NCBI GenBank assembly: GCA_016875915.1
Contig: VGOM01000005.1
Location: forward strand, 23,418-87,417
From: Chloroflexota bacterium
GTDB lineage: Bacteria > Chloroflexota > Dehalococcoidia > UBA2247 > RBG-13-53-26
DNA: 64,000 bases
Direction of reading: 5' to 3'
Part shown: piece by piece, positions 1-64,000 of the stretch
Position numbering within the stretch: position 1 is the first letter of the stretch
Layout of the letters: the number at the start of each line of letters is the position of its first letter
Notes under the pieces: model-generated
What the model saw: the letters and a program-made list of their open reading frames with translations, nothing else
The model's database searches: none
Told to the model about the DNA's origin: nothing
Position numbers and translations under genes: made by a program

Positions 1-526
1 CCATGGCCGTCAGATCATGACCCAACTGATCCAGCGTGGGGGTCTTGCTGGAGCTCTTGGCGCCGGGCTGACCCTGGGCCGCTCCCTGATTCAGGATGCG
101 GACCACCTCCGCGCGGGCGCGTTCTAGGTTCACACCCAGGCTCTCCAGGACCCCACCGGCCACCCCTTCCCCCTCGCGCAGCAGCCCCAGCAGAAGGTGC
201 TCTGTGCCAACATAGCTGTGGTTCAGGCGGCGGGCCTCGTCCACAGCGAACTCGATGACCCTCTTCGCCCTGGGCGTGAGCCCCACCTCGGCCGAGCCGG
301 TCTTGCCACCCCGGCCGATGATGAACTCCACCGCCGAGCGGACCTTGTTCAGGTCTATCTCCAGGTTGGTCAGCACCTTGGCTGCCACGCCATCGCTCTC
401 CCGAACTAGTCCCAGCAGGATGTGCTCCGTGCCGATGTAGTTGTGATTGAACCGCTGCGCCTCTTCCTGAGCATAGGTCAGAGCGCGGCGCGCACGCTCG
501 GAGAACTTCTCAAATCGACTCGCCAT
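1..526 (-). CDS. clpC: ATP-dependent Clp protease ATP-binding subunit ClpC, N-terminal part (two Clp_N repeats); gene continues beyond window edge
   Basis: Reverse-strand translation MASRFEKFSERARRALTYAQEEAQRFNHNYIGTEHILLGLVRE...RAKRVIEFAVDEARRLNHSYVGTEHLLLGLLREGEG shows duplicated Clp_N motif; ATG at 524-526 preceded by GAGGGGAT SD. Confidence 0.85.
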   Translation of the reverse strand, partial: MASRFEKFSERARRALTYAQEEAQRFNHNYIGTEHILLGLVRESDGVAAKVLTNLEIDLNKVRSAVEFIIGRGGKTGSAEVGLTPRAKRVIEFAVDEARRLNHSYVGTEHLLLGLLREGEGVAGGVLESLGVNLERARAEVVRILNQGAAQGQPGAKSSSKTPTLDQLGHDLTAM

Positions 527-552
527 ATCCCCTCAACACCTCACTGTCTCAA

Positions 553-580
553 CAGCCCCCACTATAGCACAAAAGACATG
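553..580 (-). promoter_or_regulatory. Putative extended -10 promoter (TTTTGTGCTATAGTG) for clpC
   Basis: On clpC sense strand TTTTGTGCTATAGTGG about 35 nt upstream of ATG; the same TTTGTGCTATA core recurs upstream of ftsH. Confidence 0.4.
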
Positions 581-736
581 AAAAGGAAAGCGGCTTGAGC
601 GTCATTTCCTCTGCGGACGGCACGCTCCGCCGAGGACGGCCGCCATCCTCACATCCCGTGCTCAGCCAAGCTTGACCCGCTCCCTGCCCAGCGACTATGA
701 TGAGAGCAGAGTGTCTCCTGTGAGGCCGCTGCCGCC

Positions 737-1858
737 ATGGCTCTGAAGAAGGACTACTACAGCCTGCTGGGTGTCACCCGGGAGGCCTCTCCGGAGGAGA
801 TACGGAAGGCCTTCCGCCGGCTGGCCTTCAGGTACCACCCCGACCACAACCACCACGAAGGAGCGGCGGAGAGATTCAAGGAGATCGTCGAGGCCTACCA
901 GGTCCTCAGCAACACCGACAGAAGGACCACCTATGACCGCCTCGGGCATGCCGACGACGACCGGAGATTTGACGGCTTCGGAGATTTCTCCGCGGGACTG
1001 GGCGACGTTTTCGACGCCTTCTTCGCCGGCTCCATCCCCGTCCAGAGACGCACCCCGCAGCGGGGAGCTGACATCCGCTGCGAAGTCAACACAACCTTCG
1101 AGGAAGCGGTCCGCGGCTGCCGCAAAGAGGTCGAGGTGGTCCGCATGGAGAACTGCCCTCGTTGTCTCGGCAGCGGTTGCGAACCGGGGACGCAGCCGGC
1201 CGCCTGCCCCGACTGCAACGGCATTGGCGAGGTGCGCCGGAGTCGACATAACGTCTTCGGCCGCTTCGTCAACCGGGCCATCTGCAGCCAGTGCGACGGT
1301 GAGGGCAGCGTCATCATCCAGCCCTGCACCCACTGTCAGGGCACGGGAAGGCGGCGCACACGGAGCACCGTATCAGTGGCCCTGCCCCCCGGCGTGAAGA
1401 ACCACGCGCAGATCAAGCTGCCGGGCCAGGGGGAGACCGGAGCCAGGGGAGGCCCCCCGGGCGAACTCCTAATCGCTGTCTCAGTTCAGGAGCACGAGTG
1501 CTTCAAGCGCGATGGCAACGACATTGTCTACGAACTGCCCGTGGACTTCACTCAGGCCGCCCTGGGAGATGACCTGAAGGTGCCCACCATCGACGGCAAA
1601 GTGAAGCTCAACATACCCCCGGGGACCCAGAGCGGGACCATTCTCCGCATCAAAGGCAAAGGCATTCCCTTCGCCGACCGCCACGCCAGGGGCGATCAAC
1701 TGGTCAGGATCAGGGTGGTCACCCCCGAGAACCTCAATGCGGACCAGCGCCGGCTGCTCACGGATCTGGCCCAAAGCCTGGGCAAACCCAGGCCGAGGAA
1801 GAGAGGCAGGGCCTCGACTCCACCGGCCGGTCAGGGAACCCCCGGCCCCGACCGCTAG
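737..1858 (+). CDS. dnaJ: Molecular chaperone DnaJ
   Basis: N-terminal J domain with HPD (YHPDHN), G/F-rich linker, four CxxCxGxG zinc-finger repeats (CPRCLGSG, CPDCNGIG, CSQCDGEG, CTHCQGTG), C-terminal substrate-binding domain. Confidence 0.95.
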   Translation: MALKKDYYSLLGVTREASPEEIRKAFRRLAFRYHPDHNHHEGAAERFKEIVEAYQVLSNTDRRTTYDRLGHADDDRRFDGFGDFSAGLGDVFDAFFAGSIPVQRRTPQRGADIRCEVNTTFEEAVRGCRKEVEVVRMENCPRCLGSGCEPGTQPAACPDCNGIGEVRRSRHNVFGRFVNRAICSQCDGEGSVIIQPCTHCQGTGRRRTRSTVSVALPPGVKNHAQIKLPGQGETGARGGPPGELLIAVSVQEHECFKRDGNDIVYELPVDFTQAALGDDLKVPTIDGKVKLNIPPGTQSGTILRIKGKGIPFADRHARGDQLVRIRVVTPENLNADQRRLLTDLAQSLGKPRPRKRGRASTPPAGQGTPGPDR

Positions 1859-2556
1859 TCTGAACGGCGGTCCGGGCCCCCCGTATCTGCTTTCTCCCAT
1901 TCCTCCGCCCCCATCCGGCGGACAGTCCGTTCGCCGGCTTCACTCCTCCCGCCCAGTCTCAGTTCCACGCCGGCCCGCAAACGCTGGATGTTGTCCCGGT
2001 GCTCGTACAGCACCAGACAGCCGACGGCTGCGGCATAGACCAGATACTCCACCGGTTGCTCCTCGACAATCACCAGGACCGCCATGGACGCGATGGCCAC
2101 GGCGATGCCCGCAATGGAGCCCACGGACATGTAGCGCGTGAGCACACCCAGGCCAAGCACCACTGCCCCGGTGGCCAGCCCCACCGGCCAGTACATGGCG
2201 AACAGCCCTCCCACGAAGACGGCCACCCCCCGCCCTCCCTTGAAACGGATGTAGACCGGCCAGTTGTGGCCCACCACTGCGGCAGCGCCGGCAGCCACCT
2301 GAGCTGCATGCGTCTGAAGTAGCAGCCAGGCAAAGAGAACCGACACCGAACCCTTGGCCACGTCCAGCAGCATGGAGATCAGTCCGGCCTTGCTGCCCAC
2401 GATGCGAATGACGTTGGTGGCGCCGATCTTGCCGCTGCCATACCTCCGGATGTCTATCCCCTTGGCCAGTCGCGAGATGAGAATGCCAAACGGGATGGCA
2501 CCCACCAGGTAGGCAGTGATGATGACGGCCAGGTACTTCAATGCATCCACTGTCAC
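1855..2556 (-). CDS. plsY: Glycerol-3-phosphate acyltransferase PlsY (acyl-phosphate dependent) with ~35 aa C-terminal extension
   Basis: Polytopic membrane protein with GSGKIGATN and HRDNIQRL motifs typical of PlsY; GTG start; 3' end overlaps dnaJ stop by 4 nt (convergent). Confidence 0.8.
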   Translation of the reverse strand: MTVDALKYLAVIITAYLVGAIPFGILISRLAKGIDIRRYGSGKIGATNVIRIVGSKAGLISMLLDVAKGSVSVLFAWLLLQTHAAQVAAGAAAVVGHNWPVYIRFKGGRGVAVFVGGLFAMYWPVGLATGAVVLGLGVLTRYMSVGSIAGIAVAIASMAVLVIVEEQPVEYLVYAAAVGCLVLYEHRDNIQRLRAGVELRLGGRSEAGERTVRRMGAEEWEKADTGGPDRRSD

Positions 2557-2648
2557 CTCGGCTTGTCCCGATGATCTGCTGCTACCGTGTCACCCCAGAG
2601 CGGCCTGTCCGCCCTCGTGCGGTCAGAGCCCCCGGAAGGCCGGGCCCA

Positions 2649-4061
2649 TCAGGAGGGCCTGTCCACCCCCCTATCTTTGCTCTGGAAGACCAGTCTAATA
2701 GGAGTCCCCTGGAAACCGGCGAGCTGGCGGACCCTGTTCTCCAGATGCCTTCGATAGGAGAAATGGACCAGCTTGGCGTCATTGGCCAGAAACACGAAGG
2801 TGGGCGGACTGATCCCCGTCTGTCTGGCGGCGCCTATCTTCAGCCGCCTCCTGGCCCTCTTCGGAGAGATGTGGAGGGCTTCCGCCTCCCTGACAACGGT
2901 CTCCAGGAGAGCCACCGGGAGGGACAGACGGCGCGCCGCGGAGATCCTGCCGGCCATGGGCAGGAGCTTGTCCACTCCGTAGCCGGTCAACGCAGACAGG
3001 CACAGCACCTCTACATAGGGCATGAACTTCACCCTTTGTCTGACCAGGTCCTTCCACGATTTCAGGTAGTCTGGGGCAAGTTGAACCTGACCCCGTGACC
3101 GTGTGGACTGCATGCTGGGAGACTGGGCGCTGTCCCCAGGGCCGGCCACTTCCGATACCAGGTCGATCTTGTTGATGCCCAGTATGGCCCCCTTGTAGGC
3201 ATCGCGGACCAGGCCGAGGATATGGATATCCTGGGCGGTGATCCCCTCAACGGCGTCGACAAGGACCACGGCGATGTCACAGCGGTCGATGGCCTGCTTC
3301 GTCCGCGTGAGGCTGTGCTTCTCCACACCCTTCTCAACTCGGCCCGGCCGCCTGATCCCGGCCGTGTCGATGAGGACCACCTTCGCCCCGTGATAGCGCA
3401 GTAGGGTGTCCACAGCATCGCGGGTGGTCCCGGGCACATCATCGACGATGACCCGATCCTCCCCCAGGAGGGTATTGACCAGGAGGGACTTGCCCACGTT
3501 GGGCCTCCCCACGATGGCGATCTTCATCGCCTTCTCCTCCGGCTCCGCAGGGCCGCCGGGCAGCGAAGGCAGGGAGGCGACGATCCTGTCCTGAAGCTCG
3601 TTGACCCCCCGTCCATGATAGGCGCTGACAGGCAGGGGATCGCCCATGCTCAACTCGTAGAACTGGGCCAGCTCCTGGCGCTGTCCCGGCCCGTCGACCT
3701 TGTTGGCCACCAGGAGGACCGGTTTCTGCGACCGGCGCATGATATCGGCGATATCCTCATCGACAGGCATGACCCCCGTCTGTGCGTCCACCACGAAGAG
3801 CAGCAGATGGGCTTCGCGGATGGCCGCCTCGATCTGGTCCCTGACCTTCCGCCGCAGTCCGGACCCGGGTCGTACCTCCAATCCGCCGCAGTCGATCAGG
3901 GTGAAGTCGTGCCCTTCGAATGAGAGGGCCGCGTGGATGCGGTCGACGGTGGTTCCGGGCAGGTCCTCGACGACGGCGCGCCGTTCACCCACGAGGCGGT
4001 TGAAGAGCGTGGACTTGCCGACGTTCGGCCGGCCGATGATGGCCACTGCTGGTCCGGACAT
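2649..4061 (-). CDS. der: Ribosome-associated GTPase Der (EngA), two tandem GTPase domains plus KH-like C-terminus
   Basis: Two P-loops GRPNVGKS (N-terminal and central), DxxG motifs and NKxD in each domain; GAGAGG SD before ATG. Confidence 0.95.
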   Translation of the reverse strand: MSGPAVAIIGRPNVGKSTLFNRLVGERRAVVEDLPGTTVDRIHAALSFEGHDFTLIDCGGLEVRPGSGLRRKVRDQIEAAIREAHLLLFVVDAQTGVMPVDEDIADIMRRSQKPVLLVANKVDGPGQRQELAQFYELSMGDPLPVSAYHGRGVNELQDRIVASLPSLPGGPAEPEEKAMKIAIVGRPNVGKSLLVNTLLGEDRVIVDDVPGTTRDAVDTLLRYHGAKVVLIDTAGIRRPGRVEKGVEKHSLTRTKQAIDRCDIAVVLVDAVEGITAQDIHILGLVRDAYKGAILGINKIDLVSEVAGPGDSAQSPSMQSTRSRGQVQLAPDYLKSWKDLVRQRVKFMPYVEVLCLSALTGYGVDKLLPMAGRISAARRLSLPVALLETVVREAEALHISPKRARRRLKIGAARQTGISPPTFVFLANDAKLVHFSYRRHLENRVRQLAGFQGTPIRLVFQSKDRGVDRPS

Positions 4062-4069
4062 GGTTCCTC

Positions 4070-4996
4070 TCAGACAGCCTGTCCACCCAGCACCCTGAGC
4101 AGGACTGCCTTCTGAATATGGAGCCGGTTCTCCGCCTGGTCGAAGACCACCGACCTGGGGTGGTCAAGGAGTCCTTCGGCAACCTCCTCACCGTGATGGG
4201 CCGGCAGGGGATGCATCAAGATAGCATCTTCTCCGGCCAGTGACAAGAGCGGCTCATCCACCTGATACGCGGCGAAGGCCCGGCGGCGGGTCTCCGCCTC
4301 CGACTCCTGTCCCATGCTAGTCCACACATCGGTGTACACCACGGCGGCGCCCTTCACGGCGGTCCGGCAGTCGGAGGCAACGGATATGCGGGCTCCGCTC
4401 TTGGCGGCGGAGGCCTTCGCCTGACCCATGGTGGCATCATCCAGTCCATAGCCCGGCGGCGAGGCGATGCAGAAGTCCATGCCCGCCAGCGAGGCAACCA
4501 GGAGCAGGCTCCGGGCCACGTTGTTGCCGTCGCCGACATAGGCCAAACGCAATCCCTTGAGGGCCCCCCGCTTCTCATGGATGGTGAGCAGATCGCCCAG
4601 CGCCTGGCAGGGATGCTCGTGATCGGATAGGCCGTTGATCACGGGCACCCGCGAGTGCCGGGCCAACTCAATCAGCGTCTGATGGGAGTAGGTCCGGCCC
4701 ACGATGCCATCCACGAAGCGGCTCAGGGTCCGGGCTACGTCCGGGATGCTCTCCCTCTTGCCCAGCCCCACCTCCTCCGGCGAGAGATAGACCGCGTGCC
4801 CTCCCAGTTGCCAAATGGCCACGTCGAAGCTGACCCGGGTGCGCAGAGAGGGCTTCTCAAAGACGAGGGCAATGGCCTTGCCTTTGAGAGAGCTGGGGGC
4901 TTCTCCCTGTTTCAGGCTGGCTGCCCTGCTGATGAGGCCCCGAATCTCTTCGGCAGTCAGATCAGCTACTGAGAGCAGGCCTGCTGGAATTGCCAA
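4070..4996 (-). CDS. argF: Ornithine carbamoyltransferase
   Basis: SLRTR carbamoyl-phosphate motif, HPLP...EEV ornithine-binding region; TTG start at 4994-4996 lying inside 3' end of upstream gene. Confidence 0.85.
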   Translation of the reverse strand: MAIPAGLLSVADLTAEEIRGLISRAASLKQGEAPSSLKGKAIALVFEKPSLRTRVSFDVAIWQLGGHAVYLSPEEVGLGKRESIPDVARTLSRFVDGIVGRTYSHQTLIELARHSRVPVINGLSDHEHPCQALGDLLTIHEKRGALKGLRLAYVGDGNNVARSLLLVASLAGMDFCIASPPGYGLDDATMGQAKASAAKSGARISVASDCRTAVKGAAVVYTDVWTSMGQESEAETRRRAFAAYQVDEPLLSLAGEDAILMHPLPAHHGEEVAEGLLDHPRSVVFDQAENRLHIQKAVLLRVLGGQAV

Positions 4997-6114
4997 GACT
5001 TACCTTCTGTTCTGATCGCCGGCGCGATGACCATTTCCACCTGGTGCATCTGGGCGATGGTGGTCGCGCCGCAGACGCCCATGGCTGTTTGCAGTGCACC
5101 GATGAGGTTCTGTGTCCCATCGCTGACCGTGGTCGGTCCGAAGAGGATCTGCTTCAGCGGCGCACGGGTGTCCACCTTGATCCTTCTCCCCCGGGGCAAT
5201 GCCGGGTGGGGGCTGGCCATGCCCCAGTGGTAGCCTCCACCGGGGGCTTCTTCTGCCTGGGCCAGGATGGCACCGAGCATCACCGCGTCGGCGCCGGCCA
5301 CAATGGCCTTGTTCAGATCGCTCCCAGCATGGATGCCCCCGTCGGTGATCAGTGGCACGTAGCGTCCCGTTTCATGGAAGTAGTCATCCCGGGCAGCGGC
5401 GCAGTCCATGGTGGCCGTCACCTGGGGCACACCTATGCCCAGCACCTGCCTGGTGGTGCAGGTGGCTCCGGGCCCGACTCCGACCAGAAGTCCGGCGATG
5501 CCGGTCTTCATCAGTTCCAGGGCGGCGCTGTAGCTGACGCAGTTGCCGACCACAACGGGTATGGGCACCGACCGGCACAGCTCGGAGAAGATCAGCCCCT
5601 TGAGGCTCTTGGACGTATGCCGGGCGGTGGTCACGGTGGACTGGACGACCAGCACATCGGCGCCGGCTTCGACCATGACGGGGGCCAGCCTCTTGGTGTT
5701 GGCCGGTGTGACGGAGACGGCGCAGATCCCGCCCAGCTTCTTGATGGTCCGGATCCTCTCGCCGACGAACTGCTCCTTGATCGGCTGGGTGTAGACCTGC
5801 TGTATCAGGGCGGCCACCTTGTCGCCGGGGGCCGCAGCGATCTGATGGAGGATCTCCTCCGGCTTCTCGTAGCGGGATTGGACACCCTCGAGATTGAGCA
5901 CGGCCAGACCGCCCAGCTTGCTGAACAGCGCGGCGAACTTCGGGTTCACCACGGCATCCATGGCGGCGGCCACAATGGGGATGGAGAAGGTCAGATCGCC
6001 CAGGGTGAAATCGGTGCAGGTCTGTTCGGGGTTGACCGAGACGTCGCCGGGCACAATGGCCACCTCTTCAAAGCCATAGCAGCGTCTCATCTCCTTGAAC
6101 GAACGACCGGCCAT
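4966..6114 (-). CDS. IMP dehydrogenase/GMP reductase family protein (no CBS domains)
   Basis: TIM-barrel IMPDH fold with catalytic-Cys loop GVGPGATCTTR; ATG at 6112-6114 (MAGRSFKEM...); six-frame ORF upstream extension is unsupported. Confidence 0.75.
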   Translation of the reverse strand: MAGRSFKEMRRCYGFEEVAIVPGDVSVNPEQTCTDFTLGDLTFSIPIVAAAMDAVVNPKFAALFSKLGGLAVLNLEGVQSRYEKPEEILHQIAAAPGDKVAALIQQVYTQPIKEQFVGERIRTIKKLGGICAVSVTPANTKRLAPVMVEAGADVLVVQSTVTTARHTSKSLKGLIFSELCRSVPIPVVVGNCVSYSAALELMKTGIAGLLVGVGPGATCTTRQVLGIGVPQVTATMDCAAARDDYFHETGRYVPLITDGGIHAGSDLNKAIVAGADAVMLGAILAQAEEAPGGGYHWGMASPHPALPRGRRIKVDTRAPLKQILFGPTTVSDGTQNLIGALQTAMGVCGATTIAQMHQVEMVIAPAIRTEGKSWQFQQACSQ

Positions 6115-6340
6115 GATGTCACCCCGGAGGAATGTTGCCCCAAAATATATCAAAGAGGACGCAGGCAAGTCAATTTGGGGCCACGCGGGGGGTCGGAAAG
6201 CCGCGGACGGGAACAAAGGGGAGTAGCCCGTCAGGCTGCGGTTGACAGTCGAAGCAACGGCGGCTAGGCTGGAGCCGGCCGGAGCGAAGTGCCCGGGTAT
6301 TGTCCGGCCAACAAGCCGGGGAACTGGGAAGGGGGCAAGG

Positions 6341-7903
6341 ATGGGGACTGATTTCGATGCCATCGTAGTAGGTGCCGGCCACAACGGACTGTCGGCGGCC
6401 ACTGTGCTGGCCAGGAACGGGCTGTCAGTCCTATGCGTGGAGAAGAACGGCTGGGCCGGGGGCATGGCGGCCACCAAGGAGCTGTTCAAGGGCTTCAAGC
6501 ACAACGTGGGCGCCTGGGGCATGCTGGTCTTCCGCGACGAGATGCTCAAACGTCTGGAGTTGGAGAAGTACGGGCTGAAGCTCAACAGGCCGCGCAGCTC
6601 GTACTGCACCTTCGGCGAACCGGGGGACGCGCCTTTCATCGGCTACACGGATATCAACGAGATAGCCAATCACCTGATGAAGGACCACGGGCCGGACGCC
6701 CTGGAGGGGCTGGCGGGAATGTACAACTTCCTACAGAAGTTCAAGGCAGTGTCCGACAGGGATCTCTTCACAGAGGCCCGGCCGCTGGACAGACTGATCG
6801 CGGACGCCCCTGATGACGAGACAAGGAGCATCATCCTCAAGGTCTTCCAGGGCAGGGCCATAGACATCATCCGTCAGTTCTTCCCTGACCCCACCAAGCA
6901 CCGCATCATCCAGGCATCGCTGAGCGCTTCTGCCGTTGACGGGACGTACAAGAGCCCGTTCTCACCGGGCAGCGGGTTCTCACTGGCATACCACTACTGT
7001 ATGAGCGATTCGTATGACTTCCGGACCCCGAAAGGCGGCATTGGGGCTTTCTCGGAGGCGCTGGTGAGGGCGTTCGAGGACCATGGCGGCAAGGTGAAAT
7101 ACGGGGCTCCGGTCAAACGGCTCCTGATCGAGAAGGGAAAGGCCATCGGTGTACAGCTCAGAAACGGCGAGAAGATCTCTGCCAAGGTGGTGATATCCAA
7201 TCTGGATGCCTACGCCACATTCATCGGTCTGGTGGGCGAAGACCAGCTTCCTTCCGACTTCATCCATGCGGTGAAAGAGATCGAGTACCAGAATGGGTAC
7301 ATTCAGGTCCACATGACGCTCAAAGAGATGCCCGAGTTCACCGGCCATGTGGCCTTTGCCAACGAAAACAACATCCGCTGGATCATGGCCTATATCCCAT
7401 CGCCGGAGTATCTGGCCCGCTGCTGTGAGCAGTACCGGCAGGGCCAGGTCCCGGATGAGCCGGTGGCCTACTGCGGCTTCCCCAGTGTCCTTGATCCGAG
7501 CCTGGCACCGGCGGGCTACTACACCTGCACTCTCTTCAGTCAGTATTTCCCGTTCGCAGCACCACGTGACAAGATCAAGGAGCTCAGCCGGGTGATGGCC
7601 GATCGAGCGATAGGTCAGATAGCGGAATTCGCCCCCAACTTCAAGGCGGCGATCATGGACAAGGTTGTCTTCACGCAGCAGTACTTCGAGAGTACCTACG
7701 GGGCTACCCAGGGTGACTATGCCAACGGGCTGATACACCCCGGACAGATGTGGAACAACCGGCCGGTGCCTGGCTGGGGAGGTTACGCCACACCGGTCAA
7801 AGGCCTGTACATGTGCGGTTCCGCCTGCCATCCCGGTCCGGGGATCACCTGTGTCCCGGGCTGGAACGGTGCCCAGCGCGTGCTGCAGGACTGGAAGAAG
7901 TAG
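6341..7903 (+). CDS. FAD-dependent oxidoreductase, phytoene desaturase (CrtI)-like family
   Basis: N-terminal Rossmann dinucleotide motif DAIVVGAGHNGL; ~520 aa amine-oxidase/CrtI-like architecture; GGAAGGGGGCAAGG SD before ATG 6341. Confidence 0.7.
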   Translation: MGTDFDAIVVGAGHNGLSAATVLARNGLSVLCVEKNGWAGGMAATKELFKGFKHNVGAWGMLVFRDEMLKRLELEKYGLKLNRPRSSYCTFGEPGDAPFIGYTDINEIANHLMKDHGPDALEGLAGMYNFLQKFKAVSDRDLFTEARPLDRLIADAPDDETRSIILKVFQGRAIDIIRQFFPDPTKHRIIQASLSASAVDGTYKSPFSPGSGFSLAYHYCMSDSYDFRTPKGGIGAFSEALVRAFEDHGGKVKYGAPVKRLLIEKGKAIGVQLRNGEKISAKVVISNLDAYATFIGLVGEDQLPSDFIHAVKEIEYQNGYIQVHMTLKEMPEFTGHVAFANENNIRWIMAYIPSPEYLARCCEQYRQGQVPDEPVAYCGFPSVLDPSLAPAGYYTCTLFSQYFPFAAPRDKIKELSRVMADRAIGQIAEFAPNFKAAIMDKVVFTQQYFESTYGATQGDYANGLIHPGQMWNNRPVPGWGGYATPVKGLYMCGSACHPGPGITCVPGWNGAQRVLQDWKK

Positions 7904-7967
7904 CGAGCGCGCCGAACTCGGTGGCCCCAGGGTCCATGCTAGAATAGGCGCAGGCAGAAGTCCAAAG

Positions 7968-10361
7968 ATGGGAATCATGGCCCAAGCCACAAGCCAAGTA
8001 GCGACATCTGATGTCCCGCATGCCTCTGAACGGTTCAGCCGCATCAAGAAGGAGCTGCATTGTACGCCGGTGGCCCTGTGCCCGGAGCGGGCTGTCCTGA
8101 TCACCGACTACTTCAAGCACCACGACAATCCCAGGGAGCCCACCATCGTCCGCAGGGCGAAGGCATTGCGCCACCTCCTGAGGCAGAAATCAGTCAAGAT
8201 CTATCCCGATGAACTGGTCGTGGGCAATATGGGCACCCAGAGGGTCTCGGCCATCATCCAACCCGAGCTGGCCGGCCTGTTTATGAGCACCGAGCTGCTG
8301 TGGATAGACAGGCGGAAGACCAACCCGCTGCGCACGGCCTGGCGGGACCGAATCAAGCTCCTGCTGGGGGTGTACCCATACTGGCTGCGGCGCAACATGC
8401 CCTTCAGTGCATTCTCGCCGCACTACAGGCAGTTCCTGCGCTTCGCGCTGGAGCAACTGGACTCCACCTACTACCTCATCAACGAGGCCGGGGGCATCGG
8501 GCATTTCCTGCCCAACTACGAGAAGATGCTCAGGCTGGGGGTGAAGGGCTACCTGGCCACCATGGAGGGCAGGCAGGGCGACCTGTACGAGGCGGCGCGG
8601 ATCGCCTGTGAAGGGCTGGTTGGCTTCGCCCGGCGCTGCGCGGAGGAGGCGGAACGCCTAGCGGCCGAGGAGAAGGATCTGACCAGGGCAGGAGAGCTGA
8701 AGGAGATTGCCCGCATCTGCCACAAAGTGCCGGAGCATCCGGCGGAGACACTCCACGAGGCCCTGCAGTCGCTGTGGCTGACCCACCTGGCGGTGAACCT
8801 GGAGGGGCTTAACTCGGCCATCTCCTTCGGCAGGATAGACCAGTACCTCTACCCATACTACAGGAGCGACCTGGAGAAGGGCAGGATCACCGCGGACGAG
8901 GTTCGGGAGCTGCTGCTCTGCTTCTCAGCCAAGTGCACGGAGCACGTCTTCCTGCTCTCGGAGAAGGTCAGCCAGTACCACGGCGGCTACCTGGTGGTCC
9001 AAGCGGCGACGGTGGGGGGCATGGACCGCAACGGACAGGACGCCGTGAACGACCTGACCTACCTCTTCCTGGACGTCATGGAGCAAGCGGGCCTGAGGGA
9101 CCCGAACTACCAGGCGCGGGTCCATGCCGGCAGTACGGAGAAGTACCTCAGGCGGGTGGCAGAGGTGGCCAAAAAGGGCAATGCAGTCCCGGCCCTGTTC
9201 GGTGACGAAGCCGCCATAGCCTCCCTCGAAGCGCACGGCTACCCCGCGGAGGAAGCCCGCGACTACGGGGTGGTAGGCTGTGTGGAGCTGGCCTTGCCCG
9301 GGAAGAGCTTCTTCTCCACCGATGCCGGCCTGTTCAACTTGCCGCTGTGCCTGGAGTTGGCGCTGAACAGCGGCAAGCGCTTCGGGAGGCGGCAGAGGAT
9401 AGGCGTGGCCACGCAGGATCCGGAGACATTCACCTCAATTGAGGAGGTGATGGATGCGTTCCGCCGTCACGTAGAGCACATGGCGGACCGTATGGTGGCC
9501 GACCTGCAGGTGATCGAGAAAGGCAACCGGGACTATCATCCCACGCCTCTCTCATCCATGCTGGTGGACGGCTGCCCGGAGACGGGCAGGGATGTGACAG
9601 CCGGGGGAGCACGGTACAACTCCAGCGGAGTCCAGGGCGTGGGTGTGGCCGATGTGGCCGACTCGCTGGCCGCTCTCGATCAGGTGATCTTCCAGGGCCG
9701 CAAATACACCATAGCCGAGGTACTGAAGGCTCTGCGGGCCAACTTCAAGGGCGCTCTGGAAATCCAGGCCGCGCTGTCGCAGTCCCCGAAGTACGGCAAT
9801 GACCACCAGTCGCCGGACCGTTACGCCGATGCTGTGGCACGGATCTTCCATGATGCCCTGGCCGGGCACGTCAACATGCGGGGAGGCCGGTACGTGCCGG
9901 GCTTCTACTCCGTGACCTGCCATATCGCCTTCGGCAAGAAGGTCGGTGCTTTGCCCAGCGGCAGGAAGGCCGGCGAACCCTTTGCAGCCAGCCTGGGTCC
10001 GGCCAATGGGCGGGACCGACTGGGGCCCACAGCCCTGCTCAACTCGGTGGCCCATGTTGACTCCAGACTGGCACCCAACGGCTATGCCCTCAACCTCCGC
10101 TTTGACCCGGCCACCCTGGGTGGTGATGGAGGGGTGGACATACTGATGGGCTTGGTCAAGGGCTTCTTCGGCTCCGGGGGGATGGAGATGCAGCTGAACG
10201 TGCTCGACCCCAAGATGCTTGAGGATGCCCGCCTTCACCCCGGCAAGTACCCCGAACTGGTGGTGCGCGTATCGGGCTATTGCGCCTACTTCGACGACCT
10301 CCCCGATGATGCCAAGCTGGAGATCATCTCCCGCACCCGCCTGGGGTTCGGGGTGACCTAG
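7968..10361 (+). CDS. Glycyl radical enzyme, PFL2/glycerol-dehydratase-like clade (C-x-E active site)
   Basis: C-terminal glycyl-radical motif VVRVSGYCAYF; internal GCVELA (Cys-x-Glu) as in glycerol dehydratase/CutC/HypD/HPAD; ~800 aa; no activase adjacent. Confidence 0.85.
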   Translation: MGIMAQATSQVATSDVPHASERFSRIKKELHCTPVALCPERAVLITDYFKHHDNPREPTIVRRAKALRHLLRQKSVKIYPDELVVGNMGTQRVSAIIQPELAGLFMSTELLWIDRRKTNPLRTAWRDRIKLLLGVYPYWLRRNMPFSAFSPHYRQFLRFALEQLDSTYYLINEAGGIGHFLPNYEKMLRLGVKGYLATMEGRQGDLYEAARIACEGLVGFARRCAEEAERLAAEEKDLTRAGELKEIARICHKVPEHPAETLHEALQSLWLTHLAVNLEGLNSAISFGRIDQYLYPYYRSDLEKGRITADEVRELLLCFSAKCTEHVFLLSEKVSQYHGGYLVVQAATVGGMDRNGQDAVNDLTYLFLDVMEQAGLRDPNYQARVHAGSTEKYLRRVAEVAKKGNAVPALFGDEAAIASLEAHGYPAEEARDYGVVGCVELALPGKSFFSTDAGLFNLPLCLELALNSGKRFGRRQRIGVATQDPETFTSIEEVMDAFRRHVEHMADRMVADLQVIEKGNRDYHPTPLSSMLVDGCPETGRDVTAGGARYNSSGVQGVGVADVADSLAALDQVIFQGRKYTIAEVLKALRANFKGALEIQAALSQSPKYGNDHQSPDRYADAVARIFHDALAGHVNMRGGRYVPGFYSVTCHIAFGKKVGALPSGRKAGEPFAASLGPANGRDRLGPTALLNSVAHVDSRLAPNGYALNLRFDPATLGGDGGVDILMGLVKGFFGSGGMEMQLNVLDPKMLEDARLHPGKYPELVVRVSGYCAYFDDLPDDAKLEIISRTRLGFGVT

Positions 10362-10644
10362 GCTTGCTTCGCTTCAGCCCCACCATCGCCATCTGGCAGG
10401 CCAATGGCTTGAAGGTGGCAGTGACACAACGTGCCCGTCGATGGGCAGCTGACTCTGCAGAGGTAGCCACGCTGGCCTCCAGGCGAGAGCGCGGCCAGTC
10501 CGTGATCACGCCTGGGGGTGAATGGTACAGAGGTTCAGCAAACGGGGATTGGCCCCGATGGCGGGGCAGGGCTCCCCAAGGTGGGGGCTCGCAAGGCGCT
10601 GCATCTGGCGAGCCGCCTCTGCGTTCCCAGGCCACGACTACGGT

Positions 10645-12309
10645 CTATGCAGGCTGTACCCCTGTCATGGTGGCCACATGACGGCCGGCAATCATGCCAA
10701 AGACCATAGCCGGCCCTATCGTTGATCCAGGACCGGGGTACGTACGCCCCATGACTGAGGCTGCGTTGTTGCCTGCCGCGTAGAGGCCACGGATGACCGA
10801 GCCATCCTTGCGCAGCACACGCGCGTGCTGGTCAATGACAAGCCCGCCCATTGTGCCCAAATCGCCCGGCCAGACCTTCAATGCATAGAAAGGCGGTTTC
10901 TCGATTGGTCCGAGGTTGGGATTCGGTTTGACCCTCGGGTCGGAGTAGAAGCGATCATAGGCGCTGTCCCCACGATGGAAGTCCTCGTCCCTTCCGTTTC
11001 TGGCGAACTGAGAGAACCTCTTGGCGGTGGCCATCAGACCAGCCTCGTCGATTCCCATCTTGCGGGCGAGTTCCGGGAGCGAGTCAGCCTTGGTGATGAT
11101 GCCATTCCTATACGCTGACTTCGGTGTAATACGCGGCATCATGTCGGTCCCGATTATGTAGTTGTTGCGATGCCGTGAATCGAGGATGAGATATGCCGGA
11201 ATCGCTGGCACGACCCTGTTGCGCTGATACTGTTGGTGGCCACAGTCAACGTAGGACTGTGACTCGTTCATGAATCGCTGGCCGGAGCTGTCAACTATCA
11301 TGCTGTACGGCATGGAGCGCTCGAAAAGCAATGTCCAAGGACCGCTCTTCAACCTGAGTGTCGGCATCCACCAGGCTTCATCCATCATGGCGACGGCGGC
11401 TCCGACGTCAATTCCGGCCTGGATACCACCCCCCGTATTGCCCGGGGCACCCACCGTCCACTCGGTGGTGATGGGGTGTTCCTGGTACTGCTGCCGCATT
11501 GCATCATTGTGTTCAAAGCCACCCGCAGCGAGTATGACACCACGCCTGGCCAGGATACGTATGTCCTTGCCATCTCTCTTGGCGGTGACACCTACAACGG
11601 CATCGCCTTCCGCTATGAGGCCCACCAGAGGGGTGTTGATCCAGACCGAGACGGAGCGGTCGAGTAGGATCTTGAGCAACTGGCCAACAAGCGCCCCACC
11701 CATGGAAATGCGCCGCTTGCCCATCATTCTCCACAGGACTGTGCGCCTAAGGACAACATCCATCGTGGTGCTGAACCCACTCCAGGTGCGCAGGAATAGG
11801 GGCAAGCTGCGAGCTTCAACGGCTCGCAGTGGCACGGGCATAGCCTGCACCCTGTCTTTCCACTCCTTCCCAAGCAGACGAGGGTCAAACAGCTCGCTCT
11901 CCAGGCAGCGACCCTGGGCGCAACCGCCGGCACGCTCAGGGTAGTAGTCCGGATAGCCTCGGGCAAAGACAGCCTTGAACCCCAGACTTTCGAGCCATTT
12001 CAGCATGTCAGGACCGGTCTTGAGATAGGTCTCACGAAGCTCTTTGGAGCTAGCCGGGCCCTTCTCCGGGATGACCTCATTCATATAGGCCAGCGCTGCC
12101 TCATAGGAGTCATCAACTCCGCACGCCTTCATGAGGTGGCTGTTCGGAATCCAGAAACCACCCCCCGACTTGGCGGTCGAACCCCCGACGCTGTCCATAC
12201 TCTCGAGGACAATCACTTCGCATCCGGCATCACGAGCAGCTACCGCCGCCGTCAGGCCCCCAGCGCCTGATCCTACAACGACGACGTCTATTGCATGTTC
12301 GAATCCCAT
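10645..12309 (-). CDS. FAD-binding dehydrogenase, 3-ketosteroid delta1-dehydrogenase (KstD)/fumarate-reductase flavoprotein-like
   Basis: DVVVVGSGAGGLTAA Rossmann motif, C-terminal GLYAAGNNAASVMGRTYPGPGSTIGPAMVFG typical of FAD_binding_2 KstD-like enzymes; GGAGG SD before ATG 12309. Confidence 0.7.
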   Translation of the reverse strand: MGFEHAIDVVVVGSGAGGLTAAVAARDAGCEVIVLESMDSVGGSTAKSGGGFWIPNSHLMKACGVDDSYEAALAYMNEVIPEKGPASSKELRETYLKTGPDMLKWLESLGFKAVFARGYPDYYPERAGGCAQGRCLESELFDPRLLGKEWKDRVQAMPVPLRAVEARSLPLFLRTWSGFSTTMDVVLRRTVLWRMMGKRRISMGGALVGQLLKILLDRSVSVWINTPLVGLIAEGDAVVGVTAKRDGKDIRILARRGVILAAGGFEHNDAMRQQYQEHPITTEWTVGAPGNTGGGIQAGIDVGAAVAMMDEAWWMPTLRLKSGPWTLLFERSMPYSMIVDSSGQRFMNESQSYVDCGHQQYQRNRVVPAIPAYLILDSRHRNNYIIGTDMMPRITPKSAYRNGIITKADSLPELARKMGIDEAGLMATAKRFSQFARNGRDEDFHRGDSAYDRFYSDPRVKPNPNLGPIEKPPFYALKVWPGDLGTMGGLVIDQHARVLRKDGSVIRGLYAAGNNAASVMGRTYPGPGSTIGPAMVFGMIAGRHVATMTGVQPA

Positions 12310-12570
12310 CTTGTGGCCTCCCGTCTCCCTCCGTCCAGCACTCGCAGCCTGACAATAGAACATGATCCCCATATTGCCAGTCGTTCGTCAACTTCCTGGT
12401 GTTGGTGCCCTGCCCCACCGGTTGTGGCTCTTCTCGGGGTGCAGTCGTCGGAATGAGGGACAACTCGAAGCTCGGGGGTCCTGACATTCTCCAGCCCTGC
12501 TTCCCTGACACTCCTGCACCTGCCGCCATGATTGTGGACCCCACACGGGGATGCTATACTTCCAGGCCTG

Positions 12571-13479
12571 ATGAAGCCGGTCATAGAAGTTGAGCACCTG
12601 AGGAAGGGCTATGCCTCCGTGGTCGCCGTTGACGACGTGTCTTTCAGTGTGGCAGATGGGGAGATATTCGGTCTGCTCGGGCCGAACGGGGCGGGGAAGA
12701 CCACCACGGTGGAGTGCCTTCAGGGCCTGCGCCGGGCCGATGGTGGCCACCTCCAGGTTCTGGGGATTGATCCGCAGTCACAGGCCGGCCAACTCCGCGC
12801 CTTGATGGGCTCGCAGTTGCAGGAATCGGCGCTGCCCGACCGGATCAAGGTCTGGGAGGCCCTGGACCTGTTTGCCTCGTTCAGCCCGCATAGCGCCGAC
12901 TGGCCCACACTGATGGAGCAGTGGGGCCTGTCAGCCAAGCGGAATGCTTCCTTCTCCAGTCTCTCCGGCGGCCAGCGGCAGCGCCTGTTCATCGCCCTGG
13001 CTCTGGTCAACAGGCCCAAGGTGGTCTTCCTCGACGAGATGACTGCCGGACTGGACCCGGGAGCGCGGCGGGGGGCATGGGAGCTCATCCGGGGCATCCG
13101 TGATGGAGGGGCCACGGTGGTGCTGGTGACGCATTTCATGGACGAGGCGGAGAACCTGTGCGACCGCCTGGCCATTGTGGACCATGGCAGGATCGCAGCA
13201 CTGGGCACGCCGCGTGATCTGATCACCGAGTACGCCGGTGAAGTGCGGGTGACCTTCAGCGCCGGGGAGGCCGATCTCTCCTGGCTGGCCGAGATACCGC
13301 ACGTGCGCCAGGTGAAGCGGCGCGGCCCGGTGGTGGAAGTAGCCGGGGACGGCCCGATGGCGGTGCTGGTGGCCGGCGGCCTGGTGCAGCACGGAATGAC
13401 GCCGGCCGATCTGCGCACGGAGCAGTCTACCCTGGAGGACGTGTTCCTGAAACTGACCGGCAGCGGCATGGGGAACTGA
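12571..13479 (+). CDS. ABC transporter ATP-binding protein (ABC-2 type)
   Basis: Walker A GPNGAGKTT, signature LSGGQRQR, Walker B VVFLDE; start chosen at MKPVIEVEHL. Confidence 0.85.
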   Translation: MKPVIEVEHLRKGYASVVAVDDVSFSVADGEIFGLLGPNGAGKTTTVECLQGLRRADGGHLQVLGIDPQSQAGQLRALMGSQLQESALPDRIKVWEALDLFASFSPHSADWPTLMEQWGLSAKRNASFSSLSGGQRQRLFIALALVNRPKVVFLDEMTAGLDPGARRGAWELIRGIRDGGATVVLVTHFMDEAENLCDRLAIVDHGRIAALGTPRDLITEYAGEVRVTFSAGEADLSWLAEIPHVRQVKRRGPVVEVAGDGPMAVLVAGGLVQHGMTPADLRTEQSTLEDVFLKLTGSGMGN

Positions 13480-13488
13480 GGGAGACCG

Positions 13489-14229
13489 GTGCGCACACTG
13501 CTCAAGCTGACCTGGGTGGAACTGAAGCTCTTCGTACGGGAGCCGGTGACCATGTTCTTCACTCTCGTCTTTCCGATCATCGTTCTGTTTGTGATGGGCG
13601 GCGTCTTCGCGAATACGCCCGATCCGGATGCCTGGCGGGGGGTGGGGGCGATGAACTTCTATACCCCGGCGTACATCGGGCTGGTCATCGCCTCCATAGG
13701 GTTGGTCGGTCTACCGGTGCACCTGTCCGGCTACCGCGAGCGCGGGGTGCTGCGGCGGCTGCGGGCGTCGCCGATCCATGTGCTGAGCATCTTCAGCTCG
13801 CAGATCCTGGTCAGTTTCGTGATCGCCGTCGTGGGGGCCATCGTTATCACCGCAGTCGCCATGCCGGTGTATGACGTGGCGGCTCCGGAGGACCTCGCCC
13901 TGCTGCTGGCGGCGTTTGTGATCAGCGTGCTGACCTTCGCGTCCATCGGGATCCTGCTGGGGTCAGTGCTGCCCACAACCAGGGCGGCGCAGGGCGTCGG
14001 ACTGGTGCTGTTCTTCATCATGTTCATGATCTCGGGCGGGGGCCCGCCGCCTGAAGTCATGAACGAGCCGATGCGGAGACTGGCGGACCTGACACCGCTG
14101 AAGTATGTCATCATCATGCTTCAGGACCCGTGGCTGGGTTTCTCCTGGAACATGGCCAACTTCGGGATCGTGGCGGGGTTCCTGGTGGTGCCGGGACTGC
14201 TCTCCGTGCGGTTCTTCCGCTGGGAGTAG
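13489..14229 (+). CDS. ABC-2 family transporter permease
   Basis: Six predicted TM helices, ABC-2 permease-like; immediately follows ATPase gene; GTG start. Confidence 0.75.
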   Translation: MRTLLKLTWVELKLFVREPVTMFFTLVFPIIVLFVMGGVFANTPDPDAWRGVGAMNFYTPAYIGLVIASIGLVGLPVHLSGYRERGVLRRLRASPIHVLSIFSSQILVSFVIAVVGAIVITAVAMPVYDVAAPEDLALLLAAFVISVLTFASIGILLGSVLPTTRAAQGVGLVLFFIMFMISGGGPPPEVMNEPMRRLADLTPLKYVIIMLQDPWLGFSWNMANFGIVAGFLVVPGLLSVRFFRWE

Positions 14230-14273
14230 GTGGGCTCATGCAAGTCAGTCCTTGATCTGACGAACCGGCGTCA

Positions 14274-15440
14274 TCAGCCGACCGCGCCCATCCGCCGCAG
14301 TTCGCTGATGTGGCTTTCGGCGTAGCCCATCTCGCGCAGAATCTCGTCGGTGTGCTGTCCAAAACCGGTGGCCCAGTTCCTCATCTCCACAGGGGAATCA
14401 CTGAGCCTGTGCATCGAGCCGATCTGTTTGAGGCGGCCCGCCACGGGATGGTCGGATTCCAGGATCATCCGGCGCGCGATCAACTGGGGGTCGAATTCCA
14501 CCTCATCGATGCCGAGGACCGGAGCGAAGCAGGTGTCAGCATGCATGAGCAGCGCGGTCCACTCGTCCCGCGTTCCGGTCCCGAACTTCCCGGCGAAGAA
14601 CTCGAACATCTCGTCCCGCTTCCTGCCCTCGTCGAACTGATGGGGGATGAACTGCTCGCAGTCCAGGAGCCGGCACAGATTGGCGAAGAACTTGGGCTCG
14701 AATGTGGCGATGGTGACGTGCTTCCCGTCCTTCGTCTCGTAGACGTTGTACCAGGGGTATTTGCCGTTCCAGATGGTTTCGCCCCGCTTGGGGACTGTTC
14801 CCCGATTGTAGAGGTAAGGATTGGTCTGCATCGAGGTCACTTCCGTTATGGCATCGGTGATGGAGACATCCAGGAACCGGCCCTGGCCCGTCCGTTCCCG
14901 CGCCATGAGCGCCGCCAGGATGCCCACTCCGGCAGACAGGCCGCCGCACCAGTCGGCGATGACCGACCCGGGTATGGACGGCTTCCCGCCCTTCGGTCCG
15001 GTCAGGTCGAGAAAACCGCTGATGGCCAGGTAGTTCAATTCATGCCCCACTATGTCCCGATAGGGCCCGTCCTGCCCGTAGCCGGACAGGGATGCGTAGA
15101 TGATCCGGGGGTTGACCGCCTTGATGGTCTCGTAGTCAATGCCAAGGCGCTTGACCACGCCGGGGCGGAATCCCTCCATGACCACATCGGCGCTACCGGC
15201 CAGATCCTGGTAGACTTTCCTGCCCACTTCCATCTTCAGATTGACGCCGAATGTGCGGCAGTTGCGCAGGCCGGGATAGTCACTGAAGACCATCATGGTC
15301 AGCGCGCCATGGGTCTCCGGGTCAACATCTGAGATCCTGATGACGTCGGCGCCCAGGTCACTGAGCATTTCGGTGCAGAAGGCGCCGGGGCCGGTCCAGC
15401 ACATGTTCATTATCTTGATGCCATCGAGCGCCAGTGCCAT
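14274..15440 (-). CDS. CoA-transferase family III (CaiB/BaiF/BbsF-like)
   Basis: N-terminal IKIMNMCWTGPGAFCTEMLSDLGADVI and central catalytic region typical of family III CoA transferases; AAGGAG SD before ATG 15440. Confidence 0.8.
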   Translation of the reverse strand: MALALDGIKIMNMCWTGPGAFCTEMLSDLGADVIRISDVDPETHGALTMMVFSDYPGLRNCRTFGVNLKMEVGRKVYQDLAGSADVVMEGFRPGVVKRLGIDYETIKAVNPRIIYASLSGYGQDGPYRDIVGHELNYLAISGFLDLTGPKGGKPSIPGSVIADWCGGLSAGVGILAALMARERTGQGRFLDVSITDAITEVTSMQTNPYLYNRGTVPKRGETIWNGKYPWYNVYETKDGKHVTIATFEPKFFANLCRLLDCEQFIPHQFDEGRKRDEMFEFFAGKFGTGTRDEWTALLMHADTCFAPVLGIDEVEFDPQLIARRMILESDHPVAGRLKQIGSMHRLSDSPVEMRNWATGFGQHTDEILREMGYAESHISELRRMGAVG

Positions 15441-15839
15441 TCTTCTTTCGTCAACTCCTTTCGGCATTCGTCGCGGCGGCCGAGACAAGCCGTCTGCGGG
15501 TTCTTCTGCAAACCCATCGACCATTATCCGGTTGTCCCTTCGGATACTCAAGTTGCGGGCTGCGGGGGCGAAACGCGCGGGGCACCCAGATTCCCCCATC
15601 AAGTGCGGCATGACACCTGCAGATCACAGACGCGCTTTGGCAAGGCCATCGGGTTGTGATATTATCCCAGCGGAAGACCCCGCATCCCGGTTTGGCTCCG
15701 TAGTCAGATGGAATACCCCAAGCGCCAGGTCATATCAGCCCCTTAGACTGCACAGAGAGTGTGAACCCAGTCTTGGAGAGCAGCTCGACGAATCCGTTTG
15801 GCGACCATTTGCCCCAGAACGGAAGCAAGGAGGAAGGAA

Positions 15840-16232
15840 ATGCCTGTCTTTGAGAGTACAGAGAAGATGTACGATGTGCTGGGGACCCTGTTCAATGTGC
15901 TGGCCTCAGACCCGGTGGTCGGTCCGAAGTACCGGGAGTCGAACATCGTCATCAAGTTCACCATAACCGACCCCGACGGGTTCATCTGGTTGGACAGGGA
16001 CGCGAAGGTGATCTGCGGCCCGGCGGACCTGAAGCCGACGATAGAGATGACCCTGAGCGGCGACACCTGCCACCAGTTCTGGCTGCAGTCGATCTCCATG
16101 CCAGTGGCCCTGGCCAAGGGCCGGATCAAGGCAAAGGGGCCACTGCCGAAGGTGATCAAGCTGCTGCCCTTGCTGAAGCCAGCATACGCAGCCTATCCCG
16201 GAATCGCCAAGAAGCACGGTCTCCCCGTCTAG
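15840..16232 (+). CDS. SCP2 sterol-carrier-protein-2 domain protein
   Basis: ~130 aa SCP2-like fold; AAGGAGGAAGG SD before ATG 15840. Confidence 0.6.
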   Translation: MPVFESTEKMYDVLGTLFNVLASDPVVGPKYRESNIVIKFTITDPDGFIWLDRDAKVICGPADLKPTIEMTLSGDTCHQFWLQSISMPVALAKGRIKAKGPLPKVIKLLPLLKPAYAAYPGIAKKHGLPV

Positions 16233-16251
16233 GAACTGCCAGGAGGTTAGC

Positions 16252-16929
16252 ATGGCCAAGGAAGCCAGCATGAAGCAATTCGAGGAAGACAGGAAGGAAG
16301 CGACCAGGATCGCGGCACGGCTGCTGCTCGCATCGGGGACGACTTCGCCCAGAGTCGGAGGCGTCGGCGAGACAACGATACATATCATTGATGACGAGTG
16401 CCAGATCGAGGAGCTGTGCCAGGCCGTGGAGAGGATGGCCGAGGAGAACAAGCGTTGGGGGTTCTTCAAGAGGGACGCGGTGATGCTGCGGGATGCGGAT
16501 GCGGTGCTGATAGTGACCTCGCTGCGCTGTCTGTCCGATCCGGGCGACTTCAACTGCAATTTGTGCGGGAAGCTGACCTGTGAATACAAGAGGCAGGCCG
16601 ATATGCTGCCGAATGAGCCGGGGATCGCCTTCCCGGGCCCGCTGTGCATCTTCAGGGCCAACAACGTGGGCTACGCCATCGACAGCATGGTGGCCCTGGC
16701 CAGGAATCTGGGCATTGACTACGGCGTGTACTGGTCGGCGGGAGCGGCGGCGATGAGAATGAGGATCGTGCCCAAGAGCACAGGCTTCGCCCTGGCGGTG
16801 GCCATATCGGCCACGGAGAAGAGCCCCTTCCGGGATATCCCCAAGAAGTACGCTGAGATCAATGAGGCCACGATGAACGATCGGATCATCAAGAGGCTGT
16901 GGCCCCAGTTCCGCTCGATATACAGCTAG
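16252..16929 (+). CDS. Cys-motif ferredoxin-like protein, DUF2148-like (paralog 1)
   Basis: CNLCGKLTC (C-x2-C-x4-C) motif and PGPLCIF...GYAIDSM region; AGGAGG SD; paralogous to next gene. Confidence 0.4.
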   Translation: MAKEASMKQFEEDRKEATRIAARLLLASGTTSPRVGGVGETTIHIIDDECQIEELCQAVERMAEENKRWGFFKRDAVMLRDADAVLIVTSLRCLSDPGDFNCNLCGKLTCEYKRQADMLPNEPGIAFPGPLCIFRANNVGYAIDSMVALARNLGIDYGVYWSAGAAAMRMRIVPKSTGFALAVAISATEKSPFRDIPKKYAEINEATMNDRIIKRLWPQFRSIYS

Positions 16930-16955
16930 GGCAGTACGGAGAAGGAGTGAGGACG

Positions 16956-17612
16956 ATGGCGATACGGGAGTCAGACGAGATGCTGCAGAGCGGGCTGGAC
17001 AGGGCCGTTGACCTCATGGCTGTCGCCGCCCACAACAGCTTCCGCTTCGGGGGGGTGGATACGGTGAAGTTGATCTGCGCCGGGAAAGAGGAGATCGTGA
17101 ACATCGCGGAGTTCTGCTACTCCATGGGCGACATGTCCCCCCTGGCCGCCCGGGACGGCAGGTTCGCCATGGAACTGGTGAAGGAACCGTGCGCCCTGCT
17201 GATAATGGGGGATAAGAGGAAGTCCGATTTCAACTATGACTGCGGCGCGTGCGGCTATAGGACGTGCCGCGAGATGAACAAGGCAGAGTGCGTTGAGGCG
17301 CTGACCGGGAACGGTCCGAGCTGCCAGTTCAAGAACATGAATGTGAACATAGCCGCCGACGCCGCCGCGGCCATGGCCTGGAGGCTGGGGCTGCATTGCA
17401 GGGTTTACAGTACGCTGGGCATGGCAGCCTTCGCACTGAAGGTGATCGACGACGTGGATTTCGCCGTCAGCGTATGCGTCAGCGTGGCCAGGAGAGACCC
17501 TTTCTTCGACAGGCATCAGTTCTGGACTGACGAATACTGGGACGAGATATTCAGGAAGGAATTCCCCACTTACACCCGAGGGTTCATCGGGGCCGTCGAG
17601 GACGAGGGCTAG
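16956..17612 (+). CDS. Cys-motif ferredoxin-like protein, DUF2148-like (paralog 2)
   Basis: DCGACGYRTC motif, alignable with upstream paralog; GGAGAAGGAG SD before ATG 16956. Confidence 0.4.
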   Translation: MAIRESDEMLQSGLDRAVDLMAVAAHNSFRFGGVDTVKLICAGKEEIVNIAEFCYSMGDMSPLAARDGRFAMELVKEPCALLIMGDKRKSDFNYDCGACGYRTCREMNKAECVEALTGNGPSCQFKNMNVNIAADAAAAMAWRLGLHCRVYSTLGMAAFALKVIDDVDFAVSVCVSVARRDPFFDRHQFWTDEYWDEIFRKEFPTYTRGFIGAVEDEG

Positions 17613-17627
17613 ACGGGGGCGGCATAC

Positions 17628-19238
17628 ATGAGCAAGGCCCATCTGAATCAGGTTATCGCGTCGCACCTGGCGGAGATCAAGGCAGAGGAAGACCCGGGCA
17701 GGGTGATCTACATCTTCGAGAAGGGCGACCTCGGCGAGGACGCGGTCACCTACGAGGCCCTCTATGCCAACTCGAACAAGATAGCGCGATTCCTTCTGGA
17801 CCGCGGCATTGGCAAGGGCGATACATACGCCGTGTTCATGAGAAACCATCCGGAGTTCGTGTACTCCCTGCTGGCCGGGCCGACCATAGGAGCGGTGATG
17901 GTGCCCATAGACCCGCGGTCGAGGGGCGACCGGCTGAGGTTTCTGCTCCGGGACTGCGGGGCCAAGGCGGTGGTGGTTTCGGGCGAGTGCCTGGGGCAGC
18001 TTGAGGAGGTGGTCAAGGATGTGCCTTACCTGAAGCTGATCTCCGTTGCCCACAGGCCGGAACAGGGTATCCCGGTGACCGGGAAGCACCACGTGTTGAA
18101 CGAAGTCCTGGAGAAGACCTCGTGGAACGCCGTGGAGCAGCAGATAATGGACGTCCGCCATCCGATGCAGATCATCTATACCTCGGGGACAACAGGGGAC
18201 CCCAAGGGCGTGGCCATACGGAACAACAGGACGGGACTGTTCAACATCCTGACCAAGATCGTCTGGAAGTACGACAACAGCGACGTCCTGTACAACGGGC
18301 TGTCGCTGACACACGGCAATGCTCAGACGGTGACCCTGTTCCCGGCTTTCGCCATGGGGATCAAGGCGGTGTTCAGCGCCCGGTTTACCAAGACCAGGAT
18401 ATGGGGCATATGTCGGAAGTACGGTTGCACCTCGTTCTCTCTGCTGGGCGGGATGATGGCGGGGATATACAACGAACCGGAGAGGCCGGATGACGGGGAC
18501 AACCCGGTGCGGGTGGTGATCAGCGCAGGTACACCGCCGCCGCTGTGGGAGGGATTTGAGAAGCGGTTCAATGTGAAGATCCTGGAGTGGTACGGCTCCG
18601 TGGAGGGGGGGTTCGCCTACAAACCGATCGGAGATGGCCCGATAGGGTCATTCGGCAAGCCGGTGCCCGGTGTGATGGAGATGAAGGTGGTGGATGACGA
18701 GGACAGGGAGGTACCCGCGGGGCAGACCGGCGAGCTGATCTCCAGGCTGCTCCGGGGGGAGACCAAGGTGGACTACCTGGGGAAGCCGGAGGAGTCCAAG
18801 GAGAAGACCAGGGGCGGCTGGCTGAGGACGGGGGATATGGTCCATAAGGACAAGGAGGGGTGGTATTTCTTCGACTACAGGAAGGGGACGGAACTGCGCA
18901 GAGCGGGCGACTTCATTCAACCGGACTACATCGAGACGGTGATTGGAAAGCACCAGGATGTGAGCGAGGTCTGCGTCTACGGGATTCCGTCGGCCTCGGG
19001 AGCGCCGGGGGAGAGCGATCTGGTGGCGGCGGTGTCCCCGCTGGAGGGACACGCCATAGACCCCAGATCGGTCTTCGACCTGTGCAAGAAGGAGATGGCA
19101 GCCAACTACATCCCGACCTACCTTCACGTCCTGGAGGAACTGCCCAAGACGCTGACGGAGAAGCCACTGACCCGCGAGCTGAAGCAGTTGGCCGAACAGG
19201 GGGTGGGCAGAATGTACAGGTTCGAGGACTACAGGTAG
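17628..19238 (+). CDS. AMP-dependent acyl-CoA synthetase/ligase
   Basis: AMP-binding signature IIYTSGTTGDPKG, C-terminal GWLRTGD...K motif. Confidence 0.85.
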   Translation: MSKAHLNQVIASHLAEIKAEEDPGRVIYIFEKGDLGEDAVTYEALYANSNKIARFLLDRGIGKGDTYAVFMRNHPEFVYSLLAGPTIGAVMVPIDPRSRGDRLRFLLRDCGAKAVVVSGECLGQLEEVVKDVPYLKLISVAHRPEQGIPVTGKHHVLNEVLEKTSWNAVEQQIMDVRHPMQIIYTSGTTGDPKGVAIRNNRTGLFNILTKIVWKYDNSDVLYNGLSLTHGNAQTVTLFPAFAMGIKAVFSARFTKTRIWGICRKYGCTSFSLLGGMMAGIYNEPERPDDGDNPVRVVISAGTPPPLWEGFEKRFNVKILEWYGSVEGGFAYKPIGDGPIGSFGKPVPGVMEMKVVDDEDREVPAGQTGELISRLLRGETKVDYLGKPEESKEKTRGGWLRTGDMVHKDKEGWYFFDYRKGTELRRAGDFIQPDYIETVIGKHQDVSEVCVYGIPSASGAPGESDLVAAVSPLEGHAIDPRSVFDLCKKEMAANYIPTYLHVLEELPKTLTEKPLTRELKQLAEQGVGRMYRFEDYR

Positions 19239-19277
19239 ACCCCTGTGAGGGATAGCGCCGATACGGAGGTGTGGTAG

Positions 19278-20513
19278 ATGCCATACACCGAACTGAATCT
19301 CGATCTGACTGAGGAACACAGGCTCATCAAGAGGGAGGTGCATGATTTCGCCGTCGAGGTGCTCAGGCCGGCATCCCTCGAGCTGGACAAGATGTCGCCA
19401 GAGGACGTGACCAGAAAGGGCTCGCCCTACTGGCAGTGCATGGCCCAGGCATACCGGAACAACTATCACACCGTGCTCATTTCCGACGAGTACGGGGGGC
19501 TGGGGCTGGACCCGCTGGGGGTGCACATCTTCTGGGAGGAGCTGTCCTACGGCAGCGTGGGGTTTGCCGTTTCGCTGGGGTGCAGCTGCTTCTCTTCCTT
19601 CTACGCCACGCTGCTCTGCGACGACTACTTGATAGAGAAGTTCGTGTTGCCATTCGTCAACTGCAAAGATGCCAGCGTGATGAGCTGCTGGGGGATCACC
19701 GAGCCGGCCCACGGTTCGGACAACCTGATGACGGGAACCCCCTTCTTCCGCGACCCCTGCGCCTGTCAGGAGGTGAGAGCGGTGAAGAAGCGGGGGAAGT
19801 GGGTGCTCAACGGGCAGAAGTCGGCGTGGGTCTCCAATGGCCCCATTGCATCCGATGCGGCTCTGTTCGTGAACCTCGATCCGGGCATGGGTTTCGCCGG
19901 GGGGGGCATAGCCCTGGTGGACCTCAACCAGAAGGGCATTTCCAGGGGCAAGCCGCTGAACAAGATGGGACAGCGGGAGCTGCCACAGGGGGAGATCTTC
20001 TTCGATGATGCGGTGTGCCCCGACGAACACATGATCATCGACCCCGAGAGCTACGAGGCGATCACGGAACTTACCCTGGGACACGCCAATGCCACCATGG
20101 GGGCGTACTTCACGGGCGTGGCCCAGGCGGCCTACGACATGGCCATGGAGTACAGCCGGGACCGGGTGCAGGGCGGGAAACCCCTTTGCCAGCATCAAAT
20201 GGTGCAGAGCAGGCTGTTCGACATGTTCATAGCCATCGAGACGGCCAGAGCCTTCTCGCGAAGCGCCATGGTGTTCAACATGAACACCACGCCGCCCCTG
20301 GTGCAGTACTCCATTGCTTCGAAGGTGTACTGCACGGAGGCGGCCTTCAAGGTGACCAGCGAAGCGGTGCAGCTGTTCGGAGGGCACGGCCTGACCAAGG
20401 ATGCCCCTGTGGAGAAGCTGTTCAGAGACGCCAGGGCGGGGATGATCGAGGACGGATCGAACGACTCGCTATCGCTGGCCGCCGGAGAGATGCTGCTGAG
20501 GGAGGTACAGTAG
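19278..20513 (+). CDS. Acyl-CoA dehydrogenase
   Basis: ACAD three-domain architecture (411 aa), GGAGG SD; stop overlaps thiolase start. Confidence 0.8.
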   Translation: MPYTELNLDLTEEHRLIKREVHDFAVEVLRPASLELDKMSPEDVTRKGSPYWQCMAQAYRNNYHTVLISDEYGGLGLDPLGVHIFWEELSYGSVGFAVSLGCSCFSSFYATLLCDDYLIEKFVLPFVNCKDASVMSCWGITEPAHGSDNLMTGTPFFRDPCACQEVRAVKKRGKWVLNGQKSAWVSNGPIASDAALFVNLDPGMGFAGGGIALVDLNQKGISRGKPLNKMGQRELPQGEIFFDDAVCPDEHMIIDPESYEAITELTLGHANATMGAYFTGVAQAAYDMAMEYSRDRVQGGKPLCQHQMVQSRLFDMFIAIETARAFSRSAMVFNMNTTPPLVQYSIASKVYCTEAAFKVTSEAVQLFGGHGLTKDAPVEKLFRDARAGMIEDGSNDSLSLAAGEMLLREVQ

Positions 20514-21760
20514 CCATAGACAAGGCGTACATCGCTGGCGTGGGGATGATACGCTTCGGCAAGTATGCCGACAAGACGGTGCGTTCAATGGCGGAGGAGG
20601 CCATCCGGCTGGTGCTGCAGGACGCCGGATTGACGGCCGGCGACCTGCAGGCGGTGTTCTTCTCCAACACCTTCTGGGGCATGTTCTCCAATCAGCACTC
20701 CATCCGGGGGCAGGTCATCCTGCGGGGGATGAAGATCGACAAGATACCGGTGACCAATGTGGAGAACGCCTGCGCGGGAGGGGCGACGGCGCTGCACCTG
20801 GCCTACGCCAGCATACGGGCGGGCATGTTTGACGTGGCCATGGCCCTGGGCTCGGAGAAGATCAGCCATCCGGACAAGAACCTCTCGCTGGGAGCGTATG
20901 CCTCCTGCATGGATGTGGAGAACTTCCTGCAGCACATCAACATGATCATGGAAGTGAGCAAGACCTTCAAGGTGAAGATACCGGAGGACCAGACGGCTCC
21001 GGGGGAGGGCCGGAGCATCTTCATGGACGCCTACGCCACTGCGGCGCGGTGGCATATGGACCGGTTCGGGTCGACCCAGGATCAACTGGCGGTAGTCTGC
21101 TCCAAGAACCACTGGCACGGGTCTCTGAACCCGCTTTCTCAGTATCAGAATCCCATGACGGTCGAGGAGATACTGGCGGACAAGGCCATCGCCTATCCGC
21201 TGACCCGGGCGATGTGCGCGCCGGTGGGGGACGGGGCGGCGGCAGCCATAGTCTGCTCGGAGCGATTCCTCAAGAGGCTGAGCAGTCCCCGGCCGGTGAG
21301 GATACTGGCGTCGGTGCTGGGTCAGGGGGCAGACCGGGGACTGGACGACACCGACATCGGCGAGAGGCTGTCCAGGCAGGCCTATGAGATCGCCGGGCTG
21401 GGGCCGAAGGACATCGACACCGCAGAGTTGCATGACGCAACTGCTTTCGGGGAGCTGCATCAGACCGAGGCCATGGGATTCTGCCCGCTGGGGGAGGGCG
21501 GCCCCTACGCCTTGACTGGGGCGACGAAGCTGGGCGGGGCCAAGCCGATCAACACCAGCGGGGGGCTGGAATGCAGAGGGCATCCCATAGGGGCTTCGGG
21601 GCTGGCCCAGATCTATGAACTGGTGACGCAGCTCCGGGGTGAGGCCGGGGTCCGCCAGGTGGACGGGGCACGGATAGCGCTGGCGGAGAACGGGGGCGGC
21701 AATATCGGAGTGGAAGAGGCCGCCATGTGTATCCACGTGCTCGAAAAGAGCGGCCGGTAG
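20510..21760 (+). CDS. SCPx-type (lipid-transfer-protein, Ltp-like) thiolase
   Basis: Thiolase fold with NVENACAGGATAL active-site Cys and C-terminal GGG...NTSGGL; GTG start overlapping ACAD stop (GTGA... coupling). Confidence 0.75.
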   Translation, partial: VAIDKAYIAGVGMIRFGKYADKTVRSMAEEAIRLVLQDAGLTAGDLQAVFFSNTFWGMFSNQHSIRGQVILRGMKIDKIPVTNVENACAGGATALHLAYASIRAGMFDVAMALGSEKISHPDKNLSLGAYASCMDVENFLQHINMIMEVSKTFKVKIPEDQTAPGEGRSIFMDAYATAARWHMDRFGSTQDQLAVVCSKNHWHGSLNPLSQYQNPMTVEEILADKAIAYPLTRAMCAPVGDGAAAAIVCSERFLKRLSSPRPVRILASVLGQGADRGLDDTDIGERLSRQAYEIAGLGPKDIDTAELHDATAFGELHQTEAMGFCPLGEGGPYALTGATKLGGAKPINTSGGLECRGHPIGASGLAQIYELVTQLRGEAGVRQVDGARIALAENGGGNIGVEEAAMCIHVLEKSGR

Positions 21761-21867
21761 CACGCCGGAACGGGAGCCGCTGCCGGCACCCGGGCTCTGC
21801 GCCCACCGGGCAGAGAGGCTGAGGGGATGCCCTCCACGGAGATCTACCCAGTTCACCAATCCGGAGG

Positions 21868-22689
21868 TTGAGGGAATTGGCCAAGTACGACCTCACGGGG
21901 AGAACCGTGCTGATCACGGGCGCCTCAAGCGGCATAGGCAGGGAGCTGTCGAGGTGCTTTGCGGCCGAGGGCAGCAATCTGGTGCTGGGATGTCATCCAT
22001 CCGAGAAGGAGTCCCTGGAAGGGTTGATCGCTGAGCTGGCAGGCAGCCACGGGGTGAGGGTGTCAGGCTTGGCCATCGACCTTGCAGACAGCAGAGGACC
22101 GGAGGACTTCTACCATTCGGTCAGGCGGACTGCAGGCAGGATAGACGTGCTGGTCAACAATGCCGGAGTCCTGCACTACGGGTCTTTCGCGGACATACCT
22201 CTGGAGGATCACGAGCTGCTGGTCAAGCTGAATGTATTGGCATACTTGAAACTGATGCGGCTCTTCCTGGCGGACATGGTCAAGGCCGGGGAGGGCAGGA
22301 TACTCAACGTGGTGTCCGCGGCAGCCTTCCAGCCCACGGTGCACCATGCCACTTACGGGGCTTCCAAGGCATTCATGCAGAGTCTGAGCGAAGCGGTTGA
22401 CCAAGAGCTGAGAGGGACTGGTGTCAGGGTGTTCACCTTCAACCCTTCCTACACCAGGACGCCCCTCCTCAGCCGGGGAGGGTTTCCGGTCAAGATCTGG
22501 TGGTACAGGATCAGCGGTCTGAGCGATCCGGCCGACATGGCGCGACAGGCAGTGAGGGTCTTCAAGCAGGGAAAGCCGGTGTTCATCCCGGGGCTGAGGA
22601 ACTGGCTGGTGCATTCGATTCTGATCAGGCTGATGCCCAGAAGCCTGCTGAACGCCCTGGGCCGATGGGTATTGCGGGCCGAGGGCTGA
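21868..22689 (+). CDS. Short-chain dehydrogenase/reductase (SDR)
   Basis: TGASSGIG cofactor motif, YGASK catalytic motif; TTG start (alternative TTG at 21877). Confidence 0.8.
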   Translation: MRELAKYDLTGRTVLITGASSGIGRELSRCFAAEGSNLVLGCHPSEKESLEGLIAELAGSHGVRVSGLAIDLADSRGPEDFYHSVRRTAGRIDVLVNNAGVLHYGSFADIPLEDHELLVKLNVLAYLKLMRLFLADMVKAGEGRILNVVSAAAFQPTVHHATYGASKAFMQSLSEAVDQELRGTGVRVFTFNPSYTRTPLLSRGGFPVKIWWYRISGLSDPADMARQAVRVFKQGKPVFIPGLRNWLVHSILIRLMPRSLLNALGRWVLRAEG

Positions 22690-22715
22690 GATGGCCGCCC
22701 GGGTGCCCCCCGTCT

Positions 22716-23516
22716 TCAGCGGGTCTCGCCACGGAGGTCGTCCAGTTTCATGAAGCCGAAAGGCGCAAACTGGGCAGCGTCTGTTTCGGCCACGACGCTG
22801 CCGGGCAGCATGGAGTTGTCGCCCACAGTACGGACAGCGCCGAGGACGCGGACCACCTCGACGTCAGCCCAGGGATCGTGAGGCGAGGATTGCAGCTTCA
22901 GCGTGGCCTCGCCGAACTCCACGAGGCGGTGATTCATCCTGACTATCTCTCTGACTAGGCGTGGGTTGTAGTCGAAACCATTCCCTTGAGGGGCAGGGAA
23001 GTACTTGAAGTTGTAGACCAGTACATCGCTGGGAGACTGGAAACTCTGGGCGATGATGGTCTGGGCCATCTCGTCATTGCACTTGCCGGTGAGCTTGGCC
23101 TTGATCTCCAGGAAGCGCACCCCGTGTCTGGCCGTCCACCCTTCGATGCCCTTCCCTCGGCGGACTAGGTGAATATCGGCCATCTTCTTGGGGTAACCGT
23201 AGATCTCCCGGCCCAAGATGAGAGCGATGTCGTTGGTTACAGGCATGGACAGACAGTAGGAACCCTCCTCGCCGCCGAATTCGGCGCGCAGGAAGAGGGC
23301 GCTCTCCCTATAGGTAACGCCGAAATTGGTGCGGGGGTAGTTGGCCACAAAGACAAACCCGATGGGCAGCGCAGCCGGCTTGAGGGGTGGAGGGAGCAGG
23401 GCGTTCAGCGTCTTGGGCGTGGTCTCGAAGAAGACGGTGAGCATCTCCGCATCATGGAAGTCTCCGGTCTTCCAGGCGCCGGCGGCAAGTTCCTGTGCTG
23501 ACTTGACGAATCCCAT
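22716..23516 (-). CDS. Acetoacetate decarboxylase (ADC) family protein (possible hydratase-aldolase)
   Basis: ADC-fold hallmarks (ALFLRAEF, YGYPKK, beta-cone length ~266 aa); GGAGG SD before ATG 23516. Confidence 0.6.
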   Translation of the reverse strand: MGFVKSAQELAAGAWKTGDFHDAEMLTVFFETTPKTLNALLPPPLKPAALPIGFVFVANYPRTNFGVTYRESALFLRAEFGGEEGSYCLSMPVTNDIALILGREIYGYPKKMADIHLVRRGKGIEGWTARHGVRFLEIKAKLTGKCNDEMAQTIIAQSFQSPSDVLVYNFKYFPAPQGNGFDYNPRLVREIVRMNHRLVEFGEATLKLQSSPHDPWADVEVVRVLGAVRTVGDNSMLPGSVVAETDAAQFAPFGFMKLDDLRGETR

Positions 23517-23718
23517 AGCCAACCTCCCTAGCGGAATAGTCTCGACTGGAGCACCCAAGGTGTGCGAATCACAGCGGCCGACTGCACCCGGGACAGACCG
23601 TCCCGATTAGATCACACCAGTTGGCGGCAGTCAATGGGCGTGCGGCTGGCAGCAGCGTTCTGGCGCGGAGTCGGGACGGCCGGGTATACTGGTTCGTATC
23701 GCATCCTATGGGGGGACG

Positions 23719-24558
23719 ATGGGTCTGATGCCGACGCTGTATGTTGTAGCCACGCCCATCGGCAATCTGGAGGACACCACCCTTCGGGCGATACGGGTAC
23801 TGGGGGAGGTGGGGCTGATCGCGGCCGAGGACACCCGGAGGACCAGGATCCTGCTCAACGCCCACGGGATCAAGACCCCGCTGACCAGCTACCATGAGCA
23901 CAATAAGATAGTCAAGCTGGGCTATCTTCTGGACTGCCTGCAGACCGGGGATGTGGCCCTGGTCTCGGAAGCGGGCACCCCCGGGCTGAGCGATCCGGGG
24001 TACGAGCTGATCGTGGCGGCGGCAGAACAGGGGATCAGGGTGGTGCCCATCCCCGGCCCGTCGGCGGTGGCTACCGCCCTGTCGGCCGCAGCGCTGCCCA
24101 TGGGCCGGTTCACCTTCGTGGGCTTCCTGCCCAAGAAGAAGACAGAGAGGGTGCGGCTGCTGCAGTCAATAGCCCGGGAGACGGGAAGCATCATGGCCTT
24201 CGAATCGCCCCACCGTCTGGCGGCCTCGCTGGCCGACATCCTCGAGGTCCTGGGCAACCGGCGGATTGCCGTAGCCCGTGAACTGACCAAGGTCCACGAG
24301 GAGATCTTCCGGGGCACGGTACAGGAGGCCTTGGAGCACTTCCGGCAGCCCAGGGGGGAGTTCACCCTGATCGTCGCGGGCGGCGGGCAGGCAGAAAGCC
24401 CGACGCCGACTGCTGCCGTGGAGGACGAACTGCGCTCCCTGTTGAAGCAGGGGGTGGCGGCCAGGGCGGCGGTGGCAAAGGTCTCCGCCATCTCGGGAGC
24501 GCCCCGGAAAGAGCTGTACCGCCTCTGCCTGAAGCTGAAGCGCGAAGAGGGATTGTGA
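23719..24558 (+). CDS. rsmI: 16S rRNA (cytidine1402-2'-O)-methyltransferase RsmI
   Basis: LYVVATPIGNLEDTTLRAIRVL tetrapyrrole-methylase-like N-terminus typical of RsmI. Confidence 0.85.
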   Translation: MGLMPTLYVVATPIGNLEDTTLRAIRVLGEVGLIAAEDTRRTRILLNAHGIKTPLTSYHEHNKIVKLGYLLDCLQTGDVALVSEAGTPGLSDPGYELIVAAAEQGIRVVPIPGPSAVATALSAAALPMGRFTFVGFLPKKKTERVRLLQSIARETGSIMAFESPHRLAASLADILEVLGNRRIAVARELTKVHEEIFRGTVQEALEHFRQPRGEFTLIVAGGGQAESPTPTAAVEDELRSLLKQGVAARAAVAKVSAISGAPRKELYRLCLKLKREEGL

Positions 24559-24584
24559 TAGAATACCTGGTGAGCCAGAGCTAG

Positions 24585-26252
24585 ATGGAGAGAATCCTCG
24601 TCGCCGTGGCGTGGCCCTACGCCAATGGCCCGCTGCACCTGGGGCACGTCGCCGGCGCCTACCTTCCCGCAGACATCTTCGCCCGGTATCACCGCGCCAA
24701 GGGGAACCGGGTGCTGATGGTCTCCGGCAGCGACCAGCACGGAACGCCGATAACCATCACCGCCGAGCAGGAGGGGAAGCCCCCCCAGGAGATCGCCGCC
24801 AAGTACCATGCGGGGTTCCTGGACTGCTGGCGGAGGATGGGGATCAGCTTCGACCTGTTCACCAGCACGGGCACGGCCAACCACGCCAGGGTGGTCCACG
24901 ATTTTTTTCTGAAACTCCTGGACAAGGGCTACATCTACCGGGACAAGATGCCCCTGCCCTATTGCGCCAAGTGCCAGCGGTACCTGCCCGACCGCTATGT
25001 GGAGGGGACCTGTCCCTTCTGCAGCTACGCCGAGTCAAGGGGAGACCAGTGCGACAAGTGCGGCAAGCCCCTGGGCCCGCTGGAACTGGGCAACCCGCGC
25101 TGCCGCCTCTGCGGCAGCCCGCCTCGGACCGAAGACTCGGAGCATTTCTTCCTCCGTTTGAGCGCCTTCAGGGACCAGTTGCTGGACTGGGTGCGGCAGC
25201 AGAGCGGCTGGCGGCAGAACGTGCTCAATTTCACCCAGCGCTACCTGGAGGAGGGGCTGAAGGACAGGGCCATCACCCGGGACATCGAGTGGGGCATCCC
25301 CATTCCGCAGCCGGGCTTTGAGAAGAAGCGGATCTACGTCTGGTTCGAGGCGGTCATTGGCTACCTCTCGGCCAGCAAGGAGTGGGCCGCGGCGGGCAAG
25401 AACGATGACGGCTGGGCGGACTACTGGCAGGGGGAGTCGAAGAGCTACTACTTCATCGGCAAGGACAACATCCCCTTCCACACCATGATCTGGCCGGCGA
25501 TGCTCATGGGGTACGGCGGGCTGAATCTGCCCAGCGATGTGCCGGCCAACGAGTTCCTGACCATTGAGGGCCGCAAGCTGTCCACCAGCCGCAACTGGGC
25601 GGTGTGGCTGCCGGACTACCTGGAGCGGTATGCGCCCGACCCCCTGCGGTACCTGCTGTCGGCCAACATGCCGGAGAGCGCCGACGCGGACTTCTCCTGG
25701 CGGGAGTTCGTGCGGCGGAACAACGACGAGCTGGTGGCTACCTACGGCAACCTGGTCCACCGGGTGATGACCTTCACCCACCGCCATTTCGAGGGCTGCG
25801 TGCCGCAGCCGGGCGACCTGGATGCCGCCAGCAATGCCCTGCTCCGGAAAGCCGAGTCCACCCTGGCCGCTGTGGACGAGTCCCTGGCGCACTGCCGCTT
25901 CCGGGAAGCGGTCAGGGCGGCCATGTCCCTGGCCCAGGAGACCAATCGCTATCTGGATGAGAAGTCACCCTGGAAGACGGTGAAGACGGACAGGCAGGCC
26001 TGCGCCACGGCTCTGTTCGCCTCATTCTCGGCCATCTCCTGTCTGAAGACGGTCCTGGCCCCCTTCCTGCCCTTCAGCTCCCAGAAGCTGCACGCCATGC
26101 TGGGCGGGCAGGGGGAGGTGACGGCGGAGGGGTGGGGGCTCCACGCCGTGCAGCCGGGCCAGAGGCTGGGCGCGGCGGAGACCCTGTTCACCAAGCTGGA
26201 TGAGGCGGTGGTCGCCGCAGAGAGCAGCCGTCTGGGCAATGGACAGGGCTAG
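24585..26252 (+). CDS. metG: Methionine--tRNA ligase
   Basis: HLGH (HIGH) motif, KMSTS-like KLSTS, CxxC...CxxC zinc knuckle. Confidence 0.95.
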   Translation: MERILVAVAWPYANGPLHLGHVAGAYLPADIFARYHRAKGNRVLMVSGSDQHGTPITITAEQEGKPPQEIAAKYHAGFLDCWRRMGISFDLFTSTGTANHARVVHDFFLKLLDKGYIYRDKMPLPYCAKCQRYLPDRYVEGTCPFCSYAESRGDQCDKCGKPLGPLELGNPRCRLCGSPPRTEDSEHFFLRLSAFRDQLLDWVRQQSGWRQNVLNFTQRYLEEGLKDRAITRDIEWGIPIPQPGFEKKRIYVWFEAVIGYLSASKEWAAAGKNDDGWADYWQGESKSYYFIGKDNIPFHTMIWPAMLMGYGGLNLPSDVPANEFLTIEGRKLSTSRNWAVWLPDYLERYAPDPLRYLLSANMPESADADFSWREFVRRNNDELVATYGNLVHRVMTFTHRHFEGCVPQPGDLDAASNALLRKAESTLAAVDESLAHCRFREAVRAAMSLAQETNRYLDEKSPWKTVKTDRQACATALFASFSAISCLKTVLAPFLPFSSQKLHAMLGGQGEVTAEGWGLHAVQPGQRLGAAETLFTKLDEAVVAAESSRLGNGQG

Positions 26253-26286
26253 GGGTTTGGCCTAAGATGTTACGGAGGGGACAGCC

Positions 26287-27249
26287 TTGAGCATCGCTTC
26301 GATCTGCCTTCCCGTTCAGCCCCAACTCCTCCGTGTGGAGAAGAGGCTGGAGAAGGTGGTGAAGACGGCCCCCAGCCAGATGGTAGAGCCGTTGGAGCAT
26401 GCGGTGCAGAACGGGGGCAAGCGCATCCGCCCCGCCCTGACCCTGCTGGCGGGGAAGTTCCACCGCTACGATCTGAAGCTGCTCATACCCATGGCAGCCG
26501 GGGTGGAGCTGCTGCACACGGCCACCCTTATTCACGACGACACCGTAGATGATGCTTCACTGCGCCGGGGCAAGGACAGCATCAAGCACCGCTGGGGCAA
26601 CTCCAATGCGGTGCTGCTGGGCGACTACCTCTTCGCCACCTCGGCCGGCTTCGTGGCCGAGACCAGGAACATCAGGGTGATCAAGCTCTTCGCCCAGACC
26701 CTGATGACCATCTGCACCGGGGAGATCGAGGAGTCGCTCTATGCCTTCAACAACAGCCGGGATCTCTACTTCCAGACCATCGGCAACAAGACGGCCTCCC
26801 TCTTCTCCGCGGCCAGTGAGTCCGGTGCGGTGCTCAGTGAGGCGCCGGAGGAGGCTGTCCAGGCCCTGAAGGACTACGGCTACAATCTGGGCATGAGCTT
26901 CCAGATCGTGGATGATATCCTGGACTTCGTGGGCCAGAAGGAGACCCTGGGCAAGCCGGTGACCAACGACCTGAGCCAGGGGGTGCTCACATTGCCCGTG
27001 ATCCTGCTCCTGGACAGGCCGGAGAGCAGCGAGGCGAAGAGGATCAACCGGGCCATCCAGGAGGACAAGGCGGCCGCCGCGGCGGTGATCGCCGAGGTGG
27101 TGCACGGCTCCCCGGTGCTTGAGGAATGCTACCGCGTGGCCGAGGACTTCTCGGCCCGGGCCCGCTCCGCCTTGGAGCCGCTTCCCCGGAACAAGGTCTA
27201 TCACTCCCTGGCCGAGTTGACAAAGTACGTCACCGAGCGGAAGAACTAG
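26287..27249 (+). CDS. Polyprenyl diphosphate synthase (trans-isoprenyl diphosphate synthase family)
   Basis: Two aspartate-rich motifs LIHDDTVDD and DDILD; TTG start with GGAGGGGA SD. Confidence 0.85.
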   Translation: MSIASICLPVQPQLLRVEKRLEKVVKTAPSQMVEPLEHAVQNGGKRIRPALTLLAGKFHRYDLKLLIPMAAGVELLHTATLIHDDTVDDASLRRGKDSIKHRWGNSNAVLLGDYLFATSAGFVAETRNIRVIKLFAQTLMTICTGEIEESLYAFNNSRDLYFQTIGNKTASLFSAASESGAVLSEAPEEAVQALKDYGYNLGMSFQIVDDILDFVGQKETLGKPVTNDLSQGVLTLPVILLLDRPESSEAKRINRAIQEDKAAAAAVIAEVVHGSPVLEECYRVAEDFSARARSALEPLPRNKVYHSLAELTKYVTERKN

Positions 27250-27288
27250 CCCGAAGCGCCGCTCCCGGGCAGTCAGTCCTCCAGCGTC

Positions 27289-27681
27289 TCAGTGATCCAG
27301 CGTCTCAGTGATCCAGGCAGGCGATACCTCCTTGAATCGGTCCACGGCATACTGACAGGCTTCAAGGGCCTCTTTGCGGTGGGGAGCGCCCACGGCCACA
27401 ACCAGGAGCACCTCGCCCACCCGCAGCCGGCCAATCCTCTGGATCAGGGCCACGTCCTCCAGCCGCCACCGGTCCCGGATCTCGCCGGCGATGCCGGTCA
27501 GCTCCCGCCGGGCCAGGTCGGCGGAGGCGGCCTGCAGCTCCAGCCAGCGGACCCGGCGGCCTTCCTGGGACAGGTTGCGCACCATGCCGATGTAGCTGAT
27601 CACCACGCCGTAGGCATCACGGCGGACAGCGTTGAAGGCCGTCTCGGGGAGGATGGGGGCGGCGGTGACTTCGATCAGCAA
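27289..27681 (-). CDS. moaE: Molybdopterin synthase catalytic subunit MoaE
   Basis: ~130 aa MoaE-like; 3' end contains 16-bp tandem duplication. Confidence 0.6.
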   Translation of the reverse strand: MLIEVTAAPILPETAFNAVRRDAYGVVISYIGMVRNLSQEGRRVRWLELQAASADLARRELTGIAGEIRDRWRLEDVALIQRIGRLRVGEVLLVVAVGAPHRKEALEACQYAVDRFKEVSPAWITETLDH

Positions 27682-27707
27682 GGCGGACCTGCTTCTAGGG
27701 GCCGAAC

Positions 27708-29519
27708 CTAGGTGGAAGCGCTGGGGACGGGGTCACTGAGCAGCTTCTCCAGGGCCTCGCCCTCAATGGTCTCCTCAGCGATGAGCTTCTGGGCGATCTG
27801 GGTCAGCTTGGCTTTGTCCTCGGTGAGGATGGTCCTGGCCACATCGTAGGCCTTCTCAATGATAGCCCGGATCTCCCGGTCTATTTCCAGGGCTGTTCTC
27901 TCACTGTAGTTCTTCTGCTCCGAGATTTCCCGCCCCAGGAAGACCAGCTCCTCTCTGCGGCCAAAGGTGCGCAGCTCCAGCCTGTCGCTCATGCCGTACT
28001 CGGTGACCATGGATCGCGCGATATTGGTTACTCGTTCGATATCATCGTGAGGCCCCGTGGTCCGCTCATTGAAGACTATTTCCTCAGCCGCATGGCCAGC
28101 GAGTGCTACGGACAACGCATCCATAAGTTGAGAGCGAGTGTGTATATAGCGATCTTCCGCTCGCAGAGGCCTCATGTAGCCAAGAGCCATCCCCCGGGCA
28201 ACTATGGAAATCTTATGCGGGCGGTCGGCATTGGGCAGCTTGTTGGCCACCAAAGCATGCCCGGCCTCATGGTAGGCAGTCATCTCCTTCTCCTTGGGGC
28301 TGATCAGGCGGCTCCTCTTCTCCGGTCCGGCGATGACCCGATCTATGGCCTCTTCAAGGTCGTTGGTTCCGATGCTCTTCTTGTTCCGCCGGGCGGCCAG
28401 AATGGCTCCCTCGTTGACCAGATTGGCCAGGTCGGCGCCGCTGAATCCCGGCGTCTGTTTGGCGATCTTCTCCAGATCTACGGATTCCTCGAGAGGCTTG
28501 CCCTTGGCGTGAACCTGGAGGATGGCCTTCCTGCCGAGGATATCGGGCCGGTCGAGGGTCACCTGACGGTCGAAGCGGCCGGGGCGGAGCAGGGCGGGAT
28601 CGAGGATATCGGGCCGGTTGGTGGCTGAGATGACGATGACGTTGGTGGAGGTATCGAAGCCGTCCATCTCCACCAGGATCTGGTTCAGGGTCTGTTCACG
28701 CTCATCATGCCCGCCGCCCAGTCCGGCGCCGCGGTGGCGGCCCACGGCGTCGATTTCATCGACGAAGATGAGGCAGGGGGCGTTGCGCTTGGCCTGATCG
28801 AAGAGGTCCCTCACCCGGGAGGCGCCCACGCCGACGAACATCTCCACGAACTCGCTGCCGCTGATGGAGAAGAAGGGCACGGAGGCCTCGCCGGCGATGG
28901 CCCGGGCCAGCAGGGTCTTGCCCGTTCCGGGTGGACCGACCAGCAGCACGCCTCTGGGGATACGGGCGCCCAGGGCGGTGAACTTCTCCGGGGATTTGAG
29001 GAACTCCACGATCTCCTGGAGTTCTTGCTTGGCCTCCTCCACTCCGGCCACATCGGCGAAGGTCACCGTGGGCTTGGCCCCGCTGAAGAGCCGGGCCCGG
29101 CTGCGGCTGAAGTTGAAGGCCTGGCTGTTGGCCCCCCGCGCTCCACGGAGGAGGAACCAGAACAGACCGACGAGGAGGAACACCGGCAGGAGGGTGAAGA
29201 TCAGCGACGTCCAGTCGAAGCCGCTGGACCAGGAGGTCTCGAAGGGTATGCCGCTATCCGTGAGCAGCTTGCTGAAGTCGGCCACGTTCTCCGTGGCTAT
29301 TTCGGATTGGAGCTTCTCATCCTCACTAGTGATGACGGACAGCTTCTTCTGGTCGATGATCTTGACTTCCTTCACCTGGCCAGAGTCCACCATGGTCAAG
29401 ACCTCGGAGTAGGTGATCTCCTCCACCTTCTTGCCCCGGGGGAGGAAGGTGATCACCAGTACCACGATGGCCACGATGATGAGGAGGTAGAAGAGGGTGT
29501 GCTGCCGCTTAATCTTCAT
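27708..29519 (-). CDS. ftsH: ATP-dependent zinc metalloprotease FtsH
   Basis: Two N-terminal TM helices, AAA Walker [12 protein letters not shown], zinc motif HEAGH. Confidence 0.95.
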
Positions 29520-29551
29520 CTGTCACGCTGCATTCCAGCCACATAAGTTTA

Positions 29552-29575
29552 TCGCGCATTATAGCACAAAGCAAC
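29552..29575 (-). promoter_or_regulatory. Putative extended -10 promoter (TTTGTGCTATAATG) for ftsH
   Basis: On ftsH sense strand TTTGTGCTATAATG about 40 nt upstream of ATG; shares TTTGTGCTATA core with clpC upstream region. Confidence 0.4.
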
Positions 29576-29706
29576 CGCGGGCCCTCTCTGCGGCCTGCGG
29601 GCGGAGGGCGGGGTTGGGCAGCGCCGGATAGGCCGTGGACAGCGTGCGATAGAATATTAGGACGGGGCCATCAGACCGTTCGGAGACCGAGGCTCCCGGA
29701 ACAGCC

Positions 29707-30690
29707 ATGCCGGCCAATCTGCCACCCCAGTACTACGAAGCCGAGAGACGCTACCGCCAGGCCAAGACGCCCCAGGAGAAGATCGAGGCCCTGGAGGAGA
29801 TGTTCTCCATCATGCCCAAACACAAGGGCACCGACCGGCTGCGGGCCGAGTTGCGGACCAAGATCGCCAGGTTCTACGAAGAGGCCGAGAAGCGGCCCAT
29901 GGTGGGCCGGAAGGGCAGCCTCCTCTACTACGTGAAGAAAGAGGGGGCGGGGCAGGCCGTCCTGGTGGGGCCGCCCAACACCGGCAAGTCACAGCTGGTC
30001 ACCGCGCTGACCGGGGCCGCCTCGCCGGTGGCCGACTATCTGTTCACCACCCGGCTGCCCATCCCGGGCATGATGGAGTTCGAGAACATCCAGATCCAGC
30101 TGGTGGACCTCCCGGCGATAACCGCGCCCGGCGTCACCTCCTGGCTGCCCAACATCATCCGCAACGCCGACCTGCTCCTGCTGGTGGTCGATCTCGGCGG
30201 GGAGCCAGCGGCCCAGGCGGAGACGGTCCTGGACTGGCTGGCCGGGTTCCGGATCGGGGTGGCCGGGGATTCCCGAAGGGCCGAAGAGGTCACGGTGCAG
30301 AAGAAGGCCGGGATCGTGGCCAACAAGGTGGATGCGCCGGGGGCGGCGGAAGGTCTGCGGGCCCTGGAGTCGCGCCATCAGGGCGGTCTGCCCACCATCG
30401 CGGTGTCCGCCCTGCGGGGCCAGGGACTGGAAGAGCTGCGCCGGGACGTATTCCGGGCGCTGGACATCATCCGGGTCTACACCAAGGTGCCGGGGCAGAA
30501 GCCCGACCTGAGGGACCCGGTGGTCCTCAAGAGGGGCAGCACCGCCCTGGACGCTGCCGAGTCGGTCCACAAGGACTTCGGCCGGAATCTGAAGTACGCC
30601 CAGGTCTGGGGCTCGGGCAAGTTCGCCGGTCAGAGGGTGAAGCGGGACTGCGTCCTCCAGGACGGGGACGTCATCGAGCTGCACATCTGA
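29707..30690 (+). CDS. OBG-HflX-like GTPase with C-terminal TGS domain (DRG/Rbg-like)
   Basis: G1 GPPNTGKS, DLPG G3, NKVD G4, C-terminal TGS domain. Confidence 0.7.
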   Translation: MPANLPPQYYEAERRYRQAKTPQEKIEALEEMFSIMPKHKGTDRLRAELRTKIARFYEEAEKRPMVGRKGSLLYYVKKEGAGQAVLVGPPNTGKSQLVTALTGAASPVADYLFTTRLPIPGMMEFENIQIQLVDLPAITAPGVTSWLPNIIRNADLLLLVVDLGGEPAAQAETVLDWLAGFRIGVAGDSRRAEEVTVQKKAGIVANKVDAPGAAEGLRALESRHQGGLPTIAVSALRGQGLEELRRDVFRALDIIRVYTKVPGQKPDLRDPVVLKRGSTALDAAESVHKDFGRNLKYAQVWGSGKFAGQRVKRDCVLQDGDVIELHI

Positions 30691-30722
30691 CCGCACCCGC
30701 CGTCCGGGAGAGGAGCCGCAAC

Positions 30723-31541
30723 CTACTCCGGCAGCCCGAAGTTGGCCCGCACCCTGGCCCAGTCCTCCTTCGACGGCAGGACGTAGTTCCGGGTCCTGGC
30801 GGGGACAGGCAATCCGCTGCCCTTTCTGATATCCGCCGCCATCTCGGCCATCTTCATACCCACCATGACCGAATCCAGGATGGGCACCACCTGGCCGTCG
30901 ACGGTGATCTTGTTGAACCCCGCCATGCTGCAGAGCAGACTGGTCCCGGCGCAGCCCAGGATGATGACATCAGCCCCGTCGGCCACGCACTCCCGGGCCA
31001 CTTCGGCCACGGCGTCCGCGGCCATCTGGGGATTGCCCAGCCATTTGTCCCAGATCCTGGCGAAGGGTTCCTTGTCGAACCTGATGCCGTTGGGGATCAG
31101 CCGATCCTGAAGCCCGTGCTCCCGGACCTGCTCCTCGATCTGGGCCAGTTGTCCGGGCATGTTGGTGCCGATGATGGCGAAGCGGCGGCCGATCTGGGAG
31201 GCGAAGTGCATCGCCGACTCGGCCGGGCCGAAGATGGGCAGGCCGACCACCGCCCGGGCCTCCCTCACCCCGGGGTCCCCGAAACAGTGGACGCAGGCGG
31301 CGTCGAAGCCTTCCTTGTCGGCCTCAATGAAGGCCTCCACGATGGCCACCCTGTCCAGGAGGGCGAAGTAGGGGTTATCGAAATCCAGGACGTTGTCTCC
31401 CTTGAGCCCCCGCTTGATGGGCTTGAGGACAACCTTGGTATCGGCCCGGAGCACCTTGTTGAAGCTCTGCTGCACCATGCTGAACCAGATGTCGTGGAAT
31501 CCCTCGGGCATCTCCGTGATGTGGACCAGACAGATTCTCAT
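30723..31541 (-). CDS. Asp/Glu/hydantoin racemase family protein (arylmalonate decarboxylase/maleate isomerase-like)
   Basis: Two-domain racemase fold with conserved Cys-containing segments (ACVHCFGDPG, ILGCAGTS). Confidence 0.6.
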   Translation of the reverse strand: MRICLVHITEMPEGFHDIWFSMVQQSFNKVLRADTKVVLKPIKRGLKGDNVLDFDNPYFALLDRVAIVEAFIEADKEGFDAACVHCFGDPGVREARAVVGLPIFGPAESAMHFASQIGRRFAIIGTNMPGQLAQIEEQVREHGLQDRLIPNGIRFDKEPFARIWDKWLGNPQMAADAVAEVARECVADGADVIILGCAGTSLLCSMAGFNKITVDGQVVPILDSVMVGMKMAEMAADIRKGSGLPVPARTRNYVLPSKEDWARVRANFGLPE

Positions 31542-31542
31542 G

Positions 31543-32319
31543 CTACCCCCTTTCGCTTGCTTGGAGTCCGAAAAGGCGATGGGCGTTGTCGGTGGTCTTC
31601 CCGGCCACCGTCTCCGGCGGCAGGCCCTTGATCTCGGCCACGGCCAGCAGGACCCGGGCAACGTCGGCCGGCTCCGAGCGGTGCCCCTGATACGCCACGG
31701 GGCAGTCCGTTTCCAGGAGGAGGCTCTCCAGCGGGGCCTCCTTCACGGCCCGGCGATGCTCGGCGTGATACTCCACGGCCGGGGTGGCCGAGATGAAGTA
31801 GCCCCGGTCAATGATCTCCCTCAGCACGCTGGTCGGCCCGGTGTACCAGTGAAAGACGGCCTTGTCCACGCCGGCCCCGGAGGCCAGGGTGAAGGAATCC
31901 CGCCAGGCATAGCGGGAATGGATGATCGCCGGCTTGCCTGACCGCCGGGCCAGGGCCAGGACGGCGTTGAAGGCCCGGTGCTGCAGTTCTTTGCCGGCGG
32001 CAGCCACCACCCTCTTGTGATAGTCTAGGCCCACCTCGCCGACGGCCACGGCCTGCGGCAGGTGGTCTTCCATGAAACGAATACCCTCGCGCAGCGGCGT
32101 GGCATTGGTGAGCAGTCCGGGATGGAGGCCCAGCGCCGCATAGACGAAGCCCACGTGCGTCGCGGCCATCTCCAGCACCCTCCTGTTCGAGTCCGGGTCC
32201 GAGCCGACAGCCACTATGGCGGTCACCCCGGCCTCACCGGCCCTCTCCAGGGCCGCGGGCAGGTCCGGCAGTTCCTCCAGGTGGGCATGGGTGTCAACCA
32301 GTCTGTGGGCGGGGCTCAT
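31543..32319 (-). CDS. tatD: TatD family metal-dependent hydrolase
   Basis: N-terminal DTHAHL motif, TIM-barrel TatD signature; tightly coupled to downstream racemase gene. Confidence 0.8.
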   Translation of the reverse strand: MSPAHRLVDTHAHLEELPDLPAALERAGEAGVTAIVAVGSDPDSNRRVLEMAATHVGFVYAALGLHPGLLTNATPLREGIRFMEDHLPQAVAVGEVGLDYHKRVVAAAGKELQHRAFNAVLALARRSGKPAIIHSRYAWRDSFTLASGAGVDKAVFHWYTGPTSVLREIIDRGYFISATPAVEYHAEHRRAVKEAPLESLLLETDCPVAYQGHRSEPADVARVLLAVAEIKGLPPETVAGKTTDNAHRLFGLQASERG

Positions 32320-33074
32320 TGGCCGAGGATGTGCCCTTCGACAATGGCGCGCACCGCGGCCGGTCCCGGGGAGGCAGCGGGCAGCTCCGTGATGGGTCGG
32401 CCGATGAGGTCGAACTGGCCGATGGCCTCATCCTGGGGAACAACTCCCAGAACCTCAATGCCGATCTCACCGGCGGACCGCCGGAGCAGGTCCTCGTTGC
32501 CCTGGACCCGGTTGAACACCAGGCCCAGCTTGTCACAGCGGATCACCCCATCATCCCGGACCATCTTCTTGATCAGGGCCGCGGTCTGCAGCCCCCGGGT
32601 GGTGGCGTCGCTGACCACGATCAGGACATCCAGGTGGCGGACCACCTGCCGGTTGATCTGCTCCACGCCGGCTTCGCCGTCGATGATGATGCTGTCAAAG
32701 CTCCTGGAGAGGGTCTCGATGGCCCCCCGGAGCAGGTCGTTCACCGGACAGAAGCAGCCCAGGGTTTCGGTGCGGCCCATGGCCAGCAGGGCGAAACTGT
32801 CCGTCTCCACCAGTGCCTCCAGGACCATGTAGTCCAGCATCTCCCCGAGCTGGGCCTTCTCCTCCTGGCTGCCGCTCCGGGCCGTCTTGATGATCTCCTC
32901 ACGGACCTGGCCCATGGTCCGCTTCACCCGCACCCCGACGGCTCCGGGCAGGCCCAGCGCGGGATCGGCATCGATCAGCAGCAGCCGTCCGGCCCGGCCG
33001 CCGTCCAGCAGGGCCCGGGTCATCATGGCCGTGAAGGCCGTCTTGCCGGTGCCTCCCTTGCCGGAGACGGCCAC
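32316..33074 (-). CDS. P-loop ATPase, CooC/MinD/ParA-like (deviant Walker A); start uncertain
   Basis: VAVSGKGGTGKT deviant Walker A; no in-frame ATG; GTG at 33074 (AAGAGG SD) or TTG at 33128. Confidence 0.6.
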   Translation of the reverse strand: MAVSGKGGTGKTAFTAMMTRALLDGGRAGRLLLIDADPALGLPGAVGVRVKRTMGQVREEIIKTARSGSQEEKAQLGEMLDYMVLEALVETDSFALLAMGRTETLGCFCPVNDLLRGAIETLSRSFDSIIIDGEAGVEQINRQVVRHLDVLIVVSDATTRGLQTAALIKKMVRDDGVIRCDKLGLVFNRVQGNEDLLRRSAGEIGIEVLGVVPQDEAIGQFDLIGRPITELPAASPGPAAVRAIVEGHILGQ

Positions 33075-33102
33075 CAGCCTCTTCTTCGGGGGCGCCGCCT
33101 TC

Positions 33103-33894
33103 TCAGCCAGCGGACGCCTCCGGGGCAACGTCCTTCTGTTTGCGGATCTTGATGACCTCCTTGATCTCATCGCACACCGGTTCATCGGGGCAGGTCCGGC
33201 AGTCCCCCCCGTAGCTGCAGACGTAGGCATCGAAGCCCCGGGCCTTCCAGTCGGCGGCCAGCAGGCTCTTGTAGATCTTCCGCACCTGAGCGCCGATGTC
33301 GTCCAGCGGCCCCAGGTCCTCCCGGCTCGAGGTGACGAAGAGGATCTCCATGGCCTCCACCTTGGGGACTTCCTGCTTGAAGACGGCCATGAGGGCCCGG
33401 CCCAGTGTCTCGAAACCGAAGCCCCTCTGGGCGACATCACGGCTGACCCTGGACCAGATGAGCTGGGAGGTGCTCCGGATCATGTATCCCTCTATCCGGT
33501 CGGCCACAAACTGGGTGTGCTCCAGCGTCTGATGATCCTTCTCTGTCAGCTGTGGTCCGGCCATGATCAGCACCTGACCGAAGGGCAGGCTGGCCCCCGG
33601 CGACTCGGGGATATCGGGGCCGATGAGGGTGATCCGGCCTTCTCTGACCAGGGCGGGATTGTCCGTCCAGAACAGGAAGGCGCAGGAGCCGGCGTCGGGG
33701 TTGCCCATCTCGGCGAAGGTGTCGCCCCGGAGGATGATGCCCGGGTTGGCCCCCGGGCCGACCCTGACCGGCAATCCGTCGAGGAGCCGGTCCACCCCCG
33801 GCGGGCAGTCCATCTCCCGGATCGGCCTGCCCTTCCGGCGGAGATCGGCCACATACGCGGCGATCTTGGTCAGATAGGCATCATAGATAGCCAT
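33103..33894 (-). CDS. Hypothetical protein with C-terminal Cys cluster (CSYGGDCRTCPDEPVC)
   Basis: 263-aa ORF with good coding appearance, C-x7-C-x2-C-x5-C motif at C-terminus; no family recognised. Confidence 0.5.
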   Translation of the reverse strand: MAIYDAYLTKIAAYVADLRRKGRPIREMDCPPGVDRLLDGLPVRVGPGANPGIILRGDTFAEMGNPDAGSCAFLFWTDNPALVREGRITLIGPDIPESPGASLPFGQVLIMAGPQLTEKDHQTLEHTQFVADRIEGYMIRSTSQLIWSRVSRDVAQRGFGFETLGRALMAVFKQEVPKVEAMEILFVTSSREDLGPLDDIGAQVRKIYKSLLAADWKARGFDAYVCSYGGDCRTCPDEPVCDEIKEVIKIRKQKDVAPEASAG

Positions 33895-33999
33895 AGCGGT
33901 GGTTTACCAGCTGTCGGAAAGGATGACCCTTCGACAACTCAGGGGATTCCCTCCCCGGCAGGCGAAGGGTCTCTCCGGGAAACGTCCTCTCTTGCCGGC

Positions 34000-34821
34000 C
34001 TAGCTGTGGGACTTGGCCGCCACGGAGTCCACCTGGGCCTTCTGGGCCACCTTCTCGGCGGCGATCACCGCCGCACCCACCGCCCCGGCGATCTGGGGAT
34101 CCATGGGCAGCTTCTTGATCTTCACCTTCAGCCGCTGCTCCAGGGCTTTGGCCAGGGTCTCATTCTTGGCACAGCCTCCGGTGAGGACGACGTCCTCCAC
34201 CAGTCCCACCCGGCCCACCATGCCGCTCAATCTGCCGGCCACCGAGTTGTTCAGGCCGGCAATAATATCGGCCAGATCGACATCCTCGTTGATCAGGGTG
34301 ATCACCTCGGATTCGGCGAAGACGCTGCACTGGCTGCTGATCACCGCCGGCTTCCGGGCGTCCAGTCCCAGTGTAGAGAGTTGCTCCAGGCTGATATGGA
34401 GCGTGCGGGCCATGGCCTCATAGAACTTGCCCGTCCCCGCGGCGCACTTGTCGTTCATGACGAACTCCAGGACCTTGCCCTTCTCGGTGACGGACATCAC
34501 CTTGCAGTCCTGTCCGCCGATATCGACCACCGTCCTCACCGTCGGGAGCAGCCACTGCGCCCCCCTGGCATGGCAGGTGATCTCCGAGATGTTCTCGTTG
34601 GCAAAGTCGACCTTCAGCCGGCCATAGCCCGTGCCCACGACATAGTCCAGGTCCTCCAGTTTGGACAGCCCGGCCTTCTGCAGTGCCTCATCCATGGCCT
34701 TCCGCGCCGTCACGTCAGGCTTGACGGCGGAAGGGGTGATTGAGAATGAGACAACCTGTCCATCCTTCATGACCACCGCCTTACCGGTGGCGGAACCTAT
34801 GTCGCAGCCTCCAACGATCAT
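34000..34821 (-). CDS. CoA-substrate-specific enzyme activase (HgdC/BadF/BadG/BcrA/BcrD ATPase family), module A
   Basis: ASKHA fold; bridging-cluster cysteines in NDKCAAGTGKF and SSQCSVFAESEV; ATG 34821 with GGAGAAG SD. Confidence 0.8.
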   Translation of the reverse strand: MIVGGCDIGSATGKAVVMKDGQVVSFSITPSAVKPDVTARKAMDEALQKAGLSKLEDLDYVVGTGYGRLKVDFANENISEITCHARGAQWLLPTVRTVVDIGGQDCKVMSVTEKGKVLEFVMNDKCAAGTGKFYEAMARTLHISLEQLSTLGLDARKPAVISSQCSVFAESEVITLINEDVDLADIIAGLNNSVAGRLSGMVGRVGLVEDVVLTGGCAKNETLAKALEQRLKVKIKKLPMDPQIAGAVGAAVIAAEKVAQKAQVDSVAAKSHS

Positions 34822-34875
34822 GGCTTCTCCTCGCTCGGTCATTTCACGCAATGGTGAGCCGTGCCTTCTCTCCGG

Positions 34876-36195
34876 CTAGCCCAAGCCCATCGCGCCAAAG
34901 AACTTGCTCAGCTTGTCCTTGCACTCCTCCGGGGTGGTATACCTCCTGTCAAAGAGGTCAAGCCCAATGTGTAGGTAGGGCACCTTCAGCTCGTTGCAGA
35001 TCTCCCTCATGATGCCGGTGCTGGCCGAGCCGTCCTTGTGGCCCATATGCCCCGGCCAGATGACGCAATCCACCTTGTAGTCCTTGACCACCCGGGCGAT
35101 GTCGCTGGCAAAGTAGTCCGCGATGCCCCGGGCCTGCCTGACCATGGGCGACTCGTAGAGGTTCCTCTTGGCCAGACCCTTGAATATGGTGTCCTCATTC
35201 CGAGTATCCACCGGGGTATAGGGGGTGAAGCCGAACATCTCCATGACCATCACGGCTCCCCATTCCTGCTCCAGCCAGGGCATGAGCTCGAAGCACCATC
35301 CGAAGGGCAGCAGGTCAAACCAGAAGTACCTGATCTTCTCCTTGGGTATAACCCCCCGGCCCTCCTTCACCTTCTTCTCCGTGATGCTGACCAGCCGCCG
35401 GAACCAGTCGGTGCCTCTGGGCTGACCCACCTGGAAGATCTGAGACACGGCGAAGCACTGCGGACCGCCCATGCCCCACCCCTGAGGGCAGGGCACAGCC
35501 CGCCGCAACTGGGCGTACTCCGCCCAGAGCTCGTACTGCTTGTTGGACTCCTTGACCACCTCGCGCAGCCTGTCCAGATCCAGCTTCCGGCCGGTGTTCT
35601 CCTCGATGAAGGCGACCATCTTCTTCAGCTCGTTGGCGAAGTAGTCGATGCCCCTCTGATCCTCAAAGTAGGGTGGGTCGGTGCAGAACATGGGAATACC
35701 GCGCCACTTCTCATTGCGGACCACGGCCTGGTGGAGCATGGTGGCCGCATCGCAGGGATGCAGCAATCCGATCATGCAGGTGGGCGGCGGCGACAGCCCG
35801 GCCTCGATGTAGTACAGCGACAGCCGGCAGGCGGTGCACCAGTCGGTGCCCAGTCCCATGGCCTCGGCGGCATCAACGTCCTCCATCAGATAGGGTGCCG
35901 AGGCAGCCAGGAAGGGGGTCTGCATGATGAGGTACCACGGCAGGTCCATGGCCGTGTAGACCTCCGGGGCGGCATTGAAGTAGCCGGCCACGAAGGGCTT
36001 GTCCTCCTCCGCGCAGCGGATGATGGTGTCGTAGCGGTCCACGGTGATATCGGTGACCTCTTTGCTGAGCTGCATCTCCTCATCGGGCATCAGGGCCAGC
36101 GTGTCGCTCAGGAACTTGAAGAAGTCGCGCTCCTTCCGGTAGCGCTCCAATCCCTTCACCATCAGGGCTCTTCTAGTCTCCTTGTCCATAGCCAT
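34876..36195 (-). CDS. 2-hydroxyacyl-CoA dehydratase / benzoyl-CoA reductase B/C-like subunit (HGD-D family), module A, HgdB-like
   Basis: HGD-D family Cys-containing segments; paralogous to 38796..40070; ATG 36195 with GGGGAGG SD. Confidence 0.75.
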   Translation of the reverse strand: MAMDKETRRALMVKGLERYRKERDFFKFLSDTLALMPDEEMQLSKEVTDITVDRYDTIIRCAEEDKPFVAGYFNAAPEVYTAMDLPWYLIMQTPFLAASAPYLMEDVDAAEAMGLGTDWCTACRLSLYYIEAGLSPPPTCMIGLLHPCDAATMLHQAVVRNEKWRGIPMFCTDPPYFEDQRGIDYFANELKKMVAFIEENTGRKLDLDRLREVVKESNKQYELWAEYAQLRRAVPCPQGWGMGGPQCFAVSQIFQVGQPRGTDWFRRLVSITEKKVKEGRGVIPKEKIRYFWFDLLPFGWCFELMPWLEQEWGAVMVMEMFGFTPYTPVDTRNEDTIFKGLAKRNLYESPMVRQARGIADYFASDIARVVKDYKVDCVIWPGHMGHKDGSASTGIMREICNELKVPYLHIGLDLFDRRYTTPEECKDKLSKFFGAMGLG

Positions 36196-36200
36196 ACTGC

Positions 36201-37349
36201 CTACCTCCCCATCATTTCCAGGAAAGCCTGGACCCGCGTTCTCAACTGCCCAGCACCGATGTTGACGTAGTCCCTGTCCAGCCTGATGTAGGGAATGCCG
36301 GCCTCCTTCAGGTCTTCGCCGGTCATGAACTGCTCGCCCGTCCAGTTGTCGCACATCACCAGACGCTCGGCGATGACCCCATCGACATCGAACTGACGGA
36401 TCATCTCCTTGATGAAGGCCGATCTCCGGGGCTGGTCCCCGAATATCCGGGCACACTGGGGACGGTCATAGAGGTAGTACTGCGCCAGAGCCGTGAATGG
36501 GTCGCCCGCCTTCTCGTCCACCTCCCCCCACATGTTGCGGGTGCCGAAGCAGAGTGAATCGGTGACCACCAGGGCGCCCTGGCTCTCGATCACTTCGATG
36601 TAGGCCGGGTCGTCCAGGATACCGCCGATGAGCATGATCCTGGCCCGATGGTCGGCGTGCCCATCCTTGGACTGACTCAGCTCGTCCACCAGCTCCTTGA
36701 GGAGACCGTTGTAGTACTCCGGCGGCATGGCCGTGCCGGCCACCATCACCGCCAGTGTTTCAGCGCCGGTGATCGGGGGGTTTTTCCGCTTCTTCAACTC
36801 GTAGAGCTGTCTCTGGAGACGGCGGGTCTGGTTGTGGAGCTTGATAGCATCCCACAGCCGATCATCGGAGATCCACACGCCGAAATGGGGTCCCATGCTC
36901 TCCCTGAGGAAGCGAATCTCATCCCGGTACCAGTCGATCTGAGCCTGCTCGTTCTTCTTGGGCAGAGCCAGCAGCCGCAGATATGAGGTATCTATCTTCC
37001 GCTTCCAGTGATCGTAGATGCGGCGGACGTGGTCGCAGCTGTTGACCCAGAGGACGCCATCGAGGAAGCTGTACTCGCCCCTCAGGCCCAGGTCAAGCGA
37101 GTGGCGGACGAAGCTGCAATTGATGCTGCTGACACAGGTATCCGCCAGGTCTGTGCCGGTGCTGCCCGTGCCCCGCATTCGGAAGGGCACAAAGCCCGCG
37201 GCCGTGATCACTTCCACCGGCACGTAGGAGCAGTAGCAGCCGATGACCCGACCCCCCTGATCCTTCCACTTCTGCAACGCCGGATTGACTAGGCACTGGG
37301 TGGCTTCCTGGAACTCCTGCAAGGCCCGGGACTTGATCTTGGTCGCCAA
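36201..37349 (-). CDS. 2-hydroxyacyl-CoA dehydratase / BcrB/BadD-like subunit (HGD-D family), module A, HgdA-like
   Basis: N-terminal GCYCSYVPVEV and C-terminal GQLRTRVQAFLEMMGR shared with paralog 37645..38799. Confidence 0.75.
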   Translation of the reverse strand: MATKIKSRALQEFQEATQCLVNPALQKWKDQGGRVIGCYCSYVPVEVITAAGFVPFRMRGTGSTGTDLADTCVSSINCSFVRHSLDLGLRGEYSFLDGVLWVNSCDHVRRIYDHWKRKIDTSYLRLLALPKKNEQAQIDWYRDEIRFLRESMGPHFGVWISDDRLWDAIKLHNQTRRLQRQLYELKKRKNPPITGAETLAVMVAGTAMPPEYYNGLLKELVDELSQSKDGHADHRARIMLIGGILDDPAYIEVIESQGALVVTDSLCFGTRNMWGEVDEKAGDPFTALAQYYLYDRPQCARIFGDQPRRSAFIKEMIRQFDVDGVIAERLVMCDNWTGEQFMTGEDLKEAGIPYIRLDRDYVNIGAGQLRTRVQAFLEMMGR

Positions 37350-37533
37350 TTCACTTCCCCCCTTTCCAGGCGGCGCACTTCAAAGCGCCACTCCTGTCCG
37401 CTTGTTTCGATGGTCTACCCGCCAAATCAGCTCAGTCTAACAAGGAAAGACAGTGTGGGTCAAACGATTTGGAGCGCCCGTCAGGGGTGCCAAGGCAGGC
37501 GCAATGGGATGAATGCCGCCGGTGGGGAAATGC

Positions 37534-37547
37534 GGATTGATCAATCC
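37534..37547. promoter_or_regulatory. Perfect 14-bp palindrome GGATTGATCAATCC in divergent intergenic region (candidate operator)
   Basis: Exact inverted repeat ~100 bp upstream of module B first gene and ~185 bp upstream of module A first gene. Confidence 0.4.
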
Positions 37548-37644
37548 CACCGCAATTTGTTACGATGTACGGCTGTGTGCCTCTTCCGATCGGGGCAGGG
37601 CAACCGAGGATGATAGTGTCAATCGGACTTGGTGAGGGAGTGAC

Positions 37645-38799
37645 ATAGCCAGTACCCTGGAAACGCTGCGCGAAATCCGGGCAGTCAACTCCTCTTTCCC
37701 TTGCCCTGATCCCGTCAGATCCTGGAAAGAGCAGGGGAAGAGGGTCATCGCCTTCCAGTGCACCTATGTCCCTGAGGAGGTCGTTCACGCCGCCGGCATA
37801 CTCCCCATCAGGCTGACCGGCGATTCCGAAGAGCCCTCCCTGGAGGAAGCCAATGCCTATATGTACATCAACACCTGCTCGTTCGTCCGGGGCTGCCTCG
37901 ACCTGGTCCTGAAGAAACGCTATCAGTTCCTGGACGGCTTCGTGTCCGGGTCGACCTGCGACTGCCCCCGTCGCCTGACCGATGTGTGGCAGCACTACGA
38001 TTTCACTCCCTTTGTGTACATCCTGGATGTGCCCCGCAAGATGACCCAGGCAGCTCATGCCCTCTACCGGGAGGAGGTGCAGGGACTGAAGAAGCGGATC
38101 GAGGAGTCCTTCGGCCTGCATATCTCCGATGAGGCACTGCGCCGTTCAATCGAGACGTACAACCGCACCAGAACGCTGCTGAAGAAGCTCTATGAGCTGC
38201 GCAAGTCCGACTGCCCCCCGGTCACCGGGGCCGAGGTCCTGGAGGTCCTGGATGCCGGCTTCAAGATGCCCAGGGAGGAGTTCAACAGGGTTCTGGAGAG
38301 ATTGGTCGATGAAGCCGGCAAGGGAGAGAGAACGGTGCCGGCAAGGTTCCGGTTGATGATCAGCGGCAGCCCGCTGAACAACCCGGAGTTCATCCGGGGC
38401 ATCGAGGAACTCGGGGGGCTGGTGGTCGTGGACGAGCTGTGCACCGGGGTCCGTCACTGGTGGGACCTGGTGGACGAGAGCCCCGGCGTCGATCCCGTGG
38501 AGGCCCTCTCCCGCCGCTATCTGAACAACTTCCCCTGCCCGCGGATGTATCCGCCGGAGGAGCGGTTCGACAGGGCGGTGCAACTGGTCAGGGAATACCG
38601 TGTTGACGGGGTGATCAGCGAGGTGGTGCGCTACTGCGTCCATTGTGCCCATGATCAGCCCCTGCTGAAGCGGACCCTGGAGGGAGAGGGCGTCCCGGTG
38701 CTGGAGCTGAGCCTGGAGTACGGAGCTTCCGGAACAGGCCAGATACGGACCCGGGTGCAGGCCTTTCTGGAGATGCTGGAGGCCAGGTCAGGGAGATGA
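37645..38799 (+). CDS. HgdA/BcrB/BadD-like subunit (HGD-D family), module B; non-canonical start
   Basis: Frame opens after TGA at 37633-35; no ATG/GTG/TTG before conserved N-terminus; ATA at 37645 sits 4 nt after GAGGGAG SD where ATG is expected (ATA GCC AGT ACC CTG ~ M A S T L). Confidence 0.65.
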   Translation: MASTLETLREIRAVNSSFPCPDPVRSWKEQGKRVIAFQCTYVPEEVVHAAGILPIRLTGDSEEPSLEEANAYMYINTCSFVRGCLDLVLKKRYQFLDGFVSGSTCDCPRRLTDVWQHYDFTPFVYILDVPRKMTQAAHALYREEVQGLKKRIEESFGLHISDEALRRSIETYNRTRTLLKKLYELRKSDCPPVTGAEVLEVLDAGFKMPREEFNRVLERLVDEAGKGERTVPARFRLMISGSPLNNPEFIRGIEELGGLVVVDELCTGVRHWWDLVDESPGVDPVEALSRRYLNNFPCPRMYPPEERFDRAVQLVREYRVDGVISEVVRYCVHCAHDQPLLKRTLEGEGVPVLELSLEYGASGTGQIRTRVQAFLEMLEARSGR

Positions 38800-40070
38800 C
38801 CACGACCGTCGCCGATACCGCCAAGCTGCGGCAGATTGTGGAAGTGGTGGATGCGGTGGCCAAGCTGCAGAGGCAGCGCCTGGAACGGGAGCCCGACGCC
38901 GTCAACTACCAGATCGTGGTCCGCTATTTCAACAACGTGCTCACAGCCAAAGAGGAAGGCAAGCTGGTCGTGGCCCACACTCCCATGATTGCCCCGGAGA
39001 TCCTCTTTGCCATGGATATCGTTCCCCTCCAGCTCGAGTTCGCCGCTACCCTGGCGGCGCAGATCATCCCGGGGATTCAGGAATGCTTCAGCACCGCGGC
39101 GACGGCCGGGCTGGCCCCGGAGATTTGCTCCGCTCAGAGACTCATCGCCGGACAGGCCATCCAGAGGTGGCTGCCCCGGCCCGACGCCCTGATCTGGAGC
39201 AACCAGGTCTGTGACAACACCGCCAAAGGCGGCAATCTCCTGGCTGAGGTCTTCGACTGCCCCAGCTTCTTCCTGGACCGCCCCTATCAGTTCTCAGAGA
39301 GGGGAGTGCACTACTTCACGGAGCAACTGAAGGAGCTCATCCGTTTCCTGGAGAACCTCACCGGCCGGAGGATGGACTGGGACCGATTCTCTGAGGTGAT
39401 GGAATACTCCCGCCGCCTGCAGGACCTGCACCGGGAGATCCGGGAGTTGCGCAAGGCCGTGCCCTGTCCCTGGCGCAACCTGTGGTTCATACACATGCAG
39501 GGCACTGAGATGTATTGGGCCGGGAGCCCGGAGGCCATCGCCCACCTGGAGGCCATAAGGGACGCCGCCAGGCAGAAGGTCACCGAGGGCAAAGGGTATG
39601 TCCCCGTTGAGAGATTCCGCATCCTGACCATCTTCGTCCCCCCGACATCCGGCTGGGCAATGATGGGCTGGATGCAGGGCAAGCACGGGGCCGTCTGCGT
39701 CGCCGAGCCCTATTTCTCATTCCGGGATGGGGAGGCCATCGACCCGGCCAAACCCCTGCAGAGCCTGGCCCGGAAGTGCTTCTACTGCCCCATCTGCGGT
39801 CCCATGCACGGGCCGGCCAGCGAAGGGATTGTCCGCGATACGGTGCGAGATGCTGTAGACTACAAGGCGGAAGGGGCGGTGTGTTTTGCCAGCATCGGCT
39901 GCCGGCAGACAGACGCTTGCATCAGAATGCTCAAGGAGTCTCTGCAGGAGAAAGCGGGCATCCCCATGCTGGTCCTGGACAATGACACCTACGACCCCAC
40001 CTACGTACCGGAGGATCAACTGAGGGACAAGCTGGACGAGTTCTTCGAGTTGCTGGAGGGGCGGAAGTAG
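38796..40070 (+). CDS. HgdB/BcrC/BadE-like subunit (HGD-D family), module B
   Basis: ATGA overlap with upstream gene; AGGGAG SD; paralog of 34876..36195. Confidence 0.75.
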   Translation: MTTTVADTAKLRQIVEVVDAVAKLQRQRLEREPDAVNYQIVVRYFNNVLTAKEEGKLVVAHTPMIAPEILFAMDIVPLQLEFAATLAAQIIPGIQECFSTAATAGLAPEICSAQRLIAGQAIQRWLPRPDALIWSNQVCDNTAKGGNLLAEVFDCPSFFLDRPYQFSERGVHYFTEQLKELIRFLENLTGRRMDWDRFSEVMEYSRRLQDLHREIRELRKAVPCPWRNLWFIHMQGTEMYWAGSPEAIAHLEAIRDAARQKVTEGKGYVPVERFRILTIFVPPTSGWAMMGWMQGKHGAVCVAEPYFSFRDGEAIDPAKPLQSLARKCFYCPICGPMHGPASEGIVRDTVRDAVDYKAEGAVCFASIGCRQTDACIRMLKESLQEKAGIPMLVLDNDTYDPTYVPEDQLRDKLDEFFELLEGRK

Positions 40071-40116
40071 TCCGGGTCCAGTTTCCGGGGATCATGGCCA
40101 TCATCGAGGTTGAGCT

Positions 40117-40902
40117 ATGTTCGTGGCCGGCATTGACATAGGATCGAGAGGCTCCAAGGCAGTGATAATGGAGGACAGCCAGTTGGTGTCCTTCAGCATC
40201 TGCGAGACAGGGCCCGAGAGCACCAAGTCAGCGCAGTCCACCATCGACCAGGCCCTCGAAGGCACCGGGCTTACACTTGAAGACGTCGAGTACGTCGTGG
40301 CCACCGGCTACGGCAGGATTCTGGTGCCGTTTGCCAAGGCCAACGTATCCGAGATCTCTTGCCACGCCAGGGGGGCTCACTGGTATTTCCCCTCGGTGAG
40401 GACCATCCTGGACATGGGCGGGCAGGACTGCAAGGCCATCAACTGCGATGAGAAGGGCCGGGTGACCAACTTCATCATGAACGACAAGTGCGCCGGCGGC
40501 ACGGGGAGGTTCCTGGAGGTGATCGCCGACGTGCTCCAGGTCCCCCTGGATGAGATCGGCCACCTGTCACTGCAGTCAACACAGAGCGTGGCCTTCAGCA
40601 CGGTCTGCGCCGTCTTCGCCAAGTCCGAAGCCCTGGCCCTGGCCAGAAGCGGCGTCCCCAAGAGCGATATCCTGGCCGGGCTTCACGACGCCATCGCCGT
40701 GCGCTGCCTCAACCTGCTCAGAAGGGTGGTGCTGGACAAGGATTTCACCGTCACCGGGGGCATCTCCAAGAACGCCGGCATGGTGGACAAGATCCGGAAG
40801 AAGGTGGGGCTGGAGCCCGTTCTGGCCCCGGACCCCCAGATCATCGGCGCCCTGGGCGCCGCCCTCTACGCTCAGGAGAAGGCTCAGGGGCAGATGAATT
40901 GA
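40117..40902 (+). CDS. BadF/BadG/BcrA/BcrD-type ATPase (activase) 1, module B
   Basis: MFVAGIDIGSRGSKAV ASKHA N-terminus; NDKCAGGTGRF and STVCAVFAKSEA cluster-binding cysteines. Confidence 0.8.
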   Translation: MFVAGIDIGSRGSKAVIMEDSQLVSFSICETGPESTKSAQSTIDQALEGTGLTLEDVEYVVATGYGRILVPFAKANVSEISCHARGAHWYFPSVRTILDMGGQDCKAINCDEKGRVTNFIMNDKCAGGTGRFLEVIADVLQVPLDEIGHLSLQSTQSVAFSTVCAVFAKSEALALARSGVPKSDILAGLHDAIAVRCLNLLRRVVLDKDFTVTGGISKNAGMVDKIRKKVGLEPVLAPDPQIIGALGAALYAQEKAQGQMN

Positions 40903-40909
40903 AGGGCGA

Positions 40910-41746
40910 ATGCCATCATCGCCGGCAGCACTCCGGCCCGGACCGGCAGGCCTAGCGGTGCTCTACGCCGGTCTGGATATGGGCAACCTGACCACCAAGG
41001 CAGTCATCCTGAAGGATGAGCAGATCCTGTCTCAGGCAATGGTCAACTCGGTGGAGGACGGGGAGTCCCGGGCCAGGACGGCCCTGGACATGGCCCTGGA
41101 AGGCACCGGCTTCGGCACCGGCGATATTGCCTGCATCGTGGCCACGGGGGCGGGAAGGAAGGCCATCTCCCTGGCTCAGAAGCAGAGGGCGCCTAGCTCC
41201 TGCCTGGCCAGGGGCATCAGCCGTCTCCTTCCATCGGTCCGGACCCTCATCGACGTGGGGGCGGAGACCTGCACCGTGGTCCGGGTCAACGACAGGGGAG
41301 TGGCGGATGACTCCATCGGCAACGAGCGATGCGCCTCGGGCACAGGGGTCTTTCTGGAGACCATGGCCAAGCTGATGCAGATGCCCCTGGAGGAAATGGC
41401 CAGGGCGTCCATGCTGGCCGAGGACAAGGCCGAGATCACCAATATGTGCGCCGTCTTCGCCGAGCAGGAGGTCATCTCCCACGTTCATCGCGACCCTCCA
41501 ACGCCGAAGAATGATATCATTGCCGGCATACACGCTTCCATGGCCACACAGGTGGGCGGACTGGCCAAGAGAATGGGCATCAAGACTGACGTGGCCCTCA
41601 CCGGGGGTGTGGCCAGGAACGCCGGCTTCGTGTCTGCCCTGCAGGAGAACCTGGGCGTGGTCCTGATGGTCCCCGACAGGCCGGAGTTCGTGGCAGCCCT
41701 GGGGGCAGCCTGCGCCGCCCGCGACGAAGCCTGTCGTTCCGCCTGA
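40910..41746 (+). CDS. BadF/BadG/BcrA/BcrD-type ATPase (activase) 2, module B (divergent second ATPase subunit)
   Basis: GLDMGNLTTKAV, NERCASGTGVF, TNMCAVFAEQEV; clearly distinct from ATPase 1, consistent with a heterodimeric BcrA/BcrD-like pair. Confidence 0.75.
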   Translation: MPSSPAALRPGPAGLAVLYAGLDMGNLTTKAVILKDEQILSQAMVNSVEDGESRARTALDMALEGTGFGTGDIACIVATGAGRKAISLAQKQRAPSSCLARGISRLLPSVRTLIDVGAETCTVVRVNDRGVADDSIGNERCASGTGVFLETMAKLMQMPLEEMARASMLAEDKAEITNMCAVFAEQEVISHVHRDPPTPKNDIIAGIHASMATQVGGLAKRMGIKTDVALTGGVARNAGFVSALQENLGVVLMVPDRPEFVAALGAACAARDEACRSA

Positions 41747-41909
41747 GCCGGTCCGGCCATCGCCCAGTTCGACAAGAAGTGCGGTGGCGCCACCGTACCG
41801 TCTGCCGAGGGCTTGCCCAAAGTAGGCTCATTCTGTGACAATCATAGCTGCGTAGGAATGCGTCTCAGGAGGTGACATCGCACAGCAACCCGCAGAGATA
41901 GCCCCGGGG

Positions 41910-42899
41910 GTGTTCATGCTGGAGATCGCCTTTCCCCAAGGGTGGTTTCCTCCCGACGCCCCGGCAGGAACCCTGTGCTACCTCATACGTCAAGGACAGG
42001 GTTGGCTCATGGTGGACTGCGGCCTGAAGCACCGTTCCTGCCTTGAGAGTCTCCGCCAGCAACTGGCTATCCTGAACATCTCCCCGAGGGACATCAAATG
42101 GCTTCTGGTCACTCACTTCCACCCCGATCACTTCGGACTGGCCGCAGAGGTCAGGGCCATTTCCGGTGCCCAGATCATTCTCCACCGGCTGGACTGGGGG
42201 GTGCTGCAGCTCATCACCAAAGCGGCCGGGGGGCTGACCAGCGAGGAGTTCAATCGCTGGGTCACCTCCCTGGGGGTGTTGCCGCACGAACTGGATGGCT
42301 ATGATCGCGTCTTCGAGTTCGGCACCGCGCTCTTCCCCGCGAACGTGGAGCCCGACCTGCTGTTGGACGGCGAAGACCAGCCCGTGGGAGACGAAGGCCT
42401 CCGCGCCATGCTGACGCCGGGTCATACCCCGGGACACGTCTGCGTCTACGATGGGCAGAACCGGCTGCTCTTCTCCGGAGACCATGTGCTGACCGGCATC
42501 ACCACCCATATCACCCCGGGAATCCTCAGCGACGATGACCAACTGGGCCGCTACCTGGAGTCCCTGCACAAGGTCCAGTCCCTTGACGTTCAGATGGTTC
42601 TGCCGGCCCACGAGAATCCCTTCGCCGGCCTGAGCCAGAGGGTGGGGCAGCTTGTGGAACACCATGAAATCCGCCTGCACCAGGTGCTGGCTCCCATCCG
42701 TCTCAGCGCCCTGAGCGCCCGGGACATCGCCTCTCAGGTGGAGTGGGTGGTCGGACTTTGGGAGCAGATGGATGGCATCAACAGACTGCTGGCCATCCAG
42801 GAGACAATGGCTCACCTCCGCCTGCTTCAGGGGCGCGGTGACGTGATCGCCACCCAGATGGACGGGGTCAGCCTGTACCGGGCAACCGGGGAGGGCTAG
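41910..42899 (+). CDS. MBL-fold metallo-hydrolase
   Basis: HFHPDH metal-binding motif, downstream His/Asp ligands (TPGHTPGH). Confidence 0.75.
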   Translation: MFMLEIAFPQGWFPPDAPAGTLCYLIRQGQGWLMVDCGLKHRSCLESLRQQLAILNISPRDIKWLLVTHFHPDHFGLAAEVRAISGAQIILHRLDWGVLQLITKAAGGLTSEEFNRWVTSLGVLPHELDGYDRVFEFGTALFPANVEPDLLLDGEDQPVGDEGLRAMLTPGHTPGHVCVYDGQNRLLFSGDHVLTGITTHITPGILSDDDQLGRYLESLHKVQSLDVQMVLPAHENPFAGLSQRVGQLVEHHEIRLHQVLAPIRLSALSARDIASQVEWVVGLWEQMDGINRLLAIQETMAHLRLLQGRGDVIATQMDGVSLYRATGEG

Positions 42900-43160
42900 C
42901 TACTGGGCAGCCGCCGAGCTCTGGCGCTCGGCGATCTCTTTCATCACCCTGTCGTAGGTCCTGTCACCCACGCATTCCTTGGCATACTCACACCACTCGA
43001 CACAAGACAGCAGATCGTTGTAGATCACGAACCCGCATTTCGAGCATTTGGCGCTCGACTCGTTGCTGACGATCTCGATGTCTTCCTTGCACCTGGGACA
43101 CTCCCGTATCTCCAGCCTCGGCATTCTGATGTTCACTGCTCCAGGACACTGACTGACCAT
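42900..43160 (-). CDS. Small zinc-ribbon protein
   Basis: CPRC...CSKC zinc ribbon followed by CVEWCEYAKEC; likely start at MPRLEIRE (43124). Confidence 0.45.
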   Translation of the reverse strand: MVSQCPGAVNIRMPRLEIRECPRCKEDIEIVSNESSAKCSKCGFVIYNDLLSCVEWCEYAKECVGDRTYDRVMKEIAERQSSAAAQ

Positions 43161-43314
43161 AGCCTCACCTCCCGATGAAGACGACTGTCATCTGCAAATC
43201 CCGCGGCCAGAATACTAGCTCCCTTCCCGGAGGGGCGCAGTGACTTCCGTCACTTCGCCCTCCTCCGCCACAGCCGGCTGGCCCGAACCAAGAGTACCAT
43301 ACCGCCAAGCCCGT

Positions 43315-44610
43315 TCACGATCCCAGAATAGCCTCAAGGTCTTCTTCCGGCGTGGTGATCGGCTTCAGATCGAAATTGTCCTGGAGCGCCTTGAGCACGT
43401 TGGGGGTGATCCAAGCCGGCAGTGTCGGGCCGATCCGGATGCCCTTCACGCCCAGATACAGAAGTGAGAGCAGGATAGCCACCGCCTTCTGCTCAAACCA
43501 GGACAAAACCAAGGACAGAGGGAGCTCATTCACGCTGCAATTGAAGGCCTCCGCCAGGGCAGCGGCCACCCTGACAGCAGAGTGGGCATCGTTGCACTGG
43601 CCGATGTCTATCAGGCGGGGGATGCCGTCAATCGAGCCGAAGTCCAGGTCGTTGAAGCGGTACTTGCCGCAGGCCAGCGTCAGGATGACGCAATCCTGGG
43701 GCACCTTCTCCGCCAGTTCGGTGTAGTAGTTCCGACCACTCCTGGCCCCGTCGCATCCTCCAATGAGGAAGAAGTGGCGTATCTTGCCCGCCTTCACCGC
43801 GCCCACGACCTTGCCCGCCAGCGACAGAATGGCGGTGTGGTGGAAGCCGGTGGTCAGGGTCTTCCCTTCCTTGTGATGCAGCTTGGGCAGCGCCAGGGCC
43901 TTCCGGACCACCGGACTGAAGTCCCCATCAGCGATGTGGGTTGCCCCGGGCACGGCAACAACCCCGGTGGTGAACAGCCGGTCCTCATAGCTGCCCTTCT
44001 TCGGGATCAGCACGCAGTTGGTGGTGGCCAGTATCGGGCCGGGGAAATCGGCGAATTCCCGCTTCTGGTCCTGCCAGGCTCTGCCGAAGTTGCCGGCCAA
44101 GTGCTTGAACTTCCTCAGCTCGGGATAGGCATGGGCCGGCAGCATCTCCCCATGCGTGTAGACCCTGACCCCGCTGCCTTCGCTCTGCTCCAGTAGCTGG
44201 CGGAGGTCAAGCAGGTCATGCCCCGTCACCAGGATTCCATGGCCTGACTCCCTGCCCGTGGACACAGCCACCGGGCCCGGGGTGCCGAAGCGGTCGACAT
44301 GAGCCTGGTCCAGCACCTCCATTGCTTTGAGGTTGATCTTGCCGCACTCGAGGACCAAGTTCAACAGGCTACCGAGATCGAAGTTGACGTTGGTCAGGGT
44401 GGAGAACAAGGCTCTGGAGTAGAACTCAGCCACCTCCGGGTCGGCGTATCCCAGCCTTCTGGCATGGTAGTCATAGGCAGCGATCCCCTTGATCCCGTAG
44501 ACCAGGGTATCCTGCAGACTGCTGACGTCTTCGTTCTTGCCGCACGCCCCTGTGCTGGCGCATCCGGTGCCCGCTACCGTTTGCTCACATTGATTGCAGA
44601 ACATACTCAT
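43315..44610 (-). CDS. hcp: Hybrid cluster protein (hydroxylamine reductase) Hcp
   Basis: N-terminal MFCNQCEQTVAGTGCASTGAC cubane-cluster motif (C-x2-C-x8-C-x5-C); AAAGGAG SD before ATG 44610. Confidence 0.9.
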   Translation of the reverse strand: MSMFCNQCEQTVAGTGCASTGACGKNEDVSSLQDTLVYGIKGIAAYDYHARRLGYADPEVAEFYSRALFSTLTNVNFDLGSLLNLVLECGKINLKAMEVLDQAHVDRFGTPGPVAVSTGRESGHGILVTGHDLLDLRQLLEQSEGSGVRVYTHGEMLPAHAYPELRKFKHLAGNFGRAWQDQKREFADFPGPILATTNCVLIPKKGSYEDRLFTTGVVAVPGATHIADGDFSPVVRKALALPKLHHKEGKTLTTGFHHTAILSLAGKVVGAVKAGKIRHFFLIGGCDGARSGRNYYTELAEKVPQDCVILTLACGKYRFNDLDFGSIDGIPRLIDIGQCNDAHSAVRVAAALAEAFNCSVNELPLSLVLSWFEQKAVAILLSLLYLGVKGIRIGPTLPAWITPNVLKALQDNFDLKPITTPEEDLEAILGS

Positions 44611-44806
44611 TGACCCGCTCCTTTCCGTTTTCGGTGATGAGCCGAGTCTAGCCCGAGCCAGACCAGCGCGTAAATGATCTGGATCATACCGGATCAAGCC
44701 CCCTGAACGTCCGCGCCCCTGCCGGCCAACCCACCGCAGTCCGGGGCGACGGTTGTGCTAAGATGGAAGGTAGCAGCCGTCGTGCTGAAGGAAGGAGGGT
44801 TTCGTC

Positions 44807-45271
44807 ATGCTCAAGGAATTCAAGGAATTCATCATGCGCGGCAACGTGATCGACATGGCCGTGGGCATCATCATCGGTGCTGCCTTCGGGGCCATCGTCT
44901 CCTCGCTGGTCAAGGATGTCATCATGCCCCCCATCGGACTGCTGCTGGGCAACGTGGACTTCGCCAACCTCTTCGCGGTGATCAAGGATGGAACCATCGA
45001 ACCCGGCCCATACGACACCCTGGCCCAAGCCCAGGCTGGCGGTGCCGTCACCATCAACTACGGCCAGTTCATCAACTACGTCATCACCTTCCTCATCGTG
45101 GCCTTCGTCATATTCCTTCTGATCAGGACCATAAACAGAATGCGCCGCGCTGTCGAAGCACCGAAGGCTGCGGCTGTGCCAACCACGAAGGAGTGCCCCT
45201 ACTGCCTGTCCACCATAGCCATCAAGGCCACCCGCTGCCCCAACTGCACCTCAGAACTGAAGGCGGCCTAG
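44807..45271 (+). CDS. mscL: Large-conductance mechanosensitive channel MscL
   Basis: [28 protein letters not shown] canonical MscL N-terminus/TM1. Confidence 0.95.
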
Positions 45272-45312
45272 AATCGCTCAACCGGCAGATGGGTAGGAGC
45301 TCGGAAAAGGGG

Positions 45313-45338
45313 GAGGCCAGCTCGGCTGAACTGGCCTC
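45313..45338. terminator. Hairpin (8-bp stem GAGGCCAG/CTGGCCTC, 10-nt loop) between convergent mscL and enoyl-CoA hydratase genes
   Basis: Perfect inverted repeat in the 119-bp convergent intergenic gap; no U-tract (common in high-GC genomes). Confidence 0.35.
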
Positions 45339-45390
45339 TCCATGATCCTTGGTCGGGCTCAGAGCGCCGGCGGGCCCCCACCGGCTTCGG

Positions 45391-46188
45391 CTAGCGGCCC
45401 TGGAAGTCGGGCTTCCGCTTCTCCACGAAGGACTTCACCCCTTCTTTGAAGTCCTCGGTGGCTGTGCACACCTTCACGGCATAGCTCTCGAAGTCCAGGG
45501 TGCCTTCGATATCGGTCACCAGTCCTCTGTACACCCCGTACTTGGCCATCTCCTGGGCAATCGGCGGACCGGCAACTATCCTGGCGGCCAGGTCCCCGAC
45601 CACCGTCTTCAAGTCGTCGGCGGGAACCACACGGCCGACCAGGCGGATCCTCTGTGCCTCCTGCGCATCGATGACGTCGCCGGTGTAGAAGAGCTCCAGC
45701 GCCTTCTCGATGCCCACGACCTGGGGCAGGAGATAGGTCACGCCACCATCGGGTACCAGCCCTCTGTTCACCCAGGCACAGGTGAATCTGGCCTTGTCCG
45801 AGGCTATCCTGATATCGCAGGCGCAGATGAAGGACACCCCCATCCCTGCGGCAACGCCGTTGATGGCGGCGATGGTCGGCACCCTGAGCTGCCTGAACCG
45901 CGGTATGTGCCATCCTATCCGCTGGGTTATCTTCCGGCGGTTGGTTTCCTCAACCTGTCCGGCGATGCGGCTGGACATCACCCCGACGTCCACCCCGGCG
46001 CAGAAGGCCCGGTCGCCAGCCCCAGTCAGGACCAGGACCCGGGCGTCATCATCGTCGTTCACCTCGCCGATGGCGGCCACGATCTCCTCCCTCATTTCCA
46101 TGGAGATGGTGTTCATCCTCTCGGGACGGTTGAACGTCAGGGTGACCACATGGTTCTCCTTCTCCAGCAGGATGTTCTTGTACTGCAC
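45391..46188 (-). CDS. Enoyl-CoA hydratase/isomerase (crotonase family)
   Basis: LTGAGDRAFCAGVD oxyanion-hole segment, crotonase fold length 265 aa. Confidence 0.85.
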   Translation of the reverse strand: MQYKNILLEKENHVVTLTFNRPERMNTISMEMREEIVAAIGEVNDDDDARVLVLTGAGDRAFCAGVDVGVMSSRIAGQVEETNRRKITQRIGWHIPRFRQLRVPTIAAINGVAAGMGVSFICACDIRIASDKARFTCAWVNRGLVPDGGVTYLLPQVVGIEKALELFYTGDVIDAQEAQRIRLVGRVVPADDLKTVVGDLAARIVAGPPIAQEMAKYGVYRGLVTDIEGTLDFESYAVKVCTATEDFKEGVKSFVEKRKPDFQGR

Positions 46189-46236
46189 TTGCGATTACCT
46201 CCCCAGATTCATCATTCGGTCTGAACGCTATCTCGC

Positions 46237-47988
46237 TCAGTCGCTGCGCTCCACCACCACCAGGATGGCGTCGGCGCGAACGAAGTCCCCCTTGTGGACC
46301 CTGATCTCCTTGACCACACCGCGGCAGGGGGAGCGGATGTCGTTCTGCATCTTCATTGACTCGATCATCAGCACCACCGTGCCCTCCTCAATCCTGTCAC
46401 CAACCTTCACCGTCAGCGTGGCCACTATCCCTGGCATGGGAGACAGCAGGGCCACCTGGCGGGCTTCCCCGGTCCTCCCCTCACCTGCCTCCAGCGCCGC
46501 GCCGCCCTCCGCGCTGGCCCTACCCTGTCCGGCCAGGGCCACCCCGCTCCCGATCCTTGCGCCCTGTTCAGCATTCACCGGAGAGGGGACGCTCCTCCTC
46601 TCGGGCACACGCTGCAGAGGCGCTGGCTCACCGCCTTCGGGGAGCGCCTCTCCCACCAGTTCACCGCGGAGGAATTGCGCCGCGATCCGGGGATAGAGTG
46701 CGTAGGTGATCAGGTCTTCCTCCCGCTTGAAGATGCCCAGCTTCTGCCCTTCAGCCCGCATCTTCTCCAGTTCGGGTTCCAGCAGGTCCGCGGGGCGCAC
46801 CTCGATGGGTACCTCGTCGCCCACCACGGCCTTCCTCACTTCTTCGTCCATCTTGCCGGCAGGCCGACCATAGTGACCGAGGAGGTAGTTCTTCACTTCC
46901 TGGGTCACCACGCTATAGCGCCGCCCTGATATGACATTGAGCACCGCCTGGGTGCCCACTATCTGGCTCGTGGGAGTCACCAGTGGAGGATAGCCCAGTT
47001 CCGTTCGAACGCGAGGGACTTCCTGCAGCACCTCATCCAGTCTGTCCAGCGCCTTCTGCTCCTTGAGCTGGCTGAGCAGGTTGGAGAGCATCCCCCCCGG
47101 TATCTGGTGGATGAGAACCCCGATATCGGGGCGCACCGCCTTGGGGCTCAGCAGGCCGCTGTACTCCCGCATGACCCTGACGAAATACTCATTGATCTCG
47201 TTGAGCAACTCCAGGTCTAGCCGGGCATCGTAGCGGGTTCCCTTGAAGGCGGCCACCGTGCTCTCCGTGGCCGGCTGTGAAGCCCCCCCGCTGAACACCG
47301 AGATCGCCGTATCCAGGATCCTGGCCCCGGCCAGGACTGCGGCGTAGTAGCTCATCGGGGCCATGCCGCTGGTGCAGTGCGAGTGCAGGGCAATGGGCGC
47401 CTTCAGCCGGCTTTTCATGTGCCGCATCAACTGCCCGGCCATCGCCGGGGTGATCAGTCCGGCCATGTCCTTGATGCAGACGGAATCGCAGCCCCGCTTC
47501 TGCAGCCGTTCGGCCATCCTGGCAAAGCCGTCCGGGGTGTGTAGCGGGCTAGTGGTGTAGCAGATGGTCCCCTGAACGTGCGCCCCATACTCCTTGGCCA
47601 CCCCTATGGCGAACTCCATGTTGCGGATGTCGTTCAGGGCATCGAAAATGCGGAAGACGTCCACACCATTCTTCACCGCCAGGCGAATGAACTCCCGGAC
47701 CACATCGTCGGGGTAGTGCCGGTAGCCCACCAGGTTCTGCCCCCGGAGCAGCATCTGCAGACGGGTGTTCTTGGCCCTGGCCCGCAGTGCCCTGAGACGC
47801 TCCCACGGATCTTCGTTCAAGTACCTGATGCAGGTGTCGAAGGTGGCGCCGCCCCACACCTCGAGCGAGAAGAAGCCCACCCTGTCCATCTTCTCCACAA
47901 TGGGAAGCATATCCCTGGTGCGCATTCGGGTGGCGATCAGGGATTGGTGCGCGTCGCGAAGCGTGGTGTCAGTGATCAGGATGCCCAT
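46237..47988 (-). CDS. Biotin-dependent carboxyltransferase with C-terminal biotinyl domain (oxaloacetate decarboxylase alpha / pyruvate carboxylase subunit B-like)
   Basis: N-terminal pyruvate-carboxyltransferase TIM barrel (ITDTTLRDAHQS), C-terminal biotinyl-lysine motif ESMKM. Confidence 0.8.
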   Translation of the reverse strand: MGILITDTTLRDAHQSLIATRMRTRDMLPIVEKMDRVGFFSLEVWGGATFDTCIRYLNEDPWERLRALRARAKNTRLQMLLRGQNLVGYRHYPDDVVREFIRLAVKNGVDVFRIFDALNDIRNMEFAIGVAKEYGAHVQGTICYTTSPLHTPDGFARMAERLQKRGCDSVCIKDMAGLITPAMAGQLMRHMKSRLKAPIALHSHCTSGMAPMSYYAAVLAGARILDTAISVFSGGASQPATESTVAAFKGTRYDARLDLELLNEINEYFVRVMREYSGLLSPKAVRPDIGVLIHQIPGGMLSNLLSQLKEQKALDRLDEVLQEVPRVRTELGYPPLVTPTSQIVGTQAVLNVISGRRYSVVTQEVKNYLLGHYGRPAGKMDEEVRKAVVGDEVPIEVRPADLLEPELEKMRAEGQKLGIFKREEDLITYALYPRIAAQFLRGELVGEALPEGGEPAPLQRVPERRSVPSPVNAEQGARIGSGVALAGQGRASAEGGAALEAGEGRTGEARQVALLSPMPGIVATLTVKVGDRIEEGTVVLMIESMKMQNDIRSPCRGVVKEIRVHKGDFVRADAILVVVERSD

Positions 47989-48168
47989 TCATTCCCCGCA
48001 CCGATGACCGTGATGGCCTGCGTTCCCGCCCTCTCAGCGGGAGGCGAGCCGTGCAGCCCGCCGCTTCCGGAAGCCCATCCCATCTTATCACACCAGCGAC
48101 TGAACCACGAATCGGGGTGAGAGGCCGCGGGGCTGCCTCCGCGGTCGGCCGGCTCACACCGGGGATCA

Positions 48169-48882
48169 TCACAGCTGCTCACGCGGTGCAGCCGGCCCAC
48201 CGGGTCGTCCGAAGAGAAGCCATCTGTTCAGATACATGAACGGGATGTTGACCAAGCCAACCAGCCACTTGGTGAACAGTTGTCCCTCGATCAGCGACCA
48301 GAGGGGCATGGTCCATGCGAAGGCTATGGTGACGAAGATGAAGGTATCGACGGTGAGCGAGGGTATGGAGCTGAAGACATTTCGGGCCCAGAGGTGCCTG
48401 CCTCCCGTCAAGCTCCTGAACCGGTCGTATATCCAGGCATCGAGGTTCTCACTGATCAGGAAGGCCACCCACGACCCCAGGGTGATCCGCGGCACCAGGC
48501 TGACGATGGCCTCCCAGGACTCCTGGTCGTCCCAGAATGACGCGGGGCTGAGCCGCGTGGCCAGCCAGAGGAAGAACACCATGGCCACCTGGGTGACGAA
48601 GGCGATCAGGATCATTCGGTGGACTTCCCCTCTGCCGAATCGCTCATTGACGATGTCCGTGAACAGGTAGGTCACCGAATAGACCAGGACAGCGGCAGGC
48701 GCAGTGACCGTGATCAAGCCCAGGTCGTACTCGGCGATCTTGGCCGCAGTGATCTGGCTGATGGCCACAAACAGCACATACAGCCCGATCAGCGCGTCGG
48801 GCTTGTCGAATCTCCTGGCGTACCAGGCCCCAAAGAGGGTGAAGCTGGTTATCCCCAGCACCCACAGAATGAGTTCCAGCAT
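48169..48882 (-). CDS. Queuosine precursor transporter, YhhQ/Vut (DUF165) family
   Basis: Six-TM protein with conserved YhhQ-like segments (YSVTYLFTDIVNERFG...). Confidence 0.7.
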   Translation of the reverse strand: MLELILWVLGITSFTLFGAWYARRFDKPDALIGLYVLFVAISQITAAKIAEYDLGLITVTAPAAVLVYSVTYLFTDIVNERFGRGEVHRMILIAFVTQVAMVFFLWLATRLSPASFWDDQESWEAIVSLVPRITLGSWVAFLISENLDAWIYDRFRSLTGGRHLWARNVFSSIPSLTVDTFIFVTIAFAWTMPLWSLIEGQLFTKWLVGLVNIPFMYLNRWLLFGRPGGPAAPREQL

Positions 48883-49137
48883 GTCCTCTCGCTTCCCGCC
48901 AGTTCACTGCCACCAGGGCAGGCTGCGCCTCCCCGGAAGATCAGAGTTGTTTATATCCTGCTTGGGGCCCAAAATCAATGCCAGCCATCCGGCAGCAGTG
49001 CCGAGCGGCGTTCTCACATTGGGGTGCGATGGTTTGCTTTGACGTCTGAGATGCCGTGGCAGTATCATAGACTTGCGCCGGCCGGGTGTTGGTTGTGTAT
49101 GCCCCGCCGGGTGCAGGACCTCCACGCAAGGGAGACC

Positions 49138-50739
49138 ATGGTTACCCGCGAGCAGCAGCTAGAGATAAAGGAGATACTCCGCAAGTCCCAGCTCTTCTGG
49201 AAACTGACCGACGACCAACTGGAGAAGGTCGTGGCGCTGGGTCAGGGCGAGTGCTTCAACCGGGGGGAGTATATCGCCGTCGCCGGCGAGCCTGCCCGGA
49301 AGCTTTACGTTGTCGTCCAGGGCAAAGTAGCCTTGGAGATCGAGATCCGCGTCGGCTCACGGACCAGAAAACAGGCCACCATCGACCTCGTGGGCGTCGG
49401 CGAGGTCTTCGGGTGGTCCGCGCTGACCGAGAAGGGCATCCTCACCATGTCGGCTATGGCCAGCGACTACACCAGGGTGGTGGGGTTCGGTGCGGAGGAG
49501 CTGCGGCGGCTGTGGAATGAGGATGCCGACATCTGCCGGGCCCTGGCAGATGACTTCGTCAATCTGGTTTCCGACAGGCTGGCGCACACCAAGCGGACCC
49601 TGGCCCATGTCCTGTCCGTAGCCTCCCACGACTTGCGGGCCCCTCTGGCCACGGTTCAGAGCTGTGTGGACGTTCTGCTGGGCGGATTCGCCGGACCACT
49701 GTCCACCAGGCAGACGGAGCTGCTGGCCGGGAGCAGACAGCGCCTGCTCGACCTGATGAGCCTCATCGACAACATCCTCGACATCTCCTACATCGAGATC
49801 AGGCAGGACGACTTCGAGAAGGTGTCACTGCCCGACCTGGTGGACAGATCCATCGGCGACGTACAAGGCCTGGCAGAGAGGAAGAACATACGCGTCAAGA
49901 ACGCCCTGTCCCCCACCGTCCCCGAGGTGATGGGCGTCCCGAAGCGTTTGCGCCAGGTGCTCACCAATCTGCTGGGCAACGCCGTCAAGTACACTCCCGT
50001 CGACGGCAGCGTCACGGTGCAGTCCTCTGAGGCGGAGGAGTCGGTCCAGGTGGAGATCTGCGACACGGGAATAGGCATCGCTGCCGATGATCTGCACCGG
50101 GTCTTCGACGACTTCTACCGGGGGTCCAGAGGCGACGCGGATGGAGCCGGACTGGGACTCTCCATCGCCAAGAGGATTGTAGAGTCGCACGGCGGACTGA
50201 TCTGGGCTGAAAGCCCCTGTCCCGACACGGGGAAGGGCACAAAGGTCACCGTGGCTCTGCCCAGGATGGCGGCGGTGGCCCCCGCCCAGGTTGAGCCCGA
50301 GACCACAGCCATCAAGGGAGCCAAGATCCTCATCGCTGACGACGACCCGGACATGCTCAGGGTGACCGCCCTGGTTCTGGAGTCGGATGGCTTCCAGACC
50401 TCGGCCGCCCGCGACGGCATAGAGGCGCTGGCCAAGGTGGAGGCGGAGGAGCCCGACCTGCTGATCCTGGACCTCCTCATGCCGGAGCTGGATGGATTCG
50501 AGGTCCTGAAGCGGCTGGGGGAGCGCAGGAGAACGGGCCGGGGCCGGATCCCTGTCCTTGTGGTCAGTGCCATCAAGGAGGGCAGCAGCCGGCGGCGCTA
50601 TGAGCTGGAGACCAAGACGGAACTGGGCGCCGATGGCTACATCGAAAAACCGATATCCCCTCCTCTGCTGTTGAAGGAGGTTGCCAGGATTCTGACGGAG
50701 AGGAAGTCCAAGGTCTGCACCGAGGCCAAGAAGAACTGA
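49138..50739 (+). CDS. Hybrid sensor histidine kinase with N-terminal cyclic-nucleotide-binding (Crp-like) domain and C-terminal receiver
   Basis: cNMP-binding domain (GEYIAVAGEPARKLYVVVQGKV), HisKA H-box SHDLRAPL, HATPase_c (DTGIGI, GLGLSIAK), REC (ILIADDDPD...DLLMP). Confidence 0.85.
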   Translation: MVTREQQLEIKEILRKSQLFWKLTDDQLEKVVALGQGECFNRGEYIAVAGEPARKLYVVVQGKVALEIEIRVGSRTRKQATIDLVGVGEVFGWSALTEKGILTMSAMASDYTRVVGFGAEELRRLWNEDADICRALADDFVNLVSDRLAHTKRTLAHVLSVASHDLRAPLATVQSCVDVLLGGFAGPLSTRQTELLAGSRQRLLDLMSLIDNILDISYIEIRQDDFEKVSLPDLVDRSIGDVQGLAERKNIRVKNALSPTVPEVMGVPKRLRQVLTNLLGNAVKYTPVDGSVTVQSSEAEESVQVEICDTGIGIAADDLHRVFDDFYRGSRGDADGAGLGLSIAKRIVESHGGLIWAESPCPDTGKGTKVTVALPRMAAVAPAQVEPETTAIKGAKILIADDDPDMLRVTALVLESDGFQTSAARDGIEALAKVEAEEPDLLILDLLMPELDGFEVLKRLGERRRTGRGRIPVLVVSAIKEGSSRRRYELETKTELGADGYIEKPISPPLLLKEVARILTERKSKVCTEAKKN

Positions 50740-50753
50740 AGGAGGAGCCACCC

Positions 50754-51155
50754 ATGTCGAAGCAAGCCAAGATACTGATCGTTGACGATGACCCAGTCTT
50801 CGTTGATTCAACGAAGGCGGTGCTTGAGAGCAAGAACTACCAGGTAACCTCGGCCGGTGACGGTGACGAGGGGATACGCAAGGCGGCAGAGGTGAGACCG
50901 GACCTGATCATCCTGGACGTGATCATGCCCACCAAGGACGGGTTCACCGCCTGCGAGCAACTGAAGAAGGACCCACGGTTCTCGGACACCCCGGTGATCA
51001 TCCTGACCAGCTTCGCCGAGAAGAGGGGGGAGAGCAACATCCCGGTAAGTGCCGGGCTCAGCCTTGAAGCGGAAGCGTACGTGGACAAGCCCGTCGCTCC
51101 CCAGAAGCTGCTAGACACCGTTGCGAAGTTGCTGGCTAGAGCCAGCTCTCACTAG
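50754..51155 (+). CDS. Single-domain response regulator (CheY-like)
   Basis: ILIVDDDP, DLIILDVIMP phospho-Asp region, no output domain. Confidence 0.85.
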   Translation: MSKQAKILIVDDDPVFVDSTKAVLESKNYQVTSAGDGDEGIRKAAEVRPDLIILDVIMPTKDGFTACEQLKKDPRFSDTPVIILTSFAEKRGESNIPVSAGLSLEAEAYVDKPVAPQKLLDTVAKLLARASSH

Positions 51156-51337
51156 CCATCGGTTCCCCCGTTGACAGAGCCTTGCAGAGCGTTGAGGAGG
51201 CACTGCCGCCGCCCGGGTTGCTTCGAACCGCTGCTTCTGCGCTACGGGCTTCTGTCAGTGGATGATCATGACCGGACAGAGCTTGTCAGGATGACTCCTC
51301 TCCCCACAGACAAGCGCCGCGTCTTCCTCTGGCACCG

Positions 51338-51994
51338 ATGGCGTCCCCGGACAGCGTGATGATAGAGCAATACGACATAGAAGTGAGACTTCTGGCGATC
51401 ACCGGGCTGACTCCCTCAGAGACGACCCTGGACCGCCAGCCCGACCTGCCTCCCTCTGAGCTGCTCATCGAGTACGCCGGCCGGCTCTGCTGGGGCACCA
51501 CCGACAAGGTGGGCACTACTCCGGGCCGCATCGAGGGCTGGCTGGCCCAGGGCCATGAGTCGGTCATCGAGCATGCCGCCGCCACCTTCTACGTCAGGGC
51601 CAGCCGCGTGCTCACCCACGAACTGGTCCGCCACAGGCTGGCCAGCTACAGCCAGAGAAGTCAGCGGTACGTCAGGGAATCTAGTCCCCGGTACGTCACG
51701 CCCCCGGAGCTGGCCGCCGGTCAGCGCGGTGGCGACGTCTTTGAGAAGACCATGCTGGAGGCTTGGGCGGCCTATTCGCGACTCCTTCAGCTTGGCGTCA
51801 AGCCGGAGATCGCCCGCTACGTTCTCCCCAGTGCCTGCGAGACAGAGATAGTCATGACCATGAACTTCAGGGAACTGCGGCATTTCATCAAGCTCAGGAC
51901 CAGCAAGAGATCGCTCCCGGAGATGCGGGCCGTCGCCGGCGAAATGAAGAGGATCATGCAGCAGCAAGCCCCCAGGGTGTTCGGGGATCTGTGA
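51338..51994 (+). CDS. thyX: FAD-dependent thymidylate synthase ThyX
   Basis: ThyX signature RHRLASYSQRSQRY (RHRx7S). Confidence 0.85.
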   Translation: MASPDSVMIEQYDIEVRLLAITGLTPSETTLDRQPDLPPSELLIEYAGRLCWGTTDKVGTTPGRIEGWLAQGHESVIEHAAATFYVRASRVLTHELVRHRLASYSQRSQRYVRESSPRYVTPPELAAGQRGGDVFEKTMLEAWAAYSRLLQLGVKPEIARYVLPSACETEIVMTMNFRELRHFIKLRTSKRSLPEMRAVAGEMKRIMQQQAPRVFGDL

Positions 51995-52069
51995 CGACGG
52001 AGGGGGTGAGATGACCTGCAGGGCACCGGCCGGTCGGTCGCACCCGCAGAGACCATCGGGCAAAGTATT

Positions 52070-52099
52070 TTGTGGCAGCGAAACCATTTCTGCTATAAT
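52070..52099 (+). promoter_or_regulatory. Putative sigma70-type promoter (-35 TTGTGG, 18-bp spacer, extended -10 TGCTATAAT) for pseudo-REC::metF fusion
   Basis: TTGTGG 52070-75, TGCTATAAT 52091-99, ~28 nt before SD GGGAGAG. Confidence 0.45.
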
Positions 52100-52126
52100 C
52101 AGCGTTGACTACAGCTTACAGGGAGA

Positions 52127-54163
52127 GTGGCAGTGAACAACCTCAACCAGGCAGACCGGGTCCTTGTGATCGCCAGCGCGCGGGACCTGGTGGATATGAT
52201 CAAGGAAGGAGCCGGCGGCAATCTCGAAGTCACCTACGCCGCCAATCAGAAAGAGGGGCTGGAGAAGGCCAGGAAGGATCTGCCCGCCATCATCGTTCTG
52301 GGCTACCTGGAGCCGCAGGGCACCGCCTTCCAGCTCCATCGCAAGCTGCAGGAGGGATGGATCACCAAGAACATCCCTCTTCTGATAGTCGATCTGCAGT
52401 CGGACGACTCCCGCCCCGTGTTGAGCATGGAGGAGGGTCTGCAAATGGAGGCCGACGAGTATCTCGCCCTCCGTCGAGGGGACGGGCAGGTGTCCCTGAC
52501 CCGGCTGGCCGAGCCCATCGCCAGACTGAGGGAGAAGCTCCACACCAGACTGAAGACCACGGCGAACATCGTCAGGGAGGCTATCCTCGACCCGAACACC
52601 TTCTGCGTCACCTGGGAACAGGTCCCCGGCCGGGGAGCCTTCGAAATGCAGCAGGAGGAACTGGTCGAGAACGCCAGGAGGGCTGCCCGGAAGGGTAAGA
52701 TCCATGCCGTGAGCGTCACCGACAACCCCGGCGGGAATCCGGCCATCTCCACCGAGATACTGTGCACCGAGGTGCGGAAACTGGGCATCGAGCCGCTGGT
52801 GCACCTCGCCTTCAGGGACAAGAACAGGAATGAGTGCGAGAGCATCCTCTACGGCCTCGCCGGCCTTGGCGTGAGGAATCTGCTGCTGCTCACAGGCGAC
52901 TACCCTTCAAGCGGCGGGTTCAAGGGCAGATCCAAGCCGGTGTTCGACTTGGACTCCGTCCATGGCCTGCAGCTGGTGCAGATGATGAACAACGGAATGG
53001 AACATGAGGCCATGGGCAAGAAGACCACCCTGGCCCCCACCGACTTCTTCGCCGGCACATCTGTCTCGCCCTTCAAGCAGTCAGAGGCCGAGTTGATGGG
53101 ACAGTACTTCAAGCTGAAGAAGAAGATCGAATCCGGCGCCGACTTCGTGATCACCCAGCTTGGCTATGACGCCAGGAAGCTCCATGAGGTGCTCACCTGG
53201 CTCAAGGTCCACGGCTACAGCACGCCGGTGATGTCCAACATCTATGTGCTGCCTCTGGGGGCGGCCAAGATCATGAACACCAATCAGATCCCGGGCTGCG
53301 TGGTCACCGACAAGCTGCTGGAAGAGGTGGCACAAGAGGCCAAAGCCCCGGACAGGGGCAGGTCCGCCAGGCTCACCCGGGCGGCCAAGATGTACGCCGT
53401 GGCCAAGGGCATGGGATGTGCCGGAGCCCACATCGGGGGCCATGGCCTGACATACGAGGCGGTGGAGGAGATCATCGGCAAGGGCGAGGAGATGGCCAAG
53501 GACTGGAGGACTCTGGTCGCCCAGTTCGACTACCCGCAGAGAGACGGCTTCTATTACTTCGAGAGGGACCCCCAGACGGGGCTGAACCTGGAGACCCCGG
53601 CAGCCAGGCCGTCAAGAGGCTCACGTACGCCCATCTACGAGTTCTCCAGGCTGGCCCACGTCACCCTCTTCAATCCCAAGAGCGTGGTGTTCAAGGGGTT
53701 CAGGCCGGTGGCCAGGCGGCTCGATTCCTCGTCGACTCTGGAGTCGGCCTTCGGCTTCTTCGAGCACCTGACCAAGGTGGCCCTCTTCGGTTGCATGAAC
53801 TGCGGCGATTGCTCCCTGTTCGACGTCGCCTTCCTCTGCCCCATGTCTCAATGCCCCAAGAACCAGAGAAACGGGCCCTGCGGGGGCAGCTACGAAGGAT
53901 GGTGCGAGGTCCACACGGACAAGAAGTGCGTCTGGGTGCGCGCCTATGAGAGGCTGAAGAAGCACAAGGAAGAGGAGGAGATCGGGGACAACTGCGTTCC
54001 TCCCTGCAACTGGGAACTGATGGGCACCCCGTCCTGGCTCAATTTCTACCTGGGCAGGGATCACTCGGCCAAGAGGCTGGGGATACAACCGCCTCAAGAG
54101 AAGGCGAAGCCCGCCGAGAGCGACAAGGCCAAGGAGGCCAAGGAGACCAAGAAGGCAGCATAG
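52127..54163 (+). CDS. metF: Methylenetetrahydrofolate reductase fused to N-terminal pseudo-receiver domain and C-terminal MetV-like Cys-rich (zinc-ribbon) domain
   Basis: Residues ~1-130 REC-like fold lacking acceptor Asp (IIVLGYLEP); central MTHFR TIM barrel; C-terminal FGCMNCGDCSLFDVAFLCPMSQCPKNQRNGPCGG; GTG start (alt GTG 52133). Confidence 0.75.
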   Translation: MAVNNLNQADRVLVIASARDLVDMIKEGAGGNLEVTYAANQKEGLEKARKDLPAIIVLGYLEPQGTAFQLHRKLQEGWITKNIPLLIVDLQSDDSRPVLSMEEGLQMEADEYLALRRGDGQVSLTRLAEPIARLREKLHTRLKTTANIVREAILDPNTFCVTWEQVPGRGAFEMQQEELVENARRAARKGKIHAVSVTDNPGGNPAISTEILCTEVRKLGIEPLVHLAFRDKNRNECESILYGLAGLGVRNLLLLTGDYPSSGGFKGRSKPVFDLDSVHGLQLVQMMNNGMEHEAMGKKTTLAPTDFFAGTSVSPFKQSEAELMGQYFKLKKKIESGADFVITQLGYDARKLHEVLTWLKVHGYSTPVMSNIYVLPLGAAKIMNTNQIPGCVVTDKLLEEVAQEAKAPDRGRSARLTRAAKMYAVAKGMGCAGAHIGGHGLTYEAVEEIIGKGEEMAKDWRTLVAQFDYPQRDGFYYFERDPQTGLNLETPAARPSRGSRTPIYEFSRLAHVTLFNPKSVVFKGFRPVARRLDSSSTLESAFGFFEHLTKVALFGCMNCGDCSLFDVAFLCPMSQCPKNQRNGPCGGSYEGWCEVHTDKKCVWVRAYERLKKHKEEEEIGDNCVPPCNWELMGTPSWLNFYLGRDHSAKRLGIQPPQEKAKPAESDKAKEAKETKKAA

Positions 54164-54212
54164 CCGTCGGGAGGGTATCTTCCTTTGCGGTGAATGCGTT
54201 GGAGGTTGAGAG

Positions 54213-55103
54213 ATGCATCTTTCGGAGTTCTTCAGAAACGGCCGCTTCGTCATTACCTGTGAGATAACGCCCCCAAAGGGGGTGAACACCGACGAGTTTC
54301 TGAACACGGTGGACATGGTCAAGAACCATGTTGACGCCGTCAATATCGGCGACAACCAGAGGGCGGTGATGCGGGCGGCGGCCCTGGCCGTCTGCCACCT
54401 GCTCAAGCAGAAGAACATCGAGCCGGTCATGGAGTTGACCGCCCGCGACAGGAACCGCATCGCCATTCAATCCGATCTGCTCGGGGCCAGCATGGTCGGC
54501 ATCGAGAACATACTCCTTGTCAGCGGGTATCCCCCGGCGGTGGGCGACCACGCCCAGGCCAAGCCGGTGTATGACTTCGACTCCGTATCGCTGGTGAGCG
54601 CCGCCAAGTCCCTCACCAAGGGGCAGGATGTCACCGGCCACGCCCTGGATGGTGCTCCCGACTTCTGCATCGGGGTGGTCGCCAATCCCGGACTGAAGCC
54701 CGCCGAGCCCCATCTGGAGAGGCTGAAGCAGAAGATCGCCGAAGGGGCTCAGTTCATTCAGACGCAGACCGTCTATGACCTGGAGGTCCTGGAGCGCTTC
54801 ATGGAGGCGGTCAGCAAGTTCAATGTGCCGGTGATGGTGGGCCACACCATGCTCCGGTCCGCCAGCATGGCCAGCTTCATGAACAGCAACCTCCCCGGAG
54901 TCTGCGTGCCGGACAAGCTCATCAGGGAACTGGAGGGACTCCCCAAGCAGAAGATAGCCGAGACCAGCCTGCAACTGTCGATCGACCTTCTCAGGAGGAT
55001 GAAGCCCCTGTGCCAGGGCATTCATTTCATGGTTGCCGGGTGGGAGCAGCATATGCCCACGGTCGCAGAGGCGGTGGCCGGCAAGAGACCTCTCCGGCCA
55101 TAG
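54213..55103 (+). CDS. metF: Methylenetetrahydrofolate reductase (stand-alone second copy)
   Basis: MTHFR family TIM barrel (296 aa), paralogous to core of upstream fusion. Confidence 0.8.
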   Translation: MHLSEFFRNGRFVITCEITPPKGVNTDEFLNTVDMVKNHVDAVNIGDNQRAVMRAAALAVCHLLKQKNIEPVMELTARDRNRIAIQSDLLGASMVGIENILLVSGYPPAVGDHAQAKPVYDFDSVSLVSAAKSLTKGQDVTGHALDGAPDFCIGVVANPGLKPAEPHLERLKQKIAEGAQFIQTQTVYDLEVLERFMEAVSKFNVPVMVGHTMLRSASMASFMNSNLPGVCVPDKLIRELEGLPKQKIAETSLQLSIDLLRRMKPLCQGIHFMVAGWEQHMPTVAEAVAGKRPLRP

Positions 55104-55272
55104 TTGCAGCGACACCGCCAGTTGCAAACGACCGAATTTTGCGGTAATATTCCCAGCCAAGGTTAAAGTTCAGGTTGTCGATCTAATGTCGAGTTTCCTG
55201 CAGGACTCAATCAGCATTGGATGACCGAACTCTAGCCAATTTTTGTGCTTGTCAGAAGAAGGAGGTCATCTG

Positions 55273-55581
55273 ATGGGTTACACGGACAAGCAAATTGAAT
55301 GCAAGGAGTGCGGGGCCAAGTTCGCCTTCACCGCTTCCGAGCAGGAGTTCTACGCCTCCAAGGGGTACACCAACGACCCCAAGCGCTGTCCCACCTGCCG
55401 CCAGGCCAGGAAATCGCAGAGACACACTGAAGGCGGCTATTCCGGATCGACCCGCCAGATGTTCCCTGCCGTCTGCGCCCAGTGCGGCAAGGATACCCAG
55501 GTGCCCTTCGAGCCCAGATCGGAAAGGCCGGTATACTGTAGCGATTGCTACACCAAGGTTCGCCAGAGCAACAGGTTCTAG
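55273..55581 (+). CDS. Tandem zinc-ribbon protein (zf-trcl-like, two CxxC...CxxC modules)
   Basis: IECKECGAKFAFTASEQEFYASKGYTNDPKRCPTCRQARK and AVCAQCGKDTQVPFEPRSERPVYCSDCY; AAGGAGG SD before ATG 55273. Confidence 0.65.
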   Translation: MGYTDKQIECKECGAKFAFTASEQEFYASKGYTNDPKRCPTCRQARKSQRHTEGGYSGSTRQMFPAVCAQCGKDTQVPFEPRSERPVYCSDCYTKVRQSNRF

Positions 55582-55660
55582 CCCCGGGGGCAATCGTCAG
55601 CGCCCGCCTGCGATCTCACCTGTTCCCATAGCCCTGGCATTCAGGTCAGAGTGGCAGACC

Positions 55661-55682
55661 GCAGCACAGTGACCTGTGCTGC
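55661..55682. terminator. Hairpin (9-bp stem GCAGCACAG/CTGTGCTGC, 4-nt loop) between convergent zf-trcl and rtcB genes
   Basis: Perfect inverted repeat 10 nt downstream of rtcB stop. Confidence 0.4.
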
Positions 55683-55691
55683 CCCACACGG

Positions 55692-57149
55692 TCAACCCTT
55701 GACCACGCCTATGGGATAGGCCTTGACCACCTTCCGGCAGAGCCCGGCAAGGTGGCAGACCTCAACCACCTCCGCCACATCCTTGTACGCTGCCGAGGAT
55801 TCCTCGGCCAGGCCTCCCCTGCTGGCTGCCCTAGCCAGGATGCCTCGGGAGGCCAGTTCCGAGGCCACGTCGGCGTCCCTGACCCCCTTCCTAGCTGCAT
55901 GACGGCTCTTCGTCCGGCCCGCTCCATGACAGACAGAGCCAAAGGACTCCCTGATGGCGCCTTCAGCGCCGACGGCCAGAAACGAGTACCGTCCCATGTC
56001 CCCGGGGATAAGCACCGGTTGCCCTGTCTGTCGGTATCTCGGGGGAAGATCGGGGTGGCCAGCGGGGAAGGCCCGGGTGGCCCCCTTACGGTGCACGCAC
56101 AACCTGGTCTTCCGGCCCTCCACTTCGTAGGTCTCTATCTTGGCAATGTTGTGAGCCACGTCGTAGACCATCTCCAGGCCGATATCCCTCAGGCTGCGGC
56201 CGAAGACCGACATGAAGCACTCCCTGGCCCAGTGGGTAATGCACTGCCGGTTGGCCCAGGCGTAGTTGGCGGCGCAGGCCATGGCGGCCAGGTAGTCCCT
56301 CCCCTCCGGCGACTTCACCGGGGCGCAGGCCAACTCGCGGTCAGGGACCTCGATCTGATACCGCTGCATCACATCCCTGAGGGTCCTGACATACTCGTCG
56401 CAGACCTGATGGCCCAGGCCGCGGCTGCCGGTATGGACCAGGAGCAGTACCTGGCCCACCGCATCGATGCCCATGCCCCGGGCCACTGCCGGCTCATAGA
56501 TCTCACCGACCACCTGCACCTCGAGGAAGTGGTTCCCCGACCCAAGGGTTCCCGACTGAGGGAGCCCGCGCTCCTTGGCCCTGACGCTCACCTTGTCGGC
56601 GTCCGCCCCCTCAAGACAGCCGCCCTCCTCGCATACCTCCAGGTCCTCCTTCGTGCCGAAGCCGCGCTTCACCGCCCAGCGGGCGCCCTGAGTCAGGATC
56701 TCGTCGATCTCCTTCTTGCCCACCTTGATCTTGCCCGTCGAACCCAGCCCCGAGGGGATGTTGACTGAGAACTGCGCCAGCAGCTTCTCCAGCCTGGGCC
56801 GCATCTCTGATTCGCGCAGGTTGGTGCGCAGCAGCCTCACCCCGCAGTTGATGTCGTAGCCCACCCCTCCCGGGGAGACCACCCCATCGTCGACCCTGGT
56901 GGCGGCCACCCCGCCTATGGGAAAGCCATAGCCCCAGTGGATATCGGGCATGGCCAGGGAATGACCCACGATCCCGGGCAGGAAGGCCACATTGGCCACC
57001 TGCTCCGCCGCCTGCTCTTCCCGGATGCCCTCCAGCATGGGTTCGCTGGCGTAGATCAGCCCCGGGACCCTCATCCCCGGCTTGTGGCTCGCGGGGATCT
57101 CCCAGCGGTAGTCGTCGATCTTCCGCAGCGTTCCCTCCCAGCGTGCCAT
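55692..57149 (-). CDS. rtcB: RNA-splicing ligase RtcB
   Basis: Canonical RtcB segments (GYDINCGVRLL, HAGRTKSR-like metal/GTP-binding motifs). Confidence 0.95.
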   Translation of the reverse strand: MARWEGTLRKIDDYRWEIPASHKPGMRVPGLIYASEPMLEGIREEQAAEQVANVAFLPGIVGHSLAMPDIHWGYGFPIGGVAATRVDDGVVSPGGVGYDINCGVRLLRTNLRESEMRPRLEKLLAQFSVNIPSGLGSTGKIKVGKKEIDEILTQGARWAVKRGFGTKEDLEVCEEGGCLEGADADKVSVRAKERGLPQSGTLGSGNHFLEVQVVGEIYEPAVARGMGIDAVGQVLLLVHTGSRGLGHQVCDEYVRTLRDVMQRYQIEVPDRELACAPVKSPEGRDYLAAMACAANYAWANRQCITHWARECFMSVFGRSLRDIGLEMVYDVAHNIAKIETYEVEGRKTRLCVHRKGATRAFPAGHPDLPPRYRQTGQPVLIPGDMGRYSFLAVGAEGAIRESFGSVCHGAGRTKSRHAARKGVRDADVASELASRGILARAASRGGLAEESSAAYKDVAEVVEVCHLAGLCRKVVKAYPIGVVKG

Positions 57150-57161
57150 GGCTATCCCCCT

Positions 57162-57578
57162 CTAGACATCGAAGATCACCCGGATGCTGTGGCCGTCATC
57201 CTCCCGGGTCACCCTGAGCATGTGGTACGTCGCCGCCTTGATCCCGCCCTTCAGGTTGTGACGCCGGGGGTTCAGCTTCTCACCGTAGCACCGGGCCTTC
57301 AGTCCGGTATCGGTCAGCTCCGCCACCTCGAATCGCCTGAACAGCAGCCCCTCCACGTCGAGGAGGAAGAGCAGTTCGTTCAGCCACGACACCGCCAGGG
57401 TTTCGCAGTCCCCCGCCTTCACCTCCACCTCCCGGCAGACCCGTTCCTCCACCGCCTCCACATCGGCCATCAGCGAGGACATGGCCCAGGCCAGATTGGC
57501 GAAGGCCTCTTTCAGATCCGCCCCATAGGCCACCACACCCGTGTCGGCGGTGTGCTCGATAACGTCAAACCTCTTCAA
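57162..57578 (-). CDS. Archease (RtcB activator)
   Basis: ~138 aa, N-terminal IEHTADTG motif typical of archease; directly upstream of rtcB. Confidence 0.85.
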   Translation of the reverse strand: MKRFDVIEHTADTGVVAYGADLKEAFANLAWAMSSLMADVEAVEERVCREVEVKAGDCETLAVSWLNELLFLLDVEGLLFRRFEVAELTDTGLKARCYGEKLNPRRHNLKGGIKAATYHMLRVTREDDGHSIRVIFDV

Positions 57579-57694
57579 CAGCCAACCCTCAGAGGACCCG
57601 AATCACGGCGGGCCGTCTCACTCGTCAAGCGGCGGTGCCTACAGCCATCCTATCAGATACTATCCCAGATAGCCAGGCCAGCCGCCGCGGGCCT

Positions 57695-58480
57695 TCACTG
57701 AAGCTGGGCCCCTATCCTCTGCGAAAGCCTGCCGTGGAATACACTGGTGACGTCGGCGCAGGGTTCCAGGTCTTTGAGGAGCGTCCGTGTCTCCCGGGCG
57801 TGACCTTCAGTCCCATTGAGGCCGATCACCTCCACGTACCGGGCCCCCAGGGCGGACGGGGCCCTGAAGGCGAAGGCCAGATAGGCGTTCAGCGTCCGGG
57901 CCATGGCATCGAACGAGCCTCTGCTCACCTGAGACCGGTGCAGCCGTATGGCGGCCATCTTCCGGGCCATCTCTCCATCGATGCCGACCATCAACACCCG
58001 CTCAGCCTCACCCGGCCGTTTTCGGTAGAAGTCGGGGAAGAGCCAGACGCAGTACTCCGCCAGCAGCGGCCCCAACTGTCCGTCCCGGAGCGTCTCGGCC
58101 ACCAGGTCGTGAGTTGCCCTGTGGTCCGGATGCATGTCGCTCCGGCCGGGCATGACAATCAGGTCGGCCTTCGCCGCGGCAACGATTGACCCCAGCCCAT
58201 GCTTCAGGGCCTTCCGCTCAGCACCCCGCAGTCGGGCCACCGTTCCATCCTCCACCCCCAGCTCGATGAAGTCCTGAACGCCGAGGAATGTCCTCTCCCT
58301 TCTGGCTTCCTCCCTCCTGATCTCCGCCAGTTCCTCTGGTGGGACGGTGTCGCTGCCATGGCGGCCATCGGTGACATAGACATATGTCAGCTCCCAGCCG
58401 CGCTTCAGCATCTTGAATAGTATTCCGCCAGCCGCGATGACGCAGTCATCATCGTGGGGCTGGAAACACAGTGCCTTCAG
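57695..58480 (-). CDS. PIG-L/LmbE family deacetylase; start codon non-canonical or frameshifted
   Basis: N-terminal PHDDD and HPDH metal motifs; conserved N-terminus (KALCFQPHDDD) lies upstream of first ATG (58411) in same frame as, and right after, MFS stop; only CTG at 58480 available; C9 homopolymer 58486-94. Confidence 0.6.
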   Translation of the reverse strand: MKALCFQPHDDDCVIAAGGILFKMLKRGWELTYVYVTDGRHGSDTVPPEELAEIRREEARRERTFLGVQDFIELGVEDGTVARLRGAERKALKHGLGSIVAAAKADLIVMPGRSDMHPDHRATHDLVAETLRDGQLGPLLAEYCVWLFPDFYRKRPGEAERVLMVGIDGEMARKMAAIRLHRSQVSRGSFDAMARTLNAYLAFAFRAPSALGARYVEVIGLNGTEGHARETRTLLKDLEPCADVTSVFHGRLSQRIGAQLQ

Positions 58481-58516
58481 GGCTACCCCCCCCCGGTCGT
58501 CTCGCCGGCGGCGACT

Positions 58517-60181
58517 TCAGCCGGCCTCGCTGCGACCGTGAGACCGTCTCAGGGGCACTTCCTTCAGGAACAGCGTCATCAAGAAGGCTACCCCCACGGC
58601 CACCAGGCCCATGACGAAGACATCGCTGATGGCCAGGGCCAAGGCCTCTCTCAGCGCCCGGACCAACTCCTCCACCATGCGGGCACCGTCCGGCCCCAGC
58701 CCTTCGAACATCTCGCGCAGTCTGGAGAGGGCTCCGGCATCCATCAGCGCCTCCGGGTTGTGGGTCAGCTCTGACAGCGTGCCCGGCGGGACGCCGGGCG
58801 GGGCCAGTTTCTCAGCCTTTGAGGCGAACCGGTCGGCCATCATCGAGCCGAACAGGGCCAGGCCCACCGTGGCGCCGATGGCCCGGAAGAACTGCAATGA
58901 TGAGGTGGCGATCCCCATGATCCGATAGGGCACGGCGTTCTGCACGGCGATGATGTACAGAGGCAGCGCCATGCCCACGCCAAATCCCATGACCACGATG
59001 CTCAGGATGGCCTCCCCACGACTGCTGTCCGCGCCCAGGCGGGAGAGGAGGAACATCCCCGACCCCATGACCACTAGCCCCATCAGGGCCTGGATGCGGT
59101 AGTGGCCTCCCAGTCGGGAGAGTGCCTGACCCGAGAGCGTGCTGGCCACCACCAGGCCCAGCATCATCGGAGTGAGGAAGCTGCCGCTGCTGGTGGCCGA
59201 CAGTCCCAGAACACCCTGGAAGAACAGGGGGATGAAGATGATGCCCCCAAACAGCCCCATGCCCATGAAGAACACGGCGATCATGGAGAAGGTGGCCACG
59301 CTGTTCCCGAACATGGACAGGGGCATGATTGGCTCGGCCGCCTGCGACTCCACCAGCACGAACACTATGGCCAGCACCCCCGCCGTGACCAGCACTCCTA
59401 TGACCGGCGCCGAGGCCCATTCGTACTCCACGCCGCCCCAGGACAGCCCCAGAATGAGGCAGACCACGCACGCGATGAGCACGGCCATGCCCGGGTAGTC
59501 CAGGCGGTGCTTGGCCATGGCCGGCCTGATGCTCGGGAAGTAGCGAATGAAGGCCGCGATCACTGGTATGCCCAGTGGGAGATTGACATAGAAGATCCAG
59601 TGCCACGAGAGGTTGTCCGTGATGAACCCGCCCAGGATCGGCCCCACAATTGAGGACAGCCCGAACACGGCGGTGATCAGTCCCTGGTACTTGCCCCGCT
59701 CGCTGGGCGGGAAGAGGTCTCCGATGACGATGAAGGCATTGGCTATCATGATCCCGCCGCCGATGCCCTGGAAGGCCCGGAAGATGATCAGTTGGTTCAG
59801 CGTCTGGCTCAGGCCAGCCAGCGCGGAGCCTAGGAGGAAGATCACCAGTCCGGCGATGTAGAAGCGCTTCCGCCCATAGATGTCCGTCAGGCGGCCGACG
59901 ATGGGCATGACCGAGGTGGAGGTCATCAGGTAGGCCGTGGTCACCCAGGTGTACCGATCGAAGCCGCCCAGGTCGGCTATGATTCGCGGCATGGCGGTGC
60001 CCACCACGGTCTGGTCCAGGGAACCCAGAAACATGGCCAGCATCACGCCGCCCAGGGTGACGAACACCTTGGACCGATCCAGGGACTCAAAGCCCTGGCC
60101 CCCTGCTTCAGCCCCGGGCCCTCCCGGGCGGGCTGAGCCTCCGTCATCGGCACCCGGCGGGTGCCTGATATCCTTCTCCAT
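58517..60181 (-). CDS. MFS transporter, 14-TM drug:H+ antiporter (DHA2/EmrB-like)
   Basis: MFS motif GRLTDIYGRKR, 14 predicted TM segments. Confidence 0.8.
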   Translation of the reverse strand: MEKDIRHPPGADDGGSARPGGPGAEAGGQGFESLDRSKVFVTLGGVMLAMFLGSLDQTVVGTAMPRIIADLGGFDRYTWVTTAYLMTSTSVMPIVGRLTDIYGRKRFYIAGLVIFLLGSALAGLSQTLNQLIIFRAFQGIGGGIMIANAFIVIGDLFPPSERGKYQGLITAVFGLSSIVGPILGGFITDNLSWHWIFYVNLPLGIPVIAAFIRYFPSIRPAMAKHRLDYPGMAVLIACVVCLILGLSWGGVEYEWASAPVIGVLVTAGVLAIVFVLVESQAAEPIMPLSMFGNSVATFSMIAVFFMGMGLFGGIIFIPLFFQGVLGLSATSSGSFLTPMMLGLVVASTLSGQALSRLGGHYRIQALMGLVVMGSGMFLLSRLGADSSRGEAILSIVVMGFGVGMALPLYIIAVQNAVPYRIMGIATSSLQFFRAIGATVGLALFGSMMADRFASKAEKLAPPGVPPGTLSELTHNPEALMDAGALSRLREMFEGLGPDGARMVEELVRALREALALAISDVFVMGLVAVGVAFLMTLFLKEVPLRRSHGRSEAG

Positions 60182-60503
60182 CAGTGAACAGCCACAGCCC
60201 AGCCCACGCTGCGCCGGGCTCAGGGCAACGATCAACTAGTATACCCCCAGCCAAGCTGTGCCGACAAAGAATCCCGGAGGCGCACGTGCCTTGTTGGGCC
60301 TTTTCAGTCCCTGTATAATCTACCAAATGGCACCCAGACGTTCCCCCAAGAGCCCCCAGAGATCCCTCAAAACAGCACGTGACCACCGGGTAGCCACCAG
60401 CGACGACGTCGAAGTCTCCACCTACCTGGAGATCGCCGCTGAGAAGCGCGGGAAGCAGCCCGTGGCCCAGAAGACGCCGGCTCCGGGAGGCGAACGCGAG
60501 GCG

Positions 60504-62027
60504 GTGGTCATCCTCGACTTCGGCTCCCAGTACAGCATGCTCATCGCCCGCCGCGTCCGCGAATGGCAGGTGTACTGCGAACTTGTGCCATACGATACAC
60601 CCTGGGAGAGCATCGCCCACCTCCACCCCCGGGGGTTGATCCTCTCCGGCGGTCCGGCCGGGGTCTACGAGCCCGGGGCGCCCCTGGCCCCGGCTTATGT
60701 CTACCAGAGAGATATCCCCGTTCTGGGCATCTGCTACGGGATGCACGCCATGGCCCAGCAGCTGGGCGGGAAGGTGGCCCTGCAGGCGAAGCGGGAATAC
60801 GGACACGCCATCCTCCACCAGAGTGCCGATTCACCGCTGCTGGCCTACCTGCCCTTCTCCATGCCCGTCTGGATGAGCCACGGCGACCAGGTGGTGGAGT
60901 TGCCTCCGGGATTCACCACCCTGGCCTACACGGACAACTGCCCCATCGCCGTCATGGGCAACGATCAGGGGTTCTACGGCCTGCAGTTCCACCCCGAGGT
61001 GGTCCACACCCCGGAAGGCAAGACCGTCCTGAAGAACTTTCTGTACAACGTCTGCGGCTGCCAAGGCAACTGGACCGCCCGGAACTTCATCGCCGAAAGC
61101 ACGGAAAGGATCGCCGAACAGGTGGGGATGGGCAGGGTCATCTGCGCCCTCTCAGGAGGCGTCGACTCCGCAGTGGCCGCCACCCTCATCCACCGCGCCA
61201 TCGGCGACCAGCTCACCTGCATCTTCGTGGACAACGGGCTGCTCCGCAAGGAGGAGCCGGAGAGGACGGTCGACGCCTTCCAGAGAAACCTGAAGATGAA
61301 TGTCATTCACGTGGACGCCACGGAGCGGTTCCTCAACCGGCTGAAAGGGGTCACCGATCCCGAGGAGAAGCGCCATGCGGTGGGTGAGGAGTTCATACGG
61401 GTCTTCGAGGATGAGGCGGCCAAGCTGGGCAAGGTCGATCTGCTGGCCCAGGGGACGCTCTACCCCGATGTCATAGAGAGCGCGGCGCCCAACCAGAAGG
61501 CTTCCGCCCGGATCAAGTCCCATCACAACGTCGGCGGATTGCCGGCCAAGATGGCCCTGAAGCTGATCGAGCCCCTGCGCTATCTGTTCAAAGATGAGGT
61601 GAGGAAGGTGGGTCTGGCCCTGGGACTGCCCGAGGACATCATCTACCGGCAGCCGTTTCCAGGTCCGGGACTCTCCGTGCGCATCGTGGGCGAGGTGAAC
61701 CGGGACAGCCTGGAGGTGCTCAGGGCCGCGGATTGGATCGTCATGAGTGAAATCAAGAAGGCCAACCTCTATCGGCAGCTCTGGCAGAGCTTCGCCGTGC
61801 TCACCAACGTCAGAAGCGTGGGGGTCATGGGCGACTTCAGAACCTACGGCTACCTGGTGGCGGTGCGGGCGGTGATCAGCGAAGATGCCATGACCGCCGA
61901 CTGGGCCCGGTTGCCCTATGAGCTCCTGGCCCAGATCTCCAATCGCATCGTCAACGAGGTTCCCGAAGTGAACCGCGTGGTCTATGACATATCGTCCAAG
62001 CCCCCGGCCACCATTGAATGGGAGTAG
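60504..62027 (+). CDS. guaA: GMP synthase (glutamine-hydrolysing) GuaA
   Basis: GATase-1 ([16 protein letters not shown]), ATP-PPase SGGVDS; GTG 60504 gives canonical [11 protein letters not shown]-terminus (alternative ATG 60324 would add a Pro/Arg-rich 60-aa extension). Confidence 0.85.
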
Positions 62028-62057
62028 CGCCGGCGGCAACAGGGAGGGAAGACAGCG

Positions 62058-62318
62058 ATGGCACACCACAACGGCGACGAACTGGAAGAGATGGAGGACA
62101 GGGAACTGGACCTGGACATGCTCCGGGAGGACCTCATAGGTGAGCTTGAGGCCATCAACCAGTATCAGGCACATATCGACACCCTGGACAGCGACGAAGC
62201 CAGGGCCGTCCTGGAGCACATCCGGGACGATGAGAAGGAGCACGTAGCCGAGCTGGTCAAGCTGATCCAGAAGCTGGACACCGTGCAGGCAGCCAAGTTC
62301 AAGAAGGAAGGGCTGTAG
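62058..62318 (+). CDS. Encapsulated-ferritin (EncFtn)-like small ferritin-like protein, no obvious C-terminal cargo-loading peptide
   Basis: 86 aa acidic protein; ELEAINQYQAHID...HIRDDEKEHVAELVKL matches EncFtn di-iron ExxH/EKEH motifs. Confidence 0.55.
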   Translation: MAHHNGDELEEMEDRELDLDMLREDLIGELEAINQYQAHIDTLDSDEARAVLEHIRDDEKEHVAELVKLIQKLDTVQAAKFKKEGL

Positions 62319-62402
62319 TCCCTCTCATCGCCTGAGACAACCCCTGCAGCGCCCCCTCACTTGCCGCGAGAAGCCCGGCCGGACCCGGAGAAGAGCAGAC
62401 CC

Positions 62403-63683
62403 ATGAAGGCAATGGTCATCGGCAGCGGTGCCCGGGAGCATGCCCTGGCCTGGAAGCTGAGGCAGAGCCCCCGGGTTGACCGTCTCTTCGTCGCCCCGGG
62501 CAACGCCGGAACGGCAGCCATCGCCCAGAACCTGGATATCCCCGCCACGAACATCGAAGCCCTGGCTGAGGCGGCGGGGCAGCATCGCATCGACCTGACC
62601 GTTGTCGGCCCCGAGGCACCTTTGGCCTCAGGCATCGTCGATCTCTTCCAGAGCCGCAGCCTCCCCGTCCTCGGCCCCTCCAGGGCCGCCTCTCAGATCG
62701 AGGCCAGCAAGGTCTTCTCCAAGGAGCTGATGCAGAAGCACCGCATACCCTGTGCCCGGGGGGCGGTCTTCACTTCGTATGCCCAGGCCAGGGAGTACGT
62801 TCAATCGCAGCCGGCTCCGCTGGTCATCAAAGCCGATGGGCTGGCCGCGGGCAAGGGGGTGGTGGTGGCCGCCTCCGCGGAGCAGGCCCTTGAGGCGCTG
62901 TCCGACTTCATGGAGAAGAGGGTCCTTGGGGCCGCCGGGGACAGGATCATCGTCGAGGAATGCCTCAGTGGCCGCGAGGTGAGCCTGCTGGCCTTCACCG
63001 ACGGCAGGAACGTCCGGCCCATGGTGCCGGCCTGCGACTACAAACGGGTGTTCGACGGCGACCGCGGACCGAACACCGGGGGCATGGGCAGTTACAGCCC
63101 CCCCGGCTTCTTCAGTCAGTCAGATGTGCTGAAGATACAGCAGACCATACTGGAGCCCACCGTGCGGGCCATGGCCGCTGAGGGGATACCCTACAGGGGC
63201 GTCCTCTATGCCGGGCTGATGGTCAACCCGGAGGGGGCCAGGGTCCTGGAGTTCAACGCCAGATTCGGCGACCCGGAGACCCAGGCCATCATACCCCGGC
63301 TGAAGACAGACCTCGTAGACATCTTCCTGGCTGTCATCAACGGAACCCTGAACAGATTGGCCATAGAATGGAGCGACGACGCCTGCGTCGCCGTGGTCCT
63401 GGCCTCGGAGGGCTACCCAGGGGCATACCATACCGGCCTTCCCATATCCGGCCTGACCGGGCTGGACCCGGATATGCACGTCTTCCACGCCGGCACGGCG
63501 ATGAAGAACGGCGTGGTCACCAGCGGCGGCAGGGTGCTCACCGTGGCTGCCACCGGCCGGACCCTGCGAGAGGCCCGCGACCGGGTCTATGCCGATGTCC
63601 CCCGGATTCAGTTCCATGGCCGCCACTACAGACGAGACATCGCCGCCAGGGAGATCCCTCCCGAAGCAGGCGGCAGCAGGTAG
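62403..63683 (+). CDS. purD: Phosphoribosylamine--glycine ligase PurD
   Basis: MKAMVIGSGAREHALAWKL N-terminus, ATP-grasp core. Confidence 0.95.
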   Translation: MKAMVIGSGAREHALAWKLRQSPRVDRLFVAPGNAGTAAIAQNLDIPATNIEALAEAAGQHRIDLTVVGPEAPLASGIVDLFQSRSLPVLGPSRAASQIEASKVFSKELMQKHRIPCARGAVFTSYAQAREYVQSQPAPLVIKADGLAAGKGVVVAASAEQALEALSDFMEKRVLGAAGDRIIVEECLSGREVSLLAFTDGRNVRPMVPACDYKRVFDGDRGPNTGGMGSYSPPGFFSQSDVLKIQQTILEPTVRAMAAEGIPYRGVLYAGLMVNPEGARVLEFNARFGDPETQAIIPRLKTDLVDIFLAVINGTLNRLAIEWSDDACVAVVLASEGYPGAYHTGLPISGLTGLDPDMHVFHAGTAMKNGVVTSGGRVLTVAATGRTLREARDRVYADVPRIQFHGRHYRRDIAAREIPPEAGGSR

Positions 63684-63688
63684 AGCCC

Positions 63689-64000
63689 ATGCCCCCAACC
63701 GTGAGGCGGCAGGCGGCTTCAACACCGGTGGGAGAGACCATCCCCAGGACTGCGAGAACCCTCTCTTTGGCCACTGCCGGCCCCTCAGCCACAGCAGAGC
63801 TGGGGCGGCGGATCGGCGGACTGCTGGGCCGGGGCAGCGTTGTGGCCCTCGTCGGCGAGTTGGGCTGCGGCAAGACCTGTTTCGCCAAGGGACTGTGCGC
63901 CGGACTGGGCATCCCCGGCAGGCAGGTGACCAGTCCCACCTTCACCCTCGTCAACGAGTACGCCGGCAGGCTGCCGGTGCTGCACCTCGACCTCTACCGG
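63689..64000 (+). CDS. tsaE: tRNA threonylcarbamoyladenosine biosynthesis protein TsaE (partial, 3' end beyond window)
   Basis: GELGCGKT P-loop and SPTFTLVNEY motif; ATG 63689 directly after purD stop. Confidence 0.75.
   Translation, partial: MPPTVRRQAASTPVGETIPRTARTLSLATAGPSATAELGRRIGGLLGRGSVVALVGELGCGKTCFAKGLCAGLGIPGRQVTSPTFTLVNEYAGRLPVLHLDLYR

Follow-up and report, generated by a model that had tools for sequence, protein, structure and literature searches.

A four-gene module from a Chloroflexota bacterium that may encode an ATP-driven thioester reductase on a separate branch of the BCR/HAD superfamily

The locus lies in a 64,000-nt stretch of a Chloroflexota bacterium genome, here called the window (GCA_016875915.1, contig VGOM01000005.1, positions 23,418 to 87,417 of the forward strand; GTDB lineage Bacteria; Chloroflexota; Dehalococcoidia; UBA2247; RBG-13-53-26). 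The four open reading frames called in the first-pass annotation were all found on its plus strand. They encode A1, a BzdN/BcrC/HadC-type subunit (37645 to 38799, 384 amino acids [aa]); B1, a BzdO/BcrB/HadB-type catalytic subunit (38796 to 40070, 424 aa); T1, a BzdQ/MbdQ-like ASKHA ATPase (40117 to 40902, 261 aa); and T2, a second ASKHA ATPase (40910 to 41746) of 278 aa if translated from ATG 40910 or 262 aa if translated from GTG 40958. A Pfam profile search placed A1 and B1 in HGD-D (E = 2e-100 and 1.1e-56; the A1 match is full-length, 1-342/342) and T1 and T2 in BcrAD_BadFG (E = 7.3e-62 and 8.3e-40), in agreement with the families named previously. The first two genes had been labeled HgdA-like and then HgdB-like, but these labels were swapped, since it is gene 2 that belongs to the HgdA/HadB/BcrB/BzdO type and gene 1 to the HgdB/HadC/BcrC/BzdN type. 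A divergent paralogous module (A2B2), overlooked earlier, sits directly upstream of the four genes.

The codon at 37645 is ATA rather than ATG, GTG, or TTG, and for this reason A1 begins at Met73 (37861, 312 aa) both in the ORF list and as called by JGI. We nevertheless accept the start at 37645, as originally annotated, because Met1 of A1 homologues aligns exactly with this position, because locus L004 (78% identical) also has ATA at the homologous start codon (L005 has ATG there), because differences from L004 in the 72 codons before Met73 fall mostly in third positions (10, 4, and 34 by codon position), and because the ligand Cys39 is encoded within these codons. The comparison indicates that the 72 codons are under coding constraint. 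A Shine-Dalgarno-like GAGGGAG (37634 to 37640, plus strand) is followed by a 4-nt spacer and the ATA (37645 to 37647). An in-frame TGA (37633 to 37635) terminates the frame upstream of gene 1, and the candidate starts after this stop that are nearest the ORF opening (ATA 37645, CTG 37654, and CTG 37663) all precede Cys39. Downstream, the ATGA overlap reported for the A1 and B1 genes was seen at 38796 to 38799. The 7-nt gap reported between the ATPase genes is present as TGA-AGGGCGA-ATG at 40900 to 40912, although it exists only if translation of T2 begins at ATG 40910; close relatives of T2 are called at 262 aa, from a GTG equivalent to 40958.

Among solved structures, A1 is closest to BzdN (32% identity, 174 bits), followed by DCCP (30%), and it is 27% identical to MbdN; among NCBIfam models, double_cubane scores highest for it (255 bits). 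Alignment of A1 with BzdN and DCCP places six cysteines, invariant across 51 family members (Cys39, Cys78, Cys105, Cys266, Cys298, and Cys331), at the six [8Fe-9S] ligand positions, so the absence of cluster-ligating cysteines, which would have counted against the proposed class, was not observed. HadC lacks two of these six residues and MbdN lacks three (alignment; PMC11971306). BzdN Arg53 and Arg267 have their aligned counterparts in A1 Arg56 and Arg270. On this basis, A1 is predicted to carry an [8Fe-9S] double cubane that serves in electron storage and transfer.

B1 is roughly equidistant from the solved catalytic subunits, being 21 to 24% identical to MbdO, BzdO, DCCP, and HadB (24% for both BzdO and MbdO). 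Its AF2 model (pLDDT, 88.5) superimposes on HadB, MbdO, and BzdO with TM scores of 0.80 to 0.81 and on N/beta-type chains with 0.70, a fold comparison that makes B1 a catalytic subunit of the alpha/O type. HadB is marginally its best match both in Foldseek (TM 0.81/0.86) and in NCBIfam (80 bits). Cys111, Cys139, and Cys369 are invariant in family members, and Glu81, which aligns with BzdO Glu65 and HadB Glu55, is kept in 50 of 51. B1 is therefore predicted to hold a [4Fe-4S] cluster in which one iron site is open, along with the substrate pocket. The pocket itself differs: BzdO Trp46, Tyr97, His131, and Leu383 align with Met64, Ala113, Thr142, and Thr372 of B1, and the aligned residues argue against benzoyl-CoA as the substrate.

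T1 has canonical nucleotide loops; among solved structures it is closest to MbdQ (46% identity, 240 bits), and BzdQ is its best NCBIfam match. As proposed earlier, both ATPases keep the two bridging [4Fe-4S] cysteines, i.e., counterparts of HgdC Cys127 and Cys166, which in T1 lie in NDKCAGGTGRF and TVCAVFAKSE. T2 is most similar to HadI among solved structures (40%; MbdP, 31%), and T2 and T3 match HadI and HgdC at ~40%. Since the phosphate loops of T2 are altered (DMGNLTTK and DVGAETC versus DxGS(T)xxK and DxGGQ(D/T) in all five solved relatives), its ATPase activity is uncertain. A G-A-E-(S/T) motif is conserved across 36 T2 orthologues, as is an HRxPPTP insert. T1 and T2 share 34% identity, each forms a monophyletic clade in 100/100 bootstraps, and an exclusive T1+T2 pair was recovered in 0/100, so they are not recent duplicates of one activator. 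They are old paralogues that have been co-inherited, both being kept in ~40 of 51 related loci. We also considered T2 as a BzdP/MbdP orthologue and rejected this assignment (T2+MbdP, 0/100 bootstraps). The short ATPases had been taken as a distinguishing mark, but such lengths are normal for the Bzd/Mbd type (MbdQ chain, 269 aa; MbdP, 273 aa).

The HGD-D subunits fall outside the characterized HAD clade (A1+HadC and B1+HadB, each 0/100 bootstraps), and their clades pair with BzdN and BzdO in only 1/100 and 4/100. Together with the six-cysteine A1 and the two old ATPases, the separation from HAD upholds the first-pass preference for a class I BCR build over HgdCAB. The order of the HGD-D genes, gamma-like before beta-like, is also found in bzdNO and thnBC. 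A1 has its six-cysteine [8Fe-9S] set in common only with BzdN and DCCP, both reductases, and the set is lacking in the dehydratase subunit HadC (PMC11971306), although the motif is not required for reductases, since MbdN belongs to a true reductase and lacks three of the six. Among the solved and characterized systems compared, two ATPase paralogues occur only in the net reductases Bcr, Bzd, and Mbd and, in the form of paired activation domains, in PlsA and Ger (PMC13159169, PMC12838417). Fusion of a Fer4 ferredoxin domain to the Q-like ATPase, seen in 32 of 38 relatives, gives the enzyme its own electron input there, but it is not decisive for a reductase, because HAD activators need ferredoxin too. 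In the window, T1 lacks this ferredoxin domain, and none of the 64 kb encodes a homologue of it. None of the four proteins reaches a BCR, HAD, or DCCP equivalog cut-off in NCBIfam, and all fall far below (bits/cut-off: BzdN, 167/454; BzdO, 56/449; BzdQ, 265/380; double_cubane, 255/350).

On balance, we favor the reading, with slightly better than even confidence, that the module is a member of the BCR/HAD radical-enzyme superfamily that follows the Bzd-type class I plan and encodes an ATP- and ferredoxin-driven thioester reductase on a separate branch, probably with a substrate other than benzoyl-CoA. T1 and T2 would form a heterodimer, each contributing two cysteines to a single bridging [4Fe-4S] cluster, which reduced ferredoxin would load. 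From there, ATP binding and hydrolysis would push the electron uphill to the A1 double cubane ([8Fe-9S]), a site that can store more than one electron. The electrons would then move on to the [4Fe-4S] cluster that three cysteines hold in B1. The fourth iron of the B1 cluster would hold water or substrate beside Glu81, and an acyl-thioester bound there, most likely a CoA ester, would undergo a net low-potential reduction rather than dehydration.

One close parallel is BzdNOPQ of Aromatoleum sp. CIB (8S02, 8S1T, 8S2R), which likewise combines a six-cysteine N-type subunit with a three-cysteine O-type subunit bearing a catalytic glutamate, has two different short ASKHA ATPases with two cluster cysteines each, and has the N-then-O gene order. 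In contrast to that system, the module has a second ATPase that is not of the P/delta type, and the window has no nearby bzd pathway or ferredoxin genes. MbdONPQ of Thauera chlorobenzoica (9G87, 9GAI), a four-subunit ATP-dependent 3-methylbenzoyl-CoA reductase, resembles the module through MbdQ and through MbdO, which, like B1, lacks a residue matching BzdO His131; it differs in the cysteines missing from MbdN and in MbdP, with which T2 does not group. DCCP/DCCP-R of Carboxydothermus hydrogenoformans (6ENO, 7YYL) shares the six ligands and ATP-driven electron delivery, but both DCCP and its ATPase are homodimers, whereas in the module B1 has lost the second set of cubane ligands and two paralogous ATPases are present. 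The thn system, compared by gene order only, has the window order of thnBCDE subunits (gamma, beta, alpha-ATPase, delta-ATPase), followed by thnF, a ferredoxin gene, and by two MaoC dehydratase genes (thnH/I), much as a ferredoxin domain and MaoC pair follow in Dehalococcoidales, and OYE-type reductases lie near thn genes as in locus L083 (PMC12016498); however, no thn-like beta-oxidation genes flank the window module.

A genuine benzoyl-CoA or close aryl-CoA dearomatizing reductase, as automated pipelines label the clade, is an unlikely alternative. It would fit the Bzd-like architecture and gene order, the order of the thnBCDE subunits, the JGI names "benzoyl-CoA reductase subunit B/C," and an acyl-CoA ligase and acyl-CoA dehydrogenase ~20 kb away, whose weak matches include benzoate-CoA ligase and cyclohexane-1-carbonyl-CoA dehydrogenase. 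Class I BCR genes, not tied to this clade, have been reported in Chloroflexi (PMC5736913, PMC7673041), one set adjoining Hdr genes (PMC5736913), much as relative L083 adjoins Hdr-like and OYE-like genes; relative L086 adjoins UbiD and Phenyl_P_gamma. Against this, the equivalog cut-offs are widely missed, no match passes a benzoate-CoA ligase model cut-off (144 versus 375), and Dch, Had, and Oah/BamA were not recognized among the window ORFs scanned, in which the sole enoyl-CoA hydratase is generic. The altered B1 pocket, the 24% identity to BzdO, the lack of pairing with BzdN/BzdO, and the lipid-operon setting of the Dehalococcoidales module also weigh against it, and because of that pocket the earlier "aryl-CoA reductase" label is not supported.

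A redox-neutral radical dehydration of the 2-hydroxyacyl-CoA-dehydratase type, with a heterodimeric activator, is less probable still. The NCBI name, the marginal best match of B1 to HadB, the T2-HadI match, and the Glu55 equivalent point in that direction, and HadBC/HadI and HgdAB/HgdC share superfamily and fold with the module. Those systems, however, carry [4Fe-5S] rather than [8Fe-9S] in the beta subunit and use a single homodimeric activator with catalytic electron recycling; the module has two conserved distinct ATPases, shows no clade affinity to them, scores far under the HadB and HadC cut-offs (750 and 700), and has no CoA-transferase/2-hydroxyacid dehydrogenase pairs or other amino acid fermentation genes beside it. 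Equally doubtful is action of the clade on an acyl-lipid, acyl-ACP, or acyl-phosphate, as a split-gene functional analogue of PlsA/PlsR (plasmalogen synthase) and Ger (glycerol ester reductase), lipid-linked BCR/HAD-family proteins with two distinct ATPase domains that reduce an sn-1 ester (PMC13159169, PMC12838417): Dehalococcoidales relatives do share one operon with DegV, PlsX, ACP, and FabF, in the one-strand order SDR-DegV-A-B-T2-T1(Fdx)-(MaoC-MaoC)-PlsX-ACP-SDR-KAS-SDR-DegV-FakA, with -4 to +125 nt separating PlsX, MaoC2, or FakA from the stop of the ATPase gene in 18 loci, but the association is limited to one order and thus not phylogenetically independent, was not found in the window, L004, Methylomirabilia, Nitrospinae, Clostridia, or other relatives, and involves B1 proteins only ~40% identical to that of the window, with His at the conserved pocket positions of Q114 and Q371. 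In PlsA/PlsR and Ger, moreover, DUF2229 and fragmentary HGD-D domains (BBDHDDH pattern) are fused into multidomain proteins, whereas the module lacks DUF2229 and has full-length HGD-D (Pfam).

As a further point for the favored reading, CoA-handling genes recur beside relatives of the module in unrelated lineages, namely, those for a family III CoA-transferase, a putative ADP-forming acyl-CoA synthetase-like protein (judged by reading its sequence), an enoyl-CoA hydratase, an OYE-like reductase, and UbiD with phenylphosphate-carboxylase gamma. The suggestion that the enzyme may be new was too generous as to kind, given that clade members already carry database labels of either benzoyl-CoA reductase or 2-hydroxyacyl-CoA dehydratase and that Chloroflexi class I BCRs have been reported. 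The module belongs to a large, separate, uncharacterized branch, one that is widespread in uncultured Chloroflexota.

Four codirectional genes fill positions 37645 to 41746 on the forward strand of the window. The first two encode HGD-D proteins (PF06050), namely, A1 (37645-38799; E = 2e-100, a full-length match to model positions 1-342/342) and B1 (38796-40070; E = 1.1e-56), and the last two encode ASKHA ATPases that match BcrAD_BadFG (PF01869), namely, T1 (40117-40902; 261 amino acids; E = 7.3e-62) and T2 (40910-41746; E = 8.3e-40). Two HGD-D subunits combined with BcrAD_BadFG ATPases carrying the two bridging-cluster cysteines place the module in the radical-enzyme superfamily of benzoyl-CoA reductases (BCR) and 2-hydroxyacyl-CoA dehydratases (HAD). 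The ATGA overlap proposed for A1 and B1 in the first-pass annotation is present at 38796-38799, and 46 nt separate B1 from T1. The 7-nt gap that it described between the ATPase genes can also be seen in the sequence, although T2 may begin at GTG 40958 rather than at ATG 40910; in its >90% relatives, the gene starts at the equivalent of this GTG, which yields a 262-amino-acid product. Proteins of the window (GC content, ~63%) are 99 to 100% identical to those of a Lake Tanganyika metagenome contig (JGI 3300020083) for every gene compared, and the module proteins correspond to NCBI entries MBM4444236 and MBM4444238-240 from a "Chloroflexi bacterium" metagenome-assembled genome (MAG). An Anaerolineae MAG supplies one member of the >90% cluster. 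Rfam and tRNA scans of the window returned no matches, and no promoter or terminator signal in the module exceeded shuffled expectation.

No ATG, GTG, or TTG codon lies ahead of Met73 in A1, and the product given by the ORF lister, as by the JGI gene call, starts at 37861 and has 312 amino acids. The codon at 37645 is ATA, 4 nt 3' of GAGGGAG (37633-37647 region), and Met1 of the homologues aligns exactly with it. ATA is also found at the homologous codon of L004 (one of the related loci from other genomes, which carry L-numbers here; Chloroflexi bacterium RBG_13_53_26, 78% identical; L004 9989-10003), and L005 has ATG at this position. Over the 72 codons preceding Met73, the A1 gene and L004 differ at 10, 4, and 34 first, second, and third codon positions, respectively. 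Given the alignment of homologue Met1, the conserved ATA, and this codon-position pattern, the start originally chosen for A1 (37645) is right, though noncanonical; the latter two observations also rule out that A1 is a pseudogene lacking an ATG. Since the start codon is ATA, gene callers shorten A1 by 72 residues and lose Cys39, a cluster ligand encoded within this stretch.

The labels first given to the two HGD-D subunits, HgdA-like and then HgdB-like, have to be exchanged, as A1 is of the BzdN/BcrC/HadC/HgdB type and B1 is of the BzdO/BcrB/HadB/HgdA type. Among solved relatives, A1 is 32% identical to BzdN (174 bits), 30% to the double-cubane cluster protein (DCCP), 28% to HadC, and 27% to MbdN, and B1 is 21 to 24% identical to MbdO, BzdO, DCCP, and HadB. 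The AlphaFold model of B1 (pLDDT, 88.5) matches the catalytic chains of HadB, MbdO, and BzdO with TM scores of 0.80 to 0.81 but N/beta-type chains with a TM score of only 0.70.

In the BzdNO structure, six BzdN cysteines hold an [8Fe-9S] double cubane, and in BzdO, Cys95, Cys128, and Cys380 bind a [4Fe-4S]-OH2 cluster, with Glu65 and His131 as catalytic residues and Trp46, Tyr97, Leu302, and Leu383 packing the benzoyl ring (PMC11971306). A1 residues Cys39, Cys78, Cys105, Cys266, Cys298, and Cys331 align with the six ligands of BzdN and DCCP and do not vary among 51 homologues, whereas HadC lacks two and MbdN lacks three of these positions. B1 residues Cys111, Cys139, and Cys369 match the three BzdO cluster ligands and are invariant among 51 family members, 50 of which also keep Glu81, the counterpart of BzdO Glu65 and HadB Glu55. 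The module therefore pairs a six-cysteine N/gamma-type subunit with an O/beta-type subunit having three cysteines and the glutamate, as Bzd-type class I BCRs do. In contrast, pocket and proton-relay residues are not conserved, with His131, Trp46, Tyr97, and Leu383 of BzdO replaced by Thr142, Met64, Ala113, and Thr372 in B1 (Leu302, Tyr298, and Gln274 could not be reliably aligned). Since the cluster cysteines and the glutamate are kept and four pocket residues are replaced, the cofactor plan predicted from these alignments is that of BzdNO, but the predicted substrate pocket is not.

The loops of T1 are canonical; MbdQ is the protein closest to T1 (46% identity), and BzdQ is the best NCBIfam model, at 265 bits versus a cutoff of 380 (380.2). 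T2 is 34% identical to T1 and has HadI as its best solved match (40%), with 31% identity to MbdP. In all five solved relatives, the loops read DxGS(T)xxK and DxGGQ(D/T); T2 has DMGNLTTK and DVGAETC at these places, and 36 T2 orthologues share the G-A-E-(S/T) motif and an HRxPPTP insert. T1 and T2 each retain both cluster cysteines, which align with HgdC C127 and C166. In bootstrapped neighbor-joining trees, the T1 and T2 clades were each monophyletic (100/100), and an exclusive T1-T2 pair was never recovered (0/100); this result, with the 34% identity, bears out the initial view that the two ATPases are distinct and rules out recent duplication. T2 did not pair with MbdP either (0/100), MbdP being the P/delta-type reference of these trees. 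This result and the 31% identity speak against T2 being a BzdP/MbdP orthologue. With respect to the two ATPases of class I BCRs, the module holds two old paralogues, of which T1 is Q-like. The short length of the ATPases, initially considered unusual, is not a distinguishing trait, as the MbdQ and MbdP chains have 269 and 273 amino acids, respectively.

NCBIfam equivalog cutoffs were all missed by far, for Bzd-type proteins (score/cutoff: BzdN, 167/453.8; BzdO, 56/448.6; BzdQ, 265/380.2) and for Bcr-type proteins (BcrC, 157/421; BcrB, 65/487; BcrA, 187/578; BcrD, 138/313), as were the HAD cutoffs (HadB, 80/750; HadC, 163/700). The A1 and B1 clades were distinct in bootstrapped trees (92/100 and 87/100, respectively), pairing with BzdN in 1/100, BzdO in 4/100, and HadC and HadB in 0/100 replicates. 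2-Hydroxyacyl-CoA dehydratases have a beta subunit with only [4Fe-4S]/[4Fe-5S] clusters and a single homodimeric activator, a description that the module does not fit, with its two A1 ligand cysteines absent from HadC and its two distinct, conserved ATPases. It also differs from DCCP/DCCP-R systems, which comprise a homodimer with a double cubane in every subunit and a homodimeric ATPase and for which NF040772 scores of at least 350 are required; A1 scores 254.7 and B1 scores 61.7, and B1 lacks equivalents of A1 C39, C266, and C298. The thn operon for tetrahydronaphthoyl-CoA (THNCoA) reduction (reductase, ThnBCDE) encodes, in order, gamma, beta, alpha-ATPase, delta-ATPase, ferredoxin, oxidoreductase, MaoC, and MaoC (PMC12016498), and in gene order it is like the subunit order in the window and the Dehalococcoidales arrangement. 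Orthology to PlsA/PlsR or Ger is ruled out by domain architecture, since those proteins are fused, with two BcrAD_BadFG domains, DUF2229 (PF09989), and fragmentary HGD-D domains (PMC13159169), whereas the module has separate genes, full-length HGD-D matches, and no Pfam match to PF09989 in its proteins.

With one genome per species scanned, at least 577 A1 relatives were recovered, and the B1 family comprises 232 representatives (50%-identity clusters, E ≤ 1e-30). The best 79 loci come almost entirely from uncultured Dehalococcoidia and other Chloroflexota MAGs and also include single Methylomirabilia, Nitrospinae, and Clostridia MAGs; no cultured source appears among the named hits, names being attached to only about a quarter. 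The full set of A, B, T2-like, and T1-like genes occurs in about 40 of the 51 loci with an A1-type gene, and most incomplete sets are cut off by contig ends, but in at least L005, L017, and L046 (and L084/L085), no ATPase gene adjoins although the sequence continues for several kilobases downstream. The T2-like gene precedes the T1-like gene in most loci, and the reverse order is apparent in the window, L004, and L083 (in L083 from gene order, its ATPases being untyped).

In 32 of 38 relatives, the T1-like ORF runs without a stop into an ~95-amino-acid, eight-cysteine ferredoxin domain (Pfam Fer4/Fer4_7), and these fused Q-like ATPases are found among loci L007-L052 (e.g., L023 13269-14336 and L011 13228-14295). 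This C-terminal fusion rules out a separate ferredoxin gene after the ATPases, and the domain occupies the "gap" before plsX, in which rpmF was not found. T1 of the window has no ferredoxin fusion, and a search across the window found no homologue of this domain.

Dehalococcoidales members of the clade are embedded in a fatty acid and phospholipid operon with the single-strand order SDR-DegV-A-B-T2-T1(Fdx)-(MaoC-MaoC)-PlsX-ACP-SDR-KAS-SDR-DegV-FakA, in which the SDRs are FabG-like and the KAS is FabF-like. The module and the lipid genes form a tightly spaced codirectional string (L011, L014, L023, L026, L028, L036, L040, and others), with spacings between -4 nt and some tens of nucleotides. 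In 18 Dehalococcoidales loci, the ATPase stop and PlsX, MaoC2, or FakA are -4 to +125 nt apart. Outside Dehalococcoidales, the neighbors in L083 are an OYE-like reductase and Hdr-like proteins. In L086 (7443-15263), a B1 relative (47% identical) adjoins UbiD and phenylphosphate-carboxylase gamma. Two NifH/CbiA-like ATPases and a pair of nitrogenase-like Oxidored_nitro proteins are also encoded next to this relative, with TetR regulators and additional HGD-D genes on the flanks. Other non-Dehalococcoidales neighbors are a family III CoA-transferase, a Liv transporter, TetR, and a protein that is ADP-forming acyl-CoA-synthetase-like by sequence reading, not by profile.

Immediately upstream of A1 in the window, a second, paralogous BCR/HAD-type module of five divergently transcribed genes occupies 32316-37349 on the reverse strand, followed by TatD and racemase genes. 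Its A2 subunit (36201-37349) is 39% identical to A1 and keeps the six double-cubane cysteines, and its B2 subunit (34876-36195) is 28% identical to B1, with Ile for the catalytic Glu and His for the third cluster Cys. A single ATPase, T3 (34000-34821), accompanies these subunits. A 263-amino-acid ACS-middle-domain-like protein (33103-33894) matches only residues 318-472 of acetyl-CoA synthase and carries a C-terminal CX6CX2CX5C motif, and a CooC-like ATPase (32316-33128) has GKGGTGKT and CFC motifs. L062, L067, L069, and L081 also have the A2-B2-T3-CdhC-like-CooC-like set but no A1 module; L070 and L077 have all but the CooC-like gene, and L076 and L079 have the same genes with the ATPase first. 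Desulfobacterales and Thermodesulfobacteriota MAGs (L059, L063, L066, L068, L071, L072, and L074) carry variants that encode two different T3-like ATPases. To our knowledge, no system composed in this way has been described.

Downstream of T2 lie genes for an MBL-fold hydrolase (same strand), a hybrid-cluster protein, MscL, an enoyl-CoA hydratase, and an OadA-like carboxylase. None of the scanned ORFs of the window was recognized as a benzoate-CoA ligase above the cutoff or as Dch, Had, or Oah. A CoA-metabolism and radical-enzyme gene cluster is located at 6242-23558, 14 to 30 kb upstream of the module. It includes a PFL2-3-type glycyl radical enzyme (7851-10361), a KstD-like flavoprotein (10645-12372, reverse strand; 698 bits versus a cutoff of 789), and a family III CoA-transferase (14274-15611, reverse strand), together with a CrtO/CrtI-like FAD oxidoreductase, an ABC-2 transporter, two DUF2148 ferredoxin-domain proteins, an SDR, an acyl-CoA ligase, an acyl-CoA dehydrogenase, a thiolase-like protein, and an acetoacetate-decarboxylase-family protein. 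The glycyl radical enzyme and the CoA-transferase suggested a fumarate-addition hydrocarbon pathway, which we ruled out because the enzyme belongs to the PFL2-3 dehydratase-type subfamily and has no BssA/AssA-type NCBIfam match. A 678-amino-acid ORF with MTHFR and MTHFR C-terminal (MetV-like, DUF5981) domains (52127-54163) and the ACS-like and CooC-like genes jointly hint that the organism is of the Wood-Ljungdahl type.

On balance, we lean toward the module being a reductase that is driven by ATP and ferredoxin, follows the Bzd-type cofactor plan, and acts on some thioester. Three points favor net reduction over dehydration, namely, the predicted six-cysteine double cubane, the conserved and presumably heterodimeric pair of ATPases, and the fusion to ferredoxin seen in relatives. 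No single one of them is decisive, as MbdN lacks the six-cysteine motif and HAD activators use ferredoxin too. Benzoyl-CoA itself is disfavored as the substrate, since pocket residues are replaced, equivalog thresholds are missed, and pathway genes were not recognized. For the Dehalococcoidales subclade, a lipid-linked function has to be considered seriously. The case is weaker for the copy in the window, since it has no fusion, no lipid neighbors, and Gln114 and Gln371 in B1 where the subclade has His at both positions. It seems rather unlikely that the clade as a whole is an ATP/ferredoxin-driven reductase in Dehalococcoidia membrane-lipid synthesis, a split-gene counterpart of PlsA/Ger and not an aromatic-ring reductase. 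If this lipid reading were true, clade genes labeled "benzoyl-CoA reductase" in Chloroflexota would be misassigned, and the window's copy would have diverged as a paralogue whose acyl substrate is related yet not the same.

The kind of enzyme represented by this thioester reductase candidate is already known; what is distinctive is the catalytic subunit, the peculiar second ATPase, and the operon contexts of the clade. Public labels on clade members read "benzoyl-CoA reductase subunit" or "2-hydroxyacyl-CoA dehydratase." Earlier reports describe sets like bzdNOPQ from Chloroflexi (PMC5736913, PMC7673041), which may or may not belong to the A1/B1 clade. Such reported class I BCR genes, not necessarily of this clade, underpin the argument that abundant subsurface Chloroflexota degrade aromatic compounds, and our comparison shows that the A1/B1 clade shares the Bzd-type cofactor plan but not the substrate pocket or pathway context. 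If its substrate is other than an aryl-CoA, BCR annotations resting on the clade would need revision, and the few ATP-driven reductions below the ferredoxin potential would gain one more entry. The clade also provides natural variants for studying mechanism, namely, a ferredoxin-fused Q-type ATPase and a partner ATPase with G-A-E-(S/T) replacing G-G-Q-(D/T), both of which bear on how ATP hydrolysis is coupled to electron transfer in heterodimeric activators.

Follow-up and report, generated by a model that had tools for sequence, protein, structure and literature searches.

The stretch of DNA analysed here (the window, 64,000 nucleotides from a Chloroflexota bacterium) carries, between positions 49,138 and 55,103, five open reading frames that run from a hybrid histidine kinase to a second MetF, all on the + strand and with coordinates that bear out those given in an earlier note on this DNA. 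The genes and associated features are:

49039..49068, + strand, candidate sigma-70-like promoter (TTGACG-18-TATCAT, 10/12, a consensus match only) upstream of the kinase gene
49138..50739, + strand, hybrid histidine kinase, 533 aa, soluble (Pfam cNMP_binding, HisKA, HATPase_c, Response_reg)
50754..51155, + strand, single-domain response regulator, 133 aa (Response_reg, 88 bits; intact DD/D/T/K)
51338..51994, + strand, thyX, flavin-dependent thymidylate synthase (Thy1, 200 bits; TIGR02170, 156 bits)
52072..52099, + strand, promoter-like site with an extended -10 (TG-n-TATAAT), a consensus match only, just upstream of the three-domain gene
52127..54163, + strand, three-domain reductase gene, 678 aa (pseudo-REC, MTHFR barrel, MetV-like domain)
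52127..52561, + strand, Asp-less pseudo-receiver, residues 1-145 of the three-domain protein (homology and fold matches)
52586..53446, + strand, MTHFR (beta-alpha)8 barrel, residues about 154-440 (PF02219 match)
53447..53743, + strand, helical linker, residues about 441-539 (conserved in the alignment, helices in the model)
53744..54016, + strand, MetV-like Cys-rich domain, residues 540-630 (PF12225 match)
54213..55103, + strand, MetF paralogue, 296 aa (PF02219, 116 bits; degenerate active-site positions)
55273..55581, + strand, small zinc-ribbon protein (zf_Tbcl and zf_Tbcl_2)

The start of the three-domain gene may alternatively be the GTG at 52133. An Rfam search of positions 47500-56500 at E<=0.1 returned no riboswitch or other RNA element.

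The N-terminal domain of the reductase (residues 1-145) returned 909 phmmer matches among 1.8 billion representatives, and these include Pfam-confirmed REC domains of hybrid kinases (P0166, E 4.5e-10; P0144, E 7.6e-13). Its AlphaFold model has (beta-alpha)5 topology, and the best PDB matches to the model are all receivers (TM about 0.72-0.80), the receiver of FrzS among them. PF00072 gives no match to the domain even at E<=1; stand-alone relatives bridge to it, with scores of up to 43.7 bits. When aligned with the two REC domains of the window, the N-terminal REC fold has lost all five phospho-transfer residues: Gly59, invariant across the family, replaces the phospho-acceptor Asp, the DD pair is A/S-S, the Thr is Asp89 and the Lys is Leu. 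Invariant positions in the family are L13, V14, P53, G59, G77 and W78. The proposal of a REC-like N-terminus without a phospho-acceptor is therefore upheld, and pseudo-receiver, Asp-less class, is a fitting label under the published definition (PMC12632262). A flavodoxin or B12-binding reading, which shares the fold class, was considered and rejected: receivers are the only matches in both sequence and structure, and neither a flavodoxin P-loop nor a DxHxxG motif is visible in the N-terminal sequence.

The barrel matches PF02219 over residues 154-411 (77.5 bits, cut-off 24) and is similar in fold to T. thermophilus MTHFR (1v93, Foldseek TM 0.81) and to E. coli MetF chains (TM 0.79-0.82). Equivalents of E. 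coli Glu28, Thr59, His88, Asp120 and Gln183, residues whose roles and mutation effects have been summarised (PMC11094777), are all retained, and the TWEQ, TGDY and ITQ motifs (Glu28, Asp120 and Gln183) are kept in each of seven family members sampled. A linker (residues about 441-539) with no family match leads to the C-terminal domain, where residues 540-630 match DUF5981/MTHFR_C (PF12225; 98 bits, cut-off 23), eight Cys are invariant (556, 559, 562, 571, 576, 585, 593 and 601) and identity to a canonical 226-aa MetV is 46% over 65 aa (E 3e-18), which confirms the MetV resemblance first suggested from the Cys pattern. The Cys-rich stretch is modelled with low confidence (pLDDT <50 at residues 556-598), and no PDB sequence match to this domain was found. 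Domain, fold and residue evidence together establish the order pseudo-REC, MetF-like barrel, MetV-like Cys-rich domain, just as had been read from the sequence. We predict a flavin-dependent CH2-THF reductase in the barrel and Fe-S, or else Zn, binding at the C-terminus.

An unbroken reading frame of this kind, 650-685 aa long, is present in >120 protein clusters and 62 independent assemblies, with conserved junction residues between the domains, and it is next to impossible that the fusion arose artefactually, by misassembly or a frameshift that joined separate genes. Each of the best 120 database clusters covers >=85% of the query at 60-94% identity, the three-domain ORF was located in 62 genome loci (62 species genomes), and at least 570 genomic relatives were found; as lower bounds, the architecture spans >120 full-length protein clusters and >=5 phyla. 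It is present in Chloroflexota, Deltaproteobacteria/Thermodesulfobacteriota, Spirochaetota, Acidobacteriota, Fibrobacterota and Calditrichales, the closest relatives being from Chloroflexota MAGs (bin_27, 87% identity; RBG_13_53_26, 83%). Databases annotate the protein as MTHFR plus MTHFR_C only, because Pfam misses the receiver; for the same reason, a CDART or InterPro search for REC plus MTHFR would return nothing. Our literature search found no paper describing a pseudo-receiver::MetF::MetV fusion, in agreement with the view that the architecture is undescribed.

Upstream, the kinase comprises a cNMP-binding-fold sensor (residues 40-128), HisKA (158-220, with the H-box SHDLRAPL), HATPase_c (266-376) and REC (397-515). 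At 16 of 62 loci an orthologue of it adjoins the three-domain gene, and a 533-aa kinase gene is likewise called in the related locus L003. The earlier note had the kinase sensing a cyclic nucleotide. The fold stands, as the N-terminus matches PF00027 well above the cut-off (42.4 against 27.5 bits), but the Arg of the phosphate-binding cassette (Arg82 of CRP) is Met or Asn in 15/15 aligned kinase orthologues, Met in that of the window, which leaves cNMP sensing unproven; the ligand is probably something else. The single-domain regulator, once described as an orphan CheY, starts 14 nt past the kinase stop and so lies directly beside the kinase gene. With its counterparts in deltaproteobacterial and spirochaete loci it shares 40-46% identity, and DD/D/T/K is kept in all 28 neighbouring single-domain RECs checked.

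The second MetF is not the plain paralogue that it was taken for. Although Glu28 and Gln183 are retained, Thr59 is Gly, His88 is Glu and the pterin-binding Asp120 is Tyr, and 13 of 14 class A orthologues lack Asp120. From these substitutions the protein is most likely a partner subunit that is non-catalytic or has altered specificity, presumably in a heteromer with the three-domain protein. A flavin-independent Mfr-type reductase was considered for it and set aside, as its sequence matches no 8bgr-type protein. Within 3 kb, a MetF paralogue is present at 25/62 receiver-bearing and 0/20 receiver-less loci (p = 0.0002; this and the p-values below are from Fisher tests on phylogenetically related loci, so that independence is overstated). 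By contrast with the earlier picture, thyX is not part of a conserved unit: it occurs in the module at only four of 62 loci, all closest relatives (the window, L003, L004 and L005), and is a lineage-specific insert that has joined the operon in this lineage only. The zinc-ribbon gene, shared only with the close relatives L003 and L005, probably lies outside the module.

Genes for two-component proteins are concentrated around the receiver-bearing forms, at 0.245 per kb within 3 kb compared with 0.021 per kb at 5-10 kb, an enrichment of about 12-fold. Any two-component gene is found within 3 kb at 37/62 receiver-bearing but 4/20 receiver-less loci (p = 0.004), and a single-domain REC adjoins 27/62 of the former and 1/20 of the latter (p = 0.001). 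All-against-all clustering of 650 flanking ORFs gave no conserved neighbours other than two-component proteins and MetF paralogues. The linkage survives rearrangement, in that the two-component genes may be co-directional or divergent and the flanks differ in L001 and L084, and it survives changes of sensor, from cNMP-fold hybrid kinases in Chloroflexota to PAS kinases in Deltaproteobacteria and Spirochaetes. Both of these kinase classes have a kinase-regulator pair without DNA-binding output, and because of this the pair's output there must be protein contact. A third class of loci has stand-alone Asp-less receivers of the pseudo-receiver subfamily directly upstream, an arrangement that fits a REC-fold-to-REC-fold interaction module. 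Nine surface positions of the pseudo-receiver are common to the two-component-linked clades, a pattern confounded by phylogeny. In class B loci and two receiver-less loci, a GAF-PAS-HisKA_3 kinase and a NarL-type DNA-binding regulator adjoin the gene. About 40% of receiver-bearing loci, mainly from Acidobacteriota and a single Chloroflexota clade, lack any two-component gene within 3 kb, and a function of the pseudo-receiver independent of an adjacent pair must therefore exist.

The reading we favour, at a little short of even chances, is that kinase, regulator, pseudo-receiver::MetF::MetV protein and degenerate MetF form a self-contained module in which the signalling pair acts on the reductase through the pseudo-receiver, the only REC-type partner encoded near the pair. 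Electrons from a low-potential donor would enter at the MetV-like Fe-S domain and move on to a flavin in the MTHFR barrel, which would reduce CH2-THF to CH3-THF or catalyse the reverse. The soluble hybrid kinase would phosphorylate the adjoining single-domain regulator, and the regulator, or the kinase itself, would dock by a REC-REC type contact on the pseudo-receiver, which, lacking the Asp, cannot itself be phosphorylated; docking would alter reductase activity or oligomeric state. The pair probably acts post-translationally, and pseudo-receivers that work through other two-component partners have precedents in WhiI/BldM and CmrRST (PMC12632262). Such a scheme suggests that some anaerobes switch a one-carbon enzyme directly by phospho-signalling. 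The earlier idea of signalling-coupled control of one-carbon flux thus holds as regards linkage to two-component genes, across several phyla and with varied kinases, whereas the contact on the enzyme is a step that we infer. Besides the loci without a two-component neighbour, other observations count against the module as proposed: hybrid kinases that lack an Hpt protein do not usually act as donors to a separate regulator, and the NarL-type neighbours in class B and some receiver-less loci point to transcriptional instead of post-translational control there.

A constitutive oligomerisation or structural role for the pseudo-receiver, with the two-component neighbours acting on expression, by way of a regulator that is unlinked or of NarL type, or on something else, would account for the roughly 40% of loci that lack a nearby pair, for the transcriptional arrangement in class B and the two receiver-less loci, and for the promoter-like site that the three-domain gene has of its own; many solved pseudo-receivers also dimerise without phosphorylation (PMC12632262). 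However, in classes A and C neither member of the adjacent pair carries a DNA-binding domain, and single-domain RECs are enriched specifically beside the receiver-bearing forms, and we regard such a role as rather unlikely. Information might also flow in reverse, the reductase sensing redox or folate state and reporting via the pseudo-receiver to the kinase, with the regulator relaying the signal elsewhere. The kinase is soluble and its sole sensor domain has a non-canonical ligand pocket; pseudo-receivers can regulate kinases, and that of ShkA is reported to bind c-di-GMP (PMC7010744), while competitors for kinase binding are discussed elsewhere (PMC12632262). Full conservation of the catalytic residues and of the eight Cys speaks for a working enzyme over a dedicated sensor, although the protein could be both, and the loci offer no evident downstream target for the single-domain regulator; we think this reversal improbable.

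The pseudo-receiver could, finally, be a dock for a redox partner, such as a REC-tagged electron donor, or a small-molecule pocket, unrelated to phospho-signalling. At L055 the following operon is for a group-3b-like NiFe hydrogenase that has a REC at the N-terminus of its beta/gamma subunits, and in L053 and L063 beta/gamma homologues without the fusion are encoded near the gene. The fusion occurs at one locus and the adjacency at three, of 84, and at L055 the phospho-acceptor residues of the REC are intact and a kinase gene adjoins, so phospho-dependent docking fits equally; we rate a dock of this kind, independent of phosphorylation, as very improbable. A bolder version of the favoured module, possible but doubtful, is that a phosphorelay gates electron flow into CH2-THF reduction via docking and that REC folds act as docking tags, switchable by phosphorylation, between redox enzymes. 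The REC-tagged hydrogenase beside the gene in L055 is a hint of such tags.

The module brings together two problems. MetVF-type reductases catalyse an energetically critical Wood-Ljungdahl/methyl-group step, and their electron donors and regulation are debated (PMC8760232); the on-off switching of pseudo-receivers is, according to a 2025 review, "a mystery" (PMC12632262). What we describe is a widespread but unannotated form of MTHFR with a dead receiver, usually beside a two-component pair. Hundreds of database entries named "methylenetetrahydrofolate reductase" conceal a receiver domain that Pfam does not see, and the degenerate second MetF is probably mis-annotated as an active enzyme. A reductase form this widespread, with a built-in signalling domain and a dedicated pair, would show anaerobes gating C1 flux by signal transduction. 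If the bolder version of the module is correct, it would provide the first two-component output that is a folate/Wood-Ljungdahl-type oxidoreductase, and pseudo-receiver function would gain a tractable enzymatic read-out. The pseudo-receiver of this module has an enzymatic output that is simple to assay, and the candidates for its partners are obvious.

The closest known systems are the acetogen MetVF (type II) reductases, which combine a MetF barrel with a Cys-rich MetV and share their Cys pattern with the window protein. Examples are those of Clostridium ljungdahlii, C. formicoaceticum, Thermoanaerobacter kivui and Eubacterium callanderi. In them MetV is a separate subunit of about 225 aa, whereas in the window it is fused C-terminal to the barrel; the window barrel forms a distinct deep clade, and a pseudo-receiver at the N-terminus and a degenerate MetF partner are added. 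Neither system has an NAD(P)H-binding partner nearby, and a low-potential donor is expected for both (PMC8760232, PMC8515935). The cluster genes of the Moorella-type (Hdr/MvhD) and Acetobacterium-type (RnfC2) MTHFR complexes, hdrABC-mvhD and rnfC2, were found neither at the window module nor at L001, L003 or L084, and the protein is not encoded within a Wood-Ljungdahl or hdr/mvhD/rnfC cluster. Two-domain MetF::MetV fusions of about 520 aa, present in Desulfitobacterium, Desulfosporosinus, Syntrophothermus and some Dehalococcoidia, are alike in barrel, linker and MetV-like domain (55-64% identity over residues about 145-660), but they have no pseudo-receiver and no adjoining degenerate MetF (0/20), and two-component neighbours are rare (4/20). 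NCBI names them 'methylenetetrahydrofolate reductase C-terminal domain-containing protein', and we found no characterisation of them in the literature.

Among Asp-less receivers, WhiI (with BldM), CmrT (in CmrRST), FrzS and ShkA have, as in the window, a REC fold without the phospho-acceptor, and in CmrRST, too, the pseudo-receiver is encoded with an otherwise normal kinase-regulator pair (for the concept, see PMC12632262). The outputs of these four are DNA binding, pilus or kinase control, whereas that of the window protein is a central one-carbon redox enzyme, and the window domain, unlike the known pseudo-receivers, is too diverged for PF00072. In regulators of the CheB, PleD and RpfG type an N-terminal REC also precedes a catalytic domain; there the receivers are phosphorylatable and the outputs are signalling enzymes, whereas in the window the receiver is dead and the output a metabolic oxidoreductase. 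To our knowledge, it is generally held that bacterial MTHFRs, in contrast to the eukaryotic enzyme with its control by SAM and phosphorylation, are not regulated at the protein level. The eukaryotic MTHFRs (human, yeast and Chaetomium; structural matches 6fcx, 8qa4-6 and 8uy1/2) likewise append a regulatory region to the barrel, but there regulation involves a C-terminal SAM-binding domain and a phosphorylated N-terminal segment, whereas the window protein has a REC fold at its N-terminus and a predicted Fe-S electron input.

Six plus-strand ORFs, called on the window, lie between minus-strand genes at 48169-48882 and 55692-57149; they are given here with their Pfam domains.

49138-50739, plus strand: soluble hybrid histidine kinase, 533 aa (cNMP_binding, HisKA, HATPase_c, Response_reg)
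50754-51155, plus strand: single-domain receiver, 133 aa, starting 14 nt past the kinase stop (Response_reg)
51338-51994, plus strand: thyX (Thy1)
52127-54163, plus strand: three-domain protein, 678 aa (MTHFR, DUF5981/MTHFR_C)
54213-55103, plus strand: MTHFR-family protein, MetF2, 296 aa (MTHFR)
55273-55581, plus strand: small zinc-ribbon protein (zf_Tbcl, zf_Tbcl_2)

The N-terminal 145 residues of the three-domain protein gave no Pfam match, even at E ≤ 1, and because Pfam misses this domain the precomputed annotation of homologues consists of PF02219 and PF12225 only. A phmmer search with the same residues had 909 protein hits; among them were hybrid-kinase REC domains that Pfam itself verifies (E 1e-10 to 1e-13), and PDB receivers were also matched by sequence (3t6k, E 1e-5). 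When the domain was modelled by itself (pLDDT 80.8), its strands and helices followed the order beta1-alpha1...beta5-alpha5, and the top PDB structure matches were all receivers: MicA, YycF, PhoB, RR468 and the FrzS pseudo-receiver. Judged by sequence and modelled fold, it is a receiver homologue. Aligned to the two genuine receivers encoded in the window, it has A/S-S in place of the acidic pair, an invariant Gly59 in place of the phospho-accepting Asp, Asp89 for the Thr and Leu for the Lys, and under the definitions of PMC12632262 the domain classifies as a pseudo-receiver of the aspartate-less class. The earlier note's reading of this region as REC-like but lacking the phospho-acceptor is borne out by these matches and by Gly59. 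The domain is strongly conserved in the family alignment, with recurring motifs (LGYLEPxG and EGWITKNIPLLVVD), so it is under selection rather than a decaying remnant.

The catalytic parts of the protein belong to the MetF and MetV families. The barrel (residues 154-411) matches MTHFR at 77.5 bits, and in the AlphaFold model (pLDDT 74.6) it superimposes on the Thermus and E. coli enzymes with a TM of about 0.8. Aligned to an E. coli MetF sequence whose numbering agrees with E28, D120, A177, Q183 and F223 of the literature, it retains equivalents of Glu28, Thr59, His88, Asp120 and Gln183 (in TWEQ, VTD, VHLA, TGDY and ITQ). Six other family members keep the same set. Of these residues, Glu28 serves as catalytic acid, the pterin is hydrogen-bonded by both Asp120 and Gln183, and Asp120Asn retains 0.3% of kcat (PMC11094777). 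For the C-terminal domain (residues 540-630) the PF12225 score is 98 bits; it has eight Cys invariant among 37 homologues and shares 46% identity in its core with a canonical 226-aa MetV, in agreement with the proposed MetV likeness.

The best 120 database clusters are 579-728 aa long, with 85-100% query coverage and 60-94% identity, and at least 570 genomic relatives turned up when one genome per species was scanned. We compared the best 80 of these loci and four others. A three-domain ORF is present at 63 of the 84, from Chloroflexota/Dehalococcoidia, Deltaproteobacteria/Thermodesulfobacteriota, Spirochaetota, Acidobacteriota, Fibrobacterota, Calditrichales and others; a two-domain, receiver-less form of about 520 aa is present at 21, from Desulfitobacterium, Desulfosporosinus, Syntrophothermus, Desulfobacteria and some Dehalococcoidia. 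Going by these homologues, the fusion is neither rare nor the assembly or frameshift artefact that had been considered as an alternative. A rough neighbour-joining tree, built on the region common to both forms, nests one receiver-less clade among receiver-bearing clades, so the receiver domain has been gained or lost more than once.

We called ORFs at every locus and used the proteins of the window as queries against them. Within 3 kb of receiver-bearing genes the density of two-component genes is 0.245 per kb, versus 0.021 per kb at 5-10 kb. The linkage of signalling genes to the fusion, proposed from the window alone, recurs at other loci, as tabulated below.

Loci with the gene within 3 kb, receiver-bearing versus receiver-less (Fisher p takes related loci to be independent and so overstates significance)
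Any two-component gene: 37/62 versus 4/20 (p 0.004)
Single-domain receiver: 27/62 versus 1/20 (p 0.001)
cNMP-fold hybrid kinase: 16/62 versus 0/20
MetF paralogue: 25/62 versus 0/20 (p 0.0002)
thyX: 4/62 versus 0/20

The last row speaks against thyX as part of the unit, and no further conserved neighbour family emerged when 650 flanking ORFs were clustered. Conservation of the zinc-ribbon protein 3' of MetF2, a double ribbon (CxxC-x17-CxxC), is limited to the closest relatives (loci L003 and L005).

The two-component genes fall into distinct arrangements. In class A (Chloroflexota and one Calditrichales MAG), a cNMP-fold hybrid kinase and a single-domain receiver, co-directional or divergent, precede the reductase, and MetF2 follows 17-79 nt downstream; the flanks differ and are unrelated between genomes (L001, L084). 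In class C (Deltaproteobacteria, Spirochaetes and others), the reductase gene is preceded by MetF2 and often by a single-domain receiver, with PAS kinases downstream on the opposite strand. Class B, found in some Dehalococcoidia, has a GAF-PAS-HisKA_3 kinase and a NarL-type regulator divergent from the three-domain gene; directly upstream of that gene lie one or two aspartate-less receivers that stand alone and belong to the same subfamily. Such stand-alone proteins (L012:5652-6570, L016:9986-10907, L075:10001-10480, L011:10001-10492 and L014:3388-4233) have 134-160 aa, Gly at the phospho-site and a C-terminal coiled coil, with the divergent regulator and kinase alongside; some exceed the PF00072 cut-off and so bridge the homology. 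All 28 neighbouring single-domain receivers keep DD/D/T/K intact, and that of the window shares 40-46% identity with those of class C, 38% with the receiver inside the kinase and 27% with E. coli CheY.

The kinase had been called cNMP-sensing. Its cNMP_binding match is genuine (42 bits), but the position of CRP Arg82, the residue that binds the cyclic phosphate, is Met or Asn in 15/15 aligned orthologues. The fold also accepts other effectors, as in CooA, FNR, NtcA and CprK, and for both reasons cyclic-nucleotide sensing is not established.

Nor is the second MetF plain, as it had been described: in the window protein Thr59 is replaced by Gly, His88 by Glu and Asp120 by Tyr. Across 14 class A orthologues the Asp120 position holds Tyr in eight, His in four, Phe in one and Asp in one. 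In the class C partners Thr59 has become Pro, and Gln183 is replaced by Ser, Thr or Pro. All these residues are intact in canonical acetogen-type MetFs of the same contigs. MetF2 is thus a putative non-catalytic or altered-specificity partner subunit. Since the class A partners and those of class C fall into separate MetF clades, the pairing of a degenerate MetF with the receiver-bearing reductase looks recurrent. A third type of MetF, 291 aa long, with Pro at Thr59, Gln183 lost and Asp120 retained, is paired with a 225-232 aa MetV and sits between two-component genes and a canonical MetF (L018:18572-20317 and L020:17125-18842, both minus strand; equivalents in L019 and L021-L023). These deltaproteobacterial contigs (L018-L023) carry three or four MTHFR paralogues within 12 kb.

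The window has a GC content of 60-67%, its profile shows no compositional break at the module, and its nearest relatives are uncultured Chloroflexota. No Wood-Ljungdahl gene was found among ten large ORFs scanned outside the module. A pyruvate-formate-lyase-like glycyl radical enzyme (836 aa, 7851-10361, plus strand; PFL-like 596 bits, Gly_radical 90 bits), two HGD-D family proteins (34876-36456, minus; 38796-40070, plus), which are 2-hydroxyacyl-CoA dehydratase or benzoyl-CoA-reductase-like D components, and an acyl-CoA ligase (17628-19238) point to an anaerobic host. Also present are a thiolase-like protein (20015-21760), an ORF of 618 aa (32887-34743, plus) that matches no Pfam family at E ≤ 1e-5, a 460-aa ORF (43315-44697, minus) whose N-terminal CNQCEQT...C...C resembles hybrid-cluster protein (Hcp) by eye only and, immediately 3' of the module on the opposite strand, an RtcB RNA ligase and archease pair (55692-57578, minus; annotated in the near-identical L003).

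The best-supported reading is that the 678-aa protein is a single-chain MetF::MetV reductase on which the adjacent kinase and single-domain regulator would act at the aspartate-less receiver. We favour this route because the class A and C pairs are without DNA-binding output, because the pseudo-receiver is the sole REC-type partner encoded in the module, because single-domain receivers, as well as stand-alone pseudo-receivers, specifically accompany the receiver-bearing form, and because receiver/pseudo-receiver heterodimers have precedent in WhiI/BldM, with CmrRST discussed likewise (PMC12632262).

Alternatively, the pseudo-receiver might be purely structural, serving oligomerisation, with transcriptional control exerted elsewhere, or signalling might run in reverse, the reductase being the sensor. 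It might also be a docking site for redox partners, as hinted at by locus L055, where a group-3b-like NiFe hydrogenase operon comes after the three-domain gene; the beta/gamma subunit of this hydrogenase has a receiver, still intact, at its N-terminus, and a kinase gene is adjacent. Directly 3' of that three-domain gene (L055:5709-10558, plus strand) lie a HycI protease, a 797-aa protein (intact REC, Fer4_22 and an FAD/NAD-binding AsrB-like module) and the hydrogenase small and large subunits; the histidine kinase (L055:10605-11825) is on the minus strand. Beta/gamma homologues near the three-domain gene in L053 and L063 have no REC fusion.

The only prior remark, made in passing, concerns the Anaerolineae single-cell genome DscP3, in which metF_1 has a putative two-component system at its flank (PMC5736913). 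In the literature searched we found no paper joining a receiver or pseudo-receiver with MTHFR, in keeping with the earlier suggestion that the architecture is undescribed. Databases already list the two-domain MetF::MetV fusion, generically named; the novelty lies in the undetected pseudo-receiver on this reductase, together with its specific association with two-component genes and its association with a degenerate MetF.
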